Shown here: piece by piece, positions 1 through 64,000 of the stretch
Numbering within the stretch: position 1 is the first letter of the stretch
How the letters are laid out: the number at the start of each line of letters is the position of its first letter
NCBI GenBank assembly: GCA_937930175.1
Contig: CALGLP010000011.1
Coordinates: forward strand, 28,776-92,775
Reading direction: 5' to 3'
Length of the DNA: 64,000 bases
DNA from: an uncultured bacterium
Lineage (GTDB): Bacteria; Omnitrophota; Gorgyraeia; Zapsychrales; Aceulaceae
Notes under the pieces: generated by a model
The model's input: the letters and a program-made list of their open reading frames with translations, nothing else
What the model was told of the DNA's origin: nothing
Databases searched by the model: none
Program-made: the position numbers and the translations under genes

Positions 1-1947
1 CACAAGAGCTTTTTCAGATTCATCCGTGATATTTGCAAGTAACTCACGAGAAGCTTTGGCTTTTGCCTTATTAATACCCTCAACGGATTTAATAGTCTCT
101 GCAACTTCACCTTGATACTCTAAAGCTACGGGAATAAACATGGTCTTGGCCATATCCACCGCGAGCCTTCCCTCATAATCAAGGATCGTTTTATACATCT
201 CTTGATAAACGTCATAACGTGAAAGAAGCTCAACCTTAGTTAAAACATTATATTTTTCAAAAAGCTTGATCGCTTCTGGCGTTGCAAGTTTTTCAAGAGC
301 TTCAGGCGTTGTCTTGAGATTCGCAAGGCCTCTTTTCTTCGCTTCCTTAACCCAATCTTCAGTGTAATTATCACCATTAAAAATCACTCTTTTATGCTTC
401 TTAATAATACTTTGAAGTAATTTCTGGACCGAAGTATTGAAATCTCTGCTAGCTTTTTTATCCGCTTCGAGAATAGTACAGATTTCGTCTAAAGCCTCGG
501 CGACAATTGTATTCAAGACAATGTTGGGACCAGATAAGCTCATGTTAGAACCAACCGCTCGAAATTCAAACTTTGCTCCTGTAAAAGCAAAAGGAGATGT
601 TCTGTTACGATCCGTGGCATCGCGCGGCAATTTTGGCAGCGAATCAACTCCGATCTCAAGCACTCCACCTTTTTTGGAGGTCTTGGCCCCACCTTTTTCG
701 ATCTGCTCAATAATATCTGTAAGCTGATCACCCAAAAAGATAGAAATGATCGCTGGCGGTGCCTCATGGGAACCCAAGCGATGATCGTTACCGGCAGAGG
801 CAACCGCAGCACGCAAAAGTTCCGCATGCGTATCCACCGCTTTGATGACCGCGCAAAGGGTCACTAAGAATTTCGCATTTTCATGTGGGTTTTCGCCTGG
901 CGACAACCAATTCTTATCATCTGGACCAACGATAGACCAATTATTATGTTTTCCCGAGCCATTGACACCAGCAAAAGGCTTTTCGTGCAACAGGCATGCA
1001 AGCCCGTGCTTTTCTGCAACCTTCTGCATCACTTCCATGCAAAGCATATTATGATCAACAGCTAAATTAAGACTCTCAAAAACAGGCGCTACTTCAAACT
1101 GCGCCGGCGCAACTTCGTTATGTCGCGTCTTGGTAGGAACACCAAGCTTCCACATTTCTTTATCTAAGTCTTCCATAAATCCAATGACGCGTGTCTTAAT
1201 GGCACCAAAATAATGATCTGCCATTTGCTGATGCTTGGCAGGTTCCTTACCAAAAAGCGTGCGGCCAGTTTGGATCAAGTCAATGCGCTCGTTGTAATAT
1301 GCGCGATCAATTAAAAAATATTCTTGCTCGCCACCAAGAGTTGCATACGCTTGCTTACCCTTGCTACTAATACCAAAAAGCTCTGCCAAGCGGCATACCT
1401 GCTTTGACAAGGCCTTCATAGAACGCAACAGGGGTGTTTTCTTATCAAGAGCCTCTCCGTGCCAGCCAATAAAATAGGTTGGAATGCACAGCGTTGTGCT
1501 TTGCACACCTTCCTTAATAAAAGCTGGACTTGTCGGATCCCATCCGGTATAACCTCTGGCTTCAAAGGTCGGCCGAAGGCCTCCCGAAGGAAAGCTTGAC
1601 GCATCAGGCTCTCCTTGGGTAAGTTCTTTACCAGAGAATTTAACGATCACCCCGCCCTCGCCATCGGGTGAAATAAAAGCATCGTGTTTTTCCGCTGTGA
1701 GACCGGTCAAAGGCTGGAACCAATGCGTATAATGCGTTGCCCCCTTAGAAACAGCCCAAGTCTTCATGGCATCAGCGACTTCATCGGCAATACTCGAATC
1801 AAGGACGCCACCGGTTCGAATGGTTGTACTCAAAGATTTATACGCGTTTTCAGAAAGGTAATTGCGCATCACCTTAAGACTAAAAACTTTCTCCCCGTAC
1901 AAATCTTGAATTTCTTTTTCTTTTCCTTTGTCTTGTGTCTCAGACAT
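1..1947 (-). CDS. glnN: Glutamine synthetase type III (GlnN), 5' part of gene; C-terminus lies beyond window start
   Basis: Hand translation of the minus strand from ATG (complement of 1945-1947) gives an uninterrupted reading frame to position 1: MSETQDKGKEKEIQDLYGEKVFSLKVMRNY...GEQEYFLIDRAYY...EVAPAQFE...HEKPFAGVNGSGKHNNWS. The length (649 codons in window, about 720+ aa full) and motifs fit GS type III. RBS GGAGG (complement of 1956-1960) lies 8 nt upstream. It is absent from the supplied ORF track, apparently because it is edge-truncated. Confidence 0.85.
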   Translation of the reverse strand, partial: MSETQDKGKEKEIQDLYGEKVFSLKVMRNYLSENAYKSLSTTIRTGGVLDSSIADEVADAMKTWAVSKGATHYTHWFQPLTGLTAEKHDAFISPDGEGGVIVKFSGKELTQGEPDASSFPSGGLRPTFEARGYTGWDPTSPAFIKEGVQSTTLCIPTYFIGWHGEALDKKTPLLRSMKALSKQVCRLAELFGISSKGKQAYATLGGEQEYFLIDRAYYNERIDLIQTGRTLFGKEPAKHQQMADHYFGAIKTRVIGFMEDLDKEMWKLGVPTKTRHNEVAPAQFEVAPVFESLNLAVDHNMLCMEVMQKVAEKHGLACLLHEKPFAGVNGSGKHNNWSIVGPDDKNWLSPGENPHENAKFLVTLCAVIKAVDTHAELLRAAVASAGNDHRLGSHEAPPAIISIFLGDQLTDIIEQIEKGGAKTSKKGGVLEIGVDSLPKLPRDATDRNRTSPFAFTGAKFEFRAVGSNMSLSGPNIVLNTIVAEALDEICTILEADKKASRDFNTSVQKLLQSIIKKHKRVIFNGDNYTEDWVKEAKKRGLANLKTTPEALEKLATPEAIKLFEKYNVLTKVELLSRYDVYQEMYKTILDYEGRLAVDMAKTMFIPVALEYQGEVAETIKSVEGINKAKAKASRELLANITDESEKALV

Positions 1948-2092
1948 TGCCTGTTCCTCCTAATTTTGATTGATCATTGAGATCTTTAGCTAATTCTTCT
2001 TTCGTATGCATAAACTTTTTACTAAATTTCTTTCCAGCATAAAACATACCTAGAAGAAATAAAACATTTAACGCAGGGACAAGGTAAGCCAT
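1940..2092 (-). CDS. Candidate 51-aa small membrane protein, translationally coupled between glnK and glnN
   Basis: [53 protein letters not shown]. Its ATG overlaps the glnK stop (TAATG) and its TGA overlaps the glnN start (ATGTCTGA). It has one predicted TM helix and a charged tail. It is below the 60-aa cut-off of the ORF track and its own SD is weak. Confidence 0.3.
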   Translation of the reverse strand: MAYLVPALNVLFLLGMFYAGKKFSKKFMHTKEELAKDLNDQSKLGGTGNV

Positions 2093-2433
2093 TATCCAAT
2101 CGCCTCTTTGCCTTCTTCTCCAGTACGAATACGAATACAGCGTGGCAGATCTAAAACAAAGATCTTTCCATCACCAATTTTATCCGTTCTTGCGCCTTTG
2201 ATTATAGCGCTAATCGTAGGTTCAATAAAGTTTTCATTTACAGCAATTTCCAAACGAATTTTCTTTAACAGATTTACTTCCTGCACGGCCCCACGATACG
2301 TTTCACTATAACCTTTTTGTTGGCCGCAGCCCAAAGCGTTGCTTACGGTCATTTTATATACCTTCGCATCAAAGAGTGCCTGCTTAACATCTGTCAATTT
2401 GTGCGGTTGAATCATCGCAATAATAAGTTTCAT
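2092..2433 (-). CDS. glnK: Nitrogen regulatory protein P-II
   Basis: 112-aa protein [13 protein letters not shown]...[10 protein letters not shown] with the typical P-II fold sequence (T-loop region YRGAVQE). It lies immediately downstream of amtB. Confidence 0.9.
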
Positions 2434-2450
2434 GATTATTCTCCTTTTTC

Positions 2451-3911
2451 TTACTGTGTTGAATAAACTTCAAAACCCGCGTAGGCTTCCATGCCATGCT
2501 CATCAATATCAAGGCCGCGGATCTCTTCTTCACGTGTTACGCGCATACCAATAACAAATTTAACCACCTTCCAAAAAATAAAGGATCCTACGAGTGTAAA
2601 CACAATGGCGCTCAAAGAACCGAGGAACTGAATTCCTAAAAGCTTAAATCCTCCACCATAAAACAGTCCATTGCCGGTACTTGTTCCTGTAAGCTTATCC
2701 ACAGCGAACAAACCAACTGCAAGTGTTCCCCAGATACCGTTAGTCAGGTGAACAGCTAGCGCGCCCACAGGATCATCGATCTTTAATCGATCAAAAAATA
2801 AAACCGCGAAGACAACCAGAACGCCAGCGATCCCGCCGATCAAAAGCGACACCGGCAACGTCACAAACGCACATGGTGCGGTAATGGCAACCAATCCTGC
2901 AAGACAACCATTGATCGTCATGCCAAGATCCGGCTTACCAAGCCTTAGCCAAGCCGTTGCAGTTGCTGTCAATAAACCAGCAACAGCTGCTAAATTTGTT
3001 GTGGCCAGAATATGGCTGATCGCTTTAGCATCCGCAGCCATAGTGGATCCAGGATTAAAACCAAACCATCCCAACCACAAGATTAAACAACCCAAGGTGG
3101 CCGAACTCATGTTATGCCCAGGAATAGGGCTAGCTGAGCCATCCAAGCGATACTTTCCAATACGAGGACCCAACAGCAATATACCCACTAAACCTGCGAC
3201 ACCACCAACCGTATGGACAACTGTTGACCCGGCAAAATCAAAAAAACCTTTTTGTGCGAGCCAGCCGCCACCCCAAACCCAATGGCCGATAATCGGATAG
3301 ATAAAAGCCACAAGAAAAAGACTAAACAAAACAAAAGCTAAATACTTAACCCTCTCAGCCACGCACCCCGAAACGATGGTTGCGGCTGTACCAGCAAACA
3401 CCAGCTGAAAGAAAAACTTAGCAGTCAGCGGAATCCCTGTCCATCCGATTGCAGAATAAACCCCGGCGTAAGCTGCTCCTGCGGCTGGGCTGTTATCAGC
3501 ACCAGACAAAAAGAACAGTCCTTTGAGGCCAAGGAATCCATTGCCGTCACCAAACATCAATCCCCAGCCAACAAAATAAAATGCTATCGTACTCACAGCA
3601 AAGACAATAAAATTCTTTGATAGGATGTTAACTGCGTTTTTCGCGCGACAAAACCCCGACTCCACCAAGGCAAAACCTGCGTTCATCCAGAAGACTAAAA
3701 ACGCAGTCACCAGCGTCCAAATAGTATCCATAATCACCTTCTGGTCTGTCATGGCCTGGGTTAAAGCAGCGATCTTATCGCTTAGACCAGCGCTCGTCAT
3801 CTCCTGTGCCCAGCTAGGCCCCACAAACCCTAACAACGCTCCAAAGAGTAAAACCGGTAATATCCGTAAAATCTTTTTATGCAACATTTTATCCTCCCTA
3901 CCCTGAATCAT
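2451..3911 (-). CDS. amtB: Ammonium transporter
   Basis: 486 aa, polytopic, with Amt/MEP family signatures ([20 protein letters not shown], signal peptide). Classic amtB-glnK pairing. Confidence 0.9.
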
Positions 3912-3929
3912 CAGGGATTTAAATTTACG

Positions 3930-4730
3930 TTAAAAATTATAAGTTAATGTCGTTCCCCAGAAAAATTCATCTTTACGCTTAGTCTCCCCCTCCTTGGCGA
4001 CCCCTCCAAATGGCGCATTCCAATTAACGCTAGGAGACAACTTCAAGCTCTTCGTGAGCGGAACAGTAAAGCCTGTAGTCAGGAGCACATCTCCGCCCTC
4101 GCCTGTAATAAAGAGATGCTTATTGTATCCCACATGACCACTTAAATCCAGCGTCACGCCATAAGAAGGAACGATCTCAAGGCTTTTAGCAAGATTGAGA
4201 ACCAGGTAATCTCCGTCTCCGCCGCCTTGGCTCTCCCGGCCGTGATCATGATACCATGTCAACGTCGGAGAAAGAAACGTTTCATACCCAAGCCCCAGGA
4301 TCGACTCCTTGCTAAAAGTCCCGGCCCCTGAAAAATCATAATAGACATAACCGGCTGTCACAGAAAGGGGCTGAAGATCCATCTTCCCTAGTTTTAAATT
4401 CTCAAACTTATGCGTGTAAGTCAGCGTGGTATCTATTTCGTTTGCATTAGGGGCATCGCTATAATCGCTAACCCCAAAATTACCCCAAACGTTCAAATTC
4501 CAGCCTTTAAAAGCGCTGACATTGATGCTTGGCTGAACAACATAGTCGTCATAGAGACGAAATCCACGCCACATATACTTGGAATAAAAGGACGTCGCTC
4601 CGCTAACTTCAATCTCTGCGCTCTTAAAAGCATCTCCAAAAAGAGTCTTGCTTTCTTCGGCAAAAGCAAGGCGCCCGAGACCCAGCCCTAAAATGACCCC
4701 GATAATACTTAACAAAAATTTATTTTTCAC
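3930..4730 (-). CDS. Outer-membrane beta-barrel protein, TorF/Gcw_chp-like putative porin (GTG start)
   Basis: Signal peptide, then SFYSKYMWRGFRLYDDYVVQPSINVSAFKGWNLNVWGNFG, which is the Y-x-x-RG...QP...GW...W-x-N pattern I recall for the Gcw_chp/TorF family. Beta-strand-like alternating pattern and C-terminal aromatic (F). GGAGG RBS 5 nt upstream of GTG. Confidence 0.45.
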   Translation of the reverse strand: MKNKFLLSIIGVILGLGLGRLAFAEESKTLFGDAFKSAEIEVSGATSFYSKYMWRGFRLYDDYVVQPSINVSAFKGWNLNVWGNFGVSDYSDAPNANEIDTTLTYTHKFENLKLGKMDLQPLSVTAGYVYYDFSGAGTFSKESILGLGYETFLSPTLTWYHDHGRESQGGGDGDYLVLNLAKSLEIVPSYGVTLDLSGHVGYNKHLFITGEGGDVLLTTGFTVPLTKSLKLSPSVNWNAPFGGVAKEGETKRKDEFFWGTTLTYNF

Positions 4731-4855
4731 TTTATCCTCCTTTTTTCTTTGAGAGGATCTTTCTTCTAAAAAGAAAAATCCTCGATTAAGCCTGACTCAC
4801 TTTTCCTAAAAATGACCTCTAAGAAAAATGAACTCTGCCAACATTGGCTTTTCGA

Positions 4856-4869
4856 GGACTTCATTGCCC
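4856..4869 (-). promoter_or_regulatory. ANTAR-type hexaloop hairpin, copy 1 (RNA GGGC-AAUGAA-GUCC)
   Basis: Same stem, loop AAUGAA (A1, G4). Its 3' CC is shared with a long-range stem (CCUCGAAAAGCC...GGCUUAAUCGAGG, + coordinates 4780-4857) that is followed by AUUUUUCUUUUU. This third terminator-like structure is a weaker call. Confidence 0.45.
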
Positions 4870-4912
4870 TGCGACAACTTATTTTCATCGACATTTCGTA
4901 AGTTACATCCTT

Positions 4913-4954
4913 ACACAAAAAAACCCGACAACCCCTTATCCTCGGAGATGTCGG
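4913..4954 (-). terminator. Intrinsic terminator T2 inside the leader (CCGACA-U-CUCC...GGGG-U-UGUCGG followed by U7)
   Basis: Minus-strand RNA CCGACAUCUCCGAGGAUAAGGGGUUGUCGG followed by GUUUUUUUGUGU. Confidence 0.5.
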
Positions 4955-4966
4955 ACTTCGCTGCCC
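4953..4966 (-). promoter_or_regulatory. ANTAR-type hexaloop hairpin, copy 2 (RNA GGGC-AGCGAA-GUCC)
   Basis: Same stem as copy 3, loop AGCGAA (A1, G4). Its 3' CC is shared with the 5' strand of terminator T2. Confidence 0.55.
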
Positions 4967-4967
4967 G

Positions 4968-5009
4968 ATAAAAAAAGAAAACTCTTAAACCCTTCAACGG
5001 ATTTAAGAG
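4968..5009 (-). terminator. Intrinsic terminator T1 inside the leader (11-bp stem, GUUGAA loop, UUUUCUUUUUUU)
   Basis: Minus-strand RNA CUCUUAAAUCC-GUUGAA-GGGUUUAAGAG followed by UUUUCUUUUUUUAUC. Confidence 0.6.
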
Positions 5010-5022
5010 GACTTCGTTGCCC
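5009..5022 (-). promoter_or_regulatory. ANTAR-type hexaloop hairpin, copy 3 (RNA GGGC-AACGAA-GUCC)
   Basis: 4-bp stem (one G.U) closing a hexaloop with A at loop position 1 and G at position 4. Its 3' strand shares 1 nt with the 5' strand of terminator T1. Confidence 0.55.
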
Positions 5023-5034
5023 TGCATTGATGAA

Positions 5035-5063
5035 AATATACATCACTGCTTTTGTTTTGTCAA
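5035..5063 (-). promoter_or_regulatory. Sigma70-type promoter of the nitrogen operon leader (-35 TTGACA, 17-nt spacer, -10 TATATT)
   Basis: On the minus strand: TTGACA (complement of 5058-5063), 17 nt, TATATT (complement of 5035-5040). Predicted TSS near 5028, giving a leader of about 300 nt before GTG at 4730. Confidence 0.5.
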
Positions 5064-5314
5064 GAAAATATTTTTCACCTGCTTTTTCACTACAAATCTT
5101 CACTACATCCTCGGCCTTGAAAAATATCCATTCCCGCTCGACACCGAAGGCACACGTTCACCCCCGGACGCCTGGAAAGAAAAAAACTACTTCTTATTCT
5201 TTTTTGGCTTCTTGATTTTTTTGTCTTTCTTTCCTTTGCTTTTATCTCCCAAATCTCTAGCCCCCCTTCCACTCTCTTCTCGTTCACACCCAAGGACACA
5301 TCGGAATCAATACC

Positions 5315-5479
5315 TTAAACAACTTCTTGGATCTCGCTTGTCACTACCTCAACCTGACCAGACTCGGACAAAGCCCGCATCGCCTTCTTTTCTAATTTTC
5401 TTTGTTTCTTTTCTTCAACCTTCTTTTTCTTCGCCAACTCTTTGAGATACTTTTGATGTGAATAATTATCCCTCGCCAT
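5315..5479 (-). CDS. Candidate 54-aa Lys/Glu-rich small protein
   Basis: ATG preceded by AGGAGA 7 nt upstream; MARDNYSHQKYLKELAKKKKVEEKKQRKLEKKAMRALSESGQVEVVTSEIQEVV. The surrounding DNA is purine-rich, so the K/E content may be compositional. Coding status is uncertain. Confidence 0.2.
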   Translation of the reverse strand: MARDNYSHQKYLKELAKKKKVEEKKQRKLEKKAMRALSESGQVEVVTSEIQEVV

Positions 5480-5526
5480 AACACTCTCCTTGATCTCCCT
5501 CTATTGCTGTAGGCTCAATAGAGAGG

Positions 5527-5555
5527 AATAAAAAAGGCAACCCCGATGGATTGCC
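5527..5555 (-). terminator. Intrinsic terminator after the GAF-GAF-ANTAR gene
   Basis: Minus-strand RNA GGCAAUCC-AUCG-GGGUUGCC followed by UUUUUUAUU, starting 42 nt after the stop. A second perfect 8-bp hairpin (CUCUAUUG...CAAUAGAG, 5498-5525) follows it. Confidence 0.6.
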
Positions 5556-5596
5556 TTAACACAATACTGTCGCTCTAAAGTAGAATATCTTTTCTC

Positions 5597-6838
5597 CTAG
5601 ACCTTGCGCTGAAAATCATCCATCAAGATAATGGACTCAGCAATCGCCTTCATGGTCTTGCACGAATCCATACTTTTTTTATGAATCATCTTGTACGCCG
5701 CGTCTTCACTAAGATTTTGCATGCGCATCACAATACCCTTAGCCCGCTCAATTAATTTTCGCGTCTCTAACGCCTCCTGAGCCTTAAGGGTCTCTTCCAT
5801 GAGTTTCGTATTCTCAACAGCAATAGCCGCTTGATTGGCCACCATTTGCAAAACATTAACCTCTTCCTGGCTAAACTCATGAGGATCTTGCGTATACACA
5901 TTAATAATCCCGATCACTTTATCTTTAATAACCATCGGAACAGAAACCATGGAGCTTAAACCTTCTTTAATCGCGAGATCGCGATAAGCATAACGCTCCT
6001 CGAGACGCACATCAAAAACAATCATGGGCTTTTTGGTCTTGACCACTTGCCCGCTCAAACTTTGATCCACCTTAATGTTCGGTTTACGCTTGTATTCTTC
6101 GCTTAAGCTCTGCGTGGCCTTGATCGCAAGCTCTTTTCCTTTTTCATCAAGAAGCATAATAGAACATATTTTAGAATTGATCATTTCCGCGGTAACCACT
6201 ACGATCAGGTTAAGGATCTCGTCAAGATAGCTTTCGGAGGTGATCGACTGGCTAACCTGAACGAGCTTATCAAACTGCACGGCTTTCTTCTTAGCCTCCG
6301 CATAAAGCCGGGCATTCTCAATGACCCCGCTCACTTGCTTGGCAATCGTCGACAACAACATAACTGTTTTGGGAGAATGCTGATACGGCTTCTTATGTTG
6401 AATATTAATAACACCCGTAGCCCTTTTCTTATAAATAATCGGAACCGATAGAAAGGCCTCGTACTTATCTTCTGGTAAAAGATCAAAACCTTTAAACCGT
6501 TTATCCTTGTAGGCATTTTCCTTAATATGAACGCCCTTACTTTCTTTAGCAACCCATCCAGTAATCCCTTCACCTATTTTCAAAGTCACCTTGCCTAATT
6601 CTTTAAGGTGAGGAGTTTTGGATGCCATCAAAATGAGGTTCTTTTCTTTATCATCAATGAGATAAATGAAAACGGAATCCGCTTGGGTGATTTCATTAAC
6701 GATCCCGACAACCTCAGACAAAATAGAACCAAGATCAAGTCCCGAGGAGGTCAGGTCGACGATTTTACGTAACGACATGACTTCTTGAGATGAGCTAACT
6801 TGTGTTTTTCTTTGCTTGAAACGAACACTCTCTGGCAT
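5597..6838 (-). CDS. GAF-GAF-ANTAR RNA-binding antitermination regulator
   Basis: Two GAF domains (GITGWVA...FLSVPI; SMVSVPMVIKDKVIGIINVY) and a C-terminal ANTAR domain (ALETRKLIERAKGIVMRMQNLSEDAAYKMIHKKSMDSCKTMKAIAESII). Confidence 0.8.
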   Translation of the reverse strand: MPESVRFKQRKTQVSSSQEVMSLRKIVDLTSSGLDLGSILSEVVGIVNEITQADSVFIYLIDDKEKNLILMASKTPHLKELGKVTLKIGEGITGWVAKESKGVHIKENAYKDKRFKGFDLLPEDKYEAFLSVPIIYKKRATGVINIQHKKPYQHSPKTVMLLSTIAKQVSGVIENARLYAEAKKKAVQFDKLVQVSQSITSESYLDEILNLIVVVTAEMINSKICSIMLLDEKGKELAIKATQSLSEEYKRKPNIKVDQSLSGQVVKTKKPMIVFDVRLEERYAYRDLAIKEGLSSMVSVPMVIKDKVIGIINVYTQDPHEFSQEEVNVLQMVANQAAIAVENTKLMEETLKAQEALETRKLIERAKGIVMRMQNLSEDAAYKMIHKKSMDSCKTMKAIAESIILMDDFQRKV

Positions 6839-6932
6839 CGGATTCCCTCACGACAATGATTATTTTAGTGAGAATTCATTTTAGCATAAATGGCGGGGAT
6901 AAGAACGATTTTATTTATGCTATAAACTTTTA

Positions 6933-6961
6933 TTGAAATGATACACAAAACACACTAAAAT
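6933..6961 (+). promoter_or_regulatory. Candidate sigma70-type promoter (TTGAAA, 17-nt spacer, TAAAAT) ending 6 nt before the ATG of the receiver gene; possible leaderless mRNA
   Basis: TTGAAA 6933-6938, TAAAAT 6956-6961, ATG at 6968, and no SD in between. Confidence 0.3.
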
Positions 6962-6967
6962 GTTTTT

Positions 6968-7363
6968 ATGGAAAAGAAGGGCAATCAAAAAACAATTCTG
7001 ATTATTGATGATGATGTTCTCCAGATCAAGGCGCTCGAAAAAAAGCTTCCGGAAAGCGGCTATAATGTGTTAACCGCAACCAAGGCAGCCGACGGCCTTC
7101 AAATGGCCATGAAAAAATTCCCGGACTTAATTATCTTAGACGTCATGATGCCGATCATCAACGGTTACAATCTTTGCCAATTGCTGAAAAATGACCTCAA
7201 GCACAAAAGCATCCCGATCATTATGCTGACCTCCCGCGATAGCGAAAAAGATAAGAAAATCGGTCAAGACGTTGGTGCCGATGTTTATCTGATCAAGCCC
7301 CTGGACGTACCTCTATTGCTCATAAAAATCAAAGAGTTGCTCGCCCAAACACAGCTTACCTAA
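6968..7363 (+). CDS. Single-domain response regulator (receiver only)
   Basis: ILIIDDD...DLIILDVMMP...MLTSRDS...K motif set of CheY-like receivers. Confidence 0.85.
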   Translation: MEKKGNQKTILIIDDDVLQIKALEKKLPESGYNVLTATKAADGLQMAMKKFPDLIILDVMMPIINGYNLCQLLKNDLKHKSIPIIMLTSRDSEKDKKIGQDVGADVYLIKPLDVPLLLIKIKELLAQTQLT

Positions 7364-7425
7364 ACAAAGCGAAGGCAAGCGCTTCTTACATCTTCACAAC
7401 AACTTAACAAAAAAACTATTCTTAA

Positions 7426-7950
7426 TTATTTTCTGTCAAAAAAAGGATTTTTCGACATAGCAGCCAAGGGGATAGCATAAGCTACACGAACGTCTTTTCC
7501 TAAAAGCCCAAGCTCAAGCGCCGCTTGTCCTGCCGTGTACATCACACGATTATCAACACGATGGTGGGCCGCGACGCTAACCGCTGATCCAATCGCGATC
7601 CCAAGATCACCGGTATTAAACACACAAGGAACATCTTTTTGCTTCCTTTTACAATTTTTAAACCCGCACATCCCACACTTCTTAAGGCCCATAGGCTTAA
7701 TTACTGTCCCCATAAGAACCATCACAGGAGCTGATAAAATATTTTCCGCATCGCGCAAGAAAGCCGGCGCTTCACACTTGTGCCCAATTGCTTTCATCGT
7801 GTGAGAAATCCTCTGGATCTCTTTTTCTTCTGCAATACAAAAGGTAAAGGTATCCGCCCCTTTTCCCTTGGGCGCGGTGCGCGCAGCCAGAATCATTTTC
7901 TTGGCAACGTCTCTAATCGTCTCCTTCATCAACTGTTCCTCAGAAATCAT
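7426..7950 (-). CDS. Cys-rich DUF2148-like putative Fe-S/ferredoxin-domain protein
   Basis: CGMCGFKNC...PCVFNTGDLGIAIGSA motif region; the family assignment is from memory only. Confidence 0.35.
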   Translation of the reverse strand: MISEEQLMKETIRDVAKKMILAARTAPKGKGADTFTFCIAEEKEIQRISHTMKAIGHKCEAPAFLRDAENILSAPVMVLMGTVIKPMGLKKCGMCGFKNCKRKQKDVPCVFNTGDLGIAIGSAVSVAAHHRVDNRVMYTAGQAALELGLLGKDVRVAYAIPLAAMSKNPFFDRK

Positions 7951-8069
7951 TGAGCCTCCTCCTTATTACCCCTTCTTTAATTTTTTGTATATTATCACAA
8001 GACAAGATATTTCCAAGAGATTACTTTTTCCTTTGGTTTTCATCTTAAGTTAGGTAAAATACTTGCACC

Positions 8070-9182
8070 ATGGAAAAAACAAACATCACGATTATTGGCG
8101 CAGGGGTTTGCGGACTCGCTATTGCTTTGAAACTCTCAAAGAAATACAAAGATATTTTGGTCATTGAACAGCACGATTCATTTGGCCGCGAAACATCCTC
8201 TCGAAACTCTGAAGTCATTCATGCCGGACTTTATTACCCCAAGGATTCGCTCAAGGCCAAGCTTTGTATTGAAGGCAAAAAACTTCTTTATGCTTTTTGT
8301 GCAGAAAATAAGATCCCGCATAAAAATACGGGAAAACTCCTCGTGGCCTGCAATAACGAAGAGGCGCACGCCCTTGAAGCCCTTAAAAAAAATGCCGCGG
8401 AAAGCGGTGTCACCAATCTTCGCTTTCTCACGCAACAAGAATTAAAAGCCCTTGAACCAGATGTAACGGCTCTAGAAAGCCTTTGGTGCCCGGATACCGG
8501 CATCATTGATTCGCACAGCTTTATGAAATCACTCTTTGAACAATCTCAGAAACAAGGTGCAGAAATGGGCTTTGGCATTGAAGTCGTCAACATCACAAAG
8601 AAAAATCAAGGCTATAAAATCACGGTCAAAGAACCCGAAGGCGATCTCTTTTCTTATGAAACAAACATCGTCATTAATGCCGCTGGTCTTCATGCCGATC
8701 ACATCGCAGAACTTGCAGGTTTTGATATTAACGCGCTCGGCTACAAACTGCATTACAACAAAGGGCAATACTTTCGCATAAGCCATCCTCAAAAATTTTC
8801 CATCACCCATCCCATTTATCCACCGGCGAGCAAAACTGATTTAGGCATTCACGTGACTCCGGATTTAGCAGGTGGCCTTCGCCTAGGCCCGGATGCCCAC
8901 TATGCCAAAGATATCGACTACAGCATCAATGAAGAGGACAAGCAACATTTTGTGAGCTCGGTTGGACGTTTTCTAAAACGACTGACTGTGGACGATCTTG
9001 TTGCGGATACCGCGGGGATGCGCGCCAAGCTTCAAGCGCCAGGGGTCGATTTTAGTGACTTTGTGATTGCGGAAGAAACCGCGAAAGGTTTTCAAGGCTT
9101 TATTAATTTGATCGGGATCGAATCCCCAGGTCTGACCGCGTCTTTGGCCATTGCCCAAAAAATTGAGGGCTTTTTGTCGTAA
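8070..9182 (+). CDS. FAD-dependent oxidoreductase of the L-2-hydroxyglutarate oxidase/dehydrogenase (LhgO/L2HGDH) family
   Basis: N-terminal GAGVCGLAIA dinucleotide fold; SRNSEVIHAGLYYPKDSLKAKLC and GQYFRI align with E. coli LhgO segments ([28 protein letters not shown]). Confidence 0.65.
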   Translation: MEKTNITIIGAGVCGLAIALKLSKKYKDILVIEQHDSFGRETSSRNSEVIHAGLYYPKDSLKAKLCIEGKKLLYAFCAENKIPHKNTGKLLVACNNEEAHALEALKKNAAESGVTNLRFLTQQELKALEPDVTALESLWCPDTGIIDSHSFMKSLFEQSQKQGAEMGFGIEVVNITKKNQGYKITVKEPEGDLFSYETNIVINAAGLHADHIAELAGFDINALGYKLHYNKGQYFRISHPQKFSITHPIYPPASKTDLGIHVTPDLAGGLRLGPDAHYAKDIDYSINEEDKQHFVSSVGRFLKRLTVDDLVADTAGMRAKLQAPGVDFSDFVIAEETAKGFQGFINLIGIESPGLTASLAIAQKIEGFLS

Positions 9183-9199
9183 CAAAAAGCCCTCAAAAT
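9157..9199. terminator. Bidirectional intrinsic terminator between convergent genes (14-bp perfect stem TTGAGGGCTTTTTG / CAAAAAGCCCTCAA)
   Basis: The loop tcgtaa contains the TAA stop of the + gene. U-rich tracts follow the stem on both strands. Confidence 0.6.
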
Positions 9200-9212
9200 C
9201 TTTTCAAAAGCT

Positions 9213-10382
9213 CTAGAGCCGCTCCACAACCATGCTGATAGCCCCGCCAGAACCAAAACAAATCGACACTACGCCATACTTTTTATTGTCCCGCTCAAGA
9301 GAATGAACAAGGGTAACCAAGAGCCTAGCTCCCGTCGATCCTAGCGGATGCCCTAAAGCAATATCTCCACCACAAATATTAAGTTTTTCTGCTGGGATCC
9401 CAAGCTCTTGCTGTGTCCAAATCACCTGCGAGGCAAAGGACTCTCCGATTTCAAAAAGATCAATATCGGCAAGCGATAAATTGCATGCCTTAAGGGATTC
9501 GTTAATAGCCACCGTCGCTCCCTCAAAACAACGCTCTGGTTCAAGGGCAATCGATGCATAGCCTAATATCTTTGCTTTCGGTTTTGATAAATGATATTTT
9601 GCAATCGCTTCAAACGATGCCAAAAGAATAACGGCAGCCCCATCTGCCGGCGCTGAGGCATTGGCCGCTGTAATCGTCCCGTGTTGTCCAAACGCAGCTG
9701 GCATATGTTCCATCATTTCTAAGCTGGCATTTTTTCGTGGACGATCATCCTTATCAACAAAACTCCCATCCTCTTTTTTCATCGAAACAATTTCTTTCTG
9801 AAATTTAAAATCCGCCTGTGCGCTCACAGCCTTAACATGGCTCTGATACGAGAAAATATCTTGATCATGCTTTGAAATCTTATATTTCACTGCAAGCGTC
9901 TCGGCGATCTGACCCATATGCTGATTGCTCATCGAACACCAAAGACCATCATGCACAAGGCTATCCACAGGTTCTTGATCCTTAGCATAAATAAGCGATG
10001 GGCACTGAGAAGCGCTTTCGGATCCACCAGCCAACACAAGATCCATACCGTCACAGAAGATCGCGCGACATCCCATGATCACAGCCTCAAGCCCAGACCC
10101 ACAAACGCTATTAACAACAACGCCCGGCGTTGAATATGGCAATCCTGACAAGACAACAGCCTGACGAGCAATATTCTGCCCTGTACCGGCAGAAACGGTA
10201 TTGCCTAAGAAAACTTCATCGATATGATTCTTGATTTGCGCCTGACGATGAAGAAACTCTTTGATCACCGCTGAGGCGAGATGAGCGGCAGAAAAACTTT
10301 TTAAACTTTTCAGACTGCTTCCCACCGGTGTGCGCAGGGCTTCAATAATATAAATATCTTTATAAAGTTTACACGTACTCAT
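9213..10382 (-). CDS. Thiolase (acetyl-CoA C-acetyltransferase family)
   Basis: NSVCGSGLEAV (N-terminal active-site Cys), NICGGDIALGHPLGSTGARL, C-terminal CFGSGG. Confidence 0.85.
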   Translation of the reverse strand: MSTCKLYKDIYIIEALRTPVGSSLKSLKSFSAAHLASAVIKEFLHRQAQIKNHIDEVFLGNTVSAGTGQNIARQAVVLSGLPYSTPGVVVNSVCGSGLEAVIMGCRAIFCDGMDLVLAGGSESASQCPSLIYAKDQEPVDSLVHDGLWCSMSNQHMGQIAETLAVKYKISKHDQDIFSYQSHVKAVSAQADFKFQKEIVSMKKEDGSFVDKDDRPRKNASLEMMEHMPAAFGQHGTITAANASAPADGAAVILLASFEAIAKYHLSKPKAKILGYASIALEPERCFEGATVAINESLKACNLSLADIDLFEIGESFASQVIWTQQELGIPAEKLNICGGDIALGHPLGSTGARLLVTLVHSLERDNKKYGVVSICFGSGGAISMVVERL

Positions 10383-11152
10383 CTAGAGGATCTCTTTACC
10401 TTTTCTTCCATCCAATGATCAATGATGACCGCATCAACATCACGAAAGTGATTCACCACAATATCCGCACCCGCCTCTTTCAGGTCTTGGTCATTGTCTT
10501 GACGGGCAACGCCCACCACAAGAGCAAAGCCCCCCTTCTTTCCAGCCTGAATACCCGCAACCGCATCTTCAACCACAACCGCACGATCCGGATGGCAATG
10601 AATATGCTTGGCGGCCGTAACAAAAATATCGCCCTCAGGCTTTCCCTTAAGGCCAAGCTGGGCTGACACAACGCCATCAATGCGCGCCTCAAAAAGTTCT
10701 TCTAGCCCTGTCTTTTTAAGAATCGGCTGGCAATTCTTGCTCGACGACGCAACAGCGACACGAACACGGTTAGCGCGCAAATCTTTGATCAACGCGACCG
10801 TCGATTCATACACCTCAATGCCTTTTTCTTCTAAAATCCTTTTAAACCGAACATCTTTTTCATTGCCTAGTCCACACAGAGTTTCTTTGCCAGCAGGATC
10901 CTCTTTGTCGCCATGAGGAATGCTGATCCCGCGCGACTTCAGAAAACTCTCCACGCCTTGGTATCGAGGACGGCCATCCACAAACAATCGATAATCATAA
11001 TCAAAAGTAAATTCCTTAAAAGGCTCGCCATCGCGCCCTTCTCGCATCTTTAAATAATCATCGACCATTTCTTTCCACGAAAGCGCGTGCGCCATGGCTG
11101 TTTTTGTGACCACCCCATCAAGATCAAAAATAACACCGTCGTAATGCTTCAC
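10379..11152 (-). CDS. HAD-superfamily hydrolase, beta-phosphoglucomutase-like subfamily
   Basis: Motif I FDLDGVVT, a cap domain and a C-terminal Asp motif (VVEDAVAGIQAG). The 4-nt overlap with the thiolase stop suggests an operon. Confidence 0.65.
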   Translation of the reverse strand: MKHYDGVIFDLDGVVTKTAMAHALSWKEMVDDYLKMREGRDGEPFKEFTFDYDYRLFVDGRPRYQGVESFLKSRGISIPHGDKEDPAGKETLCGLGNEKDVRFKRILEEKGIEVYESTVALIKDLRANRVRVAVASSSKNCQPILKKTGLEELFEARIDGVVSAQLGLKGKPEGDIFVTAAKHIHCHPDRAVVVEDAVAGIQAGKKGGFALVVGVARQDNDQDLKEAGADIVVNHFRDVDAVIIDHWMEEKVKRSSR

Positions 11153-11219
11153 TGTTTCTCCCTGTCTAGTTTTTTATAAACACTTTAAATTTTATACGCA
11201 AAACTCGCATCATGCCCTT

Positions 11220-11759
11220 TCAACGGCTAAGCAAGAAATCATTAAACTTAGTCAACGTCTTCGCACCAATACGTCCATCGGGATTTAAGCCATTAGCCTT
11301 CTGAAAATCCTTCACAGCCTTAATCGTCTTAGGCCCTATTTTTCCATCGATCGTTCCTGTATAAAAACCTGACTCCTTGAGAATCTGCTGTACAACGTTT
11401 AAATCAAGCTTGGCCTCTTTCACAAGCCCTGTCGCGGTAACCATATTCAAGGCCGCCCAAGTCTTATCATCAAGAAACCGCGTCACAACTAAGCCTTTAG
11501 CTTCTTGAAACCGTGCGATCGTCTCGCGCATCTTGCCACCAAGCTTGCCATCGATCTTGCCACAGCTAAACCCATTCACAAGAAAAAGCTTCTGGGCATA
11601 TTCCACTCGCTCGTTATACACCGATGGAATGACATCGCCTAAGATTTTCTTTTCCTGCGCGCCTTCTTTTTGCAAGATCCCATAAATAAAGTCGCACCCA
11701 GAACAAAGGCTGAGCACAAGGGCAAAAACAAGTATTTTTCGTATAAACACAACTATCAT
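11220..11759 (-). CDS. Lipoprotein with two peptidoglycan-binding (PG_binding_1-like) repeats
   Basis: Signal peptide plus lipobox-like LCSGC; two repeats GxIDGKxGxKTxxAxxxFQ. Confidence 0.55.
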   Translation of the reverse strand: MIVVFIRKILVFALVLSLCSGCDFIYGILQKEGAQEKKILGDVIPSVYNERVEYAQKLFLVNGFSCGKIDGKLGGKMRETIARFQEAKGLVVTRFLDDKTWAALNMVTATGLVKEAKLDLNVVQQILKESGFYTGTIDGKIGPKTIKAVKDFQKANGLNPDGRIGAKTLTKFNDFLLSR

Positions 11760-11773
11760 TTTAAAACAACATA

Positions 11774-11803
11774 AAGGCCCTTACCTAAAAACGCGTAAGG
11801 GCC
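11774..11803 (-). terminator. Hairpin (9-bp perfect stem GGCCCTTAC/GTAAGGGCC) at the 3' end of the chemosensory operon
   Basis: Lies 25 nt after the stop of the last receiver gene and is followed on the minus-strand RNA by UUAUGUUGUUUU. Confidence 0.4.
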
Positions 11804-11827
11804 ATGCACACTTTAAGAAACCGACCC

Positions 11828-12190
11828 TTAAGCTGTTAATTTTGCGATCGACTCTAAAAGATATTTGAAATCCACTGTTTTCACGGTGAAATCATCGGCT
11901 CCCGCCTGCCTGGCTCGACGAGCATCAACAGCCTCTAATTTTCCAGTATAAATAATGATCTTAAAAGCATCATCTAAATCTTTGATCTGTCTGCACAAAT
12001 CAAACCCATTAGCATCAGGAAGCATGACGTCGAGAATAATCACCTGCGGCTTCATCTTTTCGACCGCCTTCATACCCTCGGCGCCATCTGATGCAAGCCC
12101 AACCTCGTAGCCGGCATTTTCCAATCGCGCCTTTAGAACCTTTTGAATCGATTCTTCATCTTCAATAATCAAGATCTTCTTCTTGTTCAT
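11828..12190 (-). CDS. Single-domain response regulator (receiver)
   Basis: ILIIEDE...ILDVMLPD...K receiver motifs and no output domain. Confidence 0.85.
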   Translation of the reverse strand: MNKKKILIIEDEESIQKVLKARLENAGYEVGLASDGAEGMKAVEKMKPQVIILDVMLPDANGFDLCRQIKDLDDAFKIIIYTGKLEAVDARRARQAGADDFTVKTVDFKYLLESIAKLTA

Positions 12191-12203
12191 ACGTCCACCT
12201 TTG

Positions 12204-12572
12204 TTAATTTAACCATTTCTGAATCTGACCTAACAACTCTTGAAAATCAAAAGGCTTTGCAACATAGCCTTGCGCTCCTGTGGCTGGAAACCTCTCGCTA
12301 AAGCTTCCTGCGGAAACACTCGCCGTCATAAAAATAACAGGAATGTGTTTAAGCGCCGCGTCAATCTTGATGTGTTCACAGACCTCATAGCCATTCATCT
12401 TCGGAAGCGTAATATCAAGCAAAATCAAGTCTGGGTTCATTGTTTTGGCAATCTCTACGCCTTGTTGCCCATCCACAGCCACCTGAACATCATAGCCTTC
12501 TTTTTTAAGCCGAAAGACAACCACCTTGACAATATCAGGTTCATCATCAACAACTAAAATTCTTTTCCCCAT
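12204..12572 (-). CDS. Single-domain response regulator (receiver)
   Basis: ILVVDDEPD...LLDITLP receiver motifs. Confidence 0.85.
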   Translation of the reverse strand: MGKRILVVDDEPDIVKVVVFRLKKEGYDVQVAVDGQQGVEIAKTMNPDLILLDITLPKMNGYEVCEHIKIDAALKHIPVIFMTASVSAGSFSERFPATGAQGYVAKPFDFQELLGQIQKWLN

Positions 12573-12594
12573 GACGCCTCCTCATGTAAAGAGC

Positions 12595-15500
12595 TTACAC
12601 CCGACTTCGTCGTTCCTCAATGGGCAAAAGAAACGAAAACGCACATCCCTTGCCCGGAGCTGACTCCACCCAAATCTTTCCATTGTGTTGTTCAATAATC
12701 TTCTTAGAAATCGCAAGACCAAGACCCGTGCTTCCGGTCTTACGCTCTTTGCCTTTTTTAAGCTGGCTAAAGGTTTGAAAAAGCTTATCCATATCTTCTT
12801 CCTTAATACCATCACCTGAATCAATCACAGCAACCGTCACCGTATTGACCTGCTTCGATGTTTTGATCACAACAGGTTTTCCCGGAGCATATTTAAGCGC
12901 ATTATTCACTAAATTGGTCAAAACTTGCGTAATCCGATCTTTGTCCATTTTAAGCAAAGGAAGGTCTTCGGCCGCTTCGACGCTTAAATTCACGCCTTCT
13001 TTCTCAGCAATTTGCCGCATGGTTGAGGCGACCTCTAGGACGACATCGTTAACATTTTGCTCTGAAAGCTCAAAACTCATATGCTCGGTATCAAGCTTCT
13101 GGAAATCCAACACATCATTGATCAACCGTGACAAGCGATCCACATTACGTTTGGCCACATCGAGAAACTCCTGCTGATCCTTATTAATTTCTCCAGTCAC
13201 GCCGTCGATCACGATCGAAATGCCCTCCTTGATTGCCGTCAAAGGAGTACGTAATTCATGAGACACAACAGAAATAAATTCACTCTTGATGCGCATCGCC
13301 TCCCTGGCTTTTTCTTCATTCGCGCGCTTATCAGTTACATCTTCTTTAATCGCAATAAAATTAATAATATGTCCTTGTTCATCTTTCACCGCAGAAATAG
13401 AAGCCTCTTCATAAAAAAGCTCACCATTTTTCTTTTTATTCGAAAACTCGCCTCTCCACTCCTCCCCGCGCAAGATCGTATCCCATAAATTCTTATAAAA
13501 ATCAGCCGATTGTTCGCCTGACTTTAATACACGTGGATTCTGGCCTATGGCCTCTTGCGCCGTAAAACCTGTGACTTGACAAAACTTTGGATTAACATAC
13601 TCAATATTACCCTTGATATCGGTAATAACAACCGTCGCTGGACTATGTTCAACTGCGCGCGAAAGCCTAAAAAGCTGCTCTTGGGCCTTCTTCATCGCTG
13701 TCATATCGCTACCAATGGAAAGAAGCTCTTTTTCATTAGTCTTTTCATCGAGAACCACTTTGTTTGACCAGCGAACCCAAACACGCCTTCCATTTTTACA
13801 CATATTTTCATTTTCATTAATCTCATAAGCTTTGGGATTCTCAATCACCTGCTGAACCATGGAACGCAAGGCCTTCCCTGCAGAATCAGACTCCGGAATA
13901 ATCGTTCCGATCACATGTTTTCCCAATACCTCTTCCTTCGTGTATCCAAAAAATTTCTCCGCATATTCATTAAAAAAAGTAATATGTCCTTGGCTATCTA
14001 AGCGTAAAATAATGCTATTAGCATTCTCAACTAAATGTCGATACTTTCTTTCACTTTCACTGATTCTTTTCTCTGCTTCAAATCGCTCTGTAACATCTTC
14101 AAAGCTTTCAATGCCGCCCACAATCTTTCCATAATCATCCTTAAAAACGTCAACATTTTTTGAAATAATGCGGATTAGACCCGCCTTGGTTCGAATGGTT
14201 GCTTGCGCAGCAATAATCGGTTTTTCCTTCTTATCATCGTAAAGGCCACATCCTTGCTTGCAAGGTGTTTCGCAAAAAATGAGACATTCCTGACCCAAAA
14301 CCTCAGCCTCGGAGTATCCCGTAATTTCAGCTGCTTTGTTATTCCAGCTTGTGATGCGGCGATCCAAATCTACAGTAAACAACGCGCTGGGAATAACCTT
14401 ATAAATACGTTCGGCAATCTCTTTGCCCTTCAAGATCTCTTTTTGGGAAGCCTCCAGGCGAAGCGACTTGTCCGCAACCTCTTTGTACAAAGCCTTGATA
14501 GCTTCGTTAGTCTTTTCAAGCCCCCAGGCCTTAGCCTTGAGCGCCTCCTCCGTCTCCTTAATCACGCGCTCTGCTTTTTTCTGAGAGGTGATATCGCGGG
14601 CAATCGTGGAAGCACCAATAATGTGTCCCCGGCTATCGCGAATAGGCGATATTGTCAAGGACACATTAATGCGCGTACCATCTTTTTTAAGACGCAACGT
14701 TTGATAATGCTCAACATTCTGGCCATTTTTAATCTTGGCAAGAATATCCATCACCTCCCGCCTACATTCTTCAGGCACGATGATCGCAATCGACTTACCC
14801 AAGATTTCTTTTTCACTGTATCCGTACATCTTTTGCGCACCCTTATTCCAGCTGACAACTATTCCCTTCAGGTCTTTGACAACGATTGCGTCATCGGAAG
14901 ACTCCACCACGGACGCAAGAAGCTGGTTATTTTGATTCGTTTTTTTATTTAAATAAAACACCACAGCAGCTACCCAAAAGAGTCCGCAGGCCAACAGGGT
15001 CATAATAACCCCAAAAAGAACATAAAACTTAATCTTGTCCATGGATCCCAGGTAGAGCACAGTCCAGCCATGAAGATCAATCGGCGCTTGAGAAACAAAA
15101 TACTTCTTTTTATAAAAAATAATTTCTTTTGTCTTTTGCACAGGACCCATCTTAAGCGCGGGAAAAGGTCCTGGCCCAAACTCCTTGGCTTCAATGAGCT
15201 CCTTAACAACTTGTGGCGAAAGGGGTCGGATCGCATGAAAAGCAAAGCTTGGGTTGCTCGCAAAGAAAACAATTCCGTTAGGATCAACCAAAAAACTCTG
15301 AAATGCTTTGCGAAAATTCTCTCTCAAAGTCTCTACCTCTTTCTTAACAACAACAACGCCCAGCACATTGCCGATTTCAGGGCTTCGGACAGCATGCGAA
15401 GAATAGTAGCCTCGCGTTTTTGACGTAACACCTAGGGCAAAATAGCGGCCATTTTTTCCTTCAAGAGCTTCTGTAACATAAGGCCGAAACCGATAATTAT

Positions 15501-15909
15501 GCCCCACCAGGCTATTGGCATCGTTTCTATTGGAAGACGCGATTGTATCCCCTTGCAGATTCAAAATATAACAAATGGAATCCTCTATTCCTTCCGCATA
15601 CCGATCCAAAACCTTATTGGCTGCCTCAAGGGCTAAAGGCTCAGAGGACGTCAGGCTTTCCATCACGCCCGGAGACGTCGATAAAATCTTGCTCACCTTG
15701 TCAACATCTTCCATCATGCGGTTAACATCCGTCGCTAAAATACGAACGGACTGCTCTGCTTTTTCAGCAATCTCATTCCTGCCATGATCAAGAAGGGCAC
15801 GACTTCCCAGGGTTCCACCGATAAGAATAAGCAAAAAAAAGATCACGCAAAGAAAAATCTGCTTAAACGAAAAAAGTCTTGCAAATCCCGGTTGCCGCGT
15901 TGTAGGCAT
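12595..15909 (-). CDS. Large sensor histidine kinase: periplasmic sensor domain between two TM helices, then multiple PAS domains, HisKA, HATPase_c
   Basis: H-box SHELRTPLTAIKEG; N/G boxes LVNNALKYAP...DSGDGI...GLGLAISKKI. Several PAS-like segments are present (for example the repeated LGKxxxxIxPE pattern). Confidence 0.85.
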   Translation of the reverse strand: MPTTRQPGFARLFSFKQIFLCVIFFLLILIGGTLGSRALLDHGRNEIAEKAEQSVRILATDVNRMMEDVDKVSKILSTSPGVMESLTSSEPLALEAANKVLDRYAEGIEDSICYILNLQGDTIASSNRNDANSLVGHNYRFRPYVTEALEGKNGRYFALGVTSKTRGYYSSHAVRSPEIGNVLGVVVVKKEVETLRENFRKAFQSFLVDPNGIVFFASNPSFAFHAIRPLSPQVVKELIEAKEFGPGPFPALKMGPVQKTKEIIFYKKKYFVSQAPIDLHGWTVLYLGSMDKIKFYVLFGVIMTLLACGLFWVAAVVFYLNKKTNQNNQLLASVVESSDDAIVVKDLKGIVVSWNKGAQKMYGYSEKEILGKSIAIIVPEECRREVMDILAKIKNGQNVEHYQTLRLKKDGTRINVSLTISPIRDSRGHIIGASTIARDITSQKKAERVIKETEEALKAKAWGLEKTNEAIKALYKEVADKSLRLEASQKEILKGKEIAERIYKVIPSALFTVDLDRRITSWNNKAAEITGYSEAEVLGQECLIFCETPCKQGCGLYDDKKEKPIIAAQATIRTKAGLIRIISKNVDVFKDDYGKIVGGIESFEDVTERFEAEKRISESERKYRHLVENANSIILRLDSQGHITFFNEYAEKFFGYTKEEVLGKHVIGTIIPESDSAGKALRSMVQQVIENPKAYEINENENMCKNGRRVWVRWSNKVVLDEKTNEKELLSIGSDMTAMKKAQEQLFRLSRAVEHSPATVVITDIKGNIEYVNPKFCQVTGFTAQEAIGQNPRVLKSGEQSADFYKNLWDTILRGEEWRGEFSNKKKNGELFYEEASISAVKDEQGHIINFIAIKEDVTDKRANEEKAREAMRIKSEFISVVSHELRTPLTAIKEGISIVIDGVTGEINKDQQEFLDVAKRNVDRLSRLINDVLDFQKLDTEHMSFELSEQNVNDVVLEVASTMRQIAEKEGVNLSVEAAEDLPLLKMDKDRITQVLTNLVNNALKYAPGKPVVIKTSKQVNTVTVAVIDSGDGIKEEDMDKLFQTFSQLKKGKERKTGSTGLGLAISKKIIEQHNGKIWVESAPGKGCAFSFLLPIEERRSRV

Positions 15910-15959
15910 AGAGCTATTTCCTCTTTTTATATTTTAATATTCTTAAAACAACAAATTCT

Positions 15960-16328
15960 CTAAACAAGCTTTGCGAGCGAATCCACGATATTGACAATGT
16001 CACTCGTCTTCGCGCAATAATCATCCGCCCCGGCCTCCCTGGCCCTTGTAGCATCGATGGCATCGACGCTACCGGTCATAACAATAATCTTAAGAGCCGC
16101 GGCGTCATACATTGCTCTTATCGCCCGGCAGGCCTCAAACCCATTCATCCCTGGCAATAACGTGTCAATAATAGCCGCATCAAATTGCTGCTCTTTGGCT
16201 TTTGCAACACCGCTTTCCCCGGTTTCTGCTGTTACGACTTCATATCCTGCATCACTAAGCGTATCTTTAAAAATATTTAAGACCAGCGGACTGTCCTCAA
16301 TGATTAAAACTTTCTTGGCCATCCCCAT
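15960..16328 (-). CDS. Single-domain response regulator (receiver)
   Basis: VLIIEDSPL...IIDTLLPGMNG receiver motifs. Confidence 0.85.
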   Translation of the reverse strand: MGMAKKVLIIEDSPLVLNIFKDTLSDAGYEVVTAETGESGVAKAKEQQFDAAIIDTLLPGMNGFEACRAIRAMYDAAALKIIVMTGSVDAIDATRAREAGADDYCAKTSDIVNIVDSLAKLV

Positions 16329-16333
16329 CTCCT

Positions 16334-17380
16334 TTATGCTGAAACGAGATTAATCAATTCCTGCCCAATTTTCTCTAACGCCAACACCTTATCGACACAC
16401 TGACAATCAATCGCGGATTTATTCATCCCAAAAACAACCGAACTCGCCTCATCCTGGGCTAAGGCTTGCCCGCCGCAGCGCTTAATCTGCTTCATCCCTT
16501 CAACGCCATCATGACCCATGCCGGTCATCAAAAGCCCAATGGCCCGCGTCCCATAGCTTTCTGCAACAGACTTAAATAAAACATCTGCCGAAGGAACTAA
16601 AAAAACTTTCTTTTCTGTTTCCTCTCTGAGCTCAATCACGCCCTCGGGAGTAATCGTCATGTGAACATTGTCTGGGGCTAAATACACGTATCCATTCCTT
16701 AAGACATCTCCACTGCCCGGAACCTTGATCGTTAATGGACATATCTGCTGGAGCCATTCGGCCAAACCCTGAATAAATCCAGCCGACATATGCTGAACAA
16801 TCAAGATCCCCGCAGGAAAATCTTTAGGCAATTGCGATAAAAGCACGTGCAGGGCCTGAGGCCCTCCCGTCGAAATCCCGATCGCGACAACACGGCTCAA
16901 GGCCTTGTCGTCAACCCTTCTTTCGCCTTGAAACGAGACAGTCTTCTTGAGTTCCAGAACTTTAGCACTAACGGCTGCTTGACGCATCAAGCGCATCGGC
17001 CGAACACGCGAGGCAATGGTTACTTTTTCAATAAGACTTGCTGAAATCTCTTCGATATTATCACTCACCACAACAAAATCCATGGCTCCAATGGCCAGCG
17101 CCTTAACAACAACCTTAGGATCCATACCGCTGACAACAATAATCGACGTGGGAACTTCTGACATGATCAACTGCGTGGCCTCGAGTCCGTTCATGACCGG
17201 CATATTGATATCGATGGTGATCACATCTGGCTTCAAGATTTTTGCTTTTTCTAAACCTTCTTGGCCATTTTTGGCCAAACCAACGACTTCAACCTTTTCA
17301 TCAGACGTCAGAATTGCCCGCAGGGCTTCCCGCATCAGGGCTGAATCATCAATGATAAGAACGCGTATTTTCTTTTCCAT
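16334..17380 (-). CDS. cheB: Chemotaxis response regulator protein-glutamate methylesterase
   Basis: N-terminal receiver (VLIIDDSALMRE) and C-terminal CheB methylesterase (AIGISTGGPQAL...ILIVQHM). Confidence 0.9.
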   Translation of the reverse strand: MEKKIRVLIIDDSALMREALRAILTSDEKVEVVGLAKNGQEGLEKAKILKPDVITIDINMPVMNGLEATQLIMSEVPTSIIVVSGMDPKVVVKALAIGAMDFVVVSDNIEEISASLIEKVTIASRVRPMRLMRQAAVSAKVLELKKTVSFQGERRVDDKALSRVVAIGISTGGPQALHVLLSQLPKDFPAGILIVQHMSAGFIQGLAEWLQQICPLTIKVPGSGDVLRNGYVYLAPDNVHMTITPEGVIELREETEKKVFLVPSADVLFKSVAESYGTRAIGLLMTGMGHDGVEGMKQIKRCGGQALAQDEASSVVFGMNKSAIDCQCVDKVLALEKIGQELINLVSA

Positions 17381-17397
17381 AAAAATGATATCTTTTT

Positions 17398-17772
17398 CTA
17401 GCTACGAAGACCCAAATATAATTTAATTTTCTTGATAAGAAATTCAGGATACGGCGGCTTCACCACATAATCATCCGCGCCTTGACGGAAGGCCTCGCTG
17501 ATAATCTCCACGTCACTTTTAATGCTCAAAACAACAACAATCGTATTTTTTAAGATTGCATCCTTTTTAATCTTCGCGCAAACCTCAAATCCTGAGATAT
17601 CAGGCAGAATCAAATCAAGGATAATAAGATCCGGCATCATCGCACGGGCTTGCAACAAACCCTCCTTACCAGTCGTGGCCACTTCCGCGACAAGGCCTTC
17701 CGCTTTCAGTAAATCTTTGACGATCTGTGCATCGGTTTTCGAATCTTCAATTAAAAGAATTTTCTTGCTCAT
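17398..17772 (-). CDS. cheY: CheY-like response regulator
   Basis: ILLIEDSKTDAQ...IILDLILPDISG; a single receiver domain. Confidence 0.85.
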   Translation of the reverse strand: MSKKILLIEDSKTDAQIVKDLLKAEGLVAEVATTGKEGLLQARAMMPDLIILDLILPDISGFEVCAKIKKDAILKNTIVVVLSIKSDVEIISEAFRQGADDYVVKPPYPEFLIKKIKLYLGLRS

Positions 17773-17789
17773 AAAAGCTCCCGTTTCGT

Positions 17790-19916
17790 TTAGCCCAACA
17801 ACCGTTCAATGGTTTCTAAAAGACCTTCCGAGGTAAAATCTTTCTTTAAAATATAGGCGTCGGCGCCCACTTCAAGCCCGCGGCGCTTGTCCTCATCGGT
17901 TTCACGTGTCGTTACAATCATAACCGGAATCTCTTTATAAAAAGGAATCTTTCGAAGGCTTGCCACAAAATCAAATCCATCCATGCGCGGCATGAGAACA
18001 TCCGTGATAATCAAATCAAAGCTTTCTTGGTTCGCCCGATCTAAGGCCTCTTTCCCGTCACGCGCAATCACAACCGAAAACCCAGCAGCCTCGAGAATGC
18101 TTTTTTCAAGCATCGCCGTGCTCAAAACATCTTCGGCCAAGAGAACCGTTTTTTTCTTGCCCTTCACTAAAGCTTTTGGGGGCGCGGAAGGTTTTTTGAT
18201 CACAACGCCCTCCGCCGAACGAATCACAGACGCGATATCAAGGATAAGAATAACGCGGCCATTGCCTAAAATCGTGGCTCCGGAAATGTTGCTAACATTT
18301 TTTAAAGGATCGCCAATGGCCTTGCTAATAATATCCTGACGACCAATGAGTTCGTCAACTAAGATGCCAATTCTTTTTTCCACAGACTGAACGACAACCA
18401 CAGGAAGAAATCTTTTCTCGAAAATGCCTTTTCGCGGCAGATTAAAAATATCGCTTAAGCGCACCAATGGCAAAATATGGCCCTTCACGGTAATGGCTTC
18501 CTTGGTTTCTATTGTTTTAATTGCGCTAGGGTCAACGCGCAGGGTTTCCATCACTGTTTCGATCGGAATAGCAAAAATATCTGTGCCCGCGGCAACGAGC
18601 AAGCTTTCCGCAATGGCAAGCGTTAAAGGAAGTCTCAAAAGAAAACTTGTACCCAGTCCTGGCTTTGACTTAACCTCCACCATTCCCTTGTATTCAGCAA
18701 TGTGATCACGTACCACGTCCAACCCAACGCCACGGCCGGAAGTCTCAGAAACTTCATCGGTCGTTGTAAAGCCAGGTGCAAAAAGAATCTGATAAATTTG
18801 ATCATCCACCATATCACTCAAACGCTCTTGGGCGACAAACCCCTGAGCCACAGCCCTTTCTTTGACCTTGTCAATATTCACCCCATGGCCGTCATCAGCA
18901 ACCTCAATCACAACCCGAGAGCCTTCTCTGTATGCGGATAGCGTAATTTTTCCTTCAATAGGTTTTCCCTTTTCTTGGCGCGCTTGCGGCATCTCAATCC
19001 CGTGATCAACAGCGTTACGCAAAAGATGCATGATCGGGTCTTTCATGTGGTCAATAATCGCCTTGTCGATTTGCGTGTCTTCACCATGGATTTCAAACCG
19101 AATTTCCTTGCCCTTGGTGCGCGCTAAGTCACGCATCGCCCGTGAAAAATGATTAAAAAGATAGGAAACCGGTACCAAGCGAATCTTCATGACTTCATCT
19201 TGAAGGCTCTTGCTAAGCCGATCCATATTATTCTTGATCATATTAAAATCTTTGGTAAGGCCTCCCAGGTTTTCATCTAATTCTTTATTACCTTCGACCT
19301 TATCATTAAGACTTTGCACTAATTCATTCAAGCGAATCTTGCCAACAATCATTTCCCCGGTCAAGTTCATCAGCCGATTAAGCTTATCAATATCCACACG
19401 GATGCTTTCTTCAACGGCGGACTGAAGCGCTGAGGATTTTTGCGACACGTCAACAACTTCTTTTTCAATCCCTTGGGATCCTTGCGCAGGCTGCGGCACG
19501 GCCTGAGGGGCCTGACTTGGCGCGTGGGAAAAAAGATTCTTAACCTCTTCACAAAGATTAGAAACCGAAGAAGCTTCAATGCCTTTATCTGACCATGTTA
19601 CTTTGTCATCTAAAAGCGGCTCAATAGCATCCAAACATTTAAATAAAAGATCAACTTGTTCTTTGGAAAGGCTTAGATTTTCCTTGAGAACTTTTTCAAA
19701 AGCATCTTCCATGACATGGGCCAGATCTACAATACGCTTATAGCCCATCATGGTCGCTGAGCCCTTAATCGTATGCGTCTTGCGCATCAAAAGTTCGGCC
19801 AGGCTTCGGTCGTGCGGATTTTTTTCCAATTGCAAAAGCCCTGCACTGGTTTCCTGCAACAGATCCCTGACTTCTGCCTTAAAACTTTCAATATATTTTG
19901 ATCGATCAAACGCCAT
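17790..19916 (-). CDS. cheA: Chemotaxis histidine kinase CheA with C-terminal receiver (CheA-REC hybrid)
   Basis: Hpt (HTIKGSATMMGY), HATPase (GRGVGLDVV), CheW-like domain and a terminal receiver (VLLAEDVLSTAML...IITDVLMPRMDG). Confidence 0.9.
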   Translation of the reverse strand: MAFDRSKYIESFKAEVRDLLQETSAGLLQLEKNPHDRSLAELLMRKTHTIKGSATMMGYKRIVDLAHVMEDAFEKVLKENLSLSKEQVDLLFKCLDAIEPLLDDKVTWSDKGIEASSVSNLCEEVKNLFSHAPSQAPQAVPQPAQGSQGIEKEVVDVSQKSSALQSAVEESIRVDIDKLNRLMNLTGEMIVGKIRLNELVQSLNDKVEGNKELDENLGGLTKDFNMIKNNMDRLSKSLQDEVMKIRLVPVSYLFNHFSRAMRDLARTKGKEIRFEIHGEDTQIDKAIIDHMKDPIMHLLRNAVDHGIEMPQARQEKGKPIEGKITLSAYREGSRVVIEVADDGHGVNIDKVKERAVAQGFVAQERLSDMVDDQIYQILFAPGFTTTDEVSETSGRGVGLDVVRDHIAEYKGMVEVKSKPGLGTSFLLRLPLTLAIAESLLVAAGTDIFAIPIETVMETLRVDPSAIKTIETKEAITVKGHILPLVRLSDIFNLPRKGIFEKRFLPVVVVQSVEKRIGILVDELIGRQDIISKAIGDPLKNVSNISGATILGNGRVILILDIASVIRSAEGVVIKKPSAPPKALVKGKKKTVLLAEDVLSTAMLEKSILEAAGFSVVIARDGKEALDRANQESFDLIITDVLMPRMDGFDFVASLRKIPFYKEIPVMIVTTRETDEDKRRGLEVGADAYILKKDFTSEGLLETIERLLG

Positions 19917-19927
19917 AGCGAACTTCT

Positions 19928-21343
19928 TTATTTGAGCTGATTGGCTAAATGATTAAGGCCTTCCGTTAACTTATTGAGATCTTTAACCGCCTGCTGTGTT
20001 TGCTGAGCCCCTAACACAATTTGTTTCATCGCCTCGTCGATATTCATCATGGCCTCGGAAATTTGTTTGGAACCGGCAATCTGCTGATTAGCACTCATGG
20101 CGATTTCCTTGGAACGTTCCGCGGTTTGCTGAGCCAAGCGCGCTTCATCATCAACACTTTTAAGATTTCCTTCCATGGCCATAACAGAATTCGTCATCTC
20201 ATGCTGGATCAACTCGATCAAGCTGCTGATTTCTTTGGTGGATTTGGCTGTTGAATCAGAAAGCTTTCTAATCTCGTCAGCCACCACCGTAAATCCTCGC
20301 CCCTGGTCGCCAGCACGGGCGGCTTCAATCGAAGCGTTCACAGCCAAGAGATTCGTTTGATCTGCGACATCATCAATCATATCGGTAATCTTTCCGATCT
20401 TCTGGGATTTCTCGCCAAGCGACGACACCATTTGATTGGTTCGACCAAGCGATTCCTTGATTTTCGCCATGCCCGCTAACGCATGGGCCGCCACCTCGGA
20501 AACCTTGCGAATACTTTCCCCTACCTGCTCGGAGGTTGTAGAAAGCTCTTTGGCCGCCGACGTGGTCTCGGCGACAGCTGAGGATTGTTCACGCGCCCCA
20601 GAAGATTGTTCCTGGCTCGCCGCTACAATTTCGGCTGAGGCAGAAGTGATTTGTTGCACAGAATTGATAAGTGTTTTAATCGCCTGCGTGAGAATGCGTA
20701 AAACAAAAAACGCCACAAATGCTCCTAGCACAATGGCGATGAGTAAAAGGATCACCATGAGATTCCTGGTCGTTTCTTCGATGACATGGGCTTTCGCAAC
20801 ATACTCTTCAAAGATTTTATGTCCTTCGCCTCTAATGTTGTTCACAAGAGGTTTGATTAGGGCAGCGGTTTTGACAAAATCGGTCGTGTCCGCTCCCAGC
20901 ACATCATCATTGGCTGTTGGATTTTTTTCCACATCATCAACAGCACTTAAAACCTGGGCAACATAACGATCAAATGTTTCTTCTATCTTTTCGACTTCAA
21001 TTGTTTCTGCTTTCATCCTATCTAGCTGTGCCTTAATCGCCTTGATCCACTGCAAAGCCTTTTTGGCCTCTTCAGCGCTTACTTTAAAACGAGCATTAAT
21101 ATATTCCTCTTTGGCCGCCTCTACGCCTTTGATCGAATACCGTAAAATAAAATCCTTTTCTCCAGTACGGCAACTTAAGAAGGCAACCAAGAGATCTTGG
21201 CTTGCATCGACTAAGGCTGCTCCTTTTTTCTCAGCATCTTCCCAGCTTTGATTAATTTGATTAATATTCATAATGGCAACAGCGCCCAGAGCCAATACGA
21301 TGAACAACATTAAAACAAACCCAATCAAAATTTTCTTTTTCAT
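19928..21343 (-). CDS. Methyl-accepting chemotaxis protein (membrane-anchored, HAMP + MCP signalling domain)
   Basis: Highly conserved MCP core IEAARAGDQGRGFTVVADEIRKLSDSTAKSTKEIS. Confidence 0.9.
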   Translation of the reverse strand: MKKKILIGFVLMLFIVLALGAVAIMNINQINQSWEDAEKKGAALVDASQDLLVAFLSCRTGEKDFILRYSIKGVEAAKEEYINARFKVSAEEAKKALQWIKAIKAQLDRMKAETIEVEKIEETFDRYVAQVLSAVDDVEKNPTANDDVLGADTTDFVKTAALIKPLVNNIRGEGHKIFEEYVAKAHVIEETTRNLMVILLLIAIVLGAFVAFFVLRILTQAIKTLINSVQQITSASAEIVAASQEQSSGAREQSSAVAETTSAAKELSTTSEQVGESIRKVSEVAAHALAGMAKIKESLGRTNQMVSSLGEKSQKIGKITDMIDDVADQTNLLAVNASIEAARAGDQGRGFTVVADEIRKLSDSTAKSTKEISSLIELIQHEMTNSVMAMEGNLKSVDDEARLAQQTAERSKEIAMSANQQIAGSKQISEAMMNIDEAMKQIVLGAQQTQQAVKDLNKLTEGLNHLANQLK

Positions 21344-21390
21344 TCTCTCCTCCTAAAGATTAGATAGATTATTCCCCTCGACGCAAATCC

Positions 21391-21915
21391 TTACCCTTTT
21401 TTTAAATGCTCCATTTCCTCACACGTTAAAATCTTTTTAAGATCTAAAAAAATAAGGATCTCCCCTCCTACCTGTGCCTGGCCCCGCGTGTACTGAGACA
21501 TCTTGGTGCCAAGCGTTGCTAAAGGCGGCTGAATCAAGCGCTCCTCAATATCTATGGCTCCCTTAACCTCATCAACAAGAAGAGCCATCGGCGCTCCCAA
21601 AACATCTGTGACAAGCGCCCAAAGCTCCTTAGGGCGTTCACTAGCATCAAGGGTTAAAAAAGAGCAAAGATCGCATAGCGTGATGACCTCGCCACGTAAA
21701 TTCATAACACCCAGAACAAAGTTGGGCACACCCGGAACATGGGTGACGTGCTCGACCTTAATCACTTCTTTAGCATCCTTGATATCCACACAATACTGTT
21801 CCTGCCCAACGAAAAAGACCAAAACACGCATATACGCTGTCAACGAAATCTCATCGTCATTTTCTAGGTCATCGACTTCAAAAATAATTTTCTTAGAATC
21901 CTCTGTCATGCACAC
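21391..21915 (-). CDS. cheW: CheW-like coupling protein
   Basis: CheW-domain pattern (VVFFVGQEQYCVDI...VMNLRGEVITLCDL). Confidence 0.8.
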   Translation of the reverse strand: MCMTEDSKKIIFEVDDLENDDEISLTAYMRVLVFFVGQEQYCVDIKDAKEVIKVEHVTHVPGVPNFVLGVMNLRGEVITLCDLCSFLTLDASERPKELWALVTDVLGAPMALLVDEVKGAIDIEERLIQPPLATLGTKMSQYTRGQAQVGGEILIFLDLKKILTCEEMEHLKKG

Positions 21916-22376
21916 GCCCTCTTTCGTATCTCGACGCGTTCACGAATATGATCTAAATCAACTTTCGCCTCATGGCTCAAAAGGCTTTGCATATCAATGA
22001 CTAAAAAAATATCATTGCTCTTTCTCAAAACCCCCAGCAAATAGCTGACATTCTTCAAAACGTCATCGGGTGGAGTAATCTGGCTGTCCTCTAGCGTCAA
22101 CACATCTAAAACGCTATCCACGATCACACCCACAAAATAGGTGTCAAGCCTGCAGACAATAATACGACTGGTTTTCGTGACGAAGCCCGCGGACAAAGAA
22201 AATTTTTTCCGTAAATTAATCAAAGGGATAATCTTGCCCCGAAGACTGATAACCCCTTCTACAAAATCCGCTGTCTCTGGGACCGGCGTCGGTGGGCGCA
22301 TGGCAATCACCCGCAAAACTTGATCAATTTTCAAGCCATAATGTTTATCGGCAAGAGTAAAGGTAAGTATTTTCAT
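21906..22376 (-). CDS. cheW: CheW-like coupling protein (second copy)
   Basis: LTFTLADKHYGLKI...VISLRGKIIPLINL; 10-nt overlap with the downstream cheW. Confidence 0.8.
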   Translation of the reverse strand: MKILTFTLADKHYGLKIDQVLRVIAMRPPTPVPETADFVEGVISLRGKIIPLINLRKKFSLSAGFVTKTSRIIVCRLDTYFVGVIVDSVLDVLTLEDSQITPPDDVLKNVSYLLGVLRKSNDIFLVIDMQSLLSHEAKVDLDHIRERVEIRKRACA

Positions 22377-22384
22377 GGACGTGA

Positions 22385-23896
22385 TTATACCTGCTTGAGT
22401 CTTTCTAGGTTATCCCGGCAAACGCTCATCAGCGTGGCTGCGTTGAACCCGCCACTGTAGGCTATTATAGTTGTCGGCTCATATCCTGACAACAGCTTTA
22501 GCGAGTTTCTGTAGGCCCGGATAGCCTCGGATGTCTGCGTTTCGCTTCGATAAACCTGAGCAAGATAGAAATGAGCCAACAAAAATGTCTGATCGAGAAA
22601 AAGAGCCTTGCGCAAGCTTTCTTTGGCCTCGCGCAGCATGTTTTCCTCAAAATAAATGCAGCCAAACAGGTAGTGCGCCGGGGCAAAAAGAGCATTGAGA
22701 CTCAAGGCTTTATGAAGACTTTCTTTGGCTTCGGCCATTTTTCCCTGATTCATAAAAATCTCTGCTTGCATATAAAGCGGGTCGGCAGCTCTTTCATCAA
22801 GACGCTGGGCCTCCTCAAGTAAGGAAAGAGCTTCAGCATATTCCTTAAGATACATGTGCTTGTGCGATTGAAAAAGCAAATCTTCAAGACTTCTTAAGGA
22901 AGCACTCGTTTTTGCAAAAGCCGCCACCTGCGCCAAGGCCTCTTGATGAGAAATTTCTTCAAGGATACTATTGGCATCAAGAGTTTCTTCTTCTGCCACA
23001 GACGTTCTTTGTTGCGTAGAGAACACCTTTTGCATGCCCAAAACTTTCTTCTGATAATAAATAGCTTCTTGGCTACTGATCATCTGAAACTGATCACGCA
23101 TAAAATGCAAACTCTCCGAATAACCAATAAAGAGGTGCCCCTCGTCTAAAAGAGCGTTATAAAACTTGCGCATCACCTTGATCGTTGTTTCCAATTCAAA
23201 ATAAATGACCACATTACGACAAAAAATAATATCAAAACCAAAAGGATAATCGTCTTCCATGAGGTTGAAGAAGCCAAAGCTCACCATGCGCTTTATCTCA
23301 TCGCTAACTTGATAAAAAGATTGCTTGTATTCTCCGGGCTTAACCGTGAAATATTTCTGCAAATAAGGTGCTGCAACGTAGCGCACAGCATTTTTGCTAT
23401 AAAGCCCTTTTTGGGCTTGCCGAAGGGCATTTTCAGAGGCATCCGTGGCTAGAATTTCAATCTCCCAGCCATCAAGGTCACCTAAAACCTCCTTGATCAC
23501 CATCGCAATGGTGTAGGGCTCCTCGCCAGAGGAACACCCCGCGCTCCAAATGCGTAGCTTCGGCTTGGTCCCATCGCGCAAAGCCATTTTTGTTTTTTCT
23601 TCGATTAAAACAGGTAAAACTTTTTCCTTGAGGACTTCAAAGTGAGCTTCATTGCGAAAAAAATACGTGTGGTTGATCGTCAGCAGGTTGAGCAGTTCAC
23701 GAAACTCATCATCTCGCTCATCCGAAGTCGTAAGAAAAGCATAGTAGGAGGCAACAGCGGCCATGCCGCGTATTTTCATGCGCTCAACAATAGCATCGTC
23801 GAGATTCTTAAGGTCATGGTCCTTAAAATACAATCCGCCGCGGCTGCAGACGAAATCCTTGAATTTTATGCGAAGCTCATTGGGGAAAATCATCAA
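22385..23896 (-). CDS. cheR: Chemotaxis methyltransferase CheR with C-terminal TPR repeats (FrzF/WspC-like architecture)
   Basis: SAM-binding LRIWSAGCSSGEEPYTIAM; the C-terminal third has TPR-like repeats (AEAKESLHKALSLNALFAPAHYLFGCIYF...). Confidence 0.85.
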   Translation of the reverse strand: MMIFPNELRIKFKDFVCSRGGLYFKDHDLKNLDDAIVERMKIRGMAAVASYYAFLTTSDERDDEFRELLNLLTINHTYFFRNEAHFEVLKEKVLPVLIEEKTKMALRDGTKPKLRIWSAGCSSGEEPYTIAMVIKEVLGDLDGWEIEILATDASENALRQAQKGLYSKNAVRYVAAPYLQKYFTVKPGEYKQSFYQVSDEIKRMVSFGFFNLMEDDYPFGFDIIFCRNVVIYFELETTIKVMRKFYNALLDEGHLFIGYSESLHFMRDQFQMISSQEAIYYQKKVLGMQKVFSTQQRTSVAEEETLDANSILEEISHQEALAQVAAFAKTSASLRSLEDLLFQSHKHMYLKEYAEALSLLEEAQRLDERAADPLYMQAEIFMNQGKMAEAKESLHKALSLNALFAPAHYLFGCIYFEENMLREAKESLRKALFLDQTFLLAHFYLAQVYRSETQTSEAIRAYRNSLKLLSGYEPTTIIAYSGGFNAATLMSVCRDNLERLKQV

Positions 23897-23919
23897 TAAA
23901 TTATTGAAAATAGTAGGTT

Positions 23920-26112
23920 TTAGGAACGCCGCTTGAGCAGCATGCGAATTCGGGCAAGCAACTTTTCGGGATCAAAGGGCTTGCTCACATAATCATCGGC
24001 CCCGGCATCCAGGGCTTCAATTTCGCTAGCGCTATCAGTCTTGGCTGTCAACATCACAACAGGAATGGAAGCCGTTTCTAAAGAATTCTTTATCTTTCGC
24101 GTTGCACTCACCCCATCTAAAATAGGCATCATAATATCCATCATAATAAGATGGGGCTTCTTCTGATACGCAGCTTTGATGCCCTGCTCTCCATCCGCTG
24201 CCTCAAGAACCTCATAGCCTTCTTTAAGCAGTCGTGCCCGCAGAACCTTTCGGATGTCGTCTTCATCATCCACAACAAGAATAGTAAATCGTTTGTTCAG
24301 GGCGCGCTGCAAATCACCTGTAATGGCAGCTGCTTCTTGTTGTTCTTCTGGCGTAGACACCGACGAGACTTCTCTCTCAGGCTCTTTCATTTCTGTGTCT
24401 CTTACATCGCAAACAGTTTCTACCTCTTCAATCGTAGTTAATCCTTCGAGAACCTTACGAATACCAGATTCTGCCAATGATCGCATCCCATTAACACGGG
24501 CCACCTTCAGCATCTCGGCCTGGGGAGCCTTCTGGGCAATAAGCGTACGCAGTTGTTCATCAACTTTAACTATTTCACTAATCACGGTTCGCCCCAAGAA
24601 GCCCGTATAGCAACACCGATCGCATCCCTTGCCAAAAAAGAATTGAGTAATCTTGTTCTGCTGGATAAAAAGCCCAAACTTTTCATAAAGCTCTTGTTTT
24701 TGCTTCTGATCTGTCACCTCCAGCTTGCAATAAGGACAAATCGTACGTACCAAGCGCTGCGCCAAAATCAAGATGACAGACGAGGCAATCAAATAAGGCT
24801 CCAGACCAATATCCATCAGACGAACAACTGTAGCCAAAGCATGATTAGTATGAACCGAAGAAAAAACAAGGTGACCGGTTAACGAAGCGCGAAAAGCAAT
24901 CTCCGCTGTTTCAAGATCACGAATTTCTCCAACTAAAATAACGTTAGGATCTTGACGCAGAATACTTCTTAATCCTGTAGCAAAGGTAACGTCTTTAAAA
25001 GGGTTGACTTGAATTTGATTAATTCCTTGCATCAAATACTCAACGGGATCTTCAATGGTCACAATATTCTTTGTTTCACTCTTAATATGACTTAAGGCTG
25101 CATAGAGTGTTGAAGTTTTCCCTGAGCCCGTAGGCCCTGTCACTAAAATCATACCCTGAGGCTTACGGATCATCTGCTTGATCAAAGCAAGATCATCCTC
25201 GTAAAACCCAAGATGCTCGAGCTCCACCTGAGCCTCTTTTTTATCTAAAAGGCGCAAAACGATTTTCTCGCCAAAAAAGGTAGGAATAATCGAAATGCGC
25301 AAATCAACCTTACGTCCGTTAACCAAAAGACTGCATCGTCCATCTTGGGCTTTATGCGTCTCCGCAATATCCAAATTCGTAAGAATCTTGATGCGGACAC
25401 CCAAATTGGAATACAAACCAATTGGGATTTTCATAATATTGCGCAAATTACCATCAACACGGTAGCGTACCTCAACAAACTTTTCAAAAGGTTCAATATG
25501 AATATCACTAGCGCGAGCACGAATAGCATCATAAAGAATCGCATTGCCCAGCTTCACAACCGGAGAATGGTCCTCAAGTCCGGCTGCAGAAAGACTATGC
25601 ATCTTCTTGGCATCAATAATTTCATTATCTTTGATGATTTCGATCTTCGCCTGATCTGTGACATTTTTCATCAAATCATAGATCGAGTCGTCCAAGAGAT
25701 AATAGCGTTCAATGTAGCTTGCGATCTCACTCTTGCGAACCAACAAAGGCTTGATCTTGGCATGAACCAACATGCTCAAATGATCAAGCGCAATAACATC
25801 CTGAGGGTTACTCATAGCCAGAAGAAGGCTACCGCTTTCATAGCGCAGAGGAAAAACACCGTACTGCTTGGCTTTGTCGCTAGGAATTTCTTTAACAATC
25901 GCTTCATCAATTTTTTCTACGGAAAGGTTAGTTACAGGAATTTTATAAACTTCAGAAGCTGTCTGAATAAGATCTTCTTCACTTAAAAATTCCATTTCTA
26001 CAAGAAGCTCATGTAAAGGCTTTTTAGCTCCGATTTGTTTTATCTTCGCGTCTTCAATGTTATCTTGTGTAATAAGATTTTTCTTTAATAGCACATCCAA
26101 CAATGTGGTCAT
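23920..26112 (-). CDS. GspE/PilB-family secretion/pilus ATPase fused to a C-terminal receiver domain
   Basis: N-terminal T2SSE_N-like domain, Walker A LVTGPTGSGKTST, tetracysteine CPYC...CDRCC, then a receiver ILVVDDEDDIRKV...IMMDIMMPILDG...MLTAKTD...K. Confidence 0.85.
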   Translation of the reverse strand: MTTLLDVLLKKNLITQDNIEDAKIKQIGAKKPLHELLVEMEFLSEEDLIQTASEVYKIPVTNLSVEKIDEAIVKEIPSDKAKQYGVFPLRYESGSLLLAMSNPQDVIALDHLSMLVHAKIKPLLVRKSEIASYIERYYLLDDSIYDLMKNVTDQAKIEIIKDNEIIDAKKMHSLSAAGLEDHSPVVKLGNAILYDAIRARASDIHIEPFEKFVEVRYRVDGNLRNIMKIPIGLYSNLGVRIKILTNLDIAETHKAQDGRCSLLVNGRKVDLRISIIPTFFGEKIVLRLLDKKEAQVELEHLGFYEDDLALIKQMIRKPQGMILVTGPTGSGKTSTLYAALSHIKSETKNIVTIEDPVEYLMQGINQIQVNPFKDVTFATGLRSILRQDPNVILVGEIRDLETAEIAFRASLTGHLVFSSVHTNHALATVVRLMDIGLEPYLIASSVILILAQRLVRTICPYCKLEVTDQKQKQELYEKFGLFIQQNKITQFFFGKGCDRCCYTGFLGRTVISEIVKVDEQLRTLIAQKAPQAEMLKVARVNGMRSLAESGIRKVLEGLTTIEEVETVCDVRDTEMKEPEREVSSVSTPEEQQEAAAITGDLQRALNKRFTILVVDDEDDIRKVLRARLLKEGYEVLEAADGEQGIKAAYQKKPHLIMMDIMMPILDGVSATRKIKNSLETASIPVVMLTAKTDSASEIEALDAGADDYVSKPFDPEKLLARIRMLLKRRS

Positions 26113-26168
26113 TTCTATGTTCTTCCTTTACATTTTACATACTTTTCTTAACAGACATTTTGCACTCC

Positions 26169-26196
26169 ATTGTACAACGAAAGAGTGCTCTTGCAA
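26169..26196 (-). promoter_or_regulatory. Candidate sigma70-type promoter of the chemosensory operon (TTGCAA, 16-nt spacer, TACAAT)
   Basis: On the minus strand: TTGCAA (26191-26196), 16 nt, TACAAT (complement of 26169-26174). AAGGAAG RBS about 10 nt before ATG at 26112. Confidence 0.35.
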
Positions 26197-26223
26197 TATA
26201 TTATCTACAGTCAATCTGCTTAA

Positions 26224-27720
26224 TTAGACGCGCTGGTTATCTTTCGTTAGTTTTAAAAGTTGCTTGGCAAGCAAGGTTGTTGCTTGATCAGGTAAAAGAC
26301 GCCACTGCCAATTATGGTCAACGGTTCCTGGAATATTCATGCGGTGGGCTTCATCAAGACCTAAAAGGTCCTGCATGGGCAAAATCACTGCATCCGCAAC
26401 AGACCTAAGAGCGAGAGTAACAAGCTGCCAAGAAATATTATCAAGTGTTGGTTCCTGGCCCAAAACGTCCCTCATCTTTTGCTTGATCGTATCTGTCGCT
26501 TCCTGCTTAAACCAGCCCTTAACAGTATTGTTATCATGAGTGCCTGTGTAAACAATGCAGTTTTTGATATGGTTGTGGGGCAAATAAGGATTTTCATCGT
26601 CGCTATCAAAGGCGAAAAGCAAGATTTTCATTCCTGGAAACTTATATTTTTTGATAAGTTCTTTGACATCATCGGTTAAAAAACCGAGATCCTCAGCGAT
26701 AATCGGGAACTCTTTAAAAATTTTAAGCATTTTGGTGAAGAAATCTTTGGCGGGTGCTTCCGCCCAAGACCCATTGATAGCTGTTTCTTCACCCCTAGGA
26801 ACTTGCCAAAAATTAACAAAGCCACGAAAATGATCGACACGAACAATATCAAAAAGGGCTAAATTCTGCGCCAAGCGATCCCTCCACCAAGCATAGCCAG
26901 TTTCTTTCAAGGCATCCCAATCATACACAGGATTGCCCCAAAGTTGCCCGGTCTTGCTAAAATAATCCGGAGGAACTCCCGCTAAGAAAATAAGCCCGCC
27001 TTCTTCATCGAGCTTAAAGATCGAAGGATTCGCCCAAACATCCACACTGTCATGCTGAACATAAATCGGAAGGTCACCAATCACCTCAACGCCCCTAGCT
27101 TTACCATATTTCTTGAGTGCAAACCATTGCTTAAAGAAAACATATTGAAAAAACTTTTGCTTAAGAATAGGCGCCTGAAGCTCTTTTACATATTTTTTAA
27201 CAGCCTCGGGCTTTCTAGCGCGAATATCTTGCGGCCAGCGATACCACGGAGAACCTTGAAAATACTGCTTGAGGGCAATGAAAAGGCTATAATCCTCAAG
27301 CCAAAATTCATTTTTACGACAGAACGCCTTAAAATCAGCGTCCTTGACTAAAAAGCCTTGCGCATGCGCAAAGGCCTGATCCAGAAGGCCCGTCTTATAA
27401 GAAATCACCGCGTGATAATTCACGTGGTCGTCGGGAAAAGAGGGCATCTTCTTTACCGCATCCGCCGGAAGAAAACCATCTTCCACTAACTTCTCGGGAC
27501 TAATAAAAAGAATGTTACTAGCAAACGCAGAACAACTGCTATAAGGACAATTCCCCAAAGCAATATCCGTTGGGTTCAGAGGCAATATCTGCCACTGCGA
27601 CTGCCCAGCATTTTTAAGAAAATCAATAAATTGGTATGCACCTTGCCCCAGATCCCCAATCCCAAAAGGAGATGGTAAGGAGCTAATGTGCAAAAGAACG
27701 CCACTTGTTCGTCGATCCAT
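26224..27720 (-). CDS. malQ: 4-alpha-glucanotransferase (amylomaltase, GH77)
   Basis: N-terminal GVLLHISSLPSPFGIGDLG and GH77-typical length and motifs. Confidence 0.85.
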   Translation of the reverse strand: MDRRTSGVLLHISSLPSPFGIGDLGQGAYQFIDFLKNAGQSQWQILPLNPTDIALGNCPYSSCSAFASNILFISPEKLVEDGFLPADAVKKMPSFPDDHVNYHAVISYKTGLLDQAFAHAQGFLVKDADFKAFCRKNEFWLEDYSLFIALKQYFQGSPWYRWPQDIRARKPEAVKKYVKELQAPILKQKFFQYVFFKQWFALKKYGKARGVEVIGDLPIYVQHDSVDVWANPSIFKLDEEGGLIFLAGVPPDYFSKTGQLWGNPVYDWDALKETGYAWWRDRLAQNLALFDIVRVDHFRGFVNFWQVPRGEETAINGSWAEAPAKDFFTKMLKIFKEFPIIAEDLGFLTDDVKELIKKYKFPGMKILLFAFDSDDENPYLPHNHIKNCIVYTGTHDNNTVKGWFKQEATDTIKQKMRDVLGQEPTLDNISWQLVTLALRSVADAVILPMQDLLGLDEAHRMNIPGTVDHNWQWRLLPDQATTLLAKQLLKLTKDNQRV

Positions 27721-27730
27721 AAAACCTCCT

Positions 27731-30175
27731 TTAAACAGCTACATCTAGAAATTCCGCCAAGAGCTCAAAGGCAGAAACCCATCGCTCACTCTGGGGGTCC
27801 TTTTCTTGCGCTTTTTTCTTTATCTGCGCATAATATTTAAGTTTTAATTCAAAAAAGGTTTTTTGCGCCTTCCATAAATTAACCTGAAAATTTAATGTCT
27901 TTAAAATGTTTAAGAGAGAAACAATATTTTCAATAAAAATCACATTCTCATGATCTCTTCCAAGTTCCTCCATGAGCTTACTTACGCGGGCAGTCGCAAC
28001 AAAGCTTACCCCTTCTTTATCTCGCGAAAAAGACCATCGCTTAAGTTCCCAAGCCAAGACCTGGATACGCTTTAAATTTAATGGTTCCCGCTGGATTTCA
28101 GCGCACATTTCATGGCTTAAAACAAATTCCACGACGGTAGAAAGAACTTTTGGCAAACGTACCGGAAGCTCCTTCTGAAGCTGCATCAAAGGATAATGCT
28201 GCTCATAGATATCCATGAATGACTTTTCAATTTGCTCCATCGTTGCCTTCAAAACCTCATCCAAGATTTTCTGCTGCTCATTGCGGAACAAATGCTGGAT
28301 CGTATAATTTTCATGCCCAAAGTAGCGGTCAATTAAACGGGTTACTTCTGGTATCTTTTTCGCTTCAAAAGCATCCAGAATCTCTTTCTCAGCCTTAGTA
28401 TATTCTGTCAAAGACATGCGCTCAATGCCACGGATCATATTATGATTACCCATATGGAAACCAACAAAAAAAACTGGCGTTTTTTCCAGAGTAATATTCG
28501 AGCGAACCGATCCTCGACCGATGCAAAGCTTTAAACGATTCGCTTCTTTTTTCTTATATTCATCCTTGATAATGTTGTAACAATAAACCTTAGTCTCCTT
28601 GGGATATTCTTCAAACAACGACGATACCGCATAATGCACCCCGACCCTCACCAGATCCACCACCGAAGGACGAACAAGACTTATATAAATATCTTGACCA
28701 TCTTTGTATTCTTCTTCATTGCTATTGGCCTTGGCCAAGATCTCAAGAAAATTCTTTTCCAGATCAATTCCGTCGAGCTCTCCTATAAGCTGAATAACGC
28801 GAGCCGCATACTTAAGAACCTGAACAGGCTCAATACGGGAAAGCTCATCAAAAAACCATCCACAGCTTGTGTACATAAGCTGCATATTGCGCTGCATTTC
28901 CAAAAGCTTCAGAATCTTTATCTTTTCTGCTTCACCCACAGATTTCTGAATCTGCTCGGCCATAAAGAGTCCTATGGTTTTCTCATTGCGCATCAAGATT
29001 ACATCAATATAGGCATTGCGCACAGCCCAAACATCCTTGGCGTACGGGCTCATCTGCTGGATATATGTTTTATTCGCTTCCTCGCTTAGCCAATCAAGAG
29101 ACGCACGCAACGGAGCGCGCCATTTTTGATTCCACTTAGGGTTAGTCCCGAGACAACAGCCACAATCCCCACGCCATCGCTCAATGCCATGGGAGCAACT
29201 CCAAGAGGTATTTTCAAAGATCTGAACTTCTTCTTGCGGAGGAAATTTCTCCAAGTATTCACCATAAATCGTGATCGTCGCCAAATTTTCTGTTTCGATC
29301 TTATGCAGGGCATACGCTAAAGCCATATCGGCAAATTGATGATGATGGCCATAGGTCTCTCCATCGGTTGCGATATGCACCAGTTGTCGCTCCTGACCGT
29401 TATGATAATCAAAACCGCCCAAAAGTCTTCGCGCAAAATCATCTCCACTTTTTAATAATCCTTCAAACGCCACAGAACGCGACATCGGCCCATCATAAAA
29501 AAAGATCACAATGCTTTTTCCTGTTGGAAGTTGACAAAGATATGGCTTTTTAGGATCAATCCTCTGGCCACTGACATCATACCAATCAGAGCTTGTCAAG
29601 GGCTTGACGCTTTTGGCCTGATGCGGGGCTAGAATTGTAAATTTAATCCCGTATTCCGCCATGATGCCAAGGCTCTCTAAATCAACTGCTGTTTCCGCAA
29701 GCCACATCCCTTCAGGTTTTCGTTTAAAACGATACTCAAAATCTCGAATCCCCCAATAAATCTGCGTACGCTTATCTCTGGGGCTAGCCAAAGGCAAAAT
29801 GATATGGTTATAAACCTGCGCGAGGGCTGAGCCATGACCCGAAAACTTCTCCTGGCTAAGCTGATCTGCCTTTAAAATATCCGCGTAAACCTCAGGATCT
29901 TTTCTCTCCATCCAAGACAACAATGTCGGCCCAAAATTAAAACTTATCTTGGCGTAATTATTAACGATCTTAACAATTCTTTTTTGAGCGTTGAGAATGC
30001 GAGCGGCGGCATTACGAGAATAACACTCAGAAGTAATGCGCTCGTTCCAATCATGAAAAGGATATGCCCCGTCTTGGAGCTCAACCTCTTCAAGCCAAGG
30101 ATTTTCCCGAGGGGGTTGATAAAAATGACCGTGGATGCAAACAAATTTCTGCACGAGGACTTCCTTAGGTAACAC
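27731..30175 (-). CDS. Glycoside hydrolase family 57 protein with C-terminal DUF3536-like extension
   Basis: N-terminal CIHGHFYQPPRENPW GH57 signature; 814 aa. Confidence 0.7.
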   Translation of the reverse strand: MLPKEVLVQKFVCIHGHFYQPPRENPWLEEVELQDGAYPFHDWNERITSECYSRNAAARILNAQKRIVKIVNNYAKISFNFGPTLLSWMERKDPEVYADILKADQLSQEKFSGHGSALAQVYNHIILPLASPRDKRTQIYWGIRDFEYRFKRKPEGMWLAETAVDLESLGIMAEYGIKFTILAPHQAKSVKPLTSSDWYDVSGQRIDPKKPYLCQLPTGKSIVIFFYDGPMSRSVAFEGLLKSGDDFARRLLGGFDYHNGQERQLVHIATDGETYGHHHQFADMALAYALHKIETENLATITIYGEYLEKFPPQEEVQIFENTSWSCSHGIERWRGDCGCCLGTNPKWNQKWRAPLRASLDWLSEEANKTYIQQMSPYAKDVWAVRNAYIDVILMRNEKTIGLFMAEQIQKSVGEAEKIKILKLLEMQRNMQLMYTSCGWFFDELSRIEPVQVLKYAARVIQLIGELDGIDLEKNFLEILAKANSNEEEYKDGQDIYISLVRPSVVDLVRVGVHYAVSSLFEEYPKETKVYCYNIIKDEYKKKEANRLKLCIGRGSVRSNITLEKTPVFFVGFHMGNHNMIRGIERMSLTEYTKAEKEILDAFEAKKIPEVTRLIDRYFGHENYTIQHLFRNEQQKILDEVLKATMEQIEKSFMDIYEQHYPLMQLQKELPVRLPKVLSTVVEFVLSHEMCAEIQREPLNLKRIQVLAWELKRWSFSRDKEGVSFVATARVSKLMEELGRDHENVIFIENIVSLLNILKTLNFQVNLWKAQKTFFELKLKYYAQIKKKAQEKDPQSERWVSAFELLAEFLDVAV

Positions 30176-30190
30176 TTTTAACAGCAGCGA

Positions 30191-30496
30191 TTAAAAAACT
30201 TTAAAATCAAATAGTTTCCGAAGCTGTGCGCTAACGCCGCCTGTTGATTTTTCAACTGCCTTACCAGAATAAAGACGACGATAGGCTTCAAGCTCCTTGG
30301 GGACAAGCGCAACATAATCCTCACAATGACGAGAAATGTAGGCAATTTTGTCCTCACGGGCAAGCCAGCCTAGAGCCTGAAGGACCACTTCTTCTTTTTC
30401 TCTCACAAGCTCAGCTAAAGATGAGATTTCAACCTCTTTCTTTTCACCCAAGATACGCCATGTTTTTCCTGCCGCCTCAATAATTTTTGCCTTCAT
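30191..30496 (-). CDS. Small hypothetical protein (possible winged-helix fold)
   Basis: 101 aa with no recognisable catalytic motif. It overlaps the glgB start by 20 nt, which suggests an operon. Confidence 0.3.
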   Translation of the reverse strand: MKAKIIEAAGKTWRILGEKKEVEISSLAELVREKEEVVLQALGWLAREDKIAYISRHCEDYVALVPKELEAYRRLYSGKAVEKSTGGVSAQLRKLFDFKVF

Positions 30497-32537
30497 CTTT
30501 TTTCTCCTGTTTTCTAACTGTATAGTTGGTCACCTCATACACATAGCTAACTTTATTTTCCTCTAAAGCATTCTCTTCGTCAAGAGCCTCAGATACAAAC
30601 TTATCAGTTTCTTTCTTTAAAAAAAGAATGCCTAACGGCGGCAACGTTAACGATAGCGATTGCGCAAATCCGTGTGACTTCACCACCTCTGTTTTCTTGC
30701 CACCAAAATTACCTTGTCCACTCCCACCATATTCTTTGCCGTCACTATTAAGAAGTTCTTTCCACAAACCCTGCGTCGGCACGCCGACACGATAACCAAA
30801 TCGCGTCTCTGGCGTAAAATTACAAATAATCACAATCTTATCGTCAGCTAAATCTCCCTGGCGCATAAAAATAATAATGCTTTTCTGCCAATCACCACCA
30901 TCGATCCATTGAAACCCCGAAGTCTGAAAATCATGCAAGAAAAGCGATGGTTCCTTTTTATATAAACCATTTAAATCTTGTGTCCATTTCTGAACACCCT
31001 GATGCGAAGCATATTGTAACAGATGCCAGTCCAAGCTTTTCTCATGGCTCCATTCAGAGCGCTGAGCAATTTCCCCTCCCATAAAAAGAAGCTTTTTGCC
31101 AGGATGCGCATACATATATCCCAAAAGTAAACGCAAGTTGGCAAACTTCTGCCAATCGTCGCCAGGCATGCGGTTGATGAGGGACCCCTTGCCATGCACC
31201 ACCTCATCATGAGAAAACGAAAGAACAAAATTTTCTGTAAAGGTATAAAGAAAACTAAATGTTAAATCATTATGATGATATTTACGATAAATCGGATCTT
31301 TAGAGAAATACACCAAGACATCATGCATCCACCCCATATTCCATTTCATTCCAAAACCCAATCCCCCGGCATACAAAGGCCGTGAAACTCCCGACCACGC
31401 CGTAGATTCTTCGGCGATCATCTGGACATCGGGAAAACAGGCATAGACGGTTTTATTTAACTCTTTTAAAAACTCAATCGCCTCAATATTTTCTTTTCCT
31501 CCATAACGATTGGGCACCCACTCCCCATCATAACGAGAATAATTGAGATAAAGCATCGAGGCAACCGCGTCAACGCGCAGGCCATCAATATGATATTTGT
31601 CTAACCAAAAAAGAGCGCTCGAGATCAAAAACGCACCTACTTCTTTTCGTCCGTGATCAAAAATATAGCTTTTCCAATCCGGATGAAACCCTTTTTTGGG
31701 ATCCGCATGCTCATAAAGATGCGTGCCATCAAAATAGACAAGCCCGTGGATATCCGAAGGAAAGTGCGATGGAACCCAATCTAAGATGACACCAATCCCG
31801 TTTTGATGCAAAGCATCCACAAGATACATAAAATCTTCCGGCATTCCATACCGCGAGGTTGGCGCGAAATAACCAAGAGTTTGATAACCCCACGAGCCAT
31901 AAAAAGGATGCTCCATCATAGGCAAAAACTCAACATGTGTAAAACCCATGCCGGTAATATATTGAACCAGCTGCTGCGCTGCTTCGCGATAAGTGAGCGA
32001 CCGATTCCCTTCTTCGATCACGCGACGCCATGACCCAAAATGCATTTCATAGGTCGCCATTGGAGCTTTAAGGCTATTAGCCTGATGACGGTTTTTCATC
32101 CATTCCTGATCCGCCCAGGAATACTGGAAATCCCAGACAACGGACGCTGTTTTAGGTGGAAGCTCTGTGTGAAAAGCAAAAGGGTCTGCTTTATCCGCAC
32201 GATAATTATTGTACTTGGAAACAACGTGATATTTATAAACAGTGCCTCGTTCAAGCCCGGGAATAAAACCTTCCCAGAGACCCGAAGAATCCCAACGGAT
32301 GCTCAAGGGGTGAGCTGTCTTGTTCCATTGATTAAAATCACCTAAGACCGAAACGGCCTGGGCGTTGGGAGCCCAAACAGAAAAATAAACGCCTTGCTGG
32401 CCTTCATGGGTTATGACATGCGACCCTAATTTTTCATAAAGTCGATAATGTGTGCCTTCTTTGAACAGATGGGTATCTTGCTCTGTCAACAAGGAAACCC
32501 CATGGATGATTTCACTTTTCTCGGAGTTCATGCCCAA
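30477..32537 (-). CDS. glgB: 1,4-alpha-glucan branching enzyme (GH13)
   Basis: VWAPNAQAVSVLGDFNQWN (CBM48), then GH13 catalytic regions (GFTHVEFLPMMEHPFYGSWGYQ, GIGVILDWVPSHF). Confidence 0.9.
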   Translation of the reverse strand: MGMNSEKSEIIHGVSLLTEQDTHLFKEGTHYRLYEKLGSHVITHEGQQGVYFSVWAPNAQAVSVLGDFNQWNKTAHPLSIRWDSSGLWEGFIPGLERGTVYKYHVVSKYNNYRADKADPFAFHTELPPKTASVVWDFQYSWADQEWMKNRHQANSLKAPMATYEMHFGSWRRVIEEGNRSLTYREAAQQLVQYITGMGFTHVEFLPMMEHPFYGSWGYQTLGYFAPTSRYGMPEDFMYLVDALHQNGIGVILDWVPSHFPSDIHGLVYFDGTHLYEHADPKKGFHPDWKSYIFDHGRKEVGAFLISSALFWLDKYHIDGLRVDAVASMLYLNYSRYDGEWVPNRYGGKENIEAIEFLKELNKTVYACFPDVQMIAEESTAWSGVSRPLYAGGLGFGMKWNMGWMHDVLVYFSKDPIYRKYHHNDLTFSFLYTFTENFVLSFSHDEVVHGKGSLINRMPGDDWQKFANLRLLLGYMYAHPGKKLLFMGGEIAQRSEWSHEKSLDWHLLQYASHQGVQKWTQDLNGLYKKEPSLFLHDFQTSGFQWIDGGDWQKSIIIFMRQGDLADDKIVIICNFTPETRFGYRVGVPTQGLWKELLNSDGKEYGGSGQGNFGGKKTEVVKSHGFAQSLSLTLPPLGILFLKKETDKFVSEALDEENALEENKVSYVYEVTNYTVRKQEKKDEGKNY

Positions 32538-32683
32538 AACAAAAACCTTCTCTCTGTCTTATCTATTGTTATTTCAAGTTGTTGCATCTCTTTTCAAAGA
32601 AGCGTTGCTATTTTATCTAAAATTCTACTCTTTTTCCATGTTATTTTTCGCTAAAAACATATTTATGTTTTTTAAAAAATGTT

Positions 32684-32689
32684 ATAATA
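32684..32689 (+). promoter_or_regulatory. TATAAT -10 element ending 6 nt before the GTG start of the ROK kinase gene; possible leaderless start
   Basis: tgttataat at 32681-32689, GTG at 32696, and no SD. Confidence 0.25.
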
Positions 32690-32695
32690 CGTTTT

Positions 32696-33652
32696 GTGAA
32701 AAATAAATATTATATCGGCATTGATATCGGTGGAACAAAAATCTCTGGAGCCCTGATAAACCCCAGAGGTGCAATCCTCTTGCGCACCAAAGTCCCCTCC
32801 TCCAAGAATGCCAAGTCCCAAGACCTAGTCAACACGATTATTGATCTCATTGAAGAACTTTTAGACACATCCTCTTTGAAAAAAACTTCCCTTGCTGGCA
32901 TTGGCATAGGAATTCCTGGCCTCGTTGATAGCACAAAACGAAAAGTGATTAAAACGCCCAACATCAGTCTTTCTGGAATTGCGCTGGCATCCCTTATCGA
33001 AAAAAGATTTAAAACAAAAGTCCTTCTCGAAAATGATGTCAACTTAGGGACCCTTGGTGAGAAAACCTTTGGGGCTGCCAAGCGTGCCCACCATGTCATT
33101 GGCTTATTCCCTGGAACAGGCATTGGGGGCGGAATTATTATCAACGATCGACTGATCAGCGGCGCTAATGGGGCGGCAGGAGAAATCGGGCATATGATCA
33201 TGGATATCCATGGCCCTCTTTGTGGATGTGGACATGCTGGATGCCTCGAATCCTTGGCAAGCCGATGGGCCGTTGAACGCGATATCCGTCAAGCCATCAG
33301 GCAACACAAGAAAACACTAATCAAAAAACTAACGAAAAATAAACTTACCACCATCAAAAGCGGCATTCTCAAAGAAGCCCTAAAGAAAAAGGATCCCTTA
33401 GTAACTAAAGTGATGGCAGAAAAATCAGAAATCCTAGGATTAGCGTGTATTAACTTGCGTCGTTTTCTTGACCCTGAAATGATCGTTCTCGGAGGAGGTT
33501 TGATCGAAGCCTGTGGATATTTTATGCTGCCCATTATTCGCAAAATAGTTCAGGCGGACCGCTTCTTTAAAAAATTAAAACCTTGCCTCATTGTTTCCTC
33601 AAGGCTTGGGGATGATGCTGTCCTGCTGGGAGCCCTGGCACTTTTTCAATAA
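32696..33652 (+). CDS. ROK-family sugar kinase (glucokinase-like)
   Basis: IGIDIGGTKISGAL N-terminal ATPase motif and ROK Cys/His zinc motif (HGPLCGCGHAGCLE). Confidence 0.8.
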   Translation: MKNKYYIGIDIGGTKISGALINPRGAILLRTKVPSSKNAKSQDLVNTIIDLIEELLDTSSLKKTSLAGIGIGIPGLVDSTKRKVIKTPNISLSGIALASLIEKRFKTKVLLENDVNLGTLGEKTFGAAKRAHHVIGLFPGTGIGGGIIINDRLISGANGAAGEIGHMIMDIHGPLCGCGHAGCLESLASRWAVERDIRQAIRQHKKTLIKKLTKNKLTTIKSGILKEALKKKDPLVTKVMAEKSEILGLACINLRRFLDPEMIVLGGGLIEACGYFMLPIIRKIVQADRFFKKLKPCLIVSSRLGDDAVLLGALALFQ

Positions 33653-33653
33653 T

Positions 33654-34985
33654 CTACCCTACTTTTCTTTTAAAAAAGATTTCTTTTTTGAAGAACTTCT
33701 TAAAAAAATCCGCCTTTTCATAGCACGCCTTGATTTCAGCCTCAATATCGCCAGTAGAAATGATCTCCATCTTTAGCCCTTGCGCATCCACCATACATTG
33801 AACCTCCTGGACCAAATGCTGATGTGTTGCGTCAAGACCATCCGCAATCCGCAACAAAGAGGCCAAGAGATGAACGCTTTTTCTTTTCTCTTTCGAAAGA
33901 GAACCATAAAGCTTGTGCCCTAATGACGGCAAAGAGCGTCGATGATATCTGGCCAGCAAAGCAACGATCACTTTGTCCTCATCCCTCAAAGACAAATCCG
34001 CTGCACGAAAGATGAGATCTCGACTTGTTTTATGATGACGGTTCCCACCCTCAACCCAGCCAATATCATGCAAAAGCGCACCACACCTTAATAAAAACTT
34101 CTCTTCATCGCCAAGCTGATGAAGGCTCATAAGGGCATCAAAAAGCATAAGCGAAAGTCTGCACACTTGATGGGCGTGTGCCTGATCATATTGGCAAGAT
34201 TCGGCTAAGCTCAAAACCTCTTTTAAGATCTTTTCCTCTTGTCGCTGAACCTTTTCCTGCGCAAGAGTGTCCACGCTTTGTCCAAGCCGAATCGAATCCA
34301 TAAGAATGGACGGAAACCCGTCTTTATGCATTTGAACTAAGTTCTTTTCCACAGGATAATCAACACGATAATGCGTAGCGAGTAAAAAACCTTTTTCACC
34401 CTCGAGCATCACATAGGAAGCCCTTGGATCACCATCAAAAGACCGGCCAACACTTCCAGGATTGATGAAGCGTACTCCGTTAATTTCGCGATCAAAAAAT
34501 CCATGAGAATGCCCGCAAAGAACTGCTTGAGCCTTAACGCTGCGTGCTAATTCCGCCAAGCGCTCACACGACGTATTCATGCTTAGGCCTTCGTCAATCC
34601 TCGCAGGACTTCCATGAACCAAAAGAAAACAAACACCTTCACGTTGTATTTCTAATTGTTCTGGTAATCTTTTTAAATAACGCTTATGCCACCATGAAAG
34701 ATGGCGGGTCGTCCATGCAAACGAAAAATATTTATCCTTGTTTTTATCTTTCTTCCACTTTTTCCCCTCCCGAGCAAAACAAAGAATTTTCTGATCATAA
34801 TTACCTAAAATACTTTTAGCTTTTAGTCGACGAAGAAGTGCAATAGTTTCATTAGGAAAAGGGCTATAGCCAACAGCATCACCTAAATTCCAAAACTCCT
34901 GCGCACCTTTGACCTTCGCGTCTTTGACAACCGCTTGAAGAGCAAAGAAATTCGCATGCACATCAGAAATCAGAGCGATTTTCAT
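33654..34985 (-). CDS. Calcineurin-like metallophosphoesterase fused to an HD-domain phosphohydrolase
   Basis: N-terminal ISDVHANF...GNYD..GHSH metallophosphoesterase motifs; C-terminal HD motif (LLHDIGW, HH). 4-nt overlap with the upstream CHAD gene. Confidence 0.7.
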   Translation of the reverse strand: MKIALISDVHANFFALQAVVKDAKVKGAQEFWNLGDAVGYSPFPNETIALLRRLKAKSILGNYDQKILCFAREGKKWKKDKNKDKYFSFAWTTRHLSWWHKRYLKRLPEQLEIQREGVCFLLVHGSPARIDEGLSMNTSCERLAELARSVKAQAVLCGHSHGFFDREINGVRFINPGSVGRSFDGDPRASYVMLEGEKGFLLATHYRVDYPVEKNLVQMHKDGFPSILMDSIRLGQSVDTLAQEKVQRQEEKILKEVLSLAESCQYDQAHAHQVCRLSLMLFDALMSLHQLGDEEKFLLRCGALLHDIGWVEGGNRHHKTSRDLIFRAADLSLRDEDKVIVALLARYHRRSLPSLGHKLYGSLSKEKRKSVHLLASLLRIADGLDATHQHLVQEVQCMVDAQGLKMEIISTGDIEAEIKACYEKADFFKKFFKKEIFFKRKVG

Positions 34986-35881
34986 CTTGGCCTCTTAATA
35001 AAGTCTTTTAATTTTCTCCAAAATTTCTGCTGATCGCTTCGCTTCCAGAGCGCCAAAAACTTTTGATACGCAGCAAAACGTTCTTTTGTAAAAAAATCGC
35101 AAAGATAATTAACGGCTGCAATCGTTTCTTTGTCAGCACCTTTCTTCTTTAGGCCTTTTAACGCACAAACAAGCATTTCCGCGTCGTGAAGCTCCCCTAG
35201 CGCGGTTTGCATCGCATAAACCGTATTGTAAAAATATTTTATTTGCGGCCCGAAAACGCGTTCAAAGCTCTCAAGCGTATAACGTAATTTCTTCCCTGCG
35301 ACACGCATGCGATGCAATTGTTTTCCATCCTTAGGATGCTCAACACAAGATCGAAACGCCATAAAACGCTTAAGCCGTTTTGTAATTTTCTGCTTCCCCA
35401 TGCTCTGAAGAGCTTTATCTTTTTCTGGATATGACAGACGCTGCCCAAACAAGCCAACAGCTTTTTTAAAAACCTCACTACGCTTTAAGTCCAAGAAAAT
35501 ACGCCTCACACATAACTGTTCTTGTGTGTGCACTTTTTGTAAGCCAAAAATAATCTTTTGAGCAGAAGCCTTGTGCAAAAAAGTAAACTCACGCATATGC
35601 TTCTTAAGAAGATCAATCCAAACATCCAAGTCCCTGCTCGCACCTAAAGCCTTGCCTGAGTGAGTGATTTTCTTATCCCAGGTTTTTATCTGCTGAAGAT
35701 TTAAGACATCGTGAAAAAGAGTAACGAGGTTGTGAATGCGTCTCAGGGAAACGCGGGAACGGTGGAGGTGTTCAGCAGAAGATTTTTTGGAAAACGCACA
35801 AACGTATTTTGAGAGCTCCGTAATGTTCTCGCCGATCACGGCACAAGCGTAATGACGGCAGATTGTCTTTTTATCCACCAT
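34982..35881 (-). CDS. CHAD-domain protein (polyphosphate-granule-associated type)
   Basis: HRMRVAGKKLRYTLE and paired basic helices typical of CHAD. It overlaps ppk1 by 11 nt. Confidence 0.65.
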   Translation of the reverse strand: MVDKKTICRHYACAVIGENITELSKYVCAFSKKSSAEHLHRSRVSLRRIHNLVTLFHDVLNLQQIKTWDKKITHSGKALGASRDLDVWIDLLKKHMREFTFLHKASAQKIIFGLQKVHTQEQLCVRRIFLDLKRSEVFKKAVGLFGQRLSYPEKDKALQSMGKQKITKRLKRFMAFRSCVEHPKDGKQLHRMRVAGKKLRYTLESFERVFGPQIKYFYNTVYAMQTALGELHDAEMLVCALKGLKKKGADKETIAAVNYLCDFFTKERFAAYQKFLALWKRSDQQKFWRKLKDFIKRPR

Positions 35882-37907
35882 ATGAGCGGATGAGATGATC
35901 TTGGATGTTAAACTTTTCTTTGGTCTCTTTGGGCCGGACGTAAACTTCCTTCGAGGTCAAAATGCGCGTTTTCACATTGTCGCGCCAATAGGCATTCAAC
36001 TGATCCGCCATCTGCTCCTTAATATCCTGTTTATAAATTTCAAAAAGGAGCTCGATGCGTTTATCAAAATTTCTTCGCATCCAATCTGCCGAAGATAAGA
36101 AAATACGATCATCGGAGTTATTGTGAAAAAGAAAAATACGGGTGTGCTCTAGAAATCGGCCCACAATACTTTTGACTTCAATATTTTCACTTAACCCATC
36201 GACACCAGGGATCAGGCAACAAATCCCGCGCACCAAAAGCTTGATCTTAACCCCCGCACACGAGGCCTCATAAAGCTTTTGAATCATTTTGGGATCTTCA
36301 AGCGAATTCATTTTGGCAAAAATAAGCCCGTTACGATGTTTTTTCTGATGCTCGATTTCACGATCAATCAATTCAAAAAAATACTGCCGCAAATCATAAG
36401 GAGCCGAAACGATCCTCTGCCAACGCGAAGGCAGCGAATAACCCGTAATAACATTAAACACGTCAGAAATATCCCTACCGAAATCATCATTGGCTGTAAA
36501 ATATCCCATATCGGTATAAATGCGCGCAGTCTTTTCGTTATAATTTCCCGTAGCCAAATGAACATACCGACGGATACGCCCTTCTTCTTTGCGCACCACA
36601 AGAGTCATTTTAGAATGGATTTTCATCCCCGCAATGCCATAGATCACATGACAGCCAGCTTCCTCGAGCTCTTTAGACCAGTTGATATTACGCTCTTCAT
36701 CAAAACGAGCCTTAATCTCCACAAGCACGGTAACCTGCTTTTTGTTGCGCGCAGCATCTTTGAGAGCCTGAATGATCGCAGAATCTTCATTAGTGCGATA
36801 AAGCGTCATCTTGATAGCTAAAACATCCTTATCGTGGGCAGCGGCATGGATCAAATCCACCGTAGGTTGAAACGATTGGAAAGGAAGGTGAATAAAAAAA
36901 TCGCCTTCATTCATGCGGTCAAAAATATTTTCATATTCAATTTTTTTGGGAAGATAACCCGGAAAGAAAAGTTTTGGCGTGTTCACTTGGGCCACAAGTT
37001 CAAAAAGATAACTTAAATCTAGATCTCCATCAATATACGTTGCTTCTTCTTGACGAAATCCTAGGATTTTACACAGATACTCTAAAAGTTCTTCATTATG
37101 CGTTTTCTCAACCTCCAGATGAACAACCTTGGCCTTAGGACGTTTACGCACCTCAGCGGCAATGGCTTTTAAAAGATCTGCGGAATACTCTTCCTCGCCA
37201 GACATCTCGCTGTCACGCATCAGACGAAACGTAAAATGCGCCACCATATCAAAGCCATTAAAAAACTTCGCAATGTGCTCCTTGATAAGATTCTCCACGA
37301 GAATAAACGTGACCTCGTCTTTCTCAGACGGAAGACGAATCAGGCGGGGAAGATTTTTTGGGATTGGAATAATCGCAAAATAGGATTCATCGTTTCGCTT
37401 AAGCAAAACCGCCAAAGCCAGAGTCCTTGACGGCAAAACCGGAAAAGGACGACCCGCGTCAACTGCCATAGGGGTCGCGATTGGGAAAATCGTGTTGTCA
37501 AAATAACGCTTGGCATATTTTTGCTGATCCCCAGTGAGCTCAGAGAAGACACGAATAGAGATCTCTTTCTTAGCCAACTCCTTACGAATCGTTTCCTGAT
37601 ACACGTGATATAAATCTTTTAAAAGCTTTTCTGTGCCTTTTTTGATCTTGTCCGCCACATCCTGAGGATAAAACCCATGCGGATCCTTTTTATTATATTG
37701 AGAATCGATCAAGCGCTTGAGGCCGGCCACGCGAACCATAAAAAACTCATCAAGATTATTAACAAAAATCGCCAAAAAACGGACCTGCTCTAGCAAAGGA
37801 TTATTAGGATCCATCGCCTCTTCTAGAACACGCTCGTTAAACATAAGCCAGCTAATATCGCGATGGATAAAACGTTCGTTGGATTTTATTTCTTTAGATT
37901 CCATCAT
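35871..37907 (-). CDS. ppk: Polyphosphate kinase 1
   Basis: N-terminal RFIHRDISWLMFNERVLEEA, PLD-like HxK repeats (MKIHSKMTLV) and 678-aa length. Confidence 0.9.
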   Translation of the reverse strand: MMESKEIKSNERFIHRDISWLMFNERVLEEAMDPNNPLLEQVRFLAIFVNNLDEFFMVRVAGLKRLIDSQYNKKDPHGFYPQDVADKIKKGTEKLLKDLYHVYQETIRKELAKKEISIRVFSELTGDQQKYAKRYFDNTIFPIATPMAVDAGRPFPVLPSRTLALAVLLKRNDESYFAIIPIPKNLPRLIRLPSEKDEVTFILVENLIKEHIAKFFNGFDMVAHFTFRLMRDSEMSGEEEYSADLLKAIAAEVRKRPKAKVVHLEVEKTHNEELLEYLCKILGFRQEEATYIDGDLDLSYLFELVAQVNTPKLFFPGYLPKKIEYENIFDRMNEGDFFIHLPFQSFQPTVDLIHAAAHDKDVLAIKMTLYRTNEDSAIIQALKDAARNKKQVTVLVEIKARFDEERNINWSKELEEAGCHVIYGIAGMKIHSKMTLVVRKEEGRIRRYVHLATGNYNEKTARIYTDMGYFTANDDFGRDISDVFNVITGYSLPSRWQRIVSAPYDLRQYFFELIDREIEHQKKHRNGLIFAKMNSLEDPKMIQKLYEASCAGVKIKLLVRGICCLIPGVDGLSENIEVKSIVGRFLEHTRIFLFHNNSDDRIFLSSADWMRRNFDKRIELLFEIYKQDIKEQMADQLNAYWRDNVKTRILTSKEVYVRPKETKEKFNIQDHLIRSYGG

Positions 37908-39434
37908 CTACTCTTTGACAACAAGGCGGATTTTGTTTCCTGTGATCTCTTCAAACAGGTCTTTTTTCTCGAGAAAATCAATGCGCTCAACCAGAAAGTT
38001 ATCTTGCACATGGGCAATCACGATCACATCACCAGAGCGCTCAATTTCAAATTCAACATTCTTGACTTTTTGCCGATGGGTACTATCCAGCGCATTGGCA
38101 ATGCGCAAAATCGATGAAAGTTTCTGAATCAAAATCTGGCTATCAGGCGGCAGCGACCCATAAAGAAAATGAGTTTTCGCTGGCGTTGCCTTACGATGGT
38201 AGCGGGCAATACACGCAATCGCCTTAATCTCCTCATCCGTTAAACGAAAAAGATTAAGCGAACTAATAATATACTCGCTGTGCTTATGATGCGCCCGGTT
38301 GTTAACAAAAATACCAATATCATGCAAATAAGAGGCAAGAATGAGATAAAGCGCGTCTTGATCCTGTAGGCCTAAGTGCCCTTTAAGTTGATTAAAAAAT
38401 TTTTCTGAAAGATGCGCAACATGCTTCGCATGATTCAAGTCAAGATTATAGCGATGACAAAGATTGGTCGCCACAGCAATAAGCTGATTAGCTTTATCAT
38501 ATTTTTTAGAAATTTCAAGACCCGAGAGAAGGCTCGCGAGAATCGCCTCCGAGAGCGATGTCTGAAGAATATAAATGTAATTTTTTGAAGCTAAAACATA
38601 AAACTGCTGCAAGATCGTCGCGTAAGCTTCCAGGGTTTCCGCAATCGCCAAAGGAATCTTATAGCTCGTAGAAATTGTTTCTGGGCTTTTGCCGGAGAGC
38701 TCTTTGAGGATATTCTGCGTTTCTGTTTTGGTCAGCTGAAAAAAATCTAAGGCCGCCTTTTTCTCAGGCAAAAGATTCTGGAAATAGAAATAATTTTCAT
38801 TGATCAGGACAATATCGTCAAGCTGAACACGCGGAATGCTTTTAGCAAGATAAATAAATTCATTTTCAATGCATTCTTTAAGGGCCTCGGCGCTCTCTTC
38901 ACGGCTTCCCCCCAACTGACTCAAAAGCTGTTGCAAACGCATAGTGCCAATCGAAAGCCCAACGTTCATAAGCGTAAAACCTTTACGCATCACGGAAACG
39001 TCCAGACTTCCGCCGCCTAATTCCGCGATCAAAAGATTCTTTTCATGAACAGGATAGGCTTTTTCTAGACTGAAGGAAAGATAGGAGTCGATGTAAAAGA
39101 CAACGTCTCCAACATTAAGGACCTCGATCTCAAAGCCTGTCTTACGCTTGATCGTATCCAAGAAAATACTACGATTGCCAGCCTCGCGCACCGCGGTTGT
39201 TGCCACGGCTTTGATCTTTTGAACTTCATATTGCTTGAGAACTTCCTTATACTTCTCCAGGATCCCAATCGTCTGGTTGATCATATCTTGCGAAATGCGT
39301 CCTTTTAAGAACGTACTTCGCCCAATGGGAAGGGCATTCTGCAGCGTTTCCACCACATGAATGTTCTGCCCGACTTCTTCGCCGATCAAAAGACGAATCG
39401 TATCTGATCCGATATCAATAACACCAGCTCGCAT
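37908..39434 (-). CDS. ppx: Exopolyphosphatase / guanosine pentaphosphatase (Ppx/GppA) with C-terminal HD domain
   Basis: GVIDIGSDTIRLLI actin-like ATPase fold start; C-terminal HD (LHDIGIFV...HHKHS). Confidence 0.85.
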   Translation of the reverse strand: MRAGVIDIGSDTIRLLIGEEVGQNIHVVETLQNALPIGRSTFLKGRISQDMINQTIGILEKYKEVLKQYEVQKIKAVATTAVREAGNRSIFLDTIKRKTGFEIEVLNVGDVVFYIDSYLSFSLEKAYPVHEKNLLIAELGGGSLDVSVMRKGFTLMNVGLSIGTMRLQQLLSQLGGSREESAEALKECIENEFIYLAKSIPRVQLDDIVLINENYFYFQNLLPEKKAALDFFQLTKTETQNILKELSGKSPETISTSYKIPLAIAETLEAYATILQQFYVLASKNYIYILQTSLSEAILASLLSGLEISKKYDKANQLIAVATNLCHRYNLDLNHAKHVAHLSEKFFNQLKGHLGLQDQDALYLILASYLHDIGIFVNNRAHHKHSEYIISSLNLFRLTDEEIKAIACIARYHRKATPAKTHFLYGSLPPDSQILIQKLSSILRIANALDSTHRQKVKNVEFEIERSGDVIVIAHVQDNFLVERIDFLEKKDLFEEITGNKIRLVVKE

Positions 39435-39553
39435 GAAGCTCCTTTATACTATTGATACTTTTTTGGCTTAATTTTCAGGACGTGTTAGGATTTGAATTCT
39501 AGCACAAAAGATTCAAAATTCAAACAACTAAATGGCAAGAGACCATAAAAGAC

Positions 39554-40492
39554 CTAAAAAGAGTAAACAAGCGAAGAAATGAGCCGAAGATCATTTTTCT
39601 TAACATTTTCTCCAGGGAAATTATTAAAATCATCAATCAAGGTTAAACGTAGTGCCCAATATCGATCCATAGGATTCGTAAATGCAGTCTCGAGACGAAT
39701 ACGATAATCATGAACGTTCTCTGGGGGAAGATACAGAGAAGCTCTTTGAGAAACTCTCGACTTGCCCCAGAGCCCCTTTTCAAAGAAAATCTGAGGCGTA
39801 AAAATATTTTTCTTAATGCTTTCTTGTTCATCCGTATAATTGGTATACTCATACCCTACGCCGATCTCTACCATGACCTTTAAACGCTCCTCGCTAAAAA
39901 ACCAGTACCCTACCCCTGTAAACGGCGTCAAACGATAATCAATCTTCGCAAATCGATCATGATCTCCTTCGAGACGATAAAAATTATACCATCGAAGGCT
40001 TTGCGCAAAATGAAAAGCATAATGAAGAATCCCATTAAAACGTTGCGTATCCATTTTCTTGTCTGTCGATGCATAAAGATGTTCACCCTTGATAATCACT
40101 TCGTTTTCTTTCGTTTTACGGTTAAAAAAAAGCCGCCCAGCAATGCGCTGTTTTTCCGTATTACCCTGAGCAAGACTATACCCAAAAGAAAATTCTTTCT
40201 TCCAGGGTTTCTCAGCGGGCTTTTGATCAAAAGCTACGGGCTCTTTGGGCGCTTGAGCCAAAACACCATCATCGGCGACAATCTTTTCAATAAATTCCTT
40301 TTGAATCATCACGACCCCCAACGCCCGCGTCTTTAACAAGACGGCATCCTCGCGTTGCTCCAAAATTTCTCCGCTCACACGATCTTGATTCTTTAAATAA
40401 ATCTCATCGGCAAAAGAAAAGGAAGAAAAAAGAGGATCGACGCAGACACTCCAAAACCCTATGATGAAGATAACCTGAAATATTCTTTTCAC
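39554..40492 (-). CDS. Outer-membrane beta-barrel protein, DUF481 (YdiY)-like
   Basis: Signal peptide, then the N-terminal DRVSGEILEQREDAVLLKTRALGVVMIQKEFIEKI pattern typical of DUF481; alternating amphipathic strands and C-terminal YSF. Confidence 0.45.
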   Translation of the reverse strand: MKRIFQVIFIIGFWSVCVDPLFSSFSFADEIYLKNQDRVSGEILEQREDAVLLKTRALGVVMIQKEFIEKIVADDGVLAQAPKEPVAFDQKPAEKPWKKEFSFGYSLAQGNTEKQRIAGRLFFNRKTKENEVIIKGEHLYASTDKKMDTQRFNGILHYAFHFAQSLRWYNFYRLEGDHDRFAKIDYRLTPFTGVGYWFFSEERLKVMVEIGVGYEYTNYTDEQESIKKNIFTPQIFFEKGLWGKSRVSQRASLYLPPENVHDYRIRLETAFTNPMDRYWALRLTLIDDFNNFPGENVKKNDLRLISSLVYSF

Positions 40493-41064
40493 GAGATAGC
40501 GCTAGCTAATGAAATGACTTCCTCGAGCATCTTAGCACGCTCGCTATCCGTCACGGAAGCCACAGAATTAAAATATTTTTGATTAATCAGCGTCATGCCA
40601 CAAAACCCTGCTAAACTTTGCCCAATAGTGATGTCCATCGCCTTAAAAAGGCCTGCCTTTTCGCAAACAACCTGCGGGGCGTTCATTGTTGCGATCACGC
40701 AAACTTTTTTCCCAGGCAAAAGGCCTTTAGCATCTTCACTATAGGCAAATCCAACGCTCAACACCCTATCCACATATCCTCGGGCAATCGCAGGCAAACT
40801 ATTCCACCACACAGGAAAAATAAAAATAAGGGTTTCGGCCCAACGAACATGATCCTGCTCTCTTTGAACATCACGGGCAACCCTTTGCCTTGCCATTAGA
40901 TCAAAATCTTTTGGTTTAAGCACAGGATCAAATTTCATTGCGTATAAATCTCGCACGCGGACCTCATGGCCCTGCCCTTGCAAGGCCTGACGAAGGGTTT
41001 CTAAAATAGCATGATTAAAACTTTTAGGATTGGGATGGCTATAAATAATCAGACAATTCATCAA
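40489..41064 (-). CDS. Flavodoxin-like NAD(P)H dehydrogenase (quinone) family protein
   Basis: MNCLIIYSHPNPKSFNHAI...FDLMARQRVAR... resembles the Flavodoxin_2 / NQO1-like family. Confidence 0.65.
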   Translation of the reverse strand: MMNCLIIYSHPNPKSFNHAILETLRQALQGQGHEVRVRDLYAMKFDPVLKPKDFDLMARQRVARDVQREQDHVRWAETLIFIFPVWWNSLPAIARGYVDRVLSVGFAYSEDAKGLLPGKKVCVIATMNAPQVVCEKAGLFKAMDITIGQSLAGFCGMTLINQKYFNSVASVTDSERAKMLEEVISLASAIS

Positions 41065-41116
41065 TGCTCCATGATTTCTTAAGCAAGAACTAGCTTACCT
41101 ATTTAAAAATCAAATT

Positions 41117-41845
41117 TCAAGTCTTATGATAAAGGCCTTTGACAAAATTTATCTTGATGCGCAAAAGATCGCAAAGCATCTTCGTGGCATCCTTAATCGG
41201 ATCAACCTTACTCTGAGGACTATTCACCCAGACCACAGGAACTTCCTTAATGCGCAATCCTTTCAATGTCGCAATGACTAAAATTTCAACATCAAAAGCA
41301 AAGCGATCAATGCGCTGTAAGGCAAAGACAGCTTGCGCTGCCTTTTGACTAAAACACTTAAAGCCGCACTGAGTATCATAAAACCCTTTGAGCACAAGAC
41401 CCCGAACAAAAATATTAAAAATTTTTCCCATGCGATGACGAATCCAGCTTTGCTTCATTTTTACCAAGGACTCTTTAAGCCCGCGTGATCCTATCGCAAT
41501 ATCACAATCGCCCCTCATAACTAATGGCAAAAGTTTCTGAACTTCTTCTATCGGCGTAGAATTATCCGCATCTACAAAAAGAAGATAGTCTCCACAGGCT
41601 TCGCACATGCCCCAGCGGACCGCAAAACCCTTGCCACGGTTGACGTCTGCTTGCAACAGCTTAACCTGCGGATGCGTCTGCGCAAATTTCTTAACAATCA
41701 TAGAGGTTTGGTCACTGCTGGCATCGTCAACAACAATGAGCTCCAAATCTACCCCCAGCCCAAAAGGAAAGGCAGCAATCATTTTAAGCGTATGCTCAAT
41801 ACGCAGTTCTTCATTGTAGGCAGGAATAATAATGGAAACAATCAT
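41117..41845 (-). CDS. Family-2 glycosyltransferase (polyprenyl-phosphate sugar synthase, DPM1/CsbB-like)
   Basis: IIIPAYNEE...VVDDASSDQT...VDADNS DXD-type GT-A motifs. Confidence 0.8.
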   Translation of the reverse strand: MIVSIIIPAYNEELRIEHTLKMIAAFPFGLGVDLELIVVDDASSDQTSMIVKKFAQTHPQVKLLQADVNRGKGFAVRWGMCEACGDYLLFVDADNSTPIEEVQKLLPLVMRGDCDIAIGSRGLKESLVKMKQSWIRHRMGKIFNIFVRGLVLKGFYDTQCGFKCFSQKAAQAVFALQRIDRFAFDVEILVIATLKGLRIKEVPVVWVNSPQSKVDPIKDATKMLCDLLRIKINFVKGLYHKT

Positions 41846-41960
41846 GGTACGGATACCCTTTATCTTAAGATCCTCTTTTATTTTTCTTTATTCTAGCAGC
41901 TTGTGCACATTTTAGAAACAGCTTCTTTTTTTCTCCTCCTGGCAACTCAGCCCTTTTCCC

Positions 41961-43268
41961 TTGACCATGCCCCAAGGAATAAATATAATGTCCGTCATGA
42001 ACAAAGCCTTTGTAGCCTTAGCTGTCTTTCTTTTAGCGTATACCCTCTTTATCATTTTCCCGAAAAAAAGATCTCTTGTGGCGATATCTGCGAGCGCTGG
42101 ATTGTTACTTCTTGGCGTTCTCTCCTTGCCCGAAACACTTTCCGTGATCAATTGGAATGTCATGGGAATCTTTATCGGCACACTCGTCGTAGCAGACCTC
42201 TTTATGGAAAGCCGCGTTCCAGCCTTTCTCGCGGAGAAAATCGCCTTTCATGCGCGCAACACAGCCCTTGCAATCTTAGCGATTTGCGCCTTAGCTGGAT
42301 TTATCTCTGCCTTTGTTGAGAATGTCGCAACTGTTCTCATCGTCGCTCCAATTGCACTTTCTTTGGCAAAAAAGCTTAATTTCAATCCTGTGCAAATGAT
42401 GATCGCCATTGCCATCTCAAGCAATTTGCAAGGCACCGCCACGCTCATTGGAGACCCTCCTAGCATGCTCCTGGGTGGATTTGCTAAAATGAATTTTGGT
42501 GATTTCTTCATCTACAAAGGACGCCCGAGCATTTTCTTTGCCGTTGAATTGGGTGCGCTCTCTTCTTTTGTGGTGCTCTCCTATATTTTTCGCCACAACA
42601 CAAAAAAAGCCGAGCTCATTTGCCATGAGAAAATACGTTCATGGGTCCCAACGATCTTGCTTGTCGTTTTGATTGTTTTGTTGGCCCTATCCTCTCTCTG
42701 GGACACAGGATTCTCTTACATGGCGGGTCTTTTGTGCATGGTGTTTGCCAGTATTTCTTTTCTGTGGGAAAAGCTCATCAACAAAGGATCTTTGATCAAG
42801 GGCATCAAAAAACTTGACTGGGACACAACTTTTTTTCTTATAGGTATTTTTATTCTTGTAGGTGCCGTCACGCGAACTGGATGGATTGAACAATTTTCAC
42901 AGCTTTTATCCTCACTCATCGGCAACAACATTCTCTTTGGGTACATCCTCATGGTCATTATTTCTATGATTCTTTCAGCCTTTATCGATAATGTCCCTTT
43001 TTTGGCCGCTATGCTCCCTGTTACTCTCTCGGTGTCGCAAAACCTTCATATCCGCCCAGAACTCTTTTTGTTTGGCCTCTTGATTGGCGCAAGCTTAGGC
43101 GGGAACATCACGCCCATCGGAGCTTCCGCCAATATTGTCGCTTGTGGTCTACTTAAAAAAGAGGGTTATTCCGTTTCCTTTAAAGAATTCTTTAAGGTCG
43201 GATTTCCTTTTACCTGCGCGGCGGTCCTGTCTGCTAGTATTTTTGTCTGGATCATCTGGGGAAGATAG
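41961..43268 (+). CDS. ArsB/NhaD-superfamily permease (anion/ion transporter); the true start may be the downstream Met at MSVMNKAF
   Basis: Polytopic protein with the IGDPPSMLLGG and GASANIVACG re-entrant motifs typical of the ArsB/NhaD/CitMHS fold. Confidence 0.55.
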   Translation: MTMPQGINIMSVMNKAFVALAVFLLAYTLFIIFPKKRSLVAISASAGLLLLGVLSLPETLSVINWNVMGIFIGTLVVADLFMESRVPAFLAEKIAFHARNTALAILAICALAGFISAFVENVATVLIVAPIALSLAKKLNFNPVQMMIAIAISSNLQGTATLIGDPPSMLLGGFAKMNFGDFFIYKGRPSIFFAVELGALSSFVVLSYIFRHNTKKAELICHEKIRSWVPTILLVVLIVLLALSSLWDTGFSYMAGLLCMVFASISFLWEKLINKGSLIKGIKKLDWDTTFFLIGIFILVGAVTRTGWIEQFSQLLSSLIGNNILFGYILMVIISMILSAFIDNVPFLAAMLPVTLSVSQNLHIRPELFLFGLLIGASLGGNITPIGASANIVACGLLKKEGYSVSFKEFFKVGFPFTCAAVLSASIFVWIIWGR

Positions 43269-43292
43269 ACGAACACGAGAGATTCAGCTTTT

Positions 43293-44579
43293 CTATCCTG
43301 AAGCGGATTGAATTCCTTGCGCCAGCTCAGGAATAATACCCTTTTTAACGTAAATCGGACGTATTATTTTTCGCAAGATTGAAAACTTGCTCGCAAAACC
43401 CAAAGAGCCCAGGATACAACAAATGCCGCCTAAACATAATGTCAACGGCGCGCCGATCTTGCTGGCAAGACTTCCTGCTGTCAAGCTCCCAAAGGGAACC
43501 ATGCCCATAAACGACATCGTATAAAAACTCATGACCCTGCCGCGCTTGTCTTCCTCAGAAATCGTTTGCAGGATCGTGTTGCTAGCGGCCATTTGAACCA
43601 TCATAAAAAAACCAGCCATGAACACAATACTTAACGAAAACCAAAGAATACGAGAAAATGAAAAAATAATCAGCCCCAAGCCAAACATCCCTGAGGAGAT
43701 CGCAATCATTTTCCCTAAGCCAACAATGCTTTTTCGACTCGCAAGATAAACCGCTCCCGTCAAAGCTCCGGCGCCAGCCATGGCCACAAGCAAGCTTAAC
43801 GTTTGCGGCCCTCCTAAAAAGATATCCCGCGCAAAAATCGGCATCAGAATCTGATACGGCGTACCTAAAAAACTCACGATCCCGAGCAAAAGAAGAATAT
43901 GTCGAATAGGTAAAGACTCGCTGACATAAGAAAACCCTTCTTTGAATTCTGTAACAAAATTAAATTTTTTTGGTTTAGCTTCTTGGGGAATGATGCGCAT
44001 GGCCCAAAGACAAAAGATCACCGGGCCATAGCTTAGGGCATTAATCAGAAAACACACACCTTCTCCGACGGTAGCAATCAAGATGCCCGCGATCGAAGGG
44101 CCAACAAGACGCGCAAGATTAACAATCGAAGAGTTCAAGGCAATCGCATTCCCGAGGTCTTCTTTATTATCCACCATTTCGATCGTAAATGCTTGGCGGA
44201 TCGACATGTCAAATCCATTGACGATTCCAAGAAAAATACTCAGCACGATGATTTGCCATATCACGATTTGGTTGCTTAACACTAAAAAGGCCAACAAAGA
44301 CGCTTGCAGCATAGAACAGACTTGCGTCATAATCAAGGCCCGGCGCTTGGAATAGCGATCCGCCAAAATACCCGCCAGAGGGGAGAGGAAAAATGTCGGG
44401 GCCTGCCCTGCAAACCCTACAACCCCAAGCAAAAAAGGAGAATGCGTCATGCGATAAACCAACCAGCTTAAGGCAATTTGCTGCATCCATGTCCCAACCA
44501 ACGAAAGGCTTTGCCCGATAAAAAAAAGACGGTAATTGCGATTACGTAAGCTACGAAAAATGTTCATCACATCAAACAT
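43293..44579 (-). CDS. MFS transporter
   Basis: 12-TM profile with the MFS_3/EntS-like N-terminal FRSLRNRNYRLFFIGQSLSLVG. Confidence 0.75.
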   Translation of the reverse strand: MFDVMNIFRSLRNRNYRLFFIGQSLSLVGTWMQQIALSWLVYRMTHSPFLLGVVGFAGQAPTFFLSPLAGILADRYSKRRALIMTQVCSMLQASLLAFLVLSNQIVIWQIIVLSIFLGIVNGFDMSIRQAFTIEMVDNKEDLGNAIALNSSIVNLARLVGPSIAGILIATVGEGVCFLINALSYGPVIFCLWAMRIIPQEAKPKKFNFVTEFKEGFSYVSESLPIRHILLLLGIVSFLGTPYQILMPIFARDIFLGGPQTLSLLVAMAGAGALTGAVYLASRKSIVGLGKMIAISSGMFGLGLIIFSFSRILWFSLSIVFMAGFFMMVQMAASNTILQTISEEDKRGRVMSFYTMSFMGMVPFGSLTAGSLASKIGAPLTLCLGGICCILGSLGFASKFSILRKIIRPIYVKKGIIPELAQGIQSASG

Positions 44580-44585
44580 CAGGAC

Positions 44586-45389
44586 CTAGAATCCTTTCCA
44601 TCCGGGTTGTCCCAACTTTTCACCAAGCCTTAACTTGGTAAAAAAATAAAAAAAAGTCGTAGTATCAAAATGAAGCTGTAAGTCCTTTTTATTTTGCTGC
44701 GTCGAGGCATGATCCATGATAGCCCCTGCAAGATCTGCTCGTCCCATATCCATAAAAACTTCTCCAAGCTTAGCAAAAGCCAATCGTCGATCTTCGGTCA
44801 TACGCTGAGAGAGAAAAAAGAGGTCCTGAGCAATAGCCTGATCGCTTGCAACCTGACGCATTGCTGCCTCATTTGCCAGCCTCGCATAAAAATCAAACGT
44901 TGCAGGCATCAAATCAATCGCCTTTTGCAAGGAAATAATCGCTTTCTCATATTTCTTAAGATCAGCATAGACCATCCCTTGGTCCCAATAATGCCAATAA
45001 CAGCTTGGATTAAGCTCAATCGCCTTAGCACACATCTCAAGAGCCTTGTGAGGATCGCCGAGATAATAATAACAATAGCTCATATTTCCATAAACGCTAT
45101 CAAGAGGGCCAAGGAAATCAATAAAGTCCTTATAATATTCAATACCCCACGTTAATTCATAAGGAGTTGGCCTCTGACCGTGGTTTATTCGTTTAACAAT
45201 AGCCTCTTCTGCTCGTCTGGCATACGACAGCGCTGACACCTTAGGGGCCACGGGCTCCTTAAGAAAGAAAAGAAAAAAAACAAATCCTGTGATGGCATAC
45301 AAAGAAAACCACCGTGAAAATAGCTGCCCAAGGGATGAAAAAATCTTCTTTTTCTTCAACCACTTATTATCAGCAATATCAGCCATCAA
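44586..45389 (-). CDS. Membrane-anchored TPR-repeat protein (partner of the upstream YfhO-like gene)
   Basis: N-terminal TM, then TPR repeats (YGNMSYCYYYLGDPHKALEMCAKAIELNP...). 4-nt overlap with the upstream gene. Confidence 0.6.
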   Translation of the reverse strand: MMADIADNKWLKKKKIFSSLGQLFSRWFSLYAITGFVFFLFFLKEPVAPKVSALSYARRAEEAIVKRINHGQRPTPYELTWGIEYYKDFIDFLGPLDSVYGNMSYCYYYLGDPHKALEMCAKAIELNPSCYWHYWDQGMVYADLKKYEKAIISLQKAIDLMPATFDFYARLANEAAMRQVASDQAIAQDLFFLSQRMTEDRRLAFAKLGEVFMDMGRADLAGAIMDHASTQQNKKDLQLHFDTTTFFYFFTKLRLGEKLGQPGWKGF

Positions 45390-47602
45390 AACCTTTCTTC
45401 TAAACGTAGCGGCTGCCTTAAGAATAAAATGATCAAATAAAATAACATGCCAAGGTGTAGAGCTAAAACAAAAAAATAAAAAAGAGCTCCTCCTAGCGGG
45501 GCATAATAAAAAACAAGGACATTCTCGCCAGGAGAAAGAACAACACCTTTAAAAGCAATGTTCGCGCGATAAATAGGCACTCTTTTGCCGTTTAACTTGG
45601 CCTTCCAGTCAGGCTGAAAACTGTCAGTGTAAATAAGAAACTTTTCCTTATCAAAGCGCGTTCTAATCTTAATAGAATTCACATCAAAATCAAGAACCTC
45701 AAAGAGGTCCGATGGCCCCGCAATAGACAAGGCGCGCCCTGCAATATCTTGATTCTTTGTAATTAAGCTTGATCGCAATAGACTTTGTTGAGATCTAAGT
45801 GGCAGATGAACAAGCGCAAGATCCTTGTTTTTCCCAAGAATTTCCTCCATCACAACCAAAGATTCTTTTTCCTTTGCAGCAATATTGACGTGGTCATAGA
45901 GATAAAATTTGTATTTCACATATTGCCTTGCAAGCGAACCAAAATTCCGCATTAAATCATACGACCATCGTGACGGACATCCTGCCCCGACCAAAGGAAA
46001 TCCCGCAGCATCTTTCATTTGAACAAAAGAAGCATGGCTGTCGTAAGCATCATATTTTTCAAGAAAAGGAGGACGCTCAAACGAAAAACTTGGACGCCCT
46101 GATAGATATACATAATTTTGCAGAACACGGTCTTTGTTGAAATCCATATTTTCCAGATCATCGTGAAAACGCCACATAACCTCAGCGGGCTGAGTCACAA
46201 CGCATAGGATCAACAACGCAAACCATAACAATCGTGGAAATCGACGCTTAAGAACAAAAAGACTAAAAAAAAGAGCACTTAGAACAATAGTTATCTGCGT
46301 TGAAAGAAGCATCGGCTGGCTTTGCAAGAAAAACCAAATCCCTGCATGGATAAGAAAAATCGATCCCAGGCGTAAATAATGAGGAATGCTAAGCTTGTCC
46401 TCAAGAAGAGATTTTAATTGTAGAGCAACAAACAAAATAAAAACAGGCCCTATAACAAAATAAAATGTTCCCAAGCCATGAATAAGCTTAAAATACGAAA
46501 AATGTTGATAAAAGAATTTATATACAGAAGTCTGGCTTCCAAGGCTGATCAAGAACAGCACCAAGGCTAACAAAAATACGAGGAATGCCTTTTTCTTTAT
46601 TCGATAGAAAAGACCCAGCAATAAAATACAATAAACAAAAAGAGAAAAATAAGGGGTTGAATAACAAGCAGATATCTTGTCAAGGTCAAGAAATAAACGC
46701 TTTGTCATCATCTGAGCGGTCCCGCAGAGACCAGCAGCTTTCTCGTAAGAAACATCGGCTCCACCCCCATAGGCTTCTTGATCCAAAACTTTTCTTTCTC
46801 GCACGACAACATCACCTCTCTTAATAATACTATACCCTTGGAAAGAAGTGACCAAAAGCAATCCTGCTGCCAAAGAGCAAAAAACAACCAAACAATGATG
46901 CTTGCGAACAAACAAAAGCATGGAAGAGAAGTCCTTGGGAACCTGACGCGCATAAAACACGAAATAAAGAATGCTTACAATAATGAAAACAGTTAGCCAG
47001 TAAAAGGGCAAATAGCAGTTCGCAATAATCATAAACGTAAACACCAGTCCAACAAAGAAACGCTTTTCCCATGTTTGCCAAAAGCGAACAAGAAAATAAA
47101 AAAACCATATTGCAGGAACACTGACAAAAAGACTGTTTGGGCTAGAAAAAATGTGCATTCCTTGAGAAGAAAAAAGAAGCATCAAAAAAGCAATATAAGC
47201 AATCGTGGCATCTTTCAACAAAGCCTTAACAAGCAGATAGAAACCCAGGACACCAACAAAGAAATACCCAAGATAGGTCCAAAGGAAAGCTAAATAAGAG
47301 CTTATTCCTACTTGCCGAAGAATCCCAATAAGCAACCACATAGGATTAAAAGGCCCGAAAGCCAAGAAAGAAGACAAAAGAGGGAAACCAAAGAACAAAA
47401 AAGGACTCCAGAGTGCAAAAATACCCATGGATAAATTATCAATAAAAAATTTAATTATGACATAAAAACTGCTTGTATCGCCGACCATAATGACTCGACC
47501 GGTCACGATTGGATAAAAAAGAAAGAGCCAGAAAACAAAAGGGAGCAGGAACTTCAAGGCCCGCCTTGCCACATTAAGAATTTTCCTCGATTCTTCGATC
47601 AC
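45386..47602 (-). CDS. YfhO-like polytopic membrane protein (putative GT-C fold glycosyltransferase), copy 1
   Basis: About 480 aa of TM helices, a periplasmic domain of about 230 aa, and a terminal TM with FKGVVLSPGENVLVFYYAP, which resembles the YfhO C-terminus. Confidence 0.45.
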   Translation of the reverse strand: MIEESRKILNVARRALKFLLPFVFWLFLFYPIVTGRVIMVGDTSSFYVIIKFFIDNLSMGIFALWSPFLFFGFPLLSSFLAFGPFNPMWLLIGILRQVGISSYLAFLWTYLGYFFVGVLGFYLLVKALLKDATIAYIAFLMLLFSSQGMHIFSSPNSLFVSVPAIWFFYFLVRFWQTWEKRFFVGLVFTFMIIANCYLPFYWLTVFIIVSILYFVFYARQVPKDFSSMLLFVRKHHCLVVFCSLAAGLLLVTSFQGYSIIKRGDVVVRERKVLDQEAYGGGADVSYEKAAGLCGTAQMMTKRLFLDLDKISACYSTPYFSLFVYCILLLGLFYRIKKKAFLVFLLALVLFLISLGSQTSVYKFFYQHFSYFKLIHGLGTFYFVIGPVFILFVALQLKSLLEDKLSIPHYLRLGSIFLIHAGIWFFLQSQPMLLSTQITIVLSALFFSLFVLKRRFPRLLWFALLILCVVTQPAEVMWRFHDDLENMDFNKDRVLQNYVYLSGRPSFSFERPPFLEKYDAYDSHASFVQMKDAAGFPLVGAGCPSRWSYDLMRNFGSLARQYVKYKFYLYDHVNIAAKEKESLVVMEEILGKNKDLALVHLPLRSQQSLLRSSLITKNQDIAGRALSIAGPSDLFEVLDFDVNSIKIRTRFDKEKFLIYTDSFQPDWKAKLNGKRVPIYRANIAFKGVVLSPGENVLVFYYAPLGGALFYFFVLALHLGMLFYLIILFLRQPLRLEERF

Positions 47603-47753
47603 AAAAACCCTTTCCTTAAAACGTCAACGATCTATCCTTCCCAACAAAAAACTATCTCAAAATATTAAAGATCACTCAAGACTTAAGTTCTAGGAAGTCG
47701 TGGCATCCGCGTTGACAACGCATAACCCTCTTTATCAAATCTTCTCTAGCAGC

Positions 47754-48575
47754 CTAATTTCTTTGTTTCTCTTGGGAAGCCTTTGAGAAAACAAGAATCT
47801 TTGCGAGCAAAGGACCAATCAATGAATCAAAATGCACCCTTTCTTTGGGATCCATCCTCTCCCACCAATAACGATCCATTTGATCAAGAAACTTTTTGAG
47901 AACTGCTTTCTGCTGCAAAGGATCCTCTGAAAAAGAAACACTAGGCAAGGTTCCTGATAAGAGCTTACTAGCTTTATCAAAATCCCCAAGAAAATAATAA
48001 CTTCTGACAATCTGAACTTCAGCCAAGAGTTTATCTCGTTCTAATTCAAAAATAAGTTTAAACAAGAAACTGTTTTTTGCCTCATCGCTAAACTCAAAGG
48101 CGGGAAGCACAATAATTTCCTTATAGTAGTCTAGGGTTTGACTCATCTTTTGTATCGCTTGCTCCAGCGCAAGAATAGCCTTCCTGTATTCTTTTTGATG
48201 AAAAAAAATCATCCCCTTGTCCCATACGTAAGTATAAATATTCGGATTAAGCTCAATAGCTTTATCATAAGCTTTATGCGCTGCAGAGTACTGTTTTAAA
48301 TAAAAGCGACAAAACCCCATGTTTCCGTATGCATAATCAAGGCTCGGAAACAGAATCAAAAGTTCTTCATAATAATTAATAGCTCGGAGATAGCCTCTTT
48401 CGTTAACTTCTTTGCGCCCCTGCACGCCCTCAAGAATGGTTATTTCTGCGTGTTGAAGGCACCCCAGCGTAACCATATCAATGTCAAAGGGCTGATGATC
48501 GGCGATCCAGAAAAGAACAAAGAAAAATAACAAATAAATCCATAAATATCTTTTAAAAAAGTTAATTTTCATCAC
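47754..48575 (-). CDS. Membrane-anchored TPR-repeat protein, paralog of 44586-45389
   Basis: YAYGNMGFCRFYLKQYSAAHKAYDKAIELNPNIYTYVWDKGM aligns with the other TPR protein. 14-nt overlap with the upstream YfhO-like gene. Confidence 0.6.
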   Translation of the reverse strand: MMKINFFKRYLWIYLLFFFVLFWIADHQPFDIDMVTLGCLQHAEITILEGVQGRKEVNERGYLRAINYYEELLILFPSLDYAYGNMGFCRFYLKQYSAAHKAYDKAIELNPNIYTYVWDKGMIFFHQKEYRKAILALEQAIQKMSQTLDYYKEIIVLPAFEFSDEAKNSFLFKLIFELERDKLLAEVQIVRSYYFLGDFDKASKLLSGTLPSVSFSEDPLQQKAVLKKFLDQMDRYWWERMDPKERVHFDSLIGPLLAKILVFSKASQEKQRN

Positions 48576-50805
48576 ACCCTTTATGTCTTTTTGTTCTCTC
48601 CATAATAAAATCCTTTAGAAATAAGAAAATAGTCCATAAAAACATTCCCAAACAAAGATAAAAAACAAAGAAAAAGAAGGCTACTCCACCCAAAGGAGAA
48701 TAAACAAGATAAAGGGTGTTCTCCCCGGCGGGAAGAAAAATACCTTTAAAGGCAATATTAGCCCTATAAAGCTTTTCTTGGCGACCATTAACAAAAAGTT
48801 TCCAATCCTGATGATAACTATCCGTATAAACCAAAAACTTTTCTTCTTTAAAATTTGTTTTTATCTTGATGGCATTAACATTAAAATCTGTGACGACGAG
48901 CTCCTCACTCTTCACTTTTTTAATGGTCGCTTGGCCAATAGACTCAAGCTGCGAATCACGTAAAACCATTTTCTGAATCGCTGGATCCTTAAGGTCATCC
49001 TCGATAAAAGCTAGATTTAAATTCTCCTGAAAAACCTTTCTTGGTAATACTAAATTGTCAACCAAGGGCTCAGAGATCATCGCAACATGATCATAAAGAT
49101 AAAATTTATTCTTAACATACTTCTCAGCAATCTCTTGAGGAATATAAGAAAAAAACTGCCCTGCCCACCGACACGGGTGATCAATCAACCCAAAAAACCG
49201 TAAATAGTCTTTTTGCTGAAGACGATATTTGTGATAATTGTCATCCGTAGGAGGTCCTTCAGGATCAGGTCGGACATAAGCAAATCGAACACCCTGAGAT
49301 TCTACTAAAATATAATTCTGTATGTATTCCCTGTTGTTAAAAGGGTCCTTCGTATAATGCCAAAGGGCTTCAATAGGCTGAATAACCGCGCAAACGATTA
49401 AAAAAGGAAAAAGGAGTTTCTGAACGAATTTCTTCTCTTTAAGAAAGAAAAGAACATAAAAATAAAAAAAGCTCATCACAATCGTTATGTAAGAAGAAAC
49501 CAGATTATTTCGTTGCCATACAAGAAAAGCAAAAAAAGATCCATGCGTTAAAAGCAAAATGAAGAATTTTGCTATCCTACTAGTCAAGAACTGCTCTTGC
49601 ACAATCCTTTGCCATTGCAAAACAGAAAAAAGAATTCCTACGCCTATCAAAACCATCCAGAAACACGACACAGAATGAATAACAGAAAAAAAAGGTAAAA
49701 ATCGATAGAATAATAAATAGAGTCCGCCAGGAGGCCCTAAAAGAATAAAAAACAATAAAATAAGCAGAATAAAAAGCAAAAAAGATTTACGGGTCATGCG
49801 ATTAAAGGCACCCAACAAAGAAATAAGAAAAACAAAGACGGGAACAAACGGATGCTCATAACGCCATCCTCTTAAATTTAAAGAAGAAAGAAGCTCCTTA
49901 GGAAGCTTTCTAAGATTGCAGGACGAAAAAACAATCTCCGATGGCTTCATTTCTGCACCTCTTTCCAACCAAATATCTTTTTGTGATCGATGCCTATCGA
50001 TAAAAACGACTTCTTTATTTTGAGACATTTGAAAAGCCCTAAAAGGAGGCAACAATGCCATTGCCAATGAAAAAGAACAGAAAAGAACAAGAAAAAACCT
50101 TTTCCGAGCAAAAGAAGCCAGAGCCAAAACAGTCCCGCATAATCCGCTGAAGTCAGATATCGCAGCAGCAAAAATCAAGAAAAAACAAATCGTTAAAAGA
50201 TAAGGAGGGAAATAAGATGTTGCCACAATCATAAGCGTAAAAATTAATCCAACAAATGCTTTGGGCTCTTGAGACTGACAAAAACGCAAACCAAAGTAAA
50301 AAAACCAGATCATGGGAACATAAATAATTATTGTATTAATCAATCCCTGAAAGACATAGGAAAAAGAAAAGAGCATAATAAGAAAACTTAAATAAGCAGC
50401 GCGTTCATCTCTAAAGAAAGTCTTCGCAAAGAAATAAAATCCAAGCATGCCAATAAAAAGATAGGTAAAGCCTGTGTAGACGAAAGCAAGATAATAGGAA
50501 AGGCCAGATCGATGAAGGATCAGCATCAACAGCCAGATGGGATTAAAAACACCAAAAAGAACGCTTGTTATAAGAGAAGGGTGTCCCCAATCCAAAAAAG
50601 GATTCCACAGAAGAAAAACGCCTTGCTCTAAATTCTCAATAAAAACTTTTACAGCAGCATAAGTGGCAAAGGAGTCACCACAAAAGAAGGCTTGACCGCT
50701 GAACATGTCTCGAAAAAGAAAAAGCCAAATAGCTAATGGAAGCAAGAACGGCAAGGCCTTGTAAACCAAACCTAGCCATTTACTCTCTGAAAAGAAACTT
50801 TTCAT
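48562..50805 (-). CDS. YfhO-like polytopic membrane protein (putative GT-C glycosyltransferase), copy 2
   Basis: Clear paralog of 45386-47602 along its whole length (for example FKGIFLPAGENTLYLVYSPLGG vs FKGVVLSPGENVLVFYYAPLGG). Confidence 0.45.
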   Translation of the reverse strand: MKSFFSESKWLGLVYKALPFLLPLAIWLFLFRDMFSGQAFFCGDSFATYAAVKVFIENLEQGVFLLWNPFLDWGHPSLITSVLFGVFNPIWLLMLILHRSGLSYYLAFVYTGFTYLFIGMLGFYFFAKTFFRDERAAYLSFLIMLFSFSYVFQGLINTIIIYVPMIWFFYFGLRFCQSQEPKAFVGLIFTLMIVATSYFPPYLLTICFFLIFAAAISDFSGLCGTVLALASFARKRFFLVLFCSFSLAMALLPPFRAFQMSQNKEVVFIDRHRSQKDIWLERGAEMKPSEIVFSSCNLRKLPKELLSSLNLRGWRYEHPFVPVFVFLISLLGAFNRMTRKSFLLFILLILLFFILLGPPGGLYLLFYRFLPFFSVIHSVSCFWMVLIGVGILFSVLQWQRIVQEQFLTSRIAKFFILLLTHGSFFAFLVWQRNNLVSSYITIVMSFFYFYVLFFLKEKKFVQKLLFPFLIVCAVIQPIEALWHYTKDPFNNREYIQNYILVESQGVRFAYVRPDPEGPPTDDNYHKYRLQQKDYLRFFGLIDHPCRWAGQFFSYIPQEIAEKYVKNKFYLYDHVAMISEPLVDNLVLPRKVFQENLNLAFIEDDLKDPAIQKMVLRDSQLESIGQATIKKVKSEELVVTDFNVNAIKIKTNFKEEKFLVYTDSYHQDWKLFVNGRQEKLYRANIAFKGIFLPAGENTLYLVYSPLGGVAFFFFVFYLCLGMFLWTIFLFLKDFIMERTKRHKGCDEN

Positions 50806-50970
50806 CTTGCCTTTCCATTATTTCTTTAAAACGCTAGAAATTAAAATTAATTTTAACATGATTCTCGGGTCGGAGCAAATAAATACAGCCCTAAAAAAAC
50901 CAGAAAGGCTAAAAAACATTACCATATCTTAAGAAATATGGTTTAATAATAGCATCTCGCAAATACCTTT

Positions 50971-52473
50971 ATGAAAATACTTCTCCTTTATCCACAATAC
51001 ACGTATATTGGTAAATTCGACTCAAGAGCCCTGTCCATGGCCTTGACGTATTTAGGCTCTGTTCTAAAATCTCGCGGCCATAAAGTCACGATCTATAACG
51101 CCTCCCTAGGACCTATCATCAATACCGGAGGGCTCTATCGATACGGCGCAAGCGAAGAAGAGACAAAGGAGTTCATTGCTCGCACCCCCTTCGACCTTGT
51201 TGGTATCACTTGTGCTATTTCCTCTCAATGGAAGTTCACAGCTGCGCTGGCCAAACAAGTCAAAGACGTCTCTAGCAAGGCGATCGTCGCAGTCGGTGGC
51301 CTCTACCCAACATACCACTGGAAAGAATGCCTAGGCGAAAATACTTCCGTCGATGTCATCTTCCTTGGCGAAGCAGAGCTTTCCTTTGCTGAATTTGTAG
51401 ACCATCTCTCTTGTGGGCAAAATCTCGCAGGCTCTTGCCAACCCCTTGATGGTGTTGCCTGGAAAAGCCAAGGCCAAATCTATCACAATCCAAAGACGGA
51501 ATACAATCACCATCTCGACAGCCTTCCTTTTCCAGATTGGCATTTGATCGACCTTGAAAAACAATTTTCTGTACAAAAAAAACTTATTCATTTGCCAGCC
51601 CGATCCCTTCCCATCTTGTCTTCCAGAAGCTGTCCGAACAGATGTTCTTTCTGCAATATGTATATCACGCATGGATCACGCTGGCGCCCACGATCTGCTG
51701 AAAATGTCGTTCAAGAAATCGACTATTTAATAAAAGAGTTCAACATTAATTATTTTTACTTTATTGATGATAATTTTAGCTTTGATAATGCACGCGCTAA
51801 GCGCATTTGTCGCCTCATCATAGAACAAAAACTTCGCATCCGCTATACGTTCCCCAATGGGTTAAGTATCAAGACCATTGACAAAGAATTAGTTGAGTTG
51901 ATGAAAGCGTCTGGGTGCTTAGGCGTCTGCCTTGCTGTTGAGTCTGGAAGCAACCGTATCCGCAATGAGATTTACAAAAAGAATCTCAAAGAAGAAGATG
52001 TTTTGCGCGTCTGCCGCCTATTTCATGAATTCAAGATTCCCACACAGGTCTTTTTTATGATAGGAGCCCCAACCGAAACAGAGGAAGATGTCAATCAAAC
52101 AAAAAAGCTAATTGCGCGCCTACCCATGGACCTTGCATCTGTTTCTGTTTATACACCTTATCCTGGGACAGCCTTATATGAGCAGTGCCTAAAAAATGGC
52201 TGGATTTCTGAGAACCCCCTAGAAGAAGCTGACACGATGGACTTCTTTTCTCCTGTTTTACAAATGAAAAACCCAAGCCCTAATGATGTCCGACGATGGC
52301 AACTTGAACTCTACATGACCTTCTTAACCACACACTTCTTTGCGGTCATCAGAAAAATGTTTTCACCGGAGAGTATTTTAAATCTGGAAAATTTCCTACG
52401 CTTCACAAACATTGTCAAACATCACTGCAGACTCTTTGTAAGCTCTTTATTGCACCAAAAACCTGCCCCCTAA
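50971..52473 (+). CDS. B12-binding-domain radical SAM enzyme (class B)
   Basis: N-terminal B12-binding Rossmann-like region and the radical-SAM Cx3Cx2C motif (SRSCPNRCSFCNM). Confidence 0.85.
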   Translation: MKILLLYPQYTYIGKFDSRALSMALTYLGSVLKSRGHKVTIYNASLGPIINTGGLYRYGASEEETKEFIARTPFDLVGITCAISSQWKFTAALAKQVKDVSSKAIVAVGGLYPTYHWKECLGENTSVDVIFLGEAELSFAEFVDHLSCGQNLAGSCQPLDGVAWKSQGQIYHNPKTEYNHHLDSLPFPDWHLIDLEKQFSVQKKLIHLPARSLPILSSRSCPNRCSFCNMYITHGSRWRPRSAENVVQEIDYLIKEFNINYFYFIDDNFSFDNARAKRICRLIIEQKLRIRYTFPNGLSIKTIDKELVELMKASGCLGVCLAVESGSNRIRNEIYKKNLKEEDVLRVCRLFHEFKIPTQVFFMIGAPTETEEDVNQTKKLIARLPMDLASVSVYTPYPGTALYEQCLKNGWISENPLEEADTMDFFSPVLQMKNPSPNDVRRWQLELYMTFLTTHFFAVIRKMFSPESILNLENFLRFTNIVKHHCRLFVSSLLHQKPAP

Positions 52474-52493
52474 GCCCATGCGCACATAAAGAG

Positions 52494-54599
52494 CTACCGT
52501 TCATTGCGACGGAAGACAGCCAAATACCTTCCCTTCTGGCAAAGAGAATACTTTTCCTCAATATACTGTAAAAGCAGTTGATGCTCCATCTGCTGCGTAG
52601 CCAAAAATCTTGCGAAACTACTCAACACAATCTTTTCATCAATAAAAATATATGGTGGCTTCTTCATTTCTAAAGAATCAAAAAAGAAAGAAACTCTTTG
52701 TGGAGTAAATAAAAATAGCGGATCAAAAATCTCTTTTCCAAAAGACTGCGGAGAAAGCAAGTTAGGATAATAGAGCAATGGCTTTCGATTTGCCTTCATA
52801 AGAATTTCTGCAGCCATTTCTGAAATAATACAAGCTTCTTCTTGAGGAGCAACAAAGCGAGCAACAAGAGCAGCATCCTCATCTAGAATAAGCGTTTCCT
52901 TCATCTGAGTCACGTAGCTTAGAACTTCTTCCTTGTGCATAAAATAAAGATTAGGATATTGAAGAAACCGCTCCGAAGTCACGATGATCAATAAGGAGCT
53001 CAAAGCAACAAAAAGTGCAAGCACTTTTCGCCATTTTAATTGAACAAGGCCAGCGATCCGACTCGCCCAAAAACATAAAATATAAACAAGCGGCAAAATA
53101 ACCGCAAGATAGCTAGAAGGGGCAGAGCGACAAATATAATAGCTATACAAACTAAGGCCATAAATGCTCAATATCGCAAGAAAGAGATTATGGTTGTTTG
53201 CAGGCTTACGTACCATGCCGGCACACATCACGCAAAGATTAAACAGATAGACAACAGGGATCAAGCATCCAAAAAAGAAATATAGAAATTCTTTTTGCTG
53301 AAGGCCACAATAGATGGGAAGGGCTCCAAAGCCAGCTAAAAATAACTGACCCGTTTCGCCAAGATTCTTCCAAAATAATGGATTCAAAGCATGTCCTTTG
53401 CTTAACATTTGATAACAAACAAATGCGATAGATAAAGGAAGCAAAAACACAAACGACAAAGACCCAATCCATCGAGGCCAAGAACAGGGCTCCCCTCTAA
53501 GAATTTTGATAAAAACGAGCAAAAGGATACAACAAAAAAAAGAAAAGAATAAATAGACGCCCGTATCAAAAATATAAGGCAAGGAAAGCCCAACAACCAC
53601 AGCAGAAAAAATAAGATATTTCCAATGAGACGTTTTTAGATAAAACCAAATAAAGATAAAGAAAAAAATATCAAAAAAATAGCGAATAATCGTTCCGCTA
53701 GGAAAAATCCAGATATTATTCATAACGGGAGGATGGCAAAACATTTGCAAATGGATAGCCCACAAAACCCCAAGCGCAGGGATAAAGAATCCCTTGATCC
53801 AAGCGCGGAGAAGAACATAAACAAAAAGATAATAAATAATCGTCATACAAGATAAAACTCGAAAAACACTTTCATAGCCAAAACCCCCGCCGGCCTGGGC
53901 AAGACGACTCACCAAAAAAGGCATTCCAACACCATACTGGCTAAAAACATCGATACCGAGGATGCATCCCTTAAGGGATGCAAACCCCGGAGCAATAATG
54001 AACGATTGCCAGTGGTTAAATTGATCATAATGAAAGATTCTGGCAATCATTCCAGGAGCATCAGGAACCCAAAGAATTGTCCCAATGGCAATCGGAACTA
54101 TGATGTCGCCAACCTTAGAAAAGGTTGACACCCAACGATCTAAAATCTTATTAATTTCCTTAAGGGATGGGTGGAAAATAATGAAGAAGATGCGCAACAA
54201 CACAATACACAGCAACAAAATTTCTGCCCATCGAGGAAAATGGTATAAAAATAGCTTAAAAACAACATACAGGGCAAAAACTAGCAAGGCCCCATCGATG
54301 ACAACCACTTCTTTAAGACGCTCGAGAAGCTCTGTGGTTATACTTTTCTTCCTGAGCAAAAACATGAGCATCATCTGAGCCAAAATAATTGATACAATAA
54401 AAATTCCATAAAGCACAATCTCCCTCTCTGGAAAAATCGTATATTGAAAGGATATAATTTGGATAGGGCTTACAATAGGAACCAGGCTTGAAATTAGCGA
54501 AGCAATAAATAAAACCTGAAAACCAAAAAAAATAGAGAGAACAGAAACAAAAAACGTGCGCTGGTTTTCAAATGTTAAGATTTTCTTTTCGTCAATCAT
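52494..54599 (-). CDS. Large polytopic membrane protein of unknown function (candidate GT-C-like transferase), copy A
   Basis: About 530 aa of TM helices plus a C-terminal soluble domain of about 170 aa; no catalytic motif recognised. Confidence 0.35.
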   Translation of the reverse strand: MIDEKKILTFENQRTFFVSVLSIFFGFQVLFIASLISSLVPIVSPIQIISFQYTIFPEREIVLYGIFIVSIILAQMMLMFLLRKKSITTELLERLKEVVVIDGALLVFALYVVFKLFLYHFPRWAEILLLCIVLLRIFFIIFHPSLKEINKILDRWVSTFSKVGDIIVPIAIGTILWVPDAPGMIARIFHYDQFNHWQSFIIAPGFASLKGCILGIDVFSQYGVGMPFLVSRLAQAGGGFGYESVFRVLSCMTIIYYLFVYVLLRAWIKGFFIPALGVLWAIHLQMFCHPPVMNNIWIFPSGTIIRYFFDIFFFIFIWFYLKTSHWKYLIFSAVVVGLSLPYIFDTGVYLFFSFFCCILLLVFIKILRGEPCSWPRWIGSLSFVFLLPLSIAFVCYQMLSKGHALNPLFWKNLGETGQLFLAGFGALPIYCGLQQKEFLYFFFGCLIPVVYLFNLCVMCAGMVRKPANNHNLFLAILSIYGLSLYSYYICRSAPSSYLAVILPLVYILCFWASRIAGLVQLKWRKVLALFVALSSLLIIVTSERFLQYPNLYFMHKEEVLSYVTQMKETLILDEDAALVARFVAPQEEACIISEMAAEILMKANRKPLLYYPNLLSPQSFGKEIFDPLFLFTPQRVSFFFDSLEMKKPPYIFIDEKIVLSSFARFLATQQMEHQLLLQYIEEKYSLCQKGRYLAVFRRNER

Positions 54600-54687
54600 A
54601 GTAAAAACTCCTTAAATTCAAAGCGTGTCGTCTTTCGCTAGAGACAATATGATCAAAAACTCACCTATCTTGTCACAAATAATAAAA

Positions 54688-56787
54688 TTACAGACCTGGC
54701 TTTCTTTTAAGAGCAACTAACAACTCCCCTTGACCAACCAAATCATATTTCTCTCTTAAATACTGCGTCAGCCTTAAAAAAGACTCCTGGGAAACACATC
54801 CTAGAATAGATGCCTCACCAACGAGAAATCGTCCTTCAATAAAAACATATTGGGGTTTTTCTTGTTCAAGACTGAGGAACATTCTATCAACCCTTTTCTG
54901 AGTAAACAAAAAAAATGGCGCGAAGAATAACGTACGAAAAGAATGGGTTGGCAAAATATTAGAATAGTAAAGAAAAGGCTTGCGATTTGCCTGCATCAGA
55001 AAAGTCGGCGCCATAGAAGCGAACAAGCACACCTTATCGCTTGGAGATGTAAAACGTGTAATAAGATCAACATCTTGGTCAATCGCCATAAATTCGCTCA
55101 TTAGCTTCTTATCTTTGTCTGCTTGCTCTCTGTTGACATTGCCGATATGCGGATAATCCAAAAACAACCTTGACGTCAACAAAATCAAAATTGAAGCAAT
55201 AAAAATATAAACAAGAAGGATTCTTCTTGTTTTCTCATTTAAGACCATAACAACCTGATCAAGCCAATAGCACAAAATGCATGCCAACGGCACACTCACG
55301 GAAAAATAACTTGAAGGTGCCGAACGGCAAACAAAATACTGATAAATGCCCAGACCATAAATACTTAAAACAAGAGCTAAAAGACCTTGACGACAACCTC
55401 TTTTTGCAACGAAAATACATGCAGTCCCAAGATAAACCAAAGGAACGAGACAAGCAATAACAAAGTAGGCATACTCTTTCATCGCAATACCATCAAAGAG
55501 CGGCATGGCCCCTAATCCTGCCGCAAAGAAATCAAGCATTTCTGTGAAATTTGATAAGAAAACAGGCTTCAAAAGGTTGTCCCCAATGGCCATCCAATAC
55601 AAAGAAAATGCGACAGCACAAGGGAGGACGCAACAGACACCAAAGAGCACGCGATCTTTTGAATAAGCCAGAAATGTCACTCTTTGCTCAGCAAAAAGAA
55701 CAAAAGTAGCCAAATATGCATAAAACGCCAGAGCTAAAGAAACGCCTGTATCTAAAACATAAAATAATGCCATCCCGACAACCACGCTAGCGATGAGAAG
55801 ATAACGAAAAGAGCGATAACGCAAGTGCAAAGCGAGAAAAAGAAAACAAATAATATCGAAAAAATAACGAACAACCGTTCCGCTAGGATAAATCCAGACA
55901 ACATGAACAGCCTCAAGAAAGCTAAACATCTGAAATTTGATTGCCCAAATGACACCAATGACAGCCACAAAAATATTCTTTAACCACAGCCTCAGGAAAA
56001 CATAGACCAAAATAAAATACATAATACACATCGATAAAAAAATAACAGCAAGATGCTCGTAAGTAAACCCACCGATGAGCCGCGAACACTGTCCAATAAA
56101 AAGCGGCATTCCAATTCCGTATTGACTGAAGATATCCACATCGAGTCTGCATCCCTTAAGCGCCGCAAAGCCTGGCTCAATAATAAAAGCCTGCCAATGG
56201 TAAAACTTGTCATAGCGAAAAATTTGCGCTAACAGCCATGGGACATCCGGAACATAAATGCAGGCAGAAACGAACAGCAAGACAAGAAGATCAACACCCC
56301 AAGTATATTTTTCGCAGAAAAGCCCAATCTTTTCTATGAACGAATACAGAAAGCGATAACTGATCTTTGATATTCCAGCCACCAACAAAAAGAAATAAAA
56401 ATAATATTTTATGCCTGTTGCAAAACCAGAAAGAGCCAATTTAAAGATCATAAAAAGAACAAGAAGCAAGATTGCCCCATCCATGACAACAAAATGAGCG
56501 AGTTTAGAGCTCAACTCTTGGCTTTGCATTTTCTTTCGAAATAACCATAGGCAAATGACCTGACAAAGAAAAACAGAAAGGACAAAAACGCGATATAGCA
56601 ACATTTCCCGCTCAGGACGCATATCTGACTGATACACAAGAATTTGAACCGAAGGCTTTAGCGGGATAAAAGTAAAAACAAAAGACACGATCACAAGAAC
56701 CTGGATGCCGATGATGATCGACAAAACAGATATAAGAAAGATATTAATGTTTTCTGGAGTTAAAAGATCCTTGAATAACTTAGGCAT
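54688..56787 (-). CDS. Large polytopic membrane protein, paralog of 52494-54599, copy B
   Basis: Collinear similarity at the N-terminus (FLISVLSIIIGIQVLVI vs FFVSVLSIFFGFQVLFI) and the C-terminus (ANRKPFLYYSNILP vs ANRKPLLYYPNLLS). Confidence 0.35.
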   Translation of the reverse strand: MPKLFKDLLTPENINIFLISVLSIIIGIQVLVIVSFVFTFIPLKPSVQILVYQSDMRPEREMLLYRVFVLSVFLCQVICLWLFRKKMQSQELSSKLAHFVVMDGAILLLVLFMIFKLALSGFATGIKYYFYFFLLVAGISKISYRFLYSFIEKIGLFCEKYTWGVDLLVLLFVSACIYVPDVPWLLAQIFRYDKFYHWQAFIIEPGFAALKGCRLDVDIFSQYGIGMPLFIGQCSRLIGGFTYEHLAVIFLSMCIMYFILVYVFLRLWLKNIFVAVIGVIWAIKFQMFSFLEAVHVVWIYPSGTVVRYFFDIICFLFLALHLRYRSFRYLLIASVVVGMALFYVLDTGVSLALAFYAYLATFVLFAEQRVTFLAYSKDRVLFGVCCVLPCAVAFSLYWMAIGDNLLKPVFLSNFTEMLDFFAAGLGAMPLFDGIAMKEYAYFVIACLVPLVYLGTACIFVAKRGCRQGLLALVLSIYGLGIYQYFVCRSAPSSYFSVSVPLACILCYWLDQVVMVLNEKTRRILLVYIFIASILILLTSRLFLDYPHIGNVNREQADKDKKLMSEFMAIDQDVDLITRFTSPSDKVCLFASMAPTFLMQANRKPFLYYSNILPTHSFRTLFFAPFFLFTQKRVDRMFLSLEQEKPQYVFIEGRFLVGEASILGCVSQESFLRLTQYLREKYDLVGQGELLVALKRKPGL

Positions 56788-56806
56788 GATAACGCTGACA
56801 ATCCTT

Positions 56807-57334
56807 TTATTTAAAATAATGATTTATGAGGCTTGCCACAAGGTCTCTAAATGAGAAAAAATTAAAAACTGGCTTTATCCTATATTGACCGCACTCTTGA
56901 TAAACTTCCCCTGACGCAAGCAATCTCTCTAAGCGTCTTTCAAGAATCTCCTGATCACTATAACGCATAAGCAAGGCGTGAATCGTAATACCTTGCGGCG
57001 ATACTTTCCCTATCTCATAAAGAAGGCGGATCCGAACCGAAGTTTCATTGGGACCACAAAAACAAAGGATGAAAAGAACGGCTGCGAGTCCATAAAGAAA
57101 CTCCGCAACCAAGACAAAGAGAATCTTTTCTCCTATGCCCCACACCCCCCCTGGTAATCTGCTTAAAAGAATAAAACTTGTGACAGCGTTAAAGACTCCT
57201 CCCGCCACAAGCAATCCCATCAACCAAGGAAAGATTTTCTTTGATGACGCAAACCGAAAGAAAAGAAAATAAAGAAAAAGATAGAAACCAAAGGAAACTA
57301 CGGCGCTATTAACAATCAAGGAATCAACACTCAC
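56807..57334 (-). CDS. Small membrane protein (3-4 TM + soluble C-terminal tail), unknown function
   Basis: Hydrophobic N-terminal two-thirds and a charged C-terminal domain of about 60 aa. Confidence 0.35.
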   Translation of the reverse strand: MSVDSLIVNSAVVSFGFYLFLYFLFFRFASSKKIFPWLMGLLVAGGVFNAVTSFILLSRLPGGVWGIGEKILFVLVAEFLYGLAAVLFILCFCGPNETSVRIRLLYEIGKVSPQGITIHALLMRYSDQEILERRLERLLASGEVYQECGQYRIKPVFNFFSFRDLVASLINHYFK

Positions 57335-57349
57335 GCCTCATCCCCCTTC

Positions 57350-57874
57350 TTATCCACCGATCGGTCTTCCTGAAAGCTTTTGATACCAATAAAGACAATG
57401 CAATATAAGATTTCCCTTAGGCGTTGTTCGACAAACATCTTTTTCTAAAAAGATCCAGGAGCGCTTCTGCAAATCTTCAATGCGGGGCAAGATAAAATTA
57501 GCTTGCTTCGTGCGACTTAAAAGCTCCTCGTAGGATAAACCATCTTGCTCTTTCAAGAAATTAAGAATCCGCTGCGTAGGACTATACACATCAGCCGTTA
57601 CAAAGAATAAATAATACAAGACATGACAAAGAAAATAGAGATACGCACCACTAGAAAAAAGCCGTAAAGCCCACAACGAAAAAGACGGCAAAGAGCTGCT
57701 AATCATATTTCTAAAATAAACAGAATCAGCACCCATGTAAACAAAGAAGAAAATACCCACAAAGCAGAAAAAGGATGCTTGTCGTACAGAAGAATGGGAA
57801 ATGAATCTACACAAAAATAAGTGCATCACAATAGCCGCAAACAGACAACCCAAGCTTATCAAAAGTGAAAACAT
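57350..57874 (-). CDS. Small membrane protein, same architecture as 56807-57334 (probable paralog)
   Basis: Same length (174 vs 175 aa) and the same TM-then-soluble-tail layout. Confidence 0.35.
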   Translation of the reverse strand: MFSLLISLGCLFAAIVMHLFLCRFISHSSVRQASFFCFVGIFFFVYMGADSVYFRNMISSSLPSFSLWALRLFSSGAYLYFLCHVLYYLFFVTADVYSPTQRILNFLKEQDGLSYEELLSRTKQANFILPRIEDLQKRSWIFLEKDVCRTTPKGNLILHCLYWYQKLSGRPIGG

Positions 57875-57877
57875 AAA

Positions 57878-58618
57878 CTATTCCTTAGCGTTTAGACAAA
57901 ATTTATTCTTTGACGAGGAACTCGCCTTGACAACAACAATGATTGTCTTGATGACACTTATCAAGCTTCGCAAAGTAAGAGCTTTGGATGACCCCTGTTT
58001 TCTTCCAGAATGCTCGAGGGCAATCGTTGCATAACTACAGCCTGATTTTAAGAGCTTTACAAGACATTCAGCTCCAATCGCCAGACCATCGGATTCTAAG
58101 GTAATTGAGCGCGCCAAGGATGTCTTACAAAGAAAAGCTCCCGTATAATAGTTAAGCTTTAATCCTGATATTGAATTAATCAATACGACAAAGCATCTTG
58201 ATAAAATTCGACGCAAAAGACTTCGCTTTTCAGCAGTCTTCTCATTGGTAAAAATAACATCTGCCGCACCCGCTCTTTGAACTAGCGCTCTTAATGTTTC
58301 ACCTGACATGTCATTATCACCAGGAAAAACGCTAACATATGTTTTTTGGGCTAACGAAACTCCCTTGCGATAACAATAACCATAGCCTTGATTTGTCTTA
58401 TTGTGAAAAACTTTTACCCGAGCATCGCTTCGAGCTACTTCTTCAGCAAGAAGGCCCGTCTTATCGCTGCTCCCATCATTAACAATAATAATCTCGTAAT
58501 CATCAACAATCCCTGCTATGGCTCCCTGGACAGATTGAACAGCCTGGCAAATATTCTTTTCCTCATTTAATGCCGGAATAATGACACTAAGATTTTTTGT
58601 TATTCGCATTTGCTCCAT
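57878..58618 (-). CDS. Family-2 glycosyltransferase (GtrB/DPM1-like polyprenyl-phosphate sugar synthase)
   Basis: SVIIPALNEE...IIIVNDGSSDKT...FPGDND GT-A motifs. Confidence 0.8.
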   Translation of the reverse strand: MEQMRITKNLSVIIPALNEEKNICQAVQSVQGAIAGIVDDYEIIIVNDGSSDKTGLLAEEVARSDARVKVFHNKTNQGYGYCYRKGVSLAQKTYVSVFPGDNDMSGETLRALVQRAGAADVIFTNEKTAEKRSLLRRILSRCFVVLINSISGLKLNYYTGAFLCKTSLARSITLESDGLAIGAECLVKLLKSGCSYATIALEHSGRKQGSSKALTLRSLISVIKTIIVVVKASSSSKNKFCLNAKE

Positions 58619-58622
58619 AAAC

Positions 58623-60422
58623 TTACTCTTTCCTAGAAGGCCACAAATCTACCAACATCTGGCTTAAGAATTCTTTCTTTGGCAGAAAAGGATGCATCTC
58701 CTCCAACGGACGTGGAGAAAAAGTGCCACGAATATTCTCTGTAAATCCAACCCTCGGATAAACATGCTGATCCGGGGAAACCATGACGTCGCATAAAAAA
58801 GGACCAGGAGCTTTGAGTATTTGCTGTATTTTCTGAGATAATTCACGATGTCCATGAATACGAATAGCTTGAATGCCGTAAGCCTTAGCAATCTTCACAA
58901 AATCTGGCAAACTCACCCCTCCCCGAGGCCCCGATCCAACATAGCGAGACTTTAAGAATTCTTGTTGCGTATGGCGAATAGCAAGATAACCTCCATTATT
59001 AATAATAAAGATCTTTACAGGCAAACGATGATGAACAATCGTTTGTAATTCTTGAATGTTAAACTGCATACTCCCGTCACCACATAAACAGATAATCTTT
59101 TTATTCGGCTCTGCCCATGCAGCCCCAACACTTTCAGGCAAACCCGTTCCCATAGCGCAAATGCCGCTTGAAGTCGTCAACCGCTGACTGCCCTTGACCT
59201 TAAAAGCCTGGAAACTCGTAAAAAGGTTTGTTCCTCCCCCATCAACAACAATCACCTCATCCCCTCTTAACAAATCTGATAGCCTATCAACAAAAACATA
59301 GCTATTAACTTCTTTCTTTTGGGTAAAATAAGATGCTGGCACCTTATTGTATGCACGGTAATTATTAAGCTTGTCTTGCCACAAAACATCAGGGACTGGC
59401 TTGATGCTAGGGCCCTGGCATATCTTTTCTAAAAACAAGCGCACATCACACCAGACAGGATAATCAACATGAACCGTCTTAAAATCCAGTTCTCGCTTGT
59501 CGATATCAACCATCACAACCTTTGCTGCTCGAGCAAAGGACTTGAACAAAGATCCTGTTAAAGGAATGCTTAAATGAGAGCCCAAAACAATCAGCACATC
59601 ACAGTTTTGAATAGCTAAATTCGCCCCTCTTTGTCCAAAAACACCAATCCTCCCAATGTACAGCGGATGAGCTGTTGGTAAAAAATCACTCGCTGTCCAA
59701 CTAGAAACAAAAGGGATTTGATAACGACGGATAAATTCTTTAAAGACATGCTCTGCCTTAGCAAGGCGCACGCCATAACCAACCAAAACGAGAGGCCGCT
59801 TGGCTTGAGCAAGAAGTTTTTGGCAATGCGCAACCTGCTTCTTGCTCAAAGATAAAGCTTCTTTTTTCTTTGGAGGATTAAATCTTCGCAACTTCTTAGG
59901 ATCAATATCCATCCATTGAAAATTTAAAGGAATATCGATCCAAACCGGACCTGGTCGACCTGATTTTGCGATATACAAAGCCTTTTCAAGTTCATAGCGA
60001 ATATCTTTAGGGGATTGCAGCATAACAGCATGCTTAGTGATCGACTGAACAATGGGAAGAATGTCAAGCTCCTGAACGCCCAGCTGGCGCAAAGCTTTGC
60101 CACGGCTCGTATGCTCTATACGCGCTTGTCCTGAAATAAAAAGGCACGGGATAGAATCTTGCCAAGCCGCTAGAACCCCGGTCACAGCGTTTGTCCCGCC
60201 AGGACCCGTTGTAACAATCGCAGCTCCTAAGTCATTCTTGATGCGTGCATACGCAACAGCAGCTAAGGCTGCTGACTGCTCATGATGACAGAAAACGGTC
60301 TTGATACCTTTGGTCTTGCTAATCGAATCAAAGAAATGAACAACTGCCCCGCCGGTCAGGCCAAAGACGGTATCAATTCCTTGATCACGCAAGAACTCAG
60401 CAATATAGTCGGTCAGTTTCAT
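58623..60422 (-). CDS. Thiamine-diphosphate enzyme of the acetolactate-synthase-like family (carboligase), possibly flavin-binding
   Basis: N-terminal Pyr domain (GIDTVFGLTGGAV), a central domain and a C-terminal PP domain with GDGSMQFNIQELQT (GDG-x-N TPP motif); 599 aa. Confidence 0.8.
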   Translation of the reverse strand: MKLTDYIAEFLRDQGIDTVFGLTGGAVVHFFDSISKTKGIKTVFCHHEQSAALAAVAYARIKNDLGAAIVTTGPGGTNAVTGVLAAWQDSIPCLFISGQARIEHTSRGKALRQLGVQELDILPIVQSITKHAVMLQSPKDIRYELEKALYIAKSGRPGPVWIDIPLNFQWMDIDPKKLRRFNPPKKKEALSLSKKQVAHCQKLLAQAKRPLVLVGYGVRLAKAEHVFKEFIRRYQIPFVSSWTASDFLPTAHPLYIGRIGVFGQRGANLAIQNCDVLIVLGSHLSIPLTGSLFKSFARAAKVVMVDIDKRELDFKTVHVDYPVWCDVRLFLEKICQGPSIKPVPDVLWQDKLNNYRAYNKVPASYFTQKKEVNSYVFVDRLSDLLRGDEVIVVDGGGTNLFTSFQAFKVKGSQRLTTSSGICAMGTGLPESVGAAWAEPNKKIICLCGDGSMQFNIQELQTIVHHRLPVKIFIINNGGYLAIRHTQQEFLKSRYVGSGPRGGVSLPDFVKIAKAYGIQAIRIHGHRELSQKIQQILKAPGPFLCDVMVSPDQHVYPRVGFTENIRGTFSPRPLEEMHPFLPKKEFLSQMLVDLWPSRKE

Positions 60423-61166
60423 TTATTTCTTTCCCACGCCTATGGCAAACAAATAATGCGCCATCTTTGAATATCCTGTATGCACAACTTCATCATTCAT
60501 AGAAAAAATAAAACAATTCTTAAAATACTTCTGCACAAGACAACGTAGGCTTTCTTCCGTCTTTAAATTAATATGTTGACTGCTACTTCTTTTTGTTGCA
60601 TAACGTGCTGCGGCCTTGTTTGGAGTCCCAACAACCAAAACGCCTGCATCCACGAGAGCCTTGCACGTATTTTCCATAAAACCCTTTTCTTGCTTAGGCT
60701 CCAAATGTTCTAAAACATCAATATGAAAACACGCATCATATTGACCATCAATCGTCTCTCGCGAGGCATCAAGACATTGATAACTGACATTCTTGATAAA
60801 TGGATATCTCTGCGCATTACCTTTGATGTTACGTGGTTCCCAATCAATACAGTGCAGATGTCCCACGGCCTGAGCCATTATAGGAATGCCAAATCCGTCA
60901 CCGCAACCAATTTCGAGGACACGCTTTTTATCCTTGAGCATTTTAGAACAAAACTTATACCGCGACAAAACAAAACACATATGTTTTGGATCATGGATCA
61001 TGCTATACGACGTCCATGGCCCAAGCTGAACCTGTTTGGTACTAAATTGATCCTTGGTCGCTTGATTGTGCAATTTCCAAGCAAGTCTATCTTTTTTCTG
61101 CATGCCGCGTTCCCCCTTGGCTCCAATCATTCTTAGATCTCCGCAGTTTATACATGTCCCCATCAC
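60423..61166 (-). CDS. Class I SAM-dependent methyltransferase
   Basis: VLEIGCGDGFG motif I. The annotated start overlaps the upstream SDR by 80 nt; the true start is probably the internal MQKKD Met. Confidence 0.7.
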   Translation of the reverse strand: MMGTCINCGDLRMIGAKGERGMQKKDRLAWKLHNQATKDQFSTKQVQLGPWTSYSMIHDPKHMCFVLSRYKFCSKMLKDKKRVLEIGCGDGFGIPIMAQAVGHLHCIDWEPRNIKGNAQRYPFIKNVSYQCLDASRETIDGQYDACFHIDVLEHLEPKQEKGFMENTCKALVDAGVLVVGTPNKAAARYATKRSSSQHINLKTEESLRCLVQKYFKNCFIFSMNDEVVHTGYSKMAHYLFAIGVGKK

Positions 61167-61938
61167 GAGCTAATTGTCGTGTTAATTCTTCTTCACCCCA
61201 AAGATCATGAACAACAGAAAAGTTCCTCCCCCCAACAACCCTTCGTTCTTGTTTTTGCGCCCAACGAATACAGGCATAAATGTCCTCCATAGGGGTCCCC
61301 GCGTTCTTATCCTGAAGCCATTTCTGTACCTTCTGATAATTCCCCTCTGCTGCCTTTCCCGCTCTCAATGTTTCCTGATGAGTCTTTGTGCGCACAAATC
61401 CCGGACCTATAATAAAAACTTTCAAATGCGTATTTTCGTCATCCAAAAGCTCACACATCTTGATTAGCATAATCTTTCCAAGGCAATACGCAGAATAGCA
61501 TCGAAAAGGATTATTTGTTCCTCCCCCAGCTAAAAAAACAACATCGACCGTTTTCTGTTGAGCACGATAAGGATGCAGCGCGTGCAAGAGGCGCAGTTGC
61601 CCTAAGGCATTGACATGAACGGTCTTTTCCCACTTCTTAAAAGGAAGTTCAAAAAAGCGCCCGATAGGTTCGGTCGTCCCCACAGCACTAAAAAACGTAT
61701 CCCACACAAATTTATTTTTCTTGATAAATCCAACAAGCCTCCCGATGTCTTTTTCTTTCTCAACATCACAGGACAACAACATCATACCCTTAGCGCTTTC
61801 AAGCGCTTTCACTTGTTTAGAAAAATGACGATACGTTCCTAAGACACGAAACCCGTCCTCAAGATATCGACGACAAACATATGCGCCAATATCAGAACTC
61901 GCTCCCAAGACAATCACACATTTTCTTTTTTTATCCAT
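61087..61938 (-). CDS. Short-chain dehydrogenase/reductase (SDR)
   Basis: VIVLGASSDIGAY glycine-rich NAD(P) motif and catalytic YxxxK region (YSAYCLGK). Confidence 0.75.
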   Translation of the reverse strand: MDKKRKCVIVLGASSDIGAYVCRRYLEDGFRVLGTYRHFSKQVKALESAKGMMLLSCDVEKEKDIGRLVGFIKKNKFVWDTFFSAVGTTEPIGRFFELPFKKWEKTVHVNALGQLRLLHALHPYRAQQKTVDVVFLAGGGTNNPFRCYSAYCLGKIMLIKMCELLDDENTHLKVFIIGPGFVRTKTHQETLRAGKAAEGNYQKVQKWLQDKNAGTPMEDIYACIRWAQKQERRVVGGRNFSVVHDLWGEEELTRQLARDGDMYKLRRSKNDWSQGGTRHAEKR

Positions 61939-61951
61939 AACGCTTATTAAC

Positions 61952-63139
61952 CTAAATTAAAAGAAACGACTTTTTTCTTATCTGATTCGCAAAAGAAACA
62001 ATATTAGCTATGCCCTTCTTAACATCTTCGCTGTGACCGCAAATCGAAGCCCTCACGTATCCTGGACAGCCAAAGCTCGTGCCTGGAGTCACCGCCGTTC
62101 TGCGTTCTTTTAACAATGTTCGCGCGAAGCCCATATCATCCAGCCCTGTTTTACGGATATCCAAAAATAAATAAAACCCAGCTTGTGGAGCAATACATGC
62201 AAGGCTAGGGCTCTGCGCAATGATTTCAAGGCATTCTTTGGTCAATTGACCATAATGTTTTCTCGCTTTCTGCGTAAAACGATTCACTAAGGCCAAGCCT
62301 CCGCAAACCCCCATCTGAATAAAAAGAGGCAAACAAGAATAAAATGTAGACGACGATAAAACAATCTTTTCTATCACAGAAGGATCAGCAATGGCTAGCC
62401 CTATGCGAAAAGCAGGAATCGCTAGCATTTTAGAAAAAGAAGAAATAACAATCAATTTCGGATAAGGATATCCCGCTAAACTAAAATATTTTTTCTGAAA
62501 ACTTAACTCTGCATAGGTCTCATCGCTTAACAACCAGCAATGATTCTTTTCACATTGCTTGAGCAAATACGTCAACGCCTCTTTTTCATAAACTGCCCCT
62601 GTAGGATTATTACCAGAGTTAACAATAACAATTTTAGGGTGAGCCTCTAACGCCCTATCGATAGCCCGTCTTGTCAACTGAAAACCTTCTGTACTTGCCA
62701 AAGCAATCGCTCGGACAGGGAGCCTCAAATATTTTGTTGCCGCAAGATACGTAGGAAAACAAGGCACAAAAAGAGCAACCCTATCTTTTTGATCACAAAC
62801 AATATCTAATATCTGGCTGATTAAGAAATTAGCTGGGCTAATAGCAATATTAGCTTTCACTAGCTTACGAGACTTTGTCGAGAAATGGACTGCCATTTTT
62901 TCTCGTAGCTGAAGAATTCCCGCTGATGGACAATATCCCACATGGCCATCCCTCAGAGCCTTAATCGTTTTTTCAATAATGTCTACGGGGGGATCTATTT
63001 TAGGATCCCCAAGCTCTAAATGATAAACGTGGTGACCTTGGCGCTCTAAATTCTTTGCGTCTTCTAAAATTTTAAACATTTCTTGACCAACAAGGGCATC
63101 GGCACGCTTAGAAAAATCAAATTTCATTTTCTTTGTCAT
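61952..63139 (-). CDS. PLP-dependent aminotransferase, class I/II (AspAT-like fold)
   Basis: Conserved N-P-T-G-style motif region (NSGNNPTGAVY) and Lys-containing SSFSKMLA motif. Confidence 0.8.
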   Translation of the reverse strand: MTKKMKFDFSKRADALVGQEMFKILEDAKNLERQGHHVYHLELGDPKIDPPVDIIEKTIKALRDGHVGYCPSAGILQLREKMAVHFSTKSRKLVKANIAISPANFLISQILDIVCDQKDRVALFVPCFPTYLAATKYLRLPVRAIALASTEGFQLTRRAIDRALEAHPKIVIVNSGNNPTGAVYEKEALTYLLKQCEKNHCWLLSDETYAELSFQKKYFSLAGYPYPKLIVISSFSKMLAIPAFRIGLAIADPSVIEKIVLSSSTFYSCLPLFIQMGVCGGLALVNRFTQKARKHYGQLTKECLEIIAQSPSLACIAPQAGFYLFLDIRKTGLDDMGFARTLLKERRTAVTPGTSFGCPGYVRASICGHSEDVKKGIANIVSFANQIRKKSFLLI

Positions 63140-63163
63140 CCATCATCCTGTCGTAACAAGAAA

Positions 63164-64000
63164 TTAATAAGGACCCATAAAAACTGCTTCTTCTTTTTCA
63201 CAAGTCGTCTTGCCACGTTGAGACCTTCCAAGGCTCTCACAGCACGCGTCAACAATAGTTCTATAATCCGGATAAAAAGCATCTTCCAGCTTCTTTGACA
63301 CAGGAGCTGGACAATCCGGCAAGGTGATACGTCGAATCGGCCCTTTTAGGAAGGAAAAAGCTTTTTCTGCAACAGTTGCGGCCACTTCACTGGCAAAGCT
63401 ACAAGATTGCCAGCTCGTATCCACGCAAACAAGACGCCCTGTTTTTTTAACTGACTCAATAAGAGTCTTCTCATCCAGAGGCTTTAAAGAAAGGGGATCT
63501 ACAATTTCGACATCAATCCCTTCTTGGCTAAGCACCTCTGCTGCCTTCAAGGCCTCTTGTACCATAAAAGATAGCGCAACGATCGTGATGTCCCTACCCT
63601 GTCGAATAATCCTAGCCTTGCCAAAATCTACGGTATATGGCTCTTCCGGAACATCACTTTGAAGATCGTAAAGAGAACGATGCTCAAAAAGAATAACGGG
63701 TGTGTCGATCTCGAGACTTTTCAACAAAATTCCTTTTGCGGTATAAGCGTCGCTGGGCATCGCCACGAAAAGCCCCGGGATATGTGTCAAGAGAGACTGA
63801 ATGCTCTGCGAATGGGTCGGACCCTGCCCCCATCCCTTACCGATAATCGTACGCACAACAATGGGCACACTCGACTGCCCACTAAAATTATATTTCCATT
63901 TTGCCGCATTATTAATCAACTGGTCCAGCGCTAAAAACATAAAATCATTGCGCGCGTGAACAAAAATAGGCCTCTTGCCATTTAAGGCAGCACCAATCGC
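63164..64000 (-). CDS. Transketolase C-terminal-subunit-like protein (pyrimidine-binding + C-terminal domains); N-terminus beyond window end
   Basis: The frame stays open upstream of the annotated Met to the window edge (..AIGAALNGKRPIFVHARNDF-MFLALDQ..). FEHRSLYD and GKARIIRQGRDITIVAL are typical of transketolase/E1-beta C-terminal sections. Confidence 0.65.
   Translation of the reverse strand, partial: AIGAALNGKRPIFVHARNDFMFLALDQLINNAAKWKYNFSGQSSVPIVVRTIIGKGWGQGPTHSQSIQSLLTHIPGLFVAMPSDAYTAKGILLKSLEIDTPVILFEHRSLYDLQSDVPEEPYTVDFGKARIIRQGRDITIVALSFMVQEALKAAEVLSQEGIDVEIVDPLSLKPLDEKTLIESVKKTGRLVCVDTSWQSCSFASEVAATVAEKAFSFLKGPIRRITLPDCPAPVSKKLEDAFYPDYRTIVDACCESLGRSQRGKTTCEKEEAVFMGPY

Follow-up and report, generated by a model that had tools for sequence, protein, structure and literature searches.

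A PilB-like assembly ATPase fused to a receiver domain in Omnitrophota, a candidate response regulator of pilus extension

Introduction

How the output of chemosensory and two-component systems is relayed to the motor of the type IV pilus remains a matter of debate. The receivers involved in Pseudomonas (PilG and PilH), in cyanobacteria (PixG and PixH), and in Xanthomonas (DrdR) are free proteins that must find PilB, and the ChpA-type CheA of the Tfp class harbors multiple Hpt domains together with a receiver (REC). We know of no member of the Omnitrophota, the phylum considered here, that has been isolated. Receivers that act on PilB have been described. In the Tax1 system of Synechocystis, the CheA-REC protein PixL serves as the kinase for PixG and PixH, and PixG in its phosphorylated form binds PilB1 (PMC11181946). 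DrdR, an orphan REC-REC protein from Xanthomonas, binds PilB and PilT and raises the ATPase activity of both (PMC13507683). Nearly all Omnitrophota have genes for type IVa pili, and these pili have been proposed to serve in attachment to host cells and in movement on them (PMC10066038).

Here, we analyze a 64-kb stretch of Omnitrophota DNA, referred to throughout as the window, in which a PilB-like ATPase carries a receiver of its own. All features described below are on the minus strand, and all coordinates are those of the window.

Results

PilB-REC is a genuine and common fusion

The gene of interest (23920–26112) opens with an ATG start codon and encodes a PilB-like assembly ATPase of 730 residues whose C-terminus carries a receiver, assigned from the ORF and from Pfam and NCBIfam matches and denoted PilB-REC. 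Pfam matches and an AlphaFold model define the domain order as an MshEN-like N-terminal region, a T2SSE ATPase, a disordered linker, and a full-length receiver. The initial annotation, made from the sequence, had proposed a T2SSE ATPase with a complete C-terminal receiver, and Pfam matches to MshEN, T2SSE, and Response_reg bear this out; the motifs that it listed all fall at their expected positions (GPTGSGKT, 326–333; CPYC, 459–462; CDRCC, 497–501; VVDDEDD, 613–619; MMDIMMP, 657–663; MLTAKTD, 687–693; SKPF, 710–713). An identical protein (P0001) is present in GCA_036722365.1 (NCBI) and in two Logan assemblies, which brings the number of independent assemblies to at least three, and the PilB-REC architecture recurs in over 120 distinct protein clusters. 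The fusion is therefore real, and an assembly or frameshift artifact as its source can be ruled out.

The architecture was first thought to be rare, a view that does not survive a search of a database of 5.8 billion proteins, in which all 120 best matches carry the fusion. Among the best 150 representatives of clusters formed at 50% identity, a C-terminal REC is found in at least 87 and an N-terminal REC in six more. Carriers that are named belong mostly to Omnitrophota, with some in Elusimicrobia and Firestonebacteria; the PilB-REC design is common in Omnitrophota and neighboring phyla. L048, from Frankiaceae, and the forms with an N-terminal REC appear to be of separate origin. The initial annotation had also allowed that the architecture might prove to be both common and already characterized. 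It is common, but a search of the open-access literature returned no study of the PilB-REC fusion, the sole trace being a catalog mention of the co-occurrence of MshEN and REC in a supplementary table of Wang et al. (PMC5013675). As an object of study in its own right, the design appears to have been passed over so far.

The fused receiver is complete and flexibly tethered

Residues 611–723 (23944–24282) match Response_reg (PF00072) over profile positions 1–111 of 111 (3.1e-30; 105.1 bits versus a cutoff of 30.2), which disposes of the concern that the C-terminal region might fail receiver HMMs, and the AlphaFold monomer places this region in a (βα)5 fold with a pLDDT of about 90. D615, D616, D659, T689, K711, and Y708 align with D12, D13, D57, T87, K109, and Y106 of CheY, respectively, with the phospho-acceptor D659 encoded by nucleotides 24136–24138. 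The DD...D...T...K pattern first read from the sequence is near-invariant in 118 full-length homologs: D616, D659, and T689 are found in all 118, D615 and K711 in 117, and the aromatic Y708 in 116. Of the 87 divergent clusters with the fusion, 83 retain D659 and 84 retain K711. Since all catalytic residues are conserved, a pseudo-receiver can be ruled out, and the domain is complete and apparently phosphorylatable. The designation "CheY-like" holds insofar as this is a full receiver, but its best scores are to PhoB/OmpR/PleD-type receivers rather than to CheY.

The receiver is joined to the ATPase by an acidic, Ser/Pro-rich linker of ≈40 residues (about 568–609; 24286–24411), in which the AlphaFold pLDDT falls below 50 at residues 572–587, 589–591, and 597–606. 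Linker length ranges from 21 to 334 residues in the 87 fusion clusters, with a median of 62. The predicted disorder and the variable length fit a flexible tether.

The N-terminal region has a degenerate c-di-GMP motif

Residues 1–150 (25663–26112) form an MshEN-like region, with the Pfam MshEN match confined to residues 56–142 (9.5e-17). The two tandem 24-residue motifs RLGxxLLxxGLLxxxxLxxxLxxQ that define a c-di-GMP-binding MshEN domain are degenerate in this region of PilB-REC: the counterparts of MshE R9, G11, G18, L29, R38, G40, G47, L58, and Q61 are T, L, N, K, P, H, E, A, and V, respectively. The R and G positions of the motif are substituted family-wide among the 118 homologs. From the motif positions, c-di-GMP binding is predicted to have been lost in this N-terminus; Wang et al. 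caution that perfect conservation of the motif may be unnecessary for c-di-GMP binding (PMC5013675).

PilB-REC heads a string of signaling genes

PilB-REC is the first gene in a tight same-strand string, with the start codon of the following gene, cheR, only 26 nt past the PilB-REC stop codon. We predict from this spacing that the string is an operon. A scan of the 11- to 27-kb region returned 23 promoter-like sites versus 24.6 in shuffled sequence, and 14 terminator-like sites versus 16.3, and thus no excess of either; the 111-nt gap upstream of PilB-REC holds only a weak promoter-like site (26196–26169, minus strand).

Eight che genes follow PilB-REC. The block opens with a CheR methyltransferase with C-terminal TPR repeats (22385–23896; Pfam CheR, 8.9e-59, and TPR), followed by two CheW proteins (21906–22376, 6.9e-32, and 21391–21915, 5.5e-33; Pfam CheW) and a methyl-accepting chemoreceptor (19928–21343; Pfam MCPsignal, 1.8e-37) that reads as a transmembrane protein, spanning the membrane twice and with ≈170 residues in the periplasm. 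Next is a CheA-REC hybrid kinase (17790–19916), in which Pfam detects Hpt, dimerization, HATPase, CheW, and REC domains and which has more than 120 Omnitrophota homologs, none above 63% identity among the matches listed. The block closes with CheY1 (17398–17772), a CheB methylesterase with Pfam REC and CheB_methylest domains (16334–17380), and CheY2 (15960–16328); CheY1 and CheY2 are CheY-like single receivers assigned from Pfam Response_reg and a che-type α1 helix. Beyond the block is a sensor histidine kinase with dCache, four PAS, HisKA, and HATPase_c domains by Pfam (12595–15909), and then two single-domain receivers, RECb (12204–12572), assigned by orthology to other kinase-following RECs, and RECc (11828–12190), assigned by Pfam and with orthologs in loci L089, L094, L007, and L095. 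A peptidoglycan-binding protein (11220–11759; Pfam PG_binding_1) ends the string, a position that its gene keeps in the same four loci. Counting the fused REC, the predicted operon encodes seven receivers.

A sensor kinase, rather than the che block, is the near-constant neighbor of the fusion

In eight of nine informative neighborhoods, a gene for a sensor histidine kinase or for an Hpt protein lies no more than two genes from the fusion. Orthologs of the dCache-PAS kinase directly adjoin PilB-REC in L089, L094, and L007 and are found past the che block in L095, and other sensor kinases adjoin it in L004, L005, L006, L008, L009, and L091. L093 has an Hpt protein and a giant kinase near PilB-REC, and the neighborhood of the family member in L092 contains no adjacent kinase. 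RECb orthologs (43–69% identity) follow the kinase in L089, L007, L004, L005, and L006, and RECb, the kinase, and PilB-REC travel together in Omnitrophota, Firestonebacteria, and Elusimicrobia. Within the window, RECb is the nearest paralog of the fused REC (45% identity), and in both the window and L095 the fused REC has an α1 specificity helix like those of RECb and RECc and unlike those of CheY1, CheY2, CheA-REC, and CheB-REC. On the basis of this adjacency and α1 helix similarity, the dCache-PAS sensor kinase is the most likely phosphodonor of the fused REC.

The che block occupies the same site, with the fusion gene on one side and the kinase on the other, and has the same gene order in the window and in L095. 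It is missing from L089, L094, and L007, which are interleaved with these two as relatives, and from these block-free loci we first concluded that the block was a recent insertion, a view overturned by the same-site block in L095. Since the L095 block lies at the same place and has diverged from that of the window about as much as the flanks have (45–65% identity for the che proteins, 55–70% for the flanking genes), the block is old, and its absence elsewhere is better explained by repeated loss. An alignment of the DNA at the block boundaries with the block-free loci revealed no repeat or scar and is uninformative.

CheA-REC might instead be the true phosphodonor, in which case PilB-REC would be a chemosensory output, that is, a Pil-Chp-like arrangement in which a PilG-type regulator has been fused to the extension motor for chemotactic control of twitching. 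The head position of PilB-REC immediately before cheR is consistent with this, as are the order of PilB-REC, che block, and kinase retained in L095 at a protein divergence matching that of the flanks, and the precedent of Pil-Chp and Tax1 as che-type systems that act on PilB. We nevertheless consider it unlikely. No che genes are found near PilB-REC in L089, L094, L007, L004–L006, L008, L009, or L091–L093, so the fusion works without CheA in most members of the family; the fused REC has an α1 helix that groups with those of RECb and RECc and apart from the che receivers in both che-containing lineages; and the che block already owns two CheY-like outputs.

The ATPase is closer to PilB than to GspE

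The T2SSE core (residues 180–565; 24418–25575) matches PF00437 over profile positions 3–369 of 370 (2e-129; 431.9 bits versus a cutoff of 24.9) and contains the Walker A motif GPTGSGKT (326–333; 25114–25137), the Asp box EDPVEY (354–359), the Walker B motif DPNVILVGEIRD (388–399), and the His box HTN (421–423). The latter three are invariant or nearly so in the 118 full-length homologs. In Walker A, G326, P327, G331, K332, and T333 are found in 118 of 118 and the remaining three positions in 116 to 117, and the zinc-motif cysteines C459, C462, C497, and C500 (CxxC...CxxC) are likewise present in all 118; C501 is not conserved in this set.

The initial assignment to the "GspE/PilB-type" ATPases stands at the level of the T2SSE family and can be refined to PilB. 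The best NCBIfam model is PilB (TIGR02538), which aligns residues 4–567 with profile positions 2–561 of 564 at 595.3 bits, below its equivalog cutoff of 675.65, versus 561.9 bits for GspE (TIGR02533), also below its cutoff (630.25). Full-length PilB structures (5zfr, 5tsg, and 3jc8) match residues 4–567 at 426–455 bits, versus ≈381 bits for GspE. Because both the structure matches and the best NCBIfam model point the same way, the ATPase is, by sequence, nearer to the PilB of type IVa pili than to GspE.

A search of the 64-kb window for PilC, PilM-Q, PilT, and pilins found none, and we therefore infer the machine that is powered from homology and from other genomes. A type IV prepilin is encoded downstream of PilB-REC in L005, an Elusimicrobia member; a faint ComGC-like match lies near PilB-REC in L091; and L013 holds a split form of the system with the order REC-REC-PilB-PilC-pilin. 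An improbable alternative is that the ATPase serves a different type IV filament system, for example the pseudopilus of type II secretion or a pilus used in competence or adhesion, rather than a type IVa motility pilus, with the receiver regulating secretion or uptake. The proximity of the GspE and PilB scores, with both under their equivalog cutoffs, would allow this, as would the automatic annotations of homologs, which are mixed among PilB, GspE, and TadA, the T2SS-like clusters found beside giant genes in Omnitrophota, and the ComGC-like match in L091. Set against these are the matches of PilB structures and of the PilB model over the full length, including the N-terminal region, the canonical prepilin that adjoins the gene in L005, and the lack of GspC, GspD, GspF, GspL, or GspM next to any sampled family member.

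A model for phosphorylation control of PilB-REC

Phosphorylation-dependent control of PilB-REC is plausible, given how strictly the phospho-acceptor set is conserved and that a kinase is nearly always encoded nearby. On balance, we favor a model in which PilB-REC is a PilB-like extension ATPase that doubles as a response regulator, with the neighboring kinase gating pilus extension via D659. The sensor kinase would phosphorylate D659, and the phosphorylated receiver would then alter ATPase activity, the state of the hexamer, or engagement of the pilus platform, such that environmental signals might gate pilus extension directly, without a diffusible intermediate. RECb, together with RECc, would probably compete for phosphoryl groups and act as a sink or an antagonist, in the manner of PixH and PilH. 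Where it has been kept, the nested che block would provide a second, adaptation-capable input to the same operon.

It is quite improbable that the receiver is no motor switch at all and instead acts as a phosphate sink for a kinase-to-RECb/RECc path, or as a scaffold or localization tag on a phosphorylation-insensitive ATPase: the several single-domain receivers in the operon, probably served by the same kinase, the long, variable, and disordered linker, which gives no hint of a fixed regulatory interface, and the existence of polar-targeting receivers in pilus systems (with Myxococcus FrzS and RomR as models for such use) are compatible with such a role, but a pure sink or tag would have no need of the fusion seen in at least 87 divergent clusters, nor of being kept beside stand-alone receivers, Y708 is an aromatic switch typical of receivers that change conformation, and free PilB-binding receivers do change PilB function.

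Within the response-regulator model, we more tentatively entertain a broader scheme for Omnitrophota and several neighboring uncultured phyla in which phosphorylation of the tethered receiver replaces c-di-GMP as the on/off input to PilB, the motor is itself the response regulator of a dedicated sensor-kinase circuit, the single-domain receivers are antagonists, and the che array is gained and lost as a cassette.

Discussion

A large natural family in which a receiver is joined to PilB beside a probable kinase offers a simple, testable system that comprises a single kinase, a single motor, and a single aspartate. It poses the questions of how receiver phosphorylation affects the PilB hexamer and whether this substitutes for control by c-di-GMP, and the presence or absence of the che block provides a natural comparison of lineages with and without chemosensory input. 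If the broader scheme holds, these ultra-small bacteria, which may live attached to hosts, direct pilus extension through the shortest signaling path known, and the fusion is a natural "Rosetta stone" that would point to receiver-to-PilB contact as the ancestral logic of Pil-Chp and Tax1-type control.

Homology of PilB-REC to PilB from Geobacter metallireducens (5tsg, 5tsh, and 6olj), G. sulfurreducens (5zfr), and Myxococcus xanthus (3jc8) extends over residues 4–567, with E values of 1e-126 to 1e-135, and PilB and PilB-REC have in common an MshEN-like N-terminus, the Walker A, Asp box, Walker B, and His box motifs, and the tetracysteine zinc motif. PilB-REC differs in its C-terminal receiver on a flexible linker and in its degenerate c-di-GMP motif, and the window gene adjoins signaling genes rather than pilC or pilM-Q. 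MshE from Vibrio cholerae (5HTL; PMC5013675) belongs to the same overall ATPase family and shares the N-terminal domain family, but MshE residues R9, G11, L29, R38, G40, L58, and Q61 are replaced across the PilB-REC family, in a pattern that resembles that of XpsE, which does not bind c-di-GMP.

The Pseudomonas Pil-Chp system (ChpA, PilG, PilH, PilI, PilJ, PilK, and ChpB) resembles the window in its complement of MCP, CheW, CheA-REC, CheR, CheB, and two CheY-like proteins and in its association with control of the pilus motor. The window CheA, however, has one Hpt match and a C-terminal REC, TPR repeats are attached to CheR, CheW is encoded twice, and the che block is dispensable in most relatives of PilB-REC. 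Likeness to Tax1 extends to a phosphorylated receiver on the extension ATPase, a second receiver as antagonist or sink, and a CheA with a C-terminal REC, a correspondence that is here proposed from sequence. In Tax1, a separate PATAN-REC receiver acts in trans and the kinase is a CheA, whereas the receiver of PilB-REC is fused and lacks PATAN, and the kinase conserved beside it is a sensor kinase of the orthodox HisKA type. Biochemically, the nearest precedent for control of PilB by a receiver is DrdR, which differs in acting in trans, in being an orphan to which no kinase is assigned, and in acting on PilT as well; PilB-REC has its receiver in cis and beside a kinase. PilB-REC is thus a cis-fused variant of a known mode of control in which a receiver acts on PilB.

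PilB-REC is a PilB-like ATPase with a complete C-terminal receiver

The 730-codon open reading frame at 23920-26112 (minus strand) encodes a single protein, PilB-REC, in which Pfam detects an MshEN domain (residues 56-142, 9.5e-17), a T2SSE ATPase core (residues 180-565, 2e-129), and a full-length Response_reg domain (residues 611-723, 3.1e-30; profile positions 1-111/111), the last at 105 bits, where the gathering threshold is 30.2. These matches bear out the initial annotation of an ATPase–receiver fusion, with every motif quoted there found at the position given and the C-terminal region recognized in full by the receiver HMM. An alignment with Escherichia coli CheY equates D615, D616, D659, T689, K711, and Y708 of the fused receiver (REC) with D12, D13, D57, T87, K109, and Y106, respectively. 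Among 118 full-length homologues, D616, the phospho-acceptor D659, and T689 are invariant (118/118), as are all four zinc cysteines and the Walker A residues G326, P327, G331, K332, and T333, with D615 and K711 conserved in 117 and Y708 in 116. The domain matches and residue conservation rule out a chance match or a decayed remnant. Three independent assemblies, NCBI GCA_036722365.1 among them, encode the protein in identical form, which rules out an assembly artefact. Judged from its sequence, PilB-REC is a working ATPase with a working-looking receiver.

The top NCBIfam model for the ATPase is PilB TIGR02538 (595 bits, aligned end to end), compared with 562 bits for GspE. The top solved-structure matches are full-length type IVa PilB from Geobacter (5zfr, 5tsg, 6olj) and Myxococcus (3jc8), with GspE structures ≈70 bits lower; these matches span residues 4-567, whereas PilB-REC additionally harbors the receiver, and none of the solved structures matched combines such an ATPase and a receiver in a single chain. 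Since PilB provides the best model and structures but PilB-REC falls below the equivalog cutoffs of both PilB and GspE, we refer to the protein as PilB-like and assign no exact subfamily. The fused REC scores highest against PleD, PhoB/PhoP, and OmpR-type receivers rather than CheY.

In MshE, the c-di-GMP site consists of two RLGxxLLxxGLLxxxxLxxxLxxQ motifs (Wang et al. 2016). MshE residues R9, G11, G18, L29, R38, G40, G47, L58, and Q61 are replaced by T, L, N, K, P, H, E, A, and V in PilB-REC, and substitutions at the motif Arg and Gly positions extend across the family; the changes resemble substitutions that abolish binding in XpsE, and the PilB-REC family probably does not bind c-di-GMP. 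In an AlphaFold2 monomer model obtained with 68 family members as input (mean pLDDT 84, pTM 0.78), the N-terminal, ATPase, and (βα)5 receiver domains are all predicted confidently, and confidence is low for residues 164-179 and 572-606; placement of the receiver on the hexamer lies outside the reach of such a model. The low confidence at residues 572-606 thus predicts that the receiver is tethered via a disordered linker.

Distribution of the fusion

The architecture was initially considered rare, a view that the searches do not support. All of the best 120 matches in a 5.8-billion-protein collection (49-100% identity) harbor T2SSE followed by Response_reg, with MshEN also present in 119; named sources are mostly Candidatus Omnitrophota, and include Elusimicrobia and Firestonebacteria. 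These 120 matches correspond to one representative in a library of 50%-identity representatives, and among the best 150 representatives in that library, the receiver follows the ATPase in 87 and precedes it in six; the value of 87 is a lower bound on diversity and not a frequency, since a receiver-containing query favors fusions in the ranking. Named members of the more distant fusion clusters include Elusimicrobia and candidate division WOR-3. The acceptor Asp is retained in 83 of the 87 fusion clusters, and the Lys and Thr/Ser in 84 each, with linkers of 21 to 334 residues (median 62). Among the matches listed from species-representative genomes, the fusion is present in a “Deltaproteobacteria” MAG (locus L010) and, with a weakly similar receiver, in a Frankiaceae MAG (L048), and the receiver precedes the ATPase in Rubrobacter (L044), which suggests that receiver–PilB fusions arose more than once and in both orientations. 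The Rubrobacter gene (L044, 1727-5002) has the order MshEN-MshEN-REC-ATPase, and an N-terminal REC is found on PilB-like proteins, several of ≈700 aa, in representatives P0177, P0208, P0224, P0245, P0256, P0258, and P0260.

We found no paper in the open-access literature that describes or tests a PilB–receiver fusion, which is apparently unstudied. The nearest mention is by Wang et al. 2016, where a supplementary table notes the co-occurrence of MshEN and REC. Type IVa pili are covered in the main genomics paper on Omnitrophota, in which the terms PilB, chemotaxis, and response regulator do not occur (PMC10066038).

Genomic neighborhoods

In the window, PilB-REC heads 13 further genes on the same strand with gaps of ≤68 nt. 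Eight chemosensory genes (che block) encode, in order, CheR with TPR repeats, two CheW proteins, a transmembrane MCP, CheA with a C-terminal receiver, CheY (CheY1), CheB, and a second CheY (CheY2), followed by a 1104-aa sensor kinase (dCache, four PAS, HisKA, HATPase), the single-domain receivers RECb and RECc, and a peptidoglycan-binding protein. The last (11220-11759) is small, with two PG_binding_1 repeats, and keeps its position in L089, L094, L007, and L095.

We compared the window with eleven other loci. Four Omnitrophota loci are collinear with it on both sides: L094, L089/L090, and L007 (PilB-REC 81%, 75%, and 60% identical to that of the window) and L095 (58%). The first three consist of glycogen genes (as far as the contig reaches), PilB-REC, a dCache-PAS kinase, two RECs, and the PG-binding gene, with no che genes in these neighborhoods. 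The order is CHASE-PAS kinase, REC, PilB-REC in Firestonebacteria (L004); PAS kinase, REC, PilB-REC, unknown gene, prepilin in Elusimicrobia (L005); REC, PilB-REC, hybrid kinase, and further receivers and kinases in L006; hybrid kinase, REC-REC, PilB-REC in L091; and Hpt, PilB-REC, 2036-aa multi-domain kinase in L093. A kinase lies ≤3 genes downstream in both L008 and L009, and L092 is the sole locus compared with no adjacent kinase or phosphorelay gene. RECb, the stand-alone REC after the kinase, belongs to one orthologous group (43-69% identity) found in Omnitrophota, Firestonebacteria, and Elusimicrobia; the fused receivers form a separate group (48-86%), and among the paralogues in the window, RECb is closest to the fused REC (45%). 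From these neighborhoods and the RECb orthology, the conserved unit is sensor kinase, RECb, and PilB-REC.

The contig with L093 (9675-18363) is 8.16 Mb long and belongs to a much larger genome; a 101-aa Hpt protein on one side of the fusion gene and the 2036-aa protein (Ser/Thr-kinase, AAA_16, GAF, PAS) on the other suggest that a phosphorelay feeds the receiver beyond the small-genome phyla. An extra stand-alone receiver is found directly upstream of PilB-REC in L007 (9633-9998), L006 (9622-9999), and L095 (3453-3827). It is separated from PilB-REC by 1-2 nt in L006 and L007, overlaps it by 8 nt in L095, and has no counterpart in the window, L089, or L094. The upstream receivers constitute a group of their own (L006 versus L007, 46% identity).

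Directly upstream of PilB-REC, window positions 26224-39434 harbor glycogen genes (GlgB, GH57, GH77/MalQ, ROK kinase) and polyphosphate genes (PPK1, PPX, CHAD, metallophosphoesterase-PPX). Glycogen genes precede PilB-REC in L089, L007, and L095 as well; in L089 (8511-10004), the end of the GH77 gene and the start of PilB-REC overlap by 4 nt, and glycogen phosphorylase lies upstream of REC-PilB-REC in L006 (6972-9455). Carbon storage and pilus activity may be co-regulated, or the arrangement may be synteny only. Elsewhere in the window, a probable surface-glycan island occupies 44586-57874 (GC 0.36-0.40, AT skew strongly positive on the plus strand), with minus-strand genes encoding polytopic membrane proteins: two tandem modules of a TPR protein and a 13-TM YfhO-like protein (paralogues 30% and 36% identical), two ≈700-aa paralogues with 15-16 TM-like segments and no Pfam match (38% identical), and a pair of small membrane proteins (174 and 175 aa), also without a match. 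A GT2 glycosyltransferase gene (57878-58618) lies just past this low-GC stretch.

The che block is an optional module

Between PilB-REC and the sensor kinase, the che block occupies one fixed position as a presence/absence cassette, found at 15960-23896 in the window and 6002-13922 in L095, and absent in L089, L094, and L007. Its GC content is slightly higher than that of the flanks (0.451 versus 0.427-0.434). L095 reproduces the gene order of the window exactly, including the eight che genes, and independently supports the CheY2–kinase junction, which in the source organism is seen in the window only; the NCBI contig ends inside cheA. Because the che proteins (45-65% identical between the window and L095) have diverged about as much as the flanking proteins (55-70%), the block is about as old as the split between these lineages. 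Three interleaved relatives lack it, most plausibly through repeated clean loss, with site-specific transfer less likely. Within the conserved unit, the block is an optional, nested module.

Phosphodonor, pilus link, and proposed mechanism

The α1 helix is the main determinant of kinase–receiver pairing. In the window, this helix is EDDIRKVLRARLLK in the fused REC, EPDIVKVVVFRLKK in RECb, EESIQKVLKARLEN in RECc, SKTDAQIVKDLLKA in CheY1, SPLVLNIFKDTLSD in CheY2, VLSTAMLEKSILEA in the CheA receiver, and SALMREALRAILTS in the CheB receiver. The helix of the fused REC resembles those of RECb and RECc rather than those of the che receivers, and L095 shows an identical split. CheA, encoded in the che block, is the rival phosphodonor of the fused REC; α1 similarity and gene adjacency favor the HisKA sensor kinase as the direct donor.

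A rival view is that the ATPase drives a machine other than a type IVa pilus. The 64-kb window has no PilT, pilin, secretin, or pilus platform genes. In other genomes, pilus genes lie beside PilB-REC or its counterpart. In L005, a prepilin starting MKLLNNKAFTIVELMVVIVIIGILAGG, a canonical type IV prepilin leader, is encoded ≈640 bp downstream of PilB-REC. In L013 (Omnitrophota, 9986-14401), separate genes of one operon encode REC, REC, PilB (571 aa, without a receiver), PilC, and a pilin. The fused receiver is the best match of the second REC, and the operon is a split version of PilB-REC. Nearly all Omnitrophota genomes are reported to contain type IVa pilus genes, with a proposed role in attachment and surface motility on hosts (PMC10066038).

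In the mechanism we propose, the sensor kinase would transfer a phosphoryl group to D659, and the phosphorylated receiver would alter ATPase activity, hexamer state, or docking to the pilus platform, thereby gating extension. RECb and RECc would compete for phosphoryl groups, and the che block, where present, would equip the circuit with a second, adapting input. A rival view has the receiver as a mere phosphate sink or localization tag; phosphorylation-dependent control of the motor, as implied in the initial annotation, is a reasonable reading. PhoB/OmpR/PleD-type receivers dimerize upon phosphorylation, and because the fused REC resembles these, receivers on neighboring protomers could, speculatively, pair and so stabilize or strain the hexamer.

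Response regulators acting on PilB are known. PixG binds PilB1 only if phosphorylated and promotes positive phototaxis, with PixH counteracting (PMC11181946), and DrdR binds PilB and PilT and raises the ATPase activity of both (PMC13507683). These precedents operate in trans, whereas the receiver of PilB-REC is in cis; PilB-REC is a cis-fused variant of known regulatory logic that is widespread in uncultured phyla.

Follow-up and report, generated by a model that had tools for sequence, protein, structure and literature searches.

The window analyzed here, a 64,000-nt stretch of DNA from an uncultured member of the Omnitrophota, carries two copies of a two-gene unit, A1/T1 and A2/T2, in which A stands for a large membrane protein and T for its TPR partner (Table 1). 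The preliminary description had read the four open reading frames as a tandem duplicate of a two-gene module, and this reading stands. A1 and A2 are 37% identical across 746 columns (BLASTP E 2e-135) and collinear over their full length. T1 and T2 are 30% identical across 204 residues (E 2e-27), and the N-terminal hydrophobic anchor is aligned as well as the TPR core. The overlap of each TPR gene with the 3′ end of its membrane-protein gene was likewise found as described, amounting to 14 nt (A1/T1) and 4 nt (A2/T2) when counted from the first GTG/TTG start. Counted from the adjacent ATG starts (48572 and 45386), each preceded by a Shine-Dalgarno-like motif (AAGGG or GAAAGG), the overlaps shrink to 11 nt and to 1 nt (TGATG), respectively. 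Stop/start overlaps of this kind are compatible with translational coupling of A and T. The spacing between T1 and A2 is 151 nt. A scan for promoters and terminators gave counts not above those of shuffled sequence; the one usable candidate it yielded is promoter-like and lies at 50975-50946, in front of A1.

Table 1. Genes of the duplicated unit and of the surrounding cluster (window positions)
Gene	Position	Strand	Description
GT2b	57878..58618	-	246-aa GT2/GT-A protein, polyprenyl-phosphate sugar synthase-like, without C-terminal membrane helices
S2	57350..57874	-	174-aa small hydrophobic (membrane) protein, no family match
S1	56807..57334	-	175 aa; three hydrophobic segments, soluble domain (~80 residues) at the C terminus; without family match
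B2	54688..56787	-	699-aa polytopic membrane protein, B1 paralog, no family annotation
B1	52494..54599	-	701-aa polytopic membrane protein, GT-C-like predicted fold, no family annotation
B12-binding radical SAM enzyme	50971..52473	+	Divergent from A1; Pfam B12-binding and Radical_SAM
A1	48562..50805	-	747-aa polytopic membrane protein, divergent YfhO superfamily, GT-C-like predicted fold
T1	47754..48575	-	273 aa; N-terminal membrane anchor and TPR repeats; start overlaps A1 stop
A2	45386..47602	-	738-aa paralog of A1, older sister subclade
T2	44586..45389	-	267 aa; N-terminal membrane anchor and TPR repeats; T1 paralog; start overlaps A2 stop
MFS_3 transporter	43293..44579	-	Pfam MFS_3 (E 4e-59); starts 6 nt past T2 stop

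The B1/B2 pair and the small genes S1 and S2 of the same cluster had been missed in the earlier reading. B1 and B2 form a second tandem pair (52494-56787; 38% identity, E 1e-176), and neither has a Pfam or NCBIfam match. When the AF2 model of B1 (pLDDT 69.7, pTM 0.76) was compared with the PDB by Foldseek, the top 33 matches were all GT-C enzymes (best E 4e-5), with STT3, DPY19, AglB, ArnT, Pmt4, AftA, PglB, and ALG9 represented. B2 presumably has the same GT-C-like fold, given its similarity to B1. Homologs of B are found directly after A–T in locus L019 and directly after A in L079. The B12-binding radical SAM enzyme, for which all NCBIfam matches fall far under their cut-offs, probably modifies a sugar or small molecule, and related genes are present in the L002 and L004 clusters. 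The MFS_3 gene is probably co-transcribed with T2 and may be part of the system.

The A proteins and their relation to YfhO and GT-C enzymes

A relation to YfhO and a GT-C-like fold had been proposed for the large proteins, and profile and structural comparisons agree with both. The Pfam YfhO profile (PF09586, gathering score 28.5) matches A1 with 34.3 bits over residues 625-706 only and A2 with 27.2 bits, under the gathering score. In both cases the match is limited to profile positions ~745-827 of 835, or some 80 C-terminal residues, and the relatives P0004, P0007, and P0008 also match at the C terminus only. The relation extends over the full length when alignments are compared by hhalign: the A alignment against that of PF09586 proteins (P0010-P0017, themselves originally retrieved as weak A1 matches) gives a probability of 100% and an E value of 2.4e-39 over 662 columns (query 27-728, template 27-773) at 15% sequence identity. 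An Asp of the first outside loop and an LWNP..G.P motif are shared across this alignment. These sequence comparisons place A1 and A2 in the YfhO superfamily, as divergent members.

The predicted fold of A1 and A2 is GT-C-like. The AF2 model of A1 is of medium confidence (pLDDT 71, pTM 0.76), and its top 18 Foldseek matches in the PDB are all GT-C enzymes (STT3, PglB, EmbB, AftD; best E 4.4e-4), with low TM-scores of about 0.3. STT3 and PglB rank first among the structural matches. The comparison with PMT and TMTC/DUF1736 proteins that the preliminary description had put forward turned up no such kinship: none of the 50 Foldseek matches listed for A1 is a PMT structure, and neither A1 nor A2 has a Pfam match to a PMT_2/DUF1736-type domain at E <= 0.1. 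The A-family profile had no match among PDB sequences.

Residues D44, W67, P69, N88, P89, R271, K687, and G688 are conserved in the family and kept in both A1 and A2. D44 lies in a GD motif right after the first membrane helix, occurs in A1, A2, and 86% of 84 family members, and falls in line with an Asp that is invariant in the alignment of canonical YfhO proteins. Position 377 is Arg in 90% of the A family and His in both A1 and A2. Toward its C terminus, A1 has a β-sandwich domain followed by a final membrane helix. This domain is the most conserved part of A (W668, N683, K687, G688), and in A1 the region gives short local structural matches to the carbohydrate-binding region of AftD.

The TPR partner and its linkage to A

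The downstream partners are membrane-anchored TPR proteins, as first described. T1 matches the Pfam models TPR_2 (51.9 bits) and TPR_1 (47.1 bits), and T2 matches TPR_8 (50.2 bits) and TPR_2 (50.1 bits), in two stretches each and above the gathering score; the anchor is the hydrophobic segment at the N terminus. The T proteins have only two to three TPR motifs, with just the two core motifs conserved across the family, and the weak NCBIfam matches of T1 and T2 are to the scaffold-type TPR proteins PilW, BamD, LapB, and Tgl. Application of the positive-inside rule to the T family gave 2.66 K+R before the anchor and 2.76 after it, which does not settle the topology. Because A and T can occur fused (see below), the TPR domain would share its side of the membrane with the A β-sandwich.

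The survey of pairing with A covered the window and 73 non-redundant Omnitrophota loci, which together contain 84 evaluable A genes. A T-family gene lies directly downstream in 71 of these, and among the 13 exceptions about 6 show a divergent, anchored, TPR-like ORF in that place; T directly follows A in about 85–90% of the copies sampled. When the search was started from T, A was found directly upstream of every full-length T gene (10/10), and the other 70 loci, none with an A gene, matched the TPR core only. TPR genes of this kind occurring independently of the membrane protein, which would have spoken against the module, were thus not encountered in relatives. The pattern used for the T scan was built from a 6-sequence T alignment, a 12-sequence version being too divergent. 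With T1 as the query, a word-indexed protein search gave a single irrelevant match and missed known relatives that are 40% identical. Full A–T fusions exist in at least two cases, L044 (1075 aa) and L096 (1065 aa), and short-TPR fusions to A in P0063, P0115, and P0150, so the term "split" used earlier for the window arrangement is a fair one. Pairwise identities of A and of T are correlated (r = 0.83), a value reached by 0 of 500 Mantel permutations. No TPR neighbor was found for three distant canonical YfhO genes. In the Omnitrophota, the A–T pairing is the rule, near-obligate and not a local accident. Linkage, fusions, and co-inheritance together suggest that the A enzyme needs a dedicated partner subunit.

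The protein identities between the copies (37% for A and 30% for T) are too low for a recent duplication. Both A1 and A2 are nearer to proteins of other genomes (46–48% identity; 46% for A2 and P0003), single-copy in the fetched loci, than to each other, and a recent tandem event was rejected on that ground. T1 shares 39–41% identity with the TPR genes located behind the nearest relatives of A1. In an NJ tree, phylogeny being the means earlier proposed for dating the copies, A1 groups with L001/L004 and A2 separately with L002/L011/L012, and each of these loci has one A–T module. Judged from the proteins, the A1/T1 and A2/T2 duplication is ancient.

Donor supply, a proposed mechanism, and its rivals

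The glycosyltransferase that supplies A is probably not the one originally named. The preliminary description had pointed to the adjacent GT2 gene at 41117-41845 as the partner. In relatives the GT2 sits in a GT2-S2-S1-A-T operon, and GT2b shares 43% identity with the GT2 that immediately precedes A in L001 and L004. The 41117-41845 gene shows only about 31% identity, along a portion of its sequence, and is set off from the module by two transporter genes; GT2b was preferred over it. The 41117-41845 product also resembles polyprenyl-phosphate sugar synthases and may be a second donor synthase. GT2 abuts A in L001, L004, L065, and L071, and four genomes (L013, L019, L046, L079) share the order GT2-S2-S1-A. 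S2 homologs with 28–34% identity occupy the same place between GT2 and A in four other genomes. In the window, GT2b and A1 are ~7 kb apart with an opposite-strand gene between them. The best solved relatives of GT2b are GtrB (5EKP, E 9e-11), ArnC, and DPMS, all weak matches (E 1e-10 to 1e-6), and the NCBIfam PgfS match of the GT2 genes in the window is far under its cut-off. GT2b is the probable donor-making partner of A.

S1 and S2 have no match in Pfam or NCBIfam. A hydrophobicity screen of the 90–200-aa ORFs found no GtrA/GtcA-type flippase in the window, and one could be encoded elsewhere in the genome. S1, with its three hydrophobic segments, was the sole small multi-helix ORF returned. 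Neither an initiating phosphoglycosyltransferase nor a Wzx-type flippase is present among the genes checked between 39 and 64 kb.

It seems moderately probable that A1/T1 and A2/T2 are old paralogous two-subunit glycosyltransferase modules that face the periplasm and are typical of the Omnitrophota. The paralogy, the homology to YfhO, the GT-C-like fold, and the near-obligate A–T linkage with fusions and co-inheritance are shown by the data, and from them we infer what A catalyzes, which donor and acceptor it uses, and what role the TPR protein has. GT2b would make a lipid-linked donor on the cytoplasmic face, with a sugar probably supplied by the upstream modifying enzymes, and S2 and S1 could act as an anchor or flippase for that donor. 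A would then take the sugar from its polyprenyl-phosphate carrier and pass it to an acceptor outside the cytoplasmic membrane. T, held by its single N-terminal helix with the TPR domain beside the A β-sandwich, would be a dedicated partner subunit, most likely one that binds or positions the acceptor or that keeps the complex assembled. With two A/T copies and the additional B1/B2 pair, the cluster would have several transfer specificities. A bolder version, which must be called unlikely, would make A–T a protein glycosyltransferase of two subunits, a bacterial split counterpart of TMTC/TMEM260 in which an exchangeable TPR subunit picks the protein acceptor. The Omnitrophota would have multiplied this module, along with the B family and S1/S2, into a large, programmable repertoire for surface glycosylation.

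The role of T is where the most serious competing explanation arises. T might instead serve in assembly or stability, or form a periplasmic scaffold connecting the GT-C enzyme to other envelope machinery, such as components for export or of the outer membrane, with A recognizing the acceptor through its β-sandwich; this appears somewhat unlikely. The β-sandwich could bind an acceptor without T, which counts against an acceptor role for T, and it is this domain that is the most conserved part of A and has the local AftD carbohydrate-binding matches; such domains in large GT-C enzymes may bind acceptors (PMC8035078). The small number of TPR motifs, of which two core ones are conserved family-wide, and the weak matches to PilW, BamD, LapB, and Tgl would also suit a scaffold. 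However, linkage, fusion, and co-inheritance fit both this explanation and the main one, no outer-membrane export genes are adjacent, and nothing in the data places T by export machinery.

For A, the choice of STT3 and PglB oligosaccharyltransferases as best structural matches raises the question of whether it transfers or polymerizes oligosaccharides en bloc, in the manner of an oligosaccharyltransferase or ligase, from a polyprenyl-diphosphate-linked donor and not single sugars from a monophosphate. A YfhO-like family is linked in sequence space to STT3/PglB by Durairaj et al. 2023 (PMC10584680), and clusters in relatives hold further glycosyltransferases such as GT9. Against this, the conserved GT2 neighbor is nearest to the polyprenyl-monophosphate sugar synthases GtrB, ArnC, and DPMS; characterized YfhO enzymes use monophosphate-linked single sugars (PMC8035078); and the genes checked between 39 and 64 kb include neither an initiating phosphoglycosyltransferase nor a Wzx-type flippase. 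En-bloc transfer is quite improbable. That A and T are not glycosylation enzymes at all, and form for example a structural or transport complex on a retained GT-C-like scaffold, is highly improbable. The very low identity to any characterized enzyme (15% in the hhalign alignment) and the His at position 377 would be in keeping with it, but the first-loop Asp and other superfamily motifs are kept in both copies, and the A–T genes are consistently embedded in clusters of sugar-modification and GT2 genes.

To the question of how YfhO-type GT-C enzymes choose their acceptors, T, which usually comes right after A and is sometimes fused to it, brings a concrete and testable candidate for an acceptor-binding partner subunit. 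Many copies of the A–T module are held by one phylum known almost only from metagenomes. Together with the unannotated B1/B2 family and the conserved S1/S2 genes beside the module, this points to an extensive and unstudied system of envelope glycosylation.

Comparison with known glycosylation systems

GT-A, flippase, and YfhO proteins are known to form multi-component glycosylation systems, and a 2021 review has speculated that final transfer could require a second, acceptor-binding protein (PMC8035078). Like the CsbB/GtcA/YfhO systems of Firmicutes (B. subtilis, S. aureus, Listeria; PMC8035078, PMC5836110), the cluster described here pairs a YfhO-superfamily GT-C protein with a GT2 resembling polyprenyl-phosphate sugar synthases. 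A aligns with PF09586 proteins by full-length profile, and transfer is presumed to take place outside the cytoplasmic membrane in both. The A subfamily differs in being so divergent that Pfam sees only its last ~80 residues, and in being nearly always accompanied by a membrane-anchored TPR protein, downstream or fused. No GtrA-type flippase is nearby, and the conserved S1 and S2 stand in that place; GtrB/CsbB-type enzymes have membrane helices that GT2b lacks and are only weakly similar to it. Teichoic acids, the Gram-positive polymers that are known as acceptors of YfhO, would not be expected in the Omnitrophota.

Streptococcal Pgf/PgtC2 protein O-glycosylation (PgfS, PgfM1, PgfM2) also uses a YfhO-family GT-C with a GT2. 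There, Ser/Thr-rich stretches of protein are glycosylated by YfhO-family enzymes, and two YfhO paralogs are encoded in the Pgf operon, as the window carries two A genes (PMC12041528). Its acceptors are extracytoplasmic protein regions, and acceptors of this kind would suit a TPR partner, although no TPR subunit is described for Pgf (PMC12041528). In the present analysis, no acceptor rich in Ser/Thr was identified. A further likeness, drawn from its description, is to "component 27" of Durairaj et al. 2023 (PMC10584680), a large uncharacterized bacterial family that is labeled YfhO, distinct from the reference YfhO, and related to STT3/PglB, much as A is STT3/PglB-like; the passages of that paper dealing with the family do not mention a TPR partner.

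The preliminary description had seen in the module a mirror of the eukaryotic O-mannosyltransferases TMTC1-4 and TMEM260 (PMC7801869, PMC10214176). The architectural part of this holds: a GT-C membrane domain is combined in both with TPRs that lie, for A–T probably, on the non-cytoplasmic side, and bacterial forms with the two parts fused exist in L044 and L096. The family part does not, as A belongs to another GT-C family, with no PMT_2/DUF1736 match and with best folds of the STT3/PglB and not the PMT type. Ahead of the TPR part, A also has a β-sandwich and an additional membrane helix, the TPR motifs of T number only two to three, and in the window the GT-C and TPR parts are separate genes. 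The comparison with TMTC proteins is best regarded as an architectural analogy, not family membership. The A–T unit is found throughout the uncultured phylum Omnitrophota, and its dedicated TPR partner sets it apart from both the Firmicutes and the streptococcal systems as described.

The tandem A–T modules and the fold of the large proteins

The window carries two copies of a two-gene module, in which the gene of a large YfhO-like membrane protein (A1 or A2) is followed by that of a small membrane-anchored TPR protein (T1 or T2). The four open reading frames (all on the minus strand), the paralogy of both partners and the overlap within each pair were borne out as the preliminary description had them. 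Over their whole length A1 and A2 are 37% identical (E 2e-135). T1 and T2 share 30% identity across 204 residues (E 2e-27), and the alignment takes in the N-terminal hydrophobic segment and stretches beyond the TPR core. At each junction the sequence has the TPR-gene start overlapping the stop of the large gene. The A1/T1 overlap reads ...GGGTGTGATGAAAATTAA, and two candidate starts, GTG (48575) and ATG (48572), fall within the 3' end of A1, with AAGGG upstream. The A2/T2 overlap reads GAAAGGTTTTGATGG, where taking the ATG at 45386 for the start codon gives TGATG. The gap between T1 and A2 is 151 nt, and the MFS_3 gene probably shares the A1–T1–A2–T2 transcript because it starts only 6 nt after the T2 stop.

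Genes of the A–T region (window coordinates)
Feature	Position	Strand	Description
GT2	41117-41845		GT2 named in the preliminary description
MFS_3	43293-44579	minus	EntS-like transporter
T2	44586-45389	minus	267 aa
A2	45386-47602	minus	738 aa
T1	47754-48575	minus	273 aa
A1	48562-50805	minus	747 aa
B12-binding radical SAM gene	50971-52473	plus	divergent from A1
B1	52494-54599	minus	~700 aa, polytopic membrane protein
B2	54688-56787	minus	~700 aa, polytopic membrane protein
S1	56807-57334	minus	small membrane protein; three hydrophobic segments and a soluble C-terminal domain; no family match
S2	57350-57874	minus	small membrane protein; no family match
GT2b	57878-58618		second GT2
Five genes upstream of GT2b	58623-63940	minus	none at NCBIfam cut-off

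The Pfam YfhO family (PF09586) matches A1 and A2 over their last ~80 residues only; with the cut-off at 28.5 bits, A1 scores 34.3 and A2 27.2. The same C-terminal-only match is seen in A relatives, and neither protein has an NCBIfam match. When A1, A2 and eight homologs were combined into a profile, hhalign aligned it with a profile of more typical PF09586 proteins over 662 columns (probability 100%, E 2.4e-39). Among the features common to both are the motif LWNP..G.P and an Asp directly past the first membrane helix (D44 of A1). The AlphaFold2 model of A1 (pLDDT 71, pTM 0.76) has GT-C enzymes as all of its top 18 Foldseek matches in the PDB (STT3, PglB, EmbB, AftD; best E 4.4e-4), at TM-scores of only ~0.3. 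Among the positions conserved across 84 family members, A1 and A2 both keep D44, W67, P69, G74, N88, P89, R271, D572, D662, W668, N683, K687 and G688. At position 377 (A1 numbering) both have His, while 90% of the family has Arg, in an FRN motif. On this evidence both large proteins belong, as divergent members, to the YfhO superfamily and have a GT-C-like fold. We infer that both are enzymes, and homology and gene context are what point to the function of the A–T system.

Conservation, age and topology of the pairing

A scan with the A profile, covering one genome per GTDB species, returned 78 loci, all from MAGs labelled Omnitrophota or "uncultured Planctomycetales". The ORFs of every locus were screened with HMMs made from alignments of A, T and GT2. 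In this census the window and 73 non-redundant loci together contributed 88 A genes, of which 84 had enough downstream sequence to be evaluated. A T-family gene lies directly downstream on the same strand in 71 of the 84 (85%), mostly with an overlap or a gap of a few bases, and one of these is a full fusion. T matches numbered 84 among 3166 ORFs, 70 of them neighbours of A. Of the 13 A genes that lack such a neighbour, about six are followed in the T position by a divergent, anchored TPR-like ORF. Pairwise identities of A and cognate T are correlated (r = 0.83), a value reached in none of 500 permutations.

Since the census loci had been picked for having A, the reverse test started from T. 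A metagenome scan with T-alignment patterns gave 80 loci. All ten in which the match includes the N-terminal anchor have A directly upstream, and one of the ten, L096, is a second full fusion. In the remaining 70 the match is to the generic TPR core only, and none has an A gene. The TPR neighbour is absent at three distant canonical YfhO genes. Census, reverse test and canonical comparison together speak against TPR genes that occur in relatives independently of such membrane proteins, the outcome that the preliminary description had named as contrary to its reading.

Some loci have two tandem T genes behind one A or an extra T nearby (L081 8222-10224, L087 8143-10111, L029, L020); the TPR partner itself can therefore multiply. 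In L007 (2680-7647) and L008, a distant A homolog adjoins three genes with no Pfam match on record, a tandem pair of 535 aa each and one of 564 aa. What follows A there is the gene of a polytopic membrane protein instead of a TPR gene, and a short extension at the C-terminus of this A adds one more hydrophobic segment, resembling the short ORF that comes after A in L038.

A1 shares 46–48% identity with two retrieved homologs (P0001, P0002), whose TPR partners are 39–41% identical to T1, and A2 shares 46% with another (P0003); identity between A1 and A2 themselves is only 36–37%. The phylogeny that the preliminary description had proposed, here a neighbour-joining tree, places A1 with L001/L004 and A2 with L011/L012/L002, loci with a single A–T module each. 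With these closer single-module relatives, either the A1/A2 split is older than those lineages or the modules were joined later. Tandem A–T–A–T arrangements are also found in L020, L037, L043, L058 and L059. Those of L037 and L043 are recent sister copies, and L020 and L058 have an old pair in common. Multiplication of the module recurs across Omnitrophota. In a representative library, 526 cluster representatives matched the profile below E 1e-30.

Pfam models pick out two clear TPR motifs in T1 and likewise in T2, and 57 of 68 T-family members have a lone hydrophobic segment near the N-terminus. The family consensus runs from the anchor through a YY..P helix to A...LG.CYY.LG....A...Y.KA....P..FW..YNLG.IY. 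Basic residues precede the anchor in T1 and T2 and acidic or neutral ones follow it, consistent with a cytoplasmic N-terminus. For the T family as a whole the positive-inside rule does not decide the orientation (K+R 2.66 before the anchor versus 2.76 after it), and the natural fusions are the stronger topology argument. Those of L044 and L096 consist of the A beta-sandwich domain, last A helix, charged linker, T anchor and TPR domain; the TPR part is shorter in P0063, P0115 and P0150, which are otherwise built alike. Because two helices separate them, the beta-sandwich and TPR domains should share one side of the membrane, and homology to YfhO and other GT-C enzymes places that side outside the cytoplasm.

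Probable donor-side and companion genes

The preliminary description had assigned the GT2 at 41117-41845 to the module, but GT2b is the likelier partner. The closest relatives (L001, L004-6) have a GT2 of 234–238 aa immediately before A, to which GT2b is 43% identical and the other GT2 only ~31% over part of its length. Two transporter genes, MFS and CitMHS, also lie between the latter and the module. Both GT2 proteins of the window lack C-terminal helices, and the polyprenyl-phosphate glycosyltransferases GtrB, ArnC and DPMS are their best or near-best solved relatives, with weak E-values. Loci of four other Omnitrophota genomes (L013, L019, L046, L079) have the order GT2, S2, S1, A, and their small genes are homologs of S2 and S1 in the window. 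S1 and S2 may serve as an anchor for the helix-less GT2 or as a flippase; the window has no GtrA-like flippase ORF.

Between S1 and A1 the window has the tandem B2/B1 pair and the B12-radical SAM gene. B1 and B2 are 38% identical, with no sequence relation to A1/A2 and no Pfam or NCBIfam match. The AlphaFold2 model of B1 (pLDDT 69.7, pTM 0.76) has GT-C proteins as all of its top 33 PDB matches (STT3, DPY19, AglB, ArnT, Pmt4, AftA, PglB, ALG9), and judging from this predicted fold the pair appears to represent an unannotated GT-C-like family. B homologs lie directly after A–T in L019 and after A in L079. A metagenome contig with a B1 homolog (L088, 471-16757) has seven consecutive same-strand genes of 692–909 aa with no Pfam match on record; after these come a sugar C-methyltransferase-like gene and a GT2.

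The B12-radical SAM gene has P-methyltransferase-like, BchE and HpnJ families as its best NCBIfam matches, all far below cut-offs, and relatives in the L002 and L004 clusters. The genes upstream of GT2b encode an acetolactate-synthase-like ThDP enzyme (599 aa), a class I methyltransferase, an SDR, a class I/II aminotransferase and a pyruvate-dehydrogenase E1-beta-like protein, the last running toward the window end. They may form a pathway to an unusual sugar or small-molecule substituent. Comparable sets in relatives include radical SAM/SPASM, split transketolase, TylF-type and epimerase genes, and the upstream gene sets would fit the making of a heavily modified sugar.

From ~44000 to 58000, G+C is 0.36–0.40, versus 0.42–0.46 elsewhere in the window, and plus-strand AT skew of +0.17 to +0.31 coincides exactly with the A, T and B genes. 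This block may reflect minus-strand Phe/Leu/Ile-rich membrane proteins or a distinct origin.

Comparison with known glycosylation systems

[quoted passage not shown] The A–T cluster differs in its near-obligate, sometimes fused, membrane-anchored TPR subunit, in having S1/S2 in the expected place of the flippase or GT2 anchor, and in its companion B family. It also differs in its host, as Omnitrophota would not generally be expected to have teichoic acids. YfhO enzymes are known to act on two kinds of acceptor, teichoic acids and Ser/Thr-rich protein regions. The streptococcal Pgf operon, like the window, has two YfhO paralogs together (PMC12041528).

One paper already notes a YfhO-like family separate from reference YfhO (PMC10584680). 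Our literature search found no paper tying YfhO to a TPR partner, and an Omnitrophota genome preprint does not mention YfhO or glycosylation. The eukaryotic-style TMTC likeness drawn in the preliminary description stands as analogy, since TMTC and TMEM260 also combine a GT-C domain with TPR repeats (PMC7801869, PMC10214176), but the A proteins fail the Pfam test for the TMTC family. The earlier observation stands and its interpretation is supported in part. The A–T pairing is a real, conserved and previously undescribed variation on a type of system already known.
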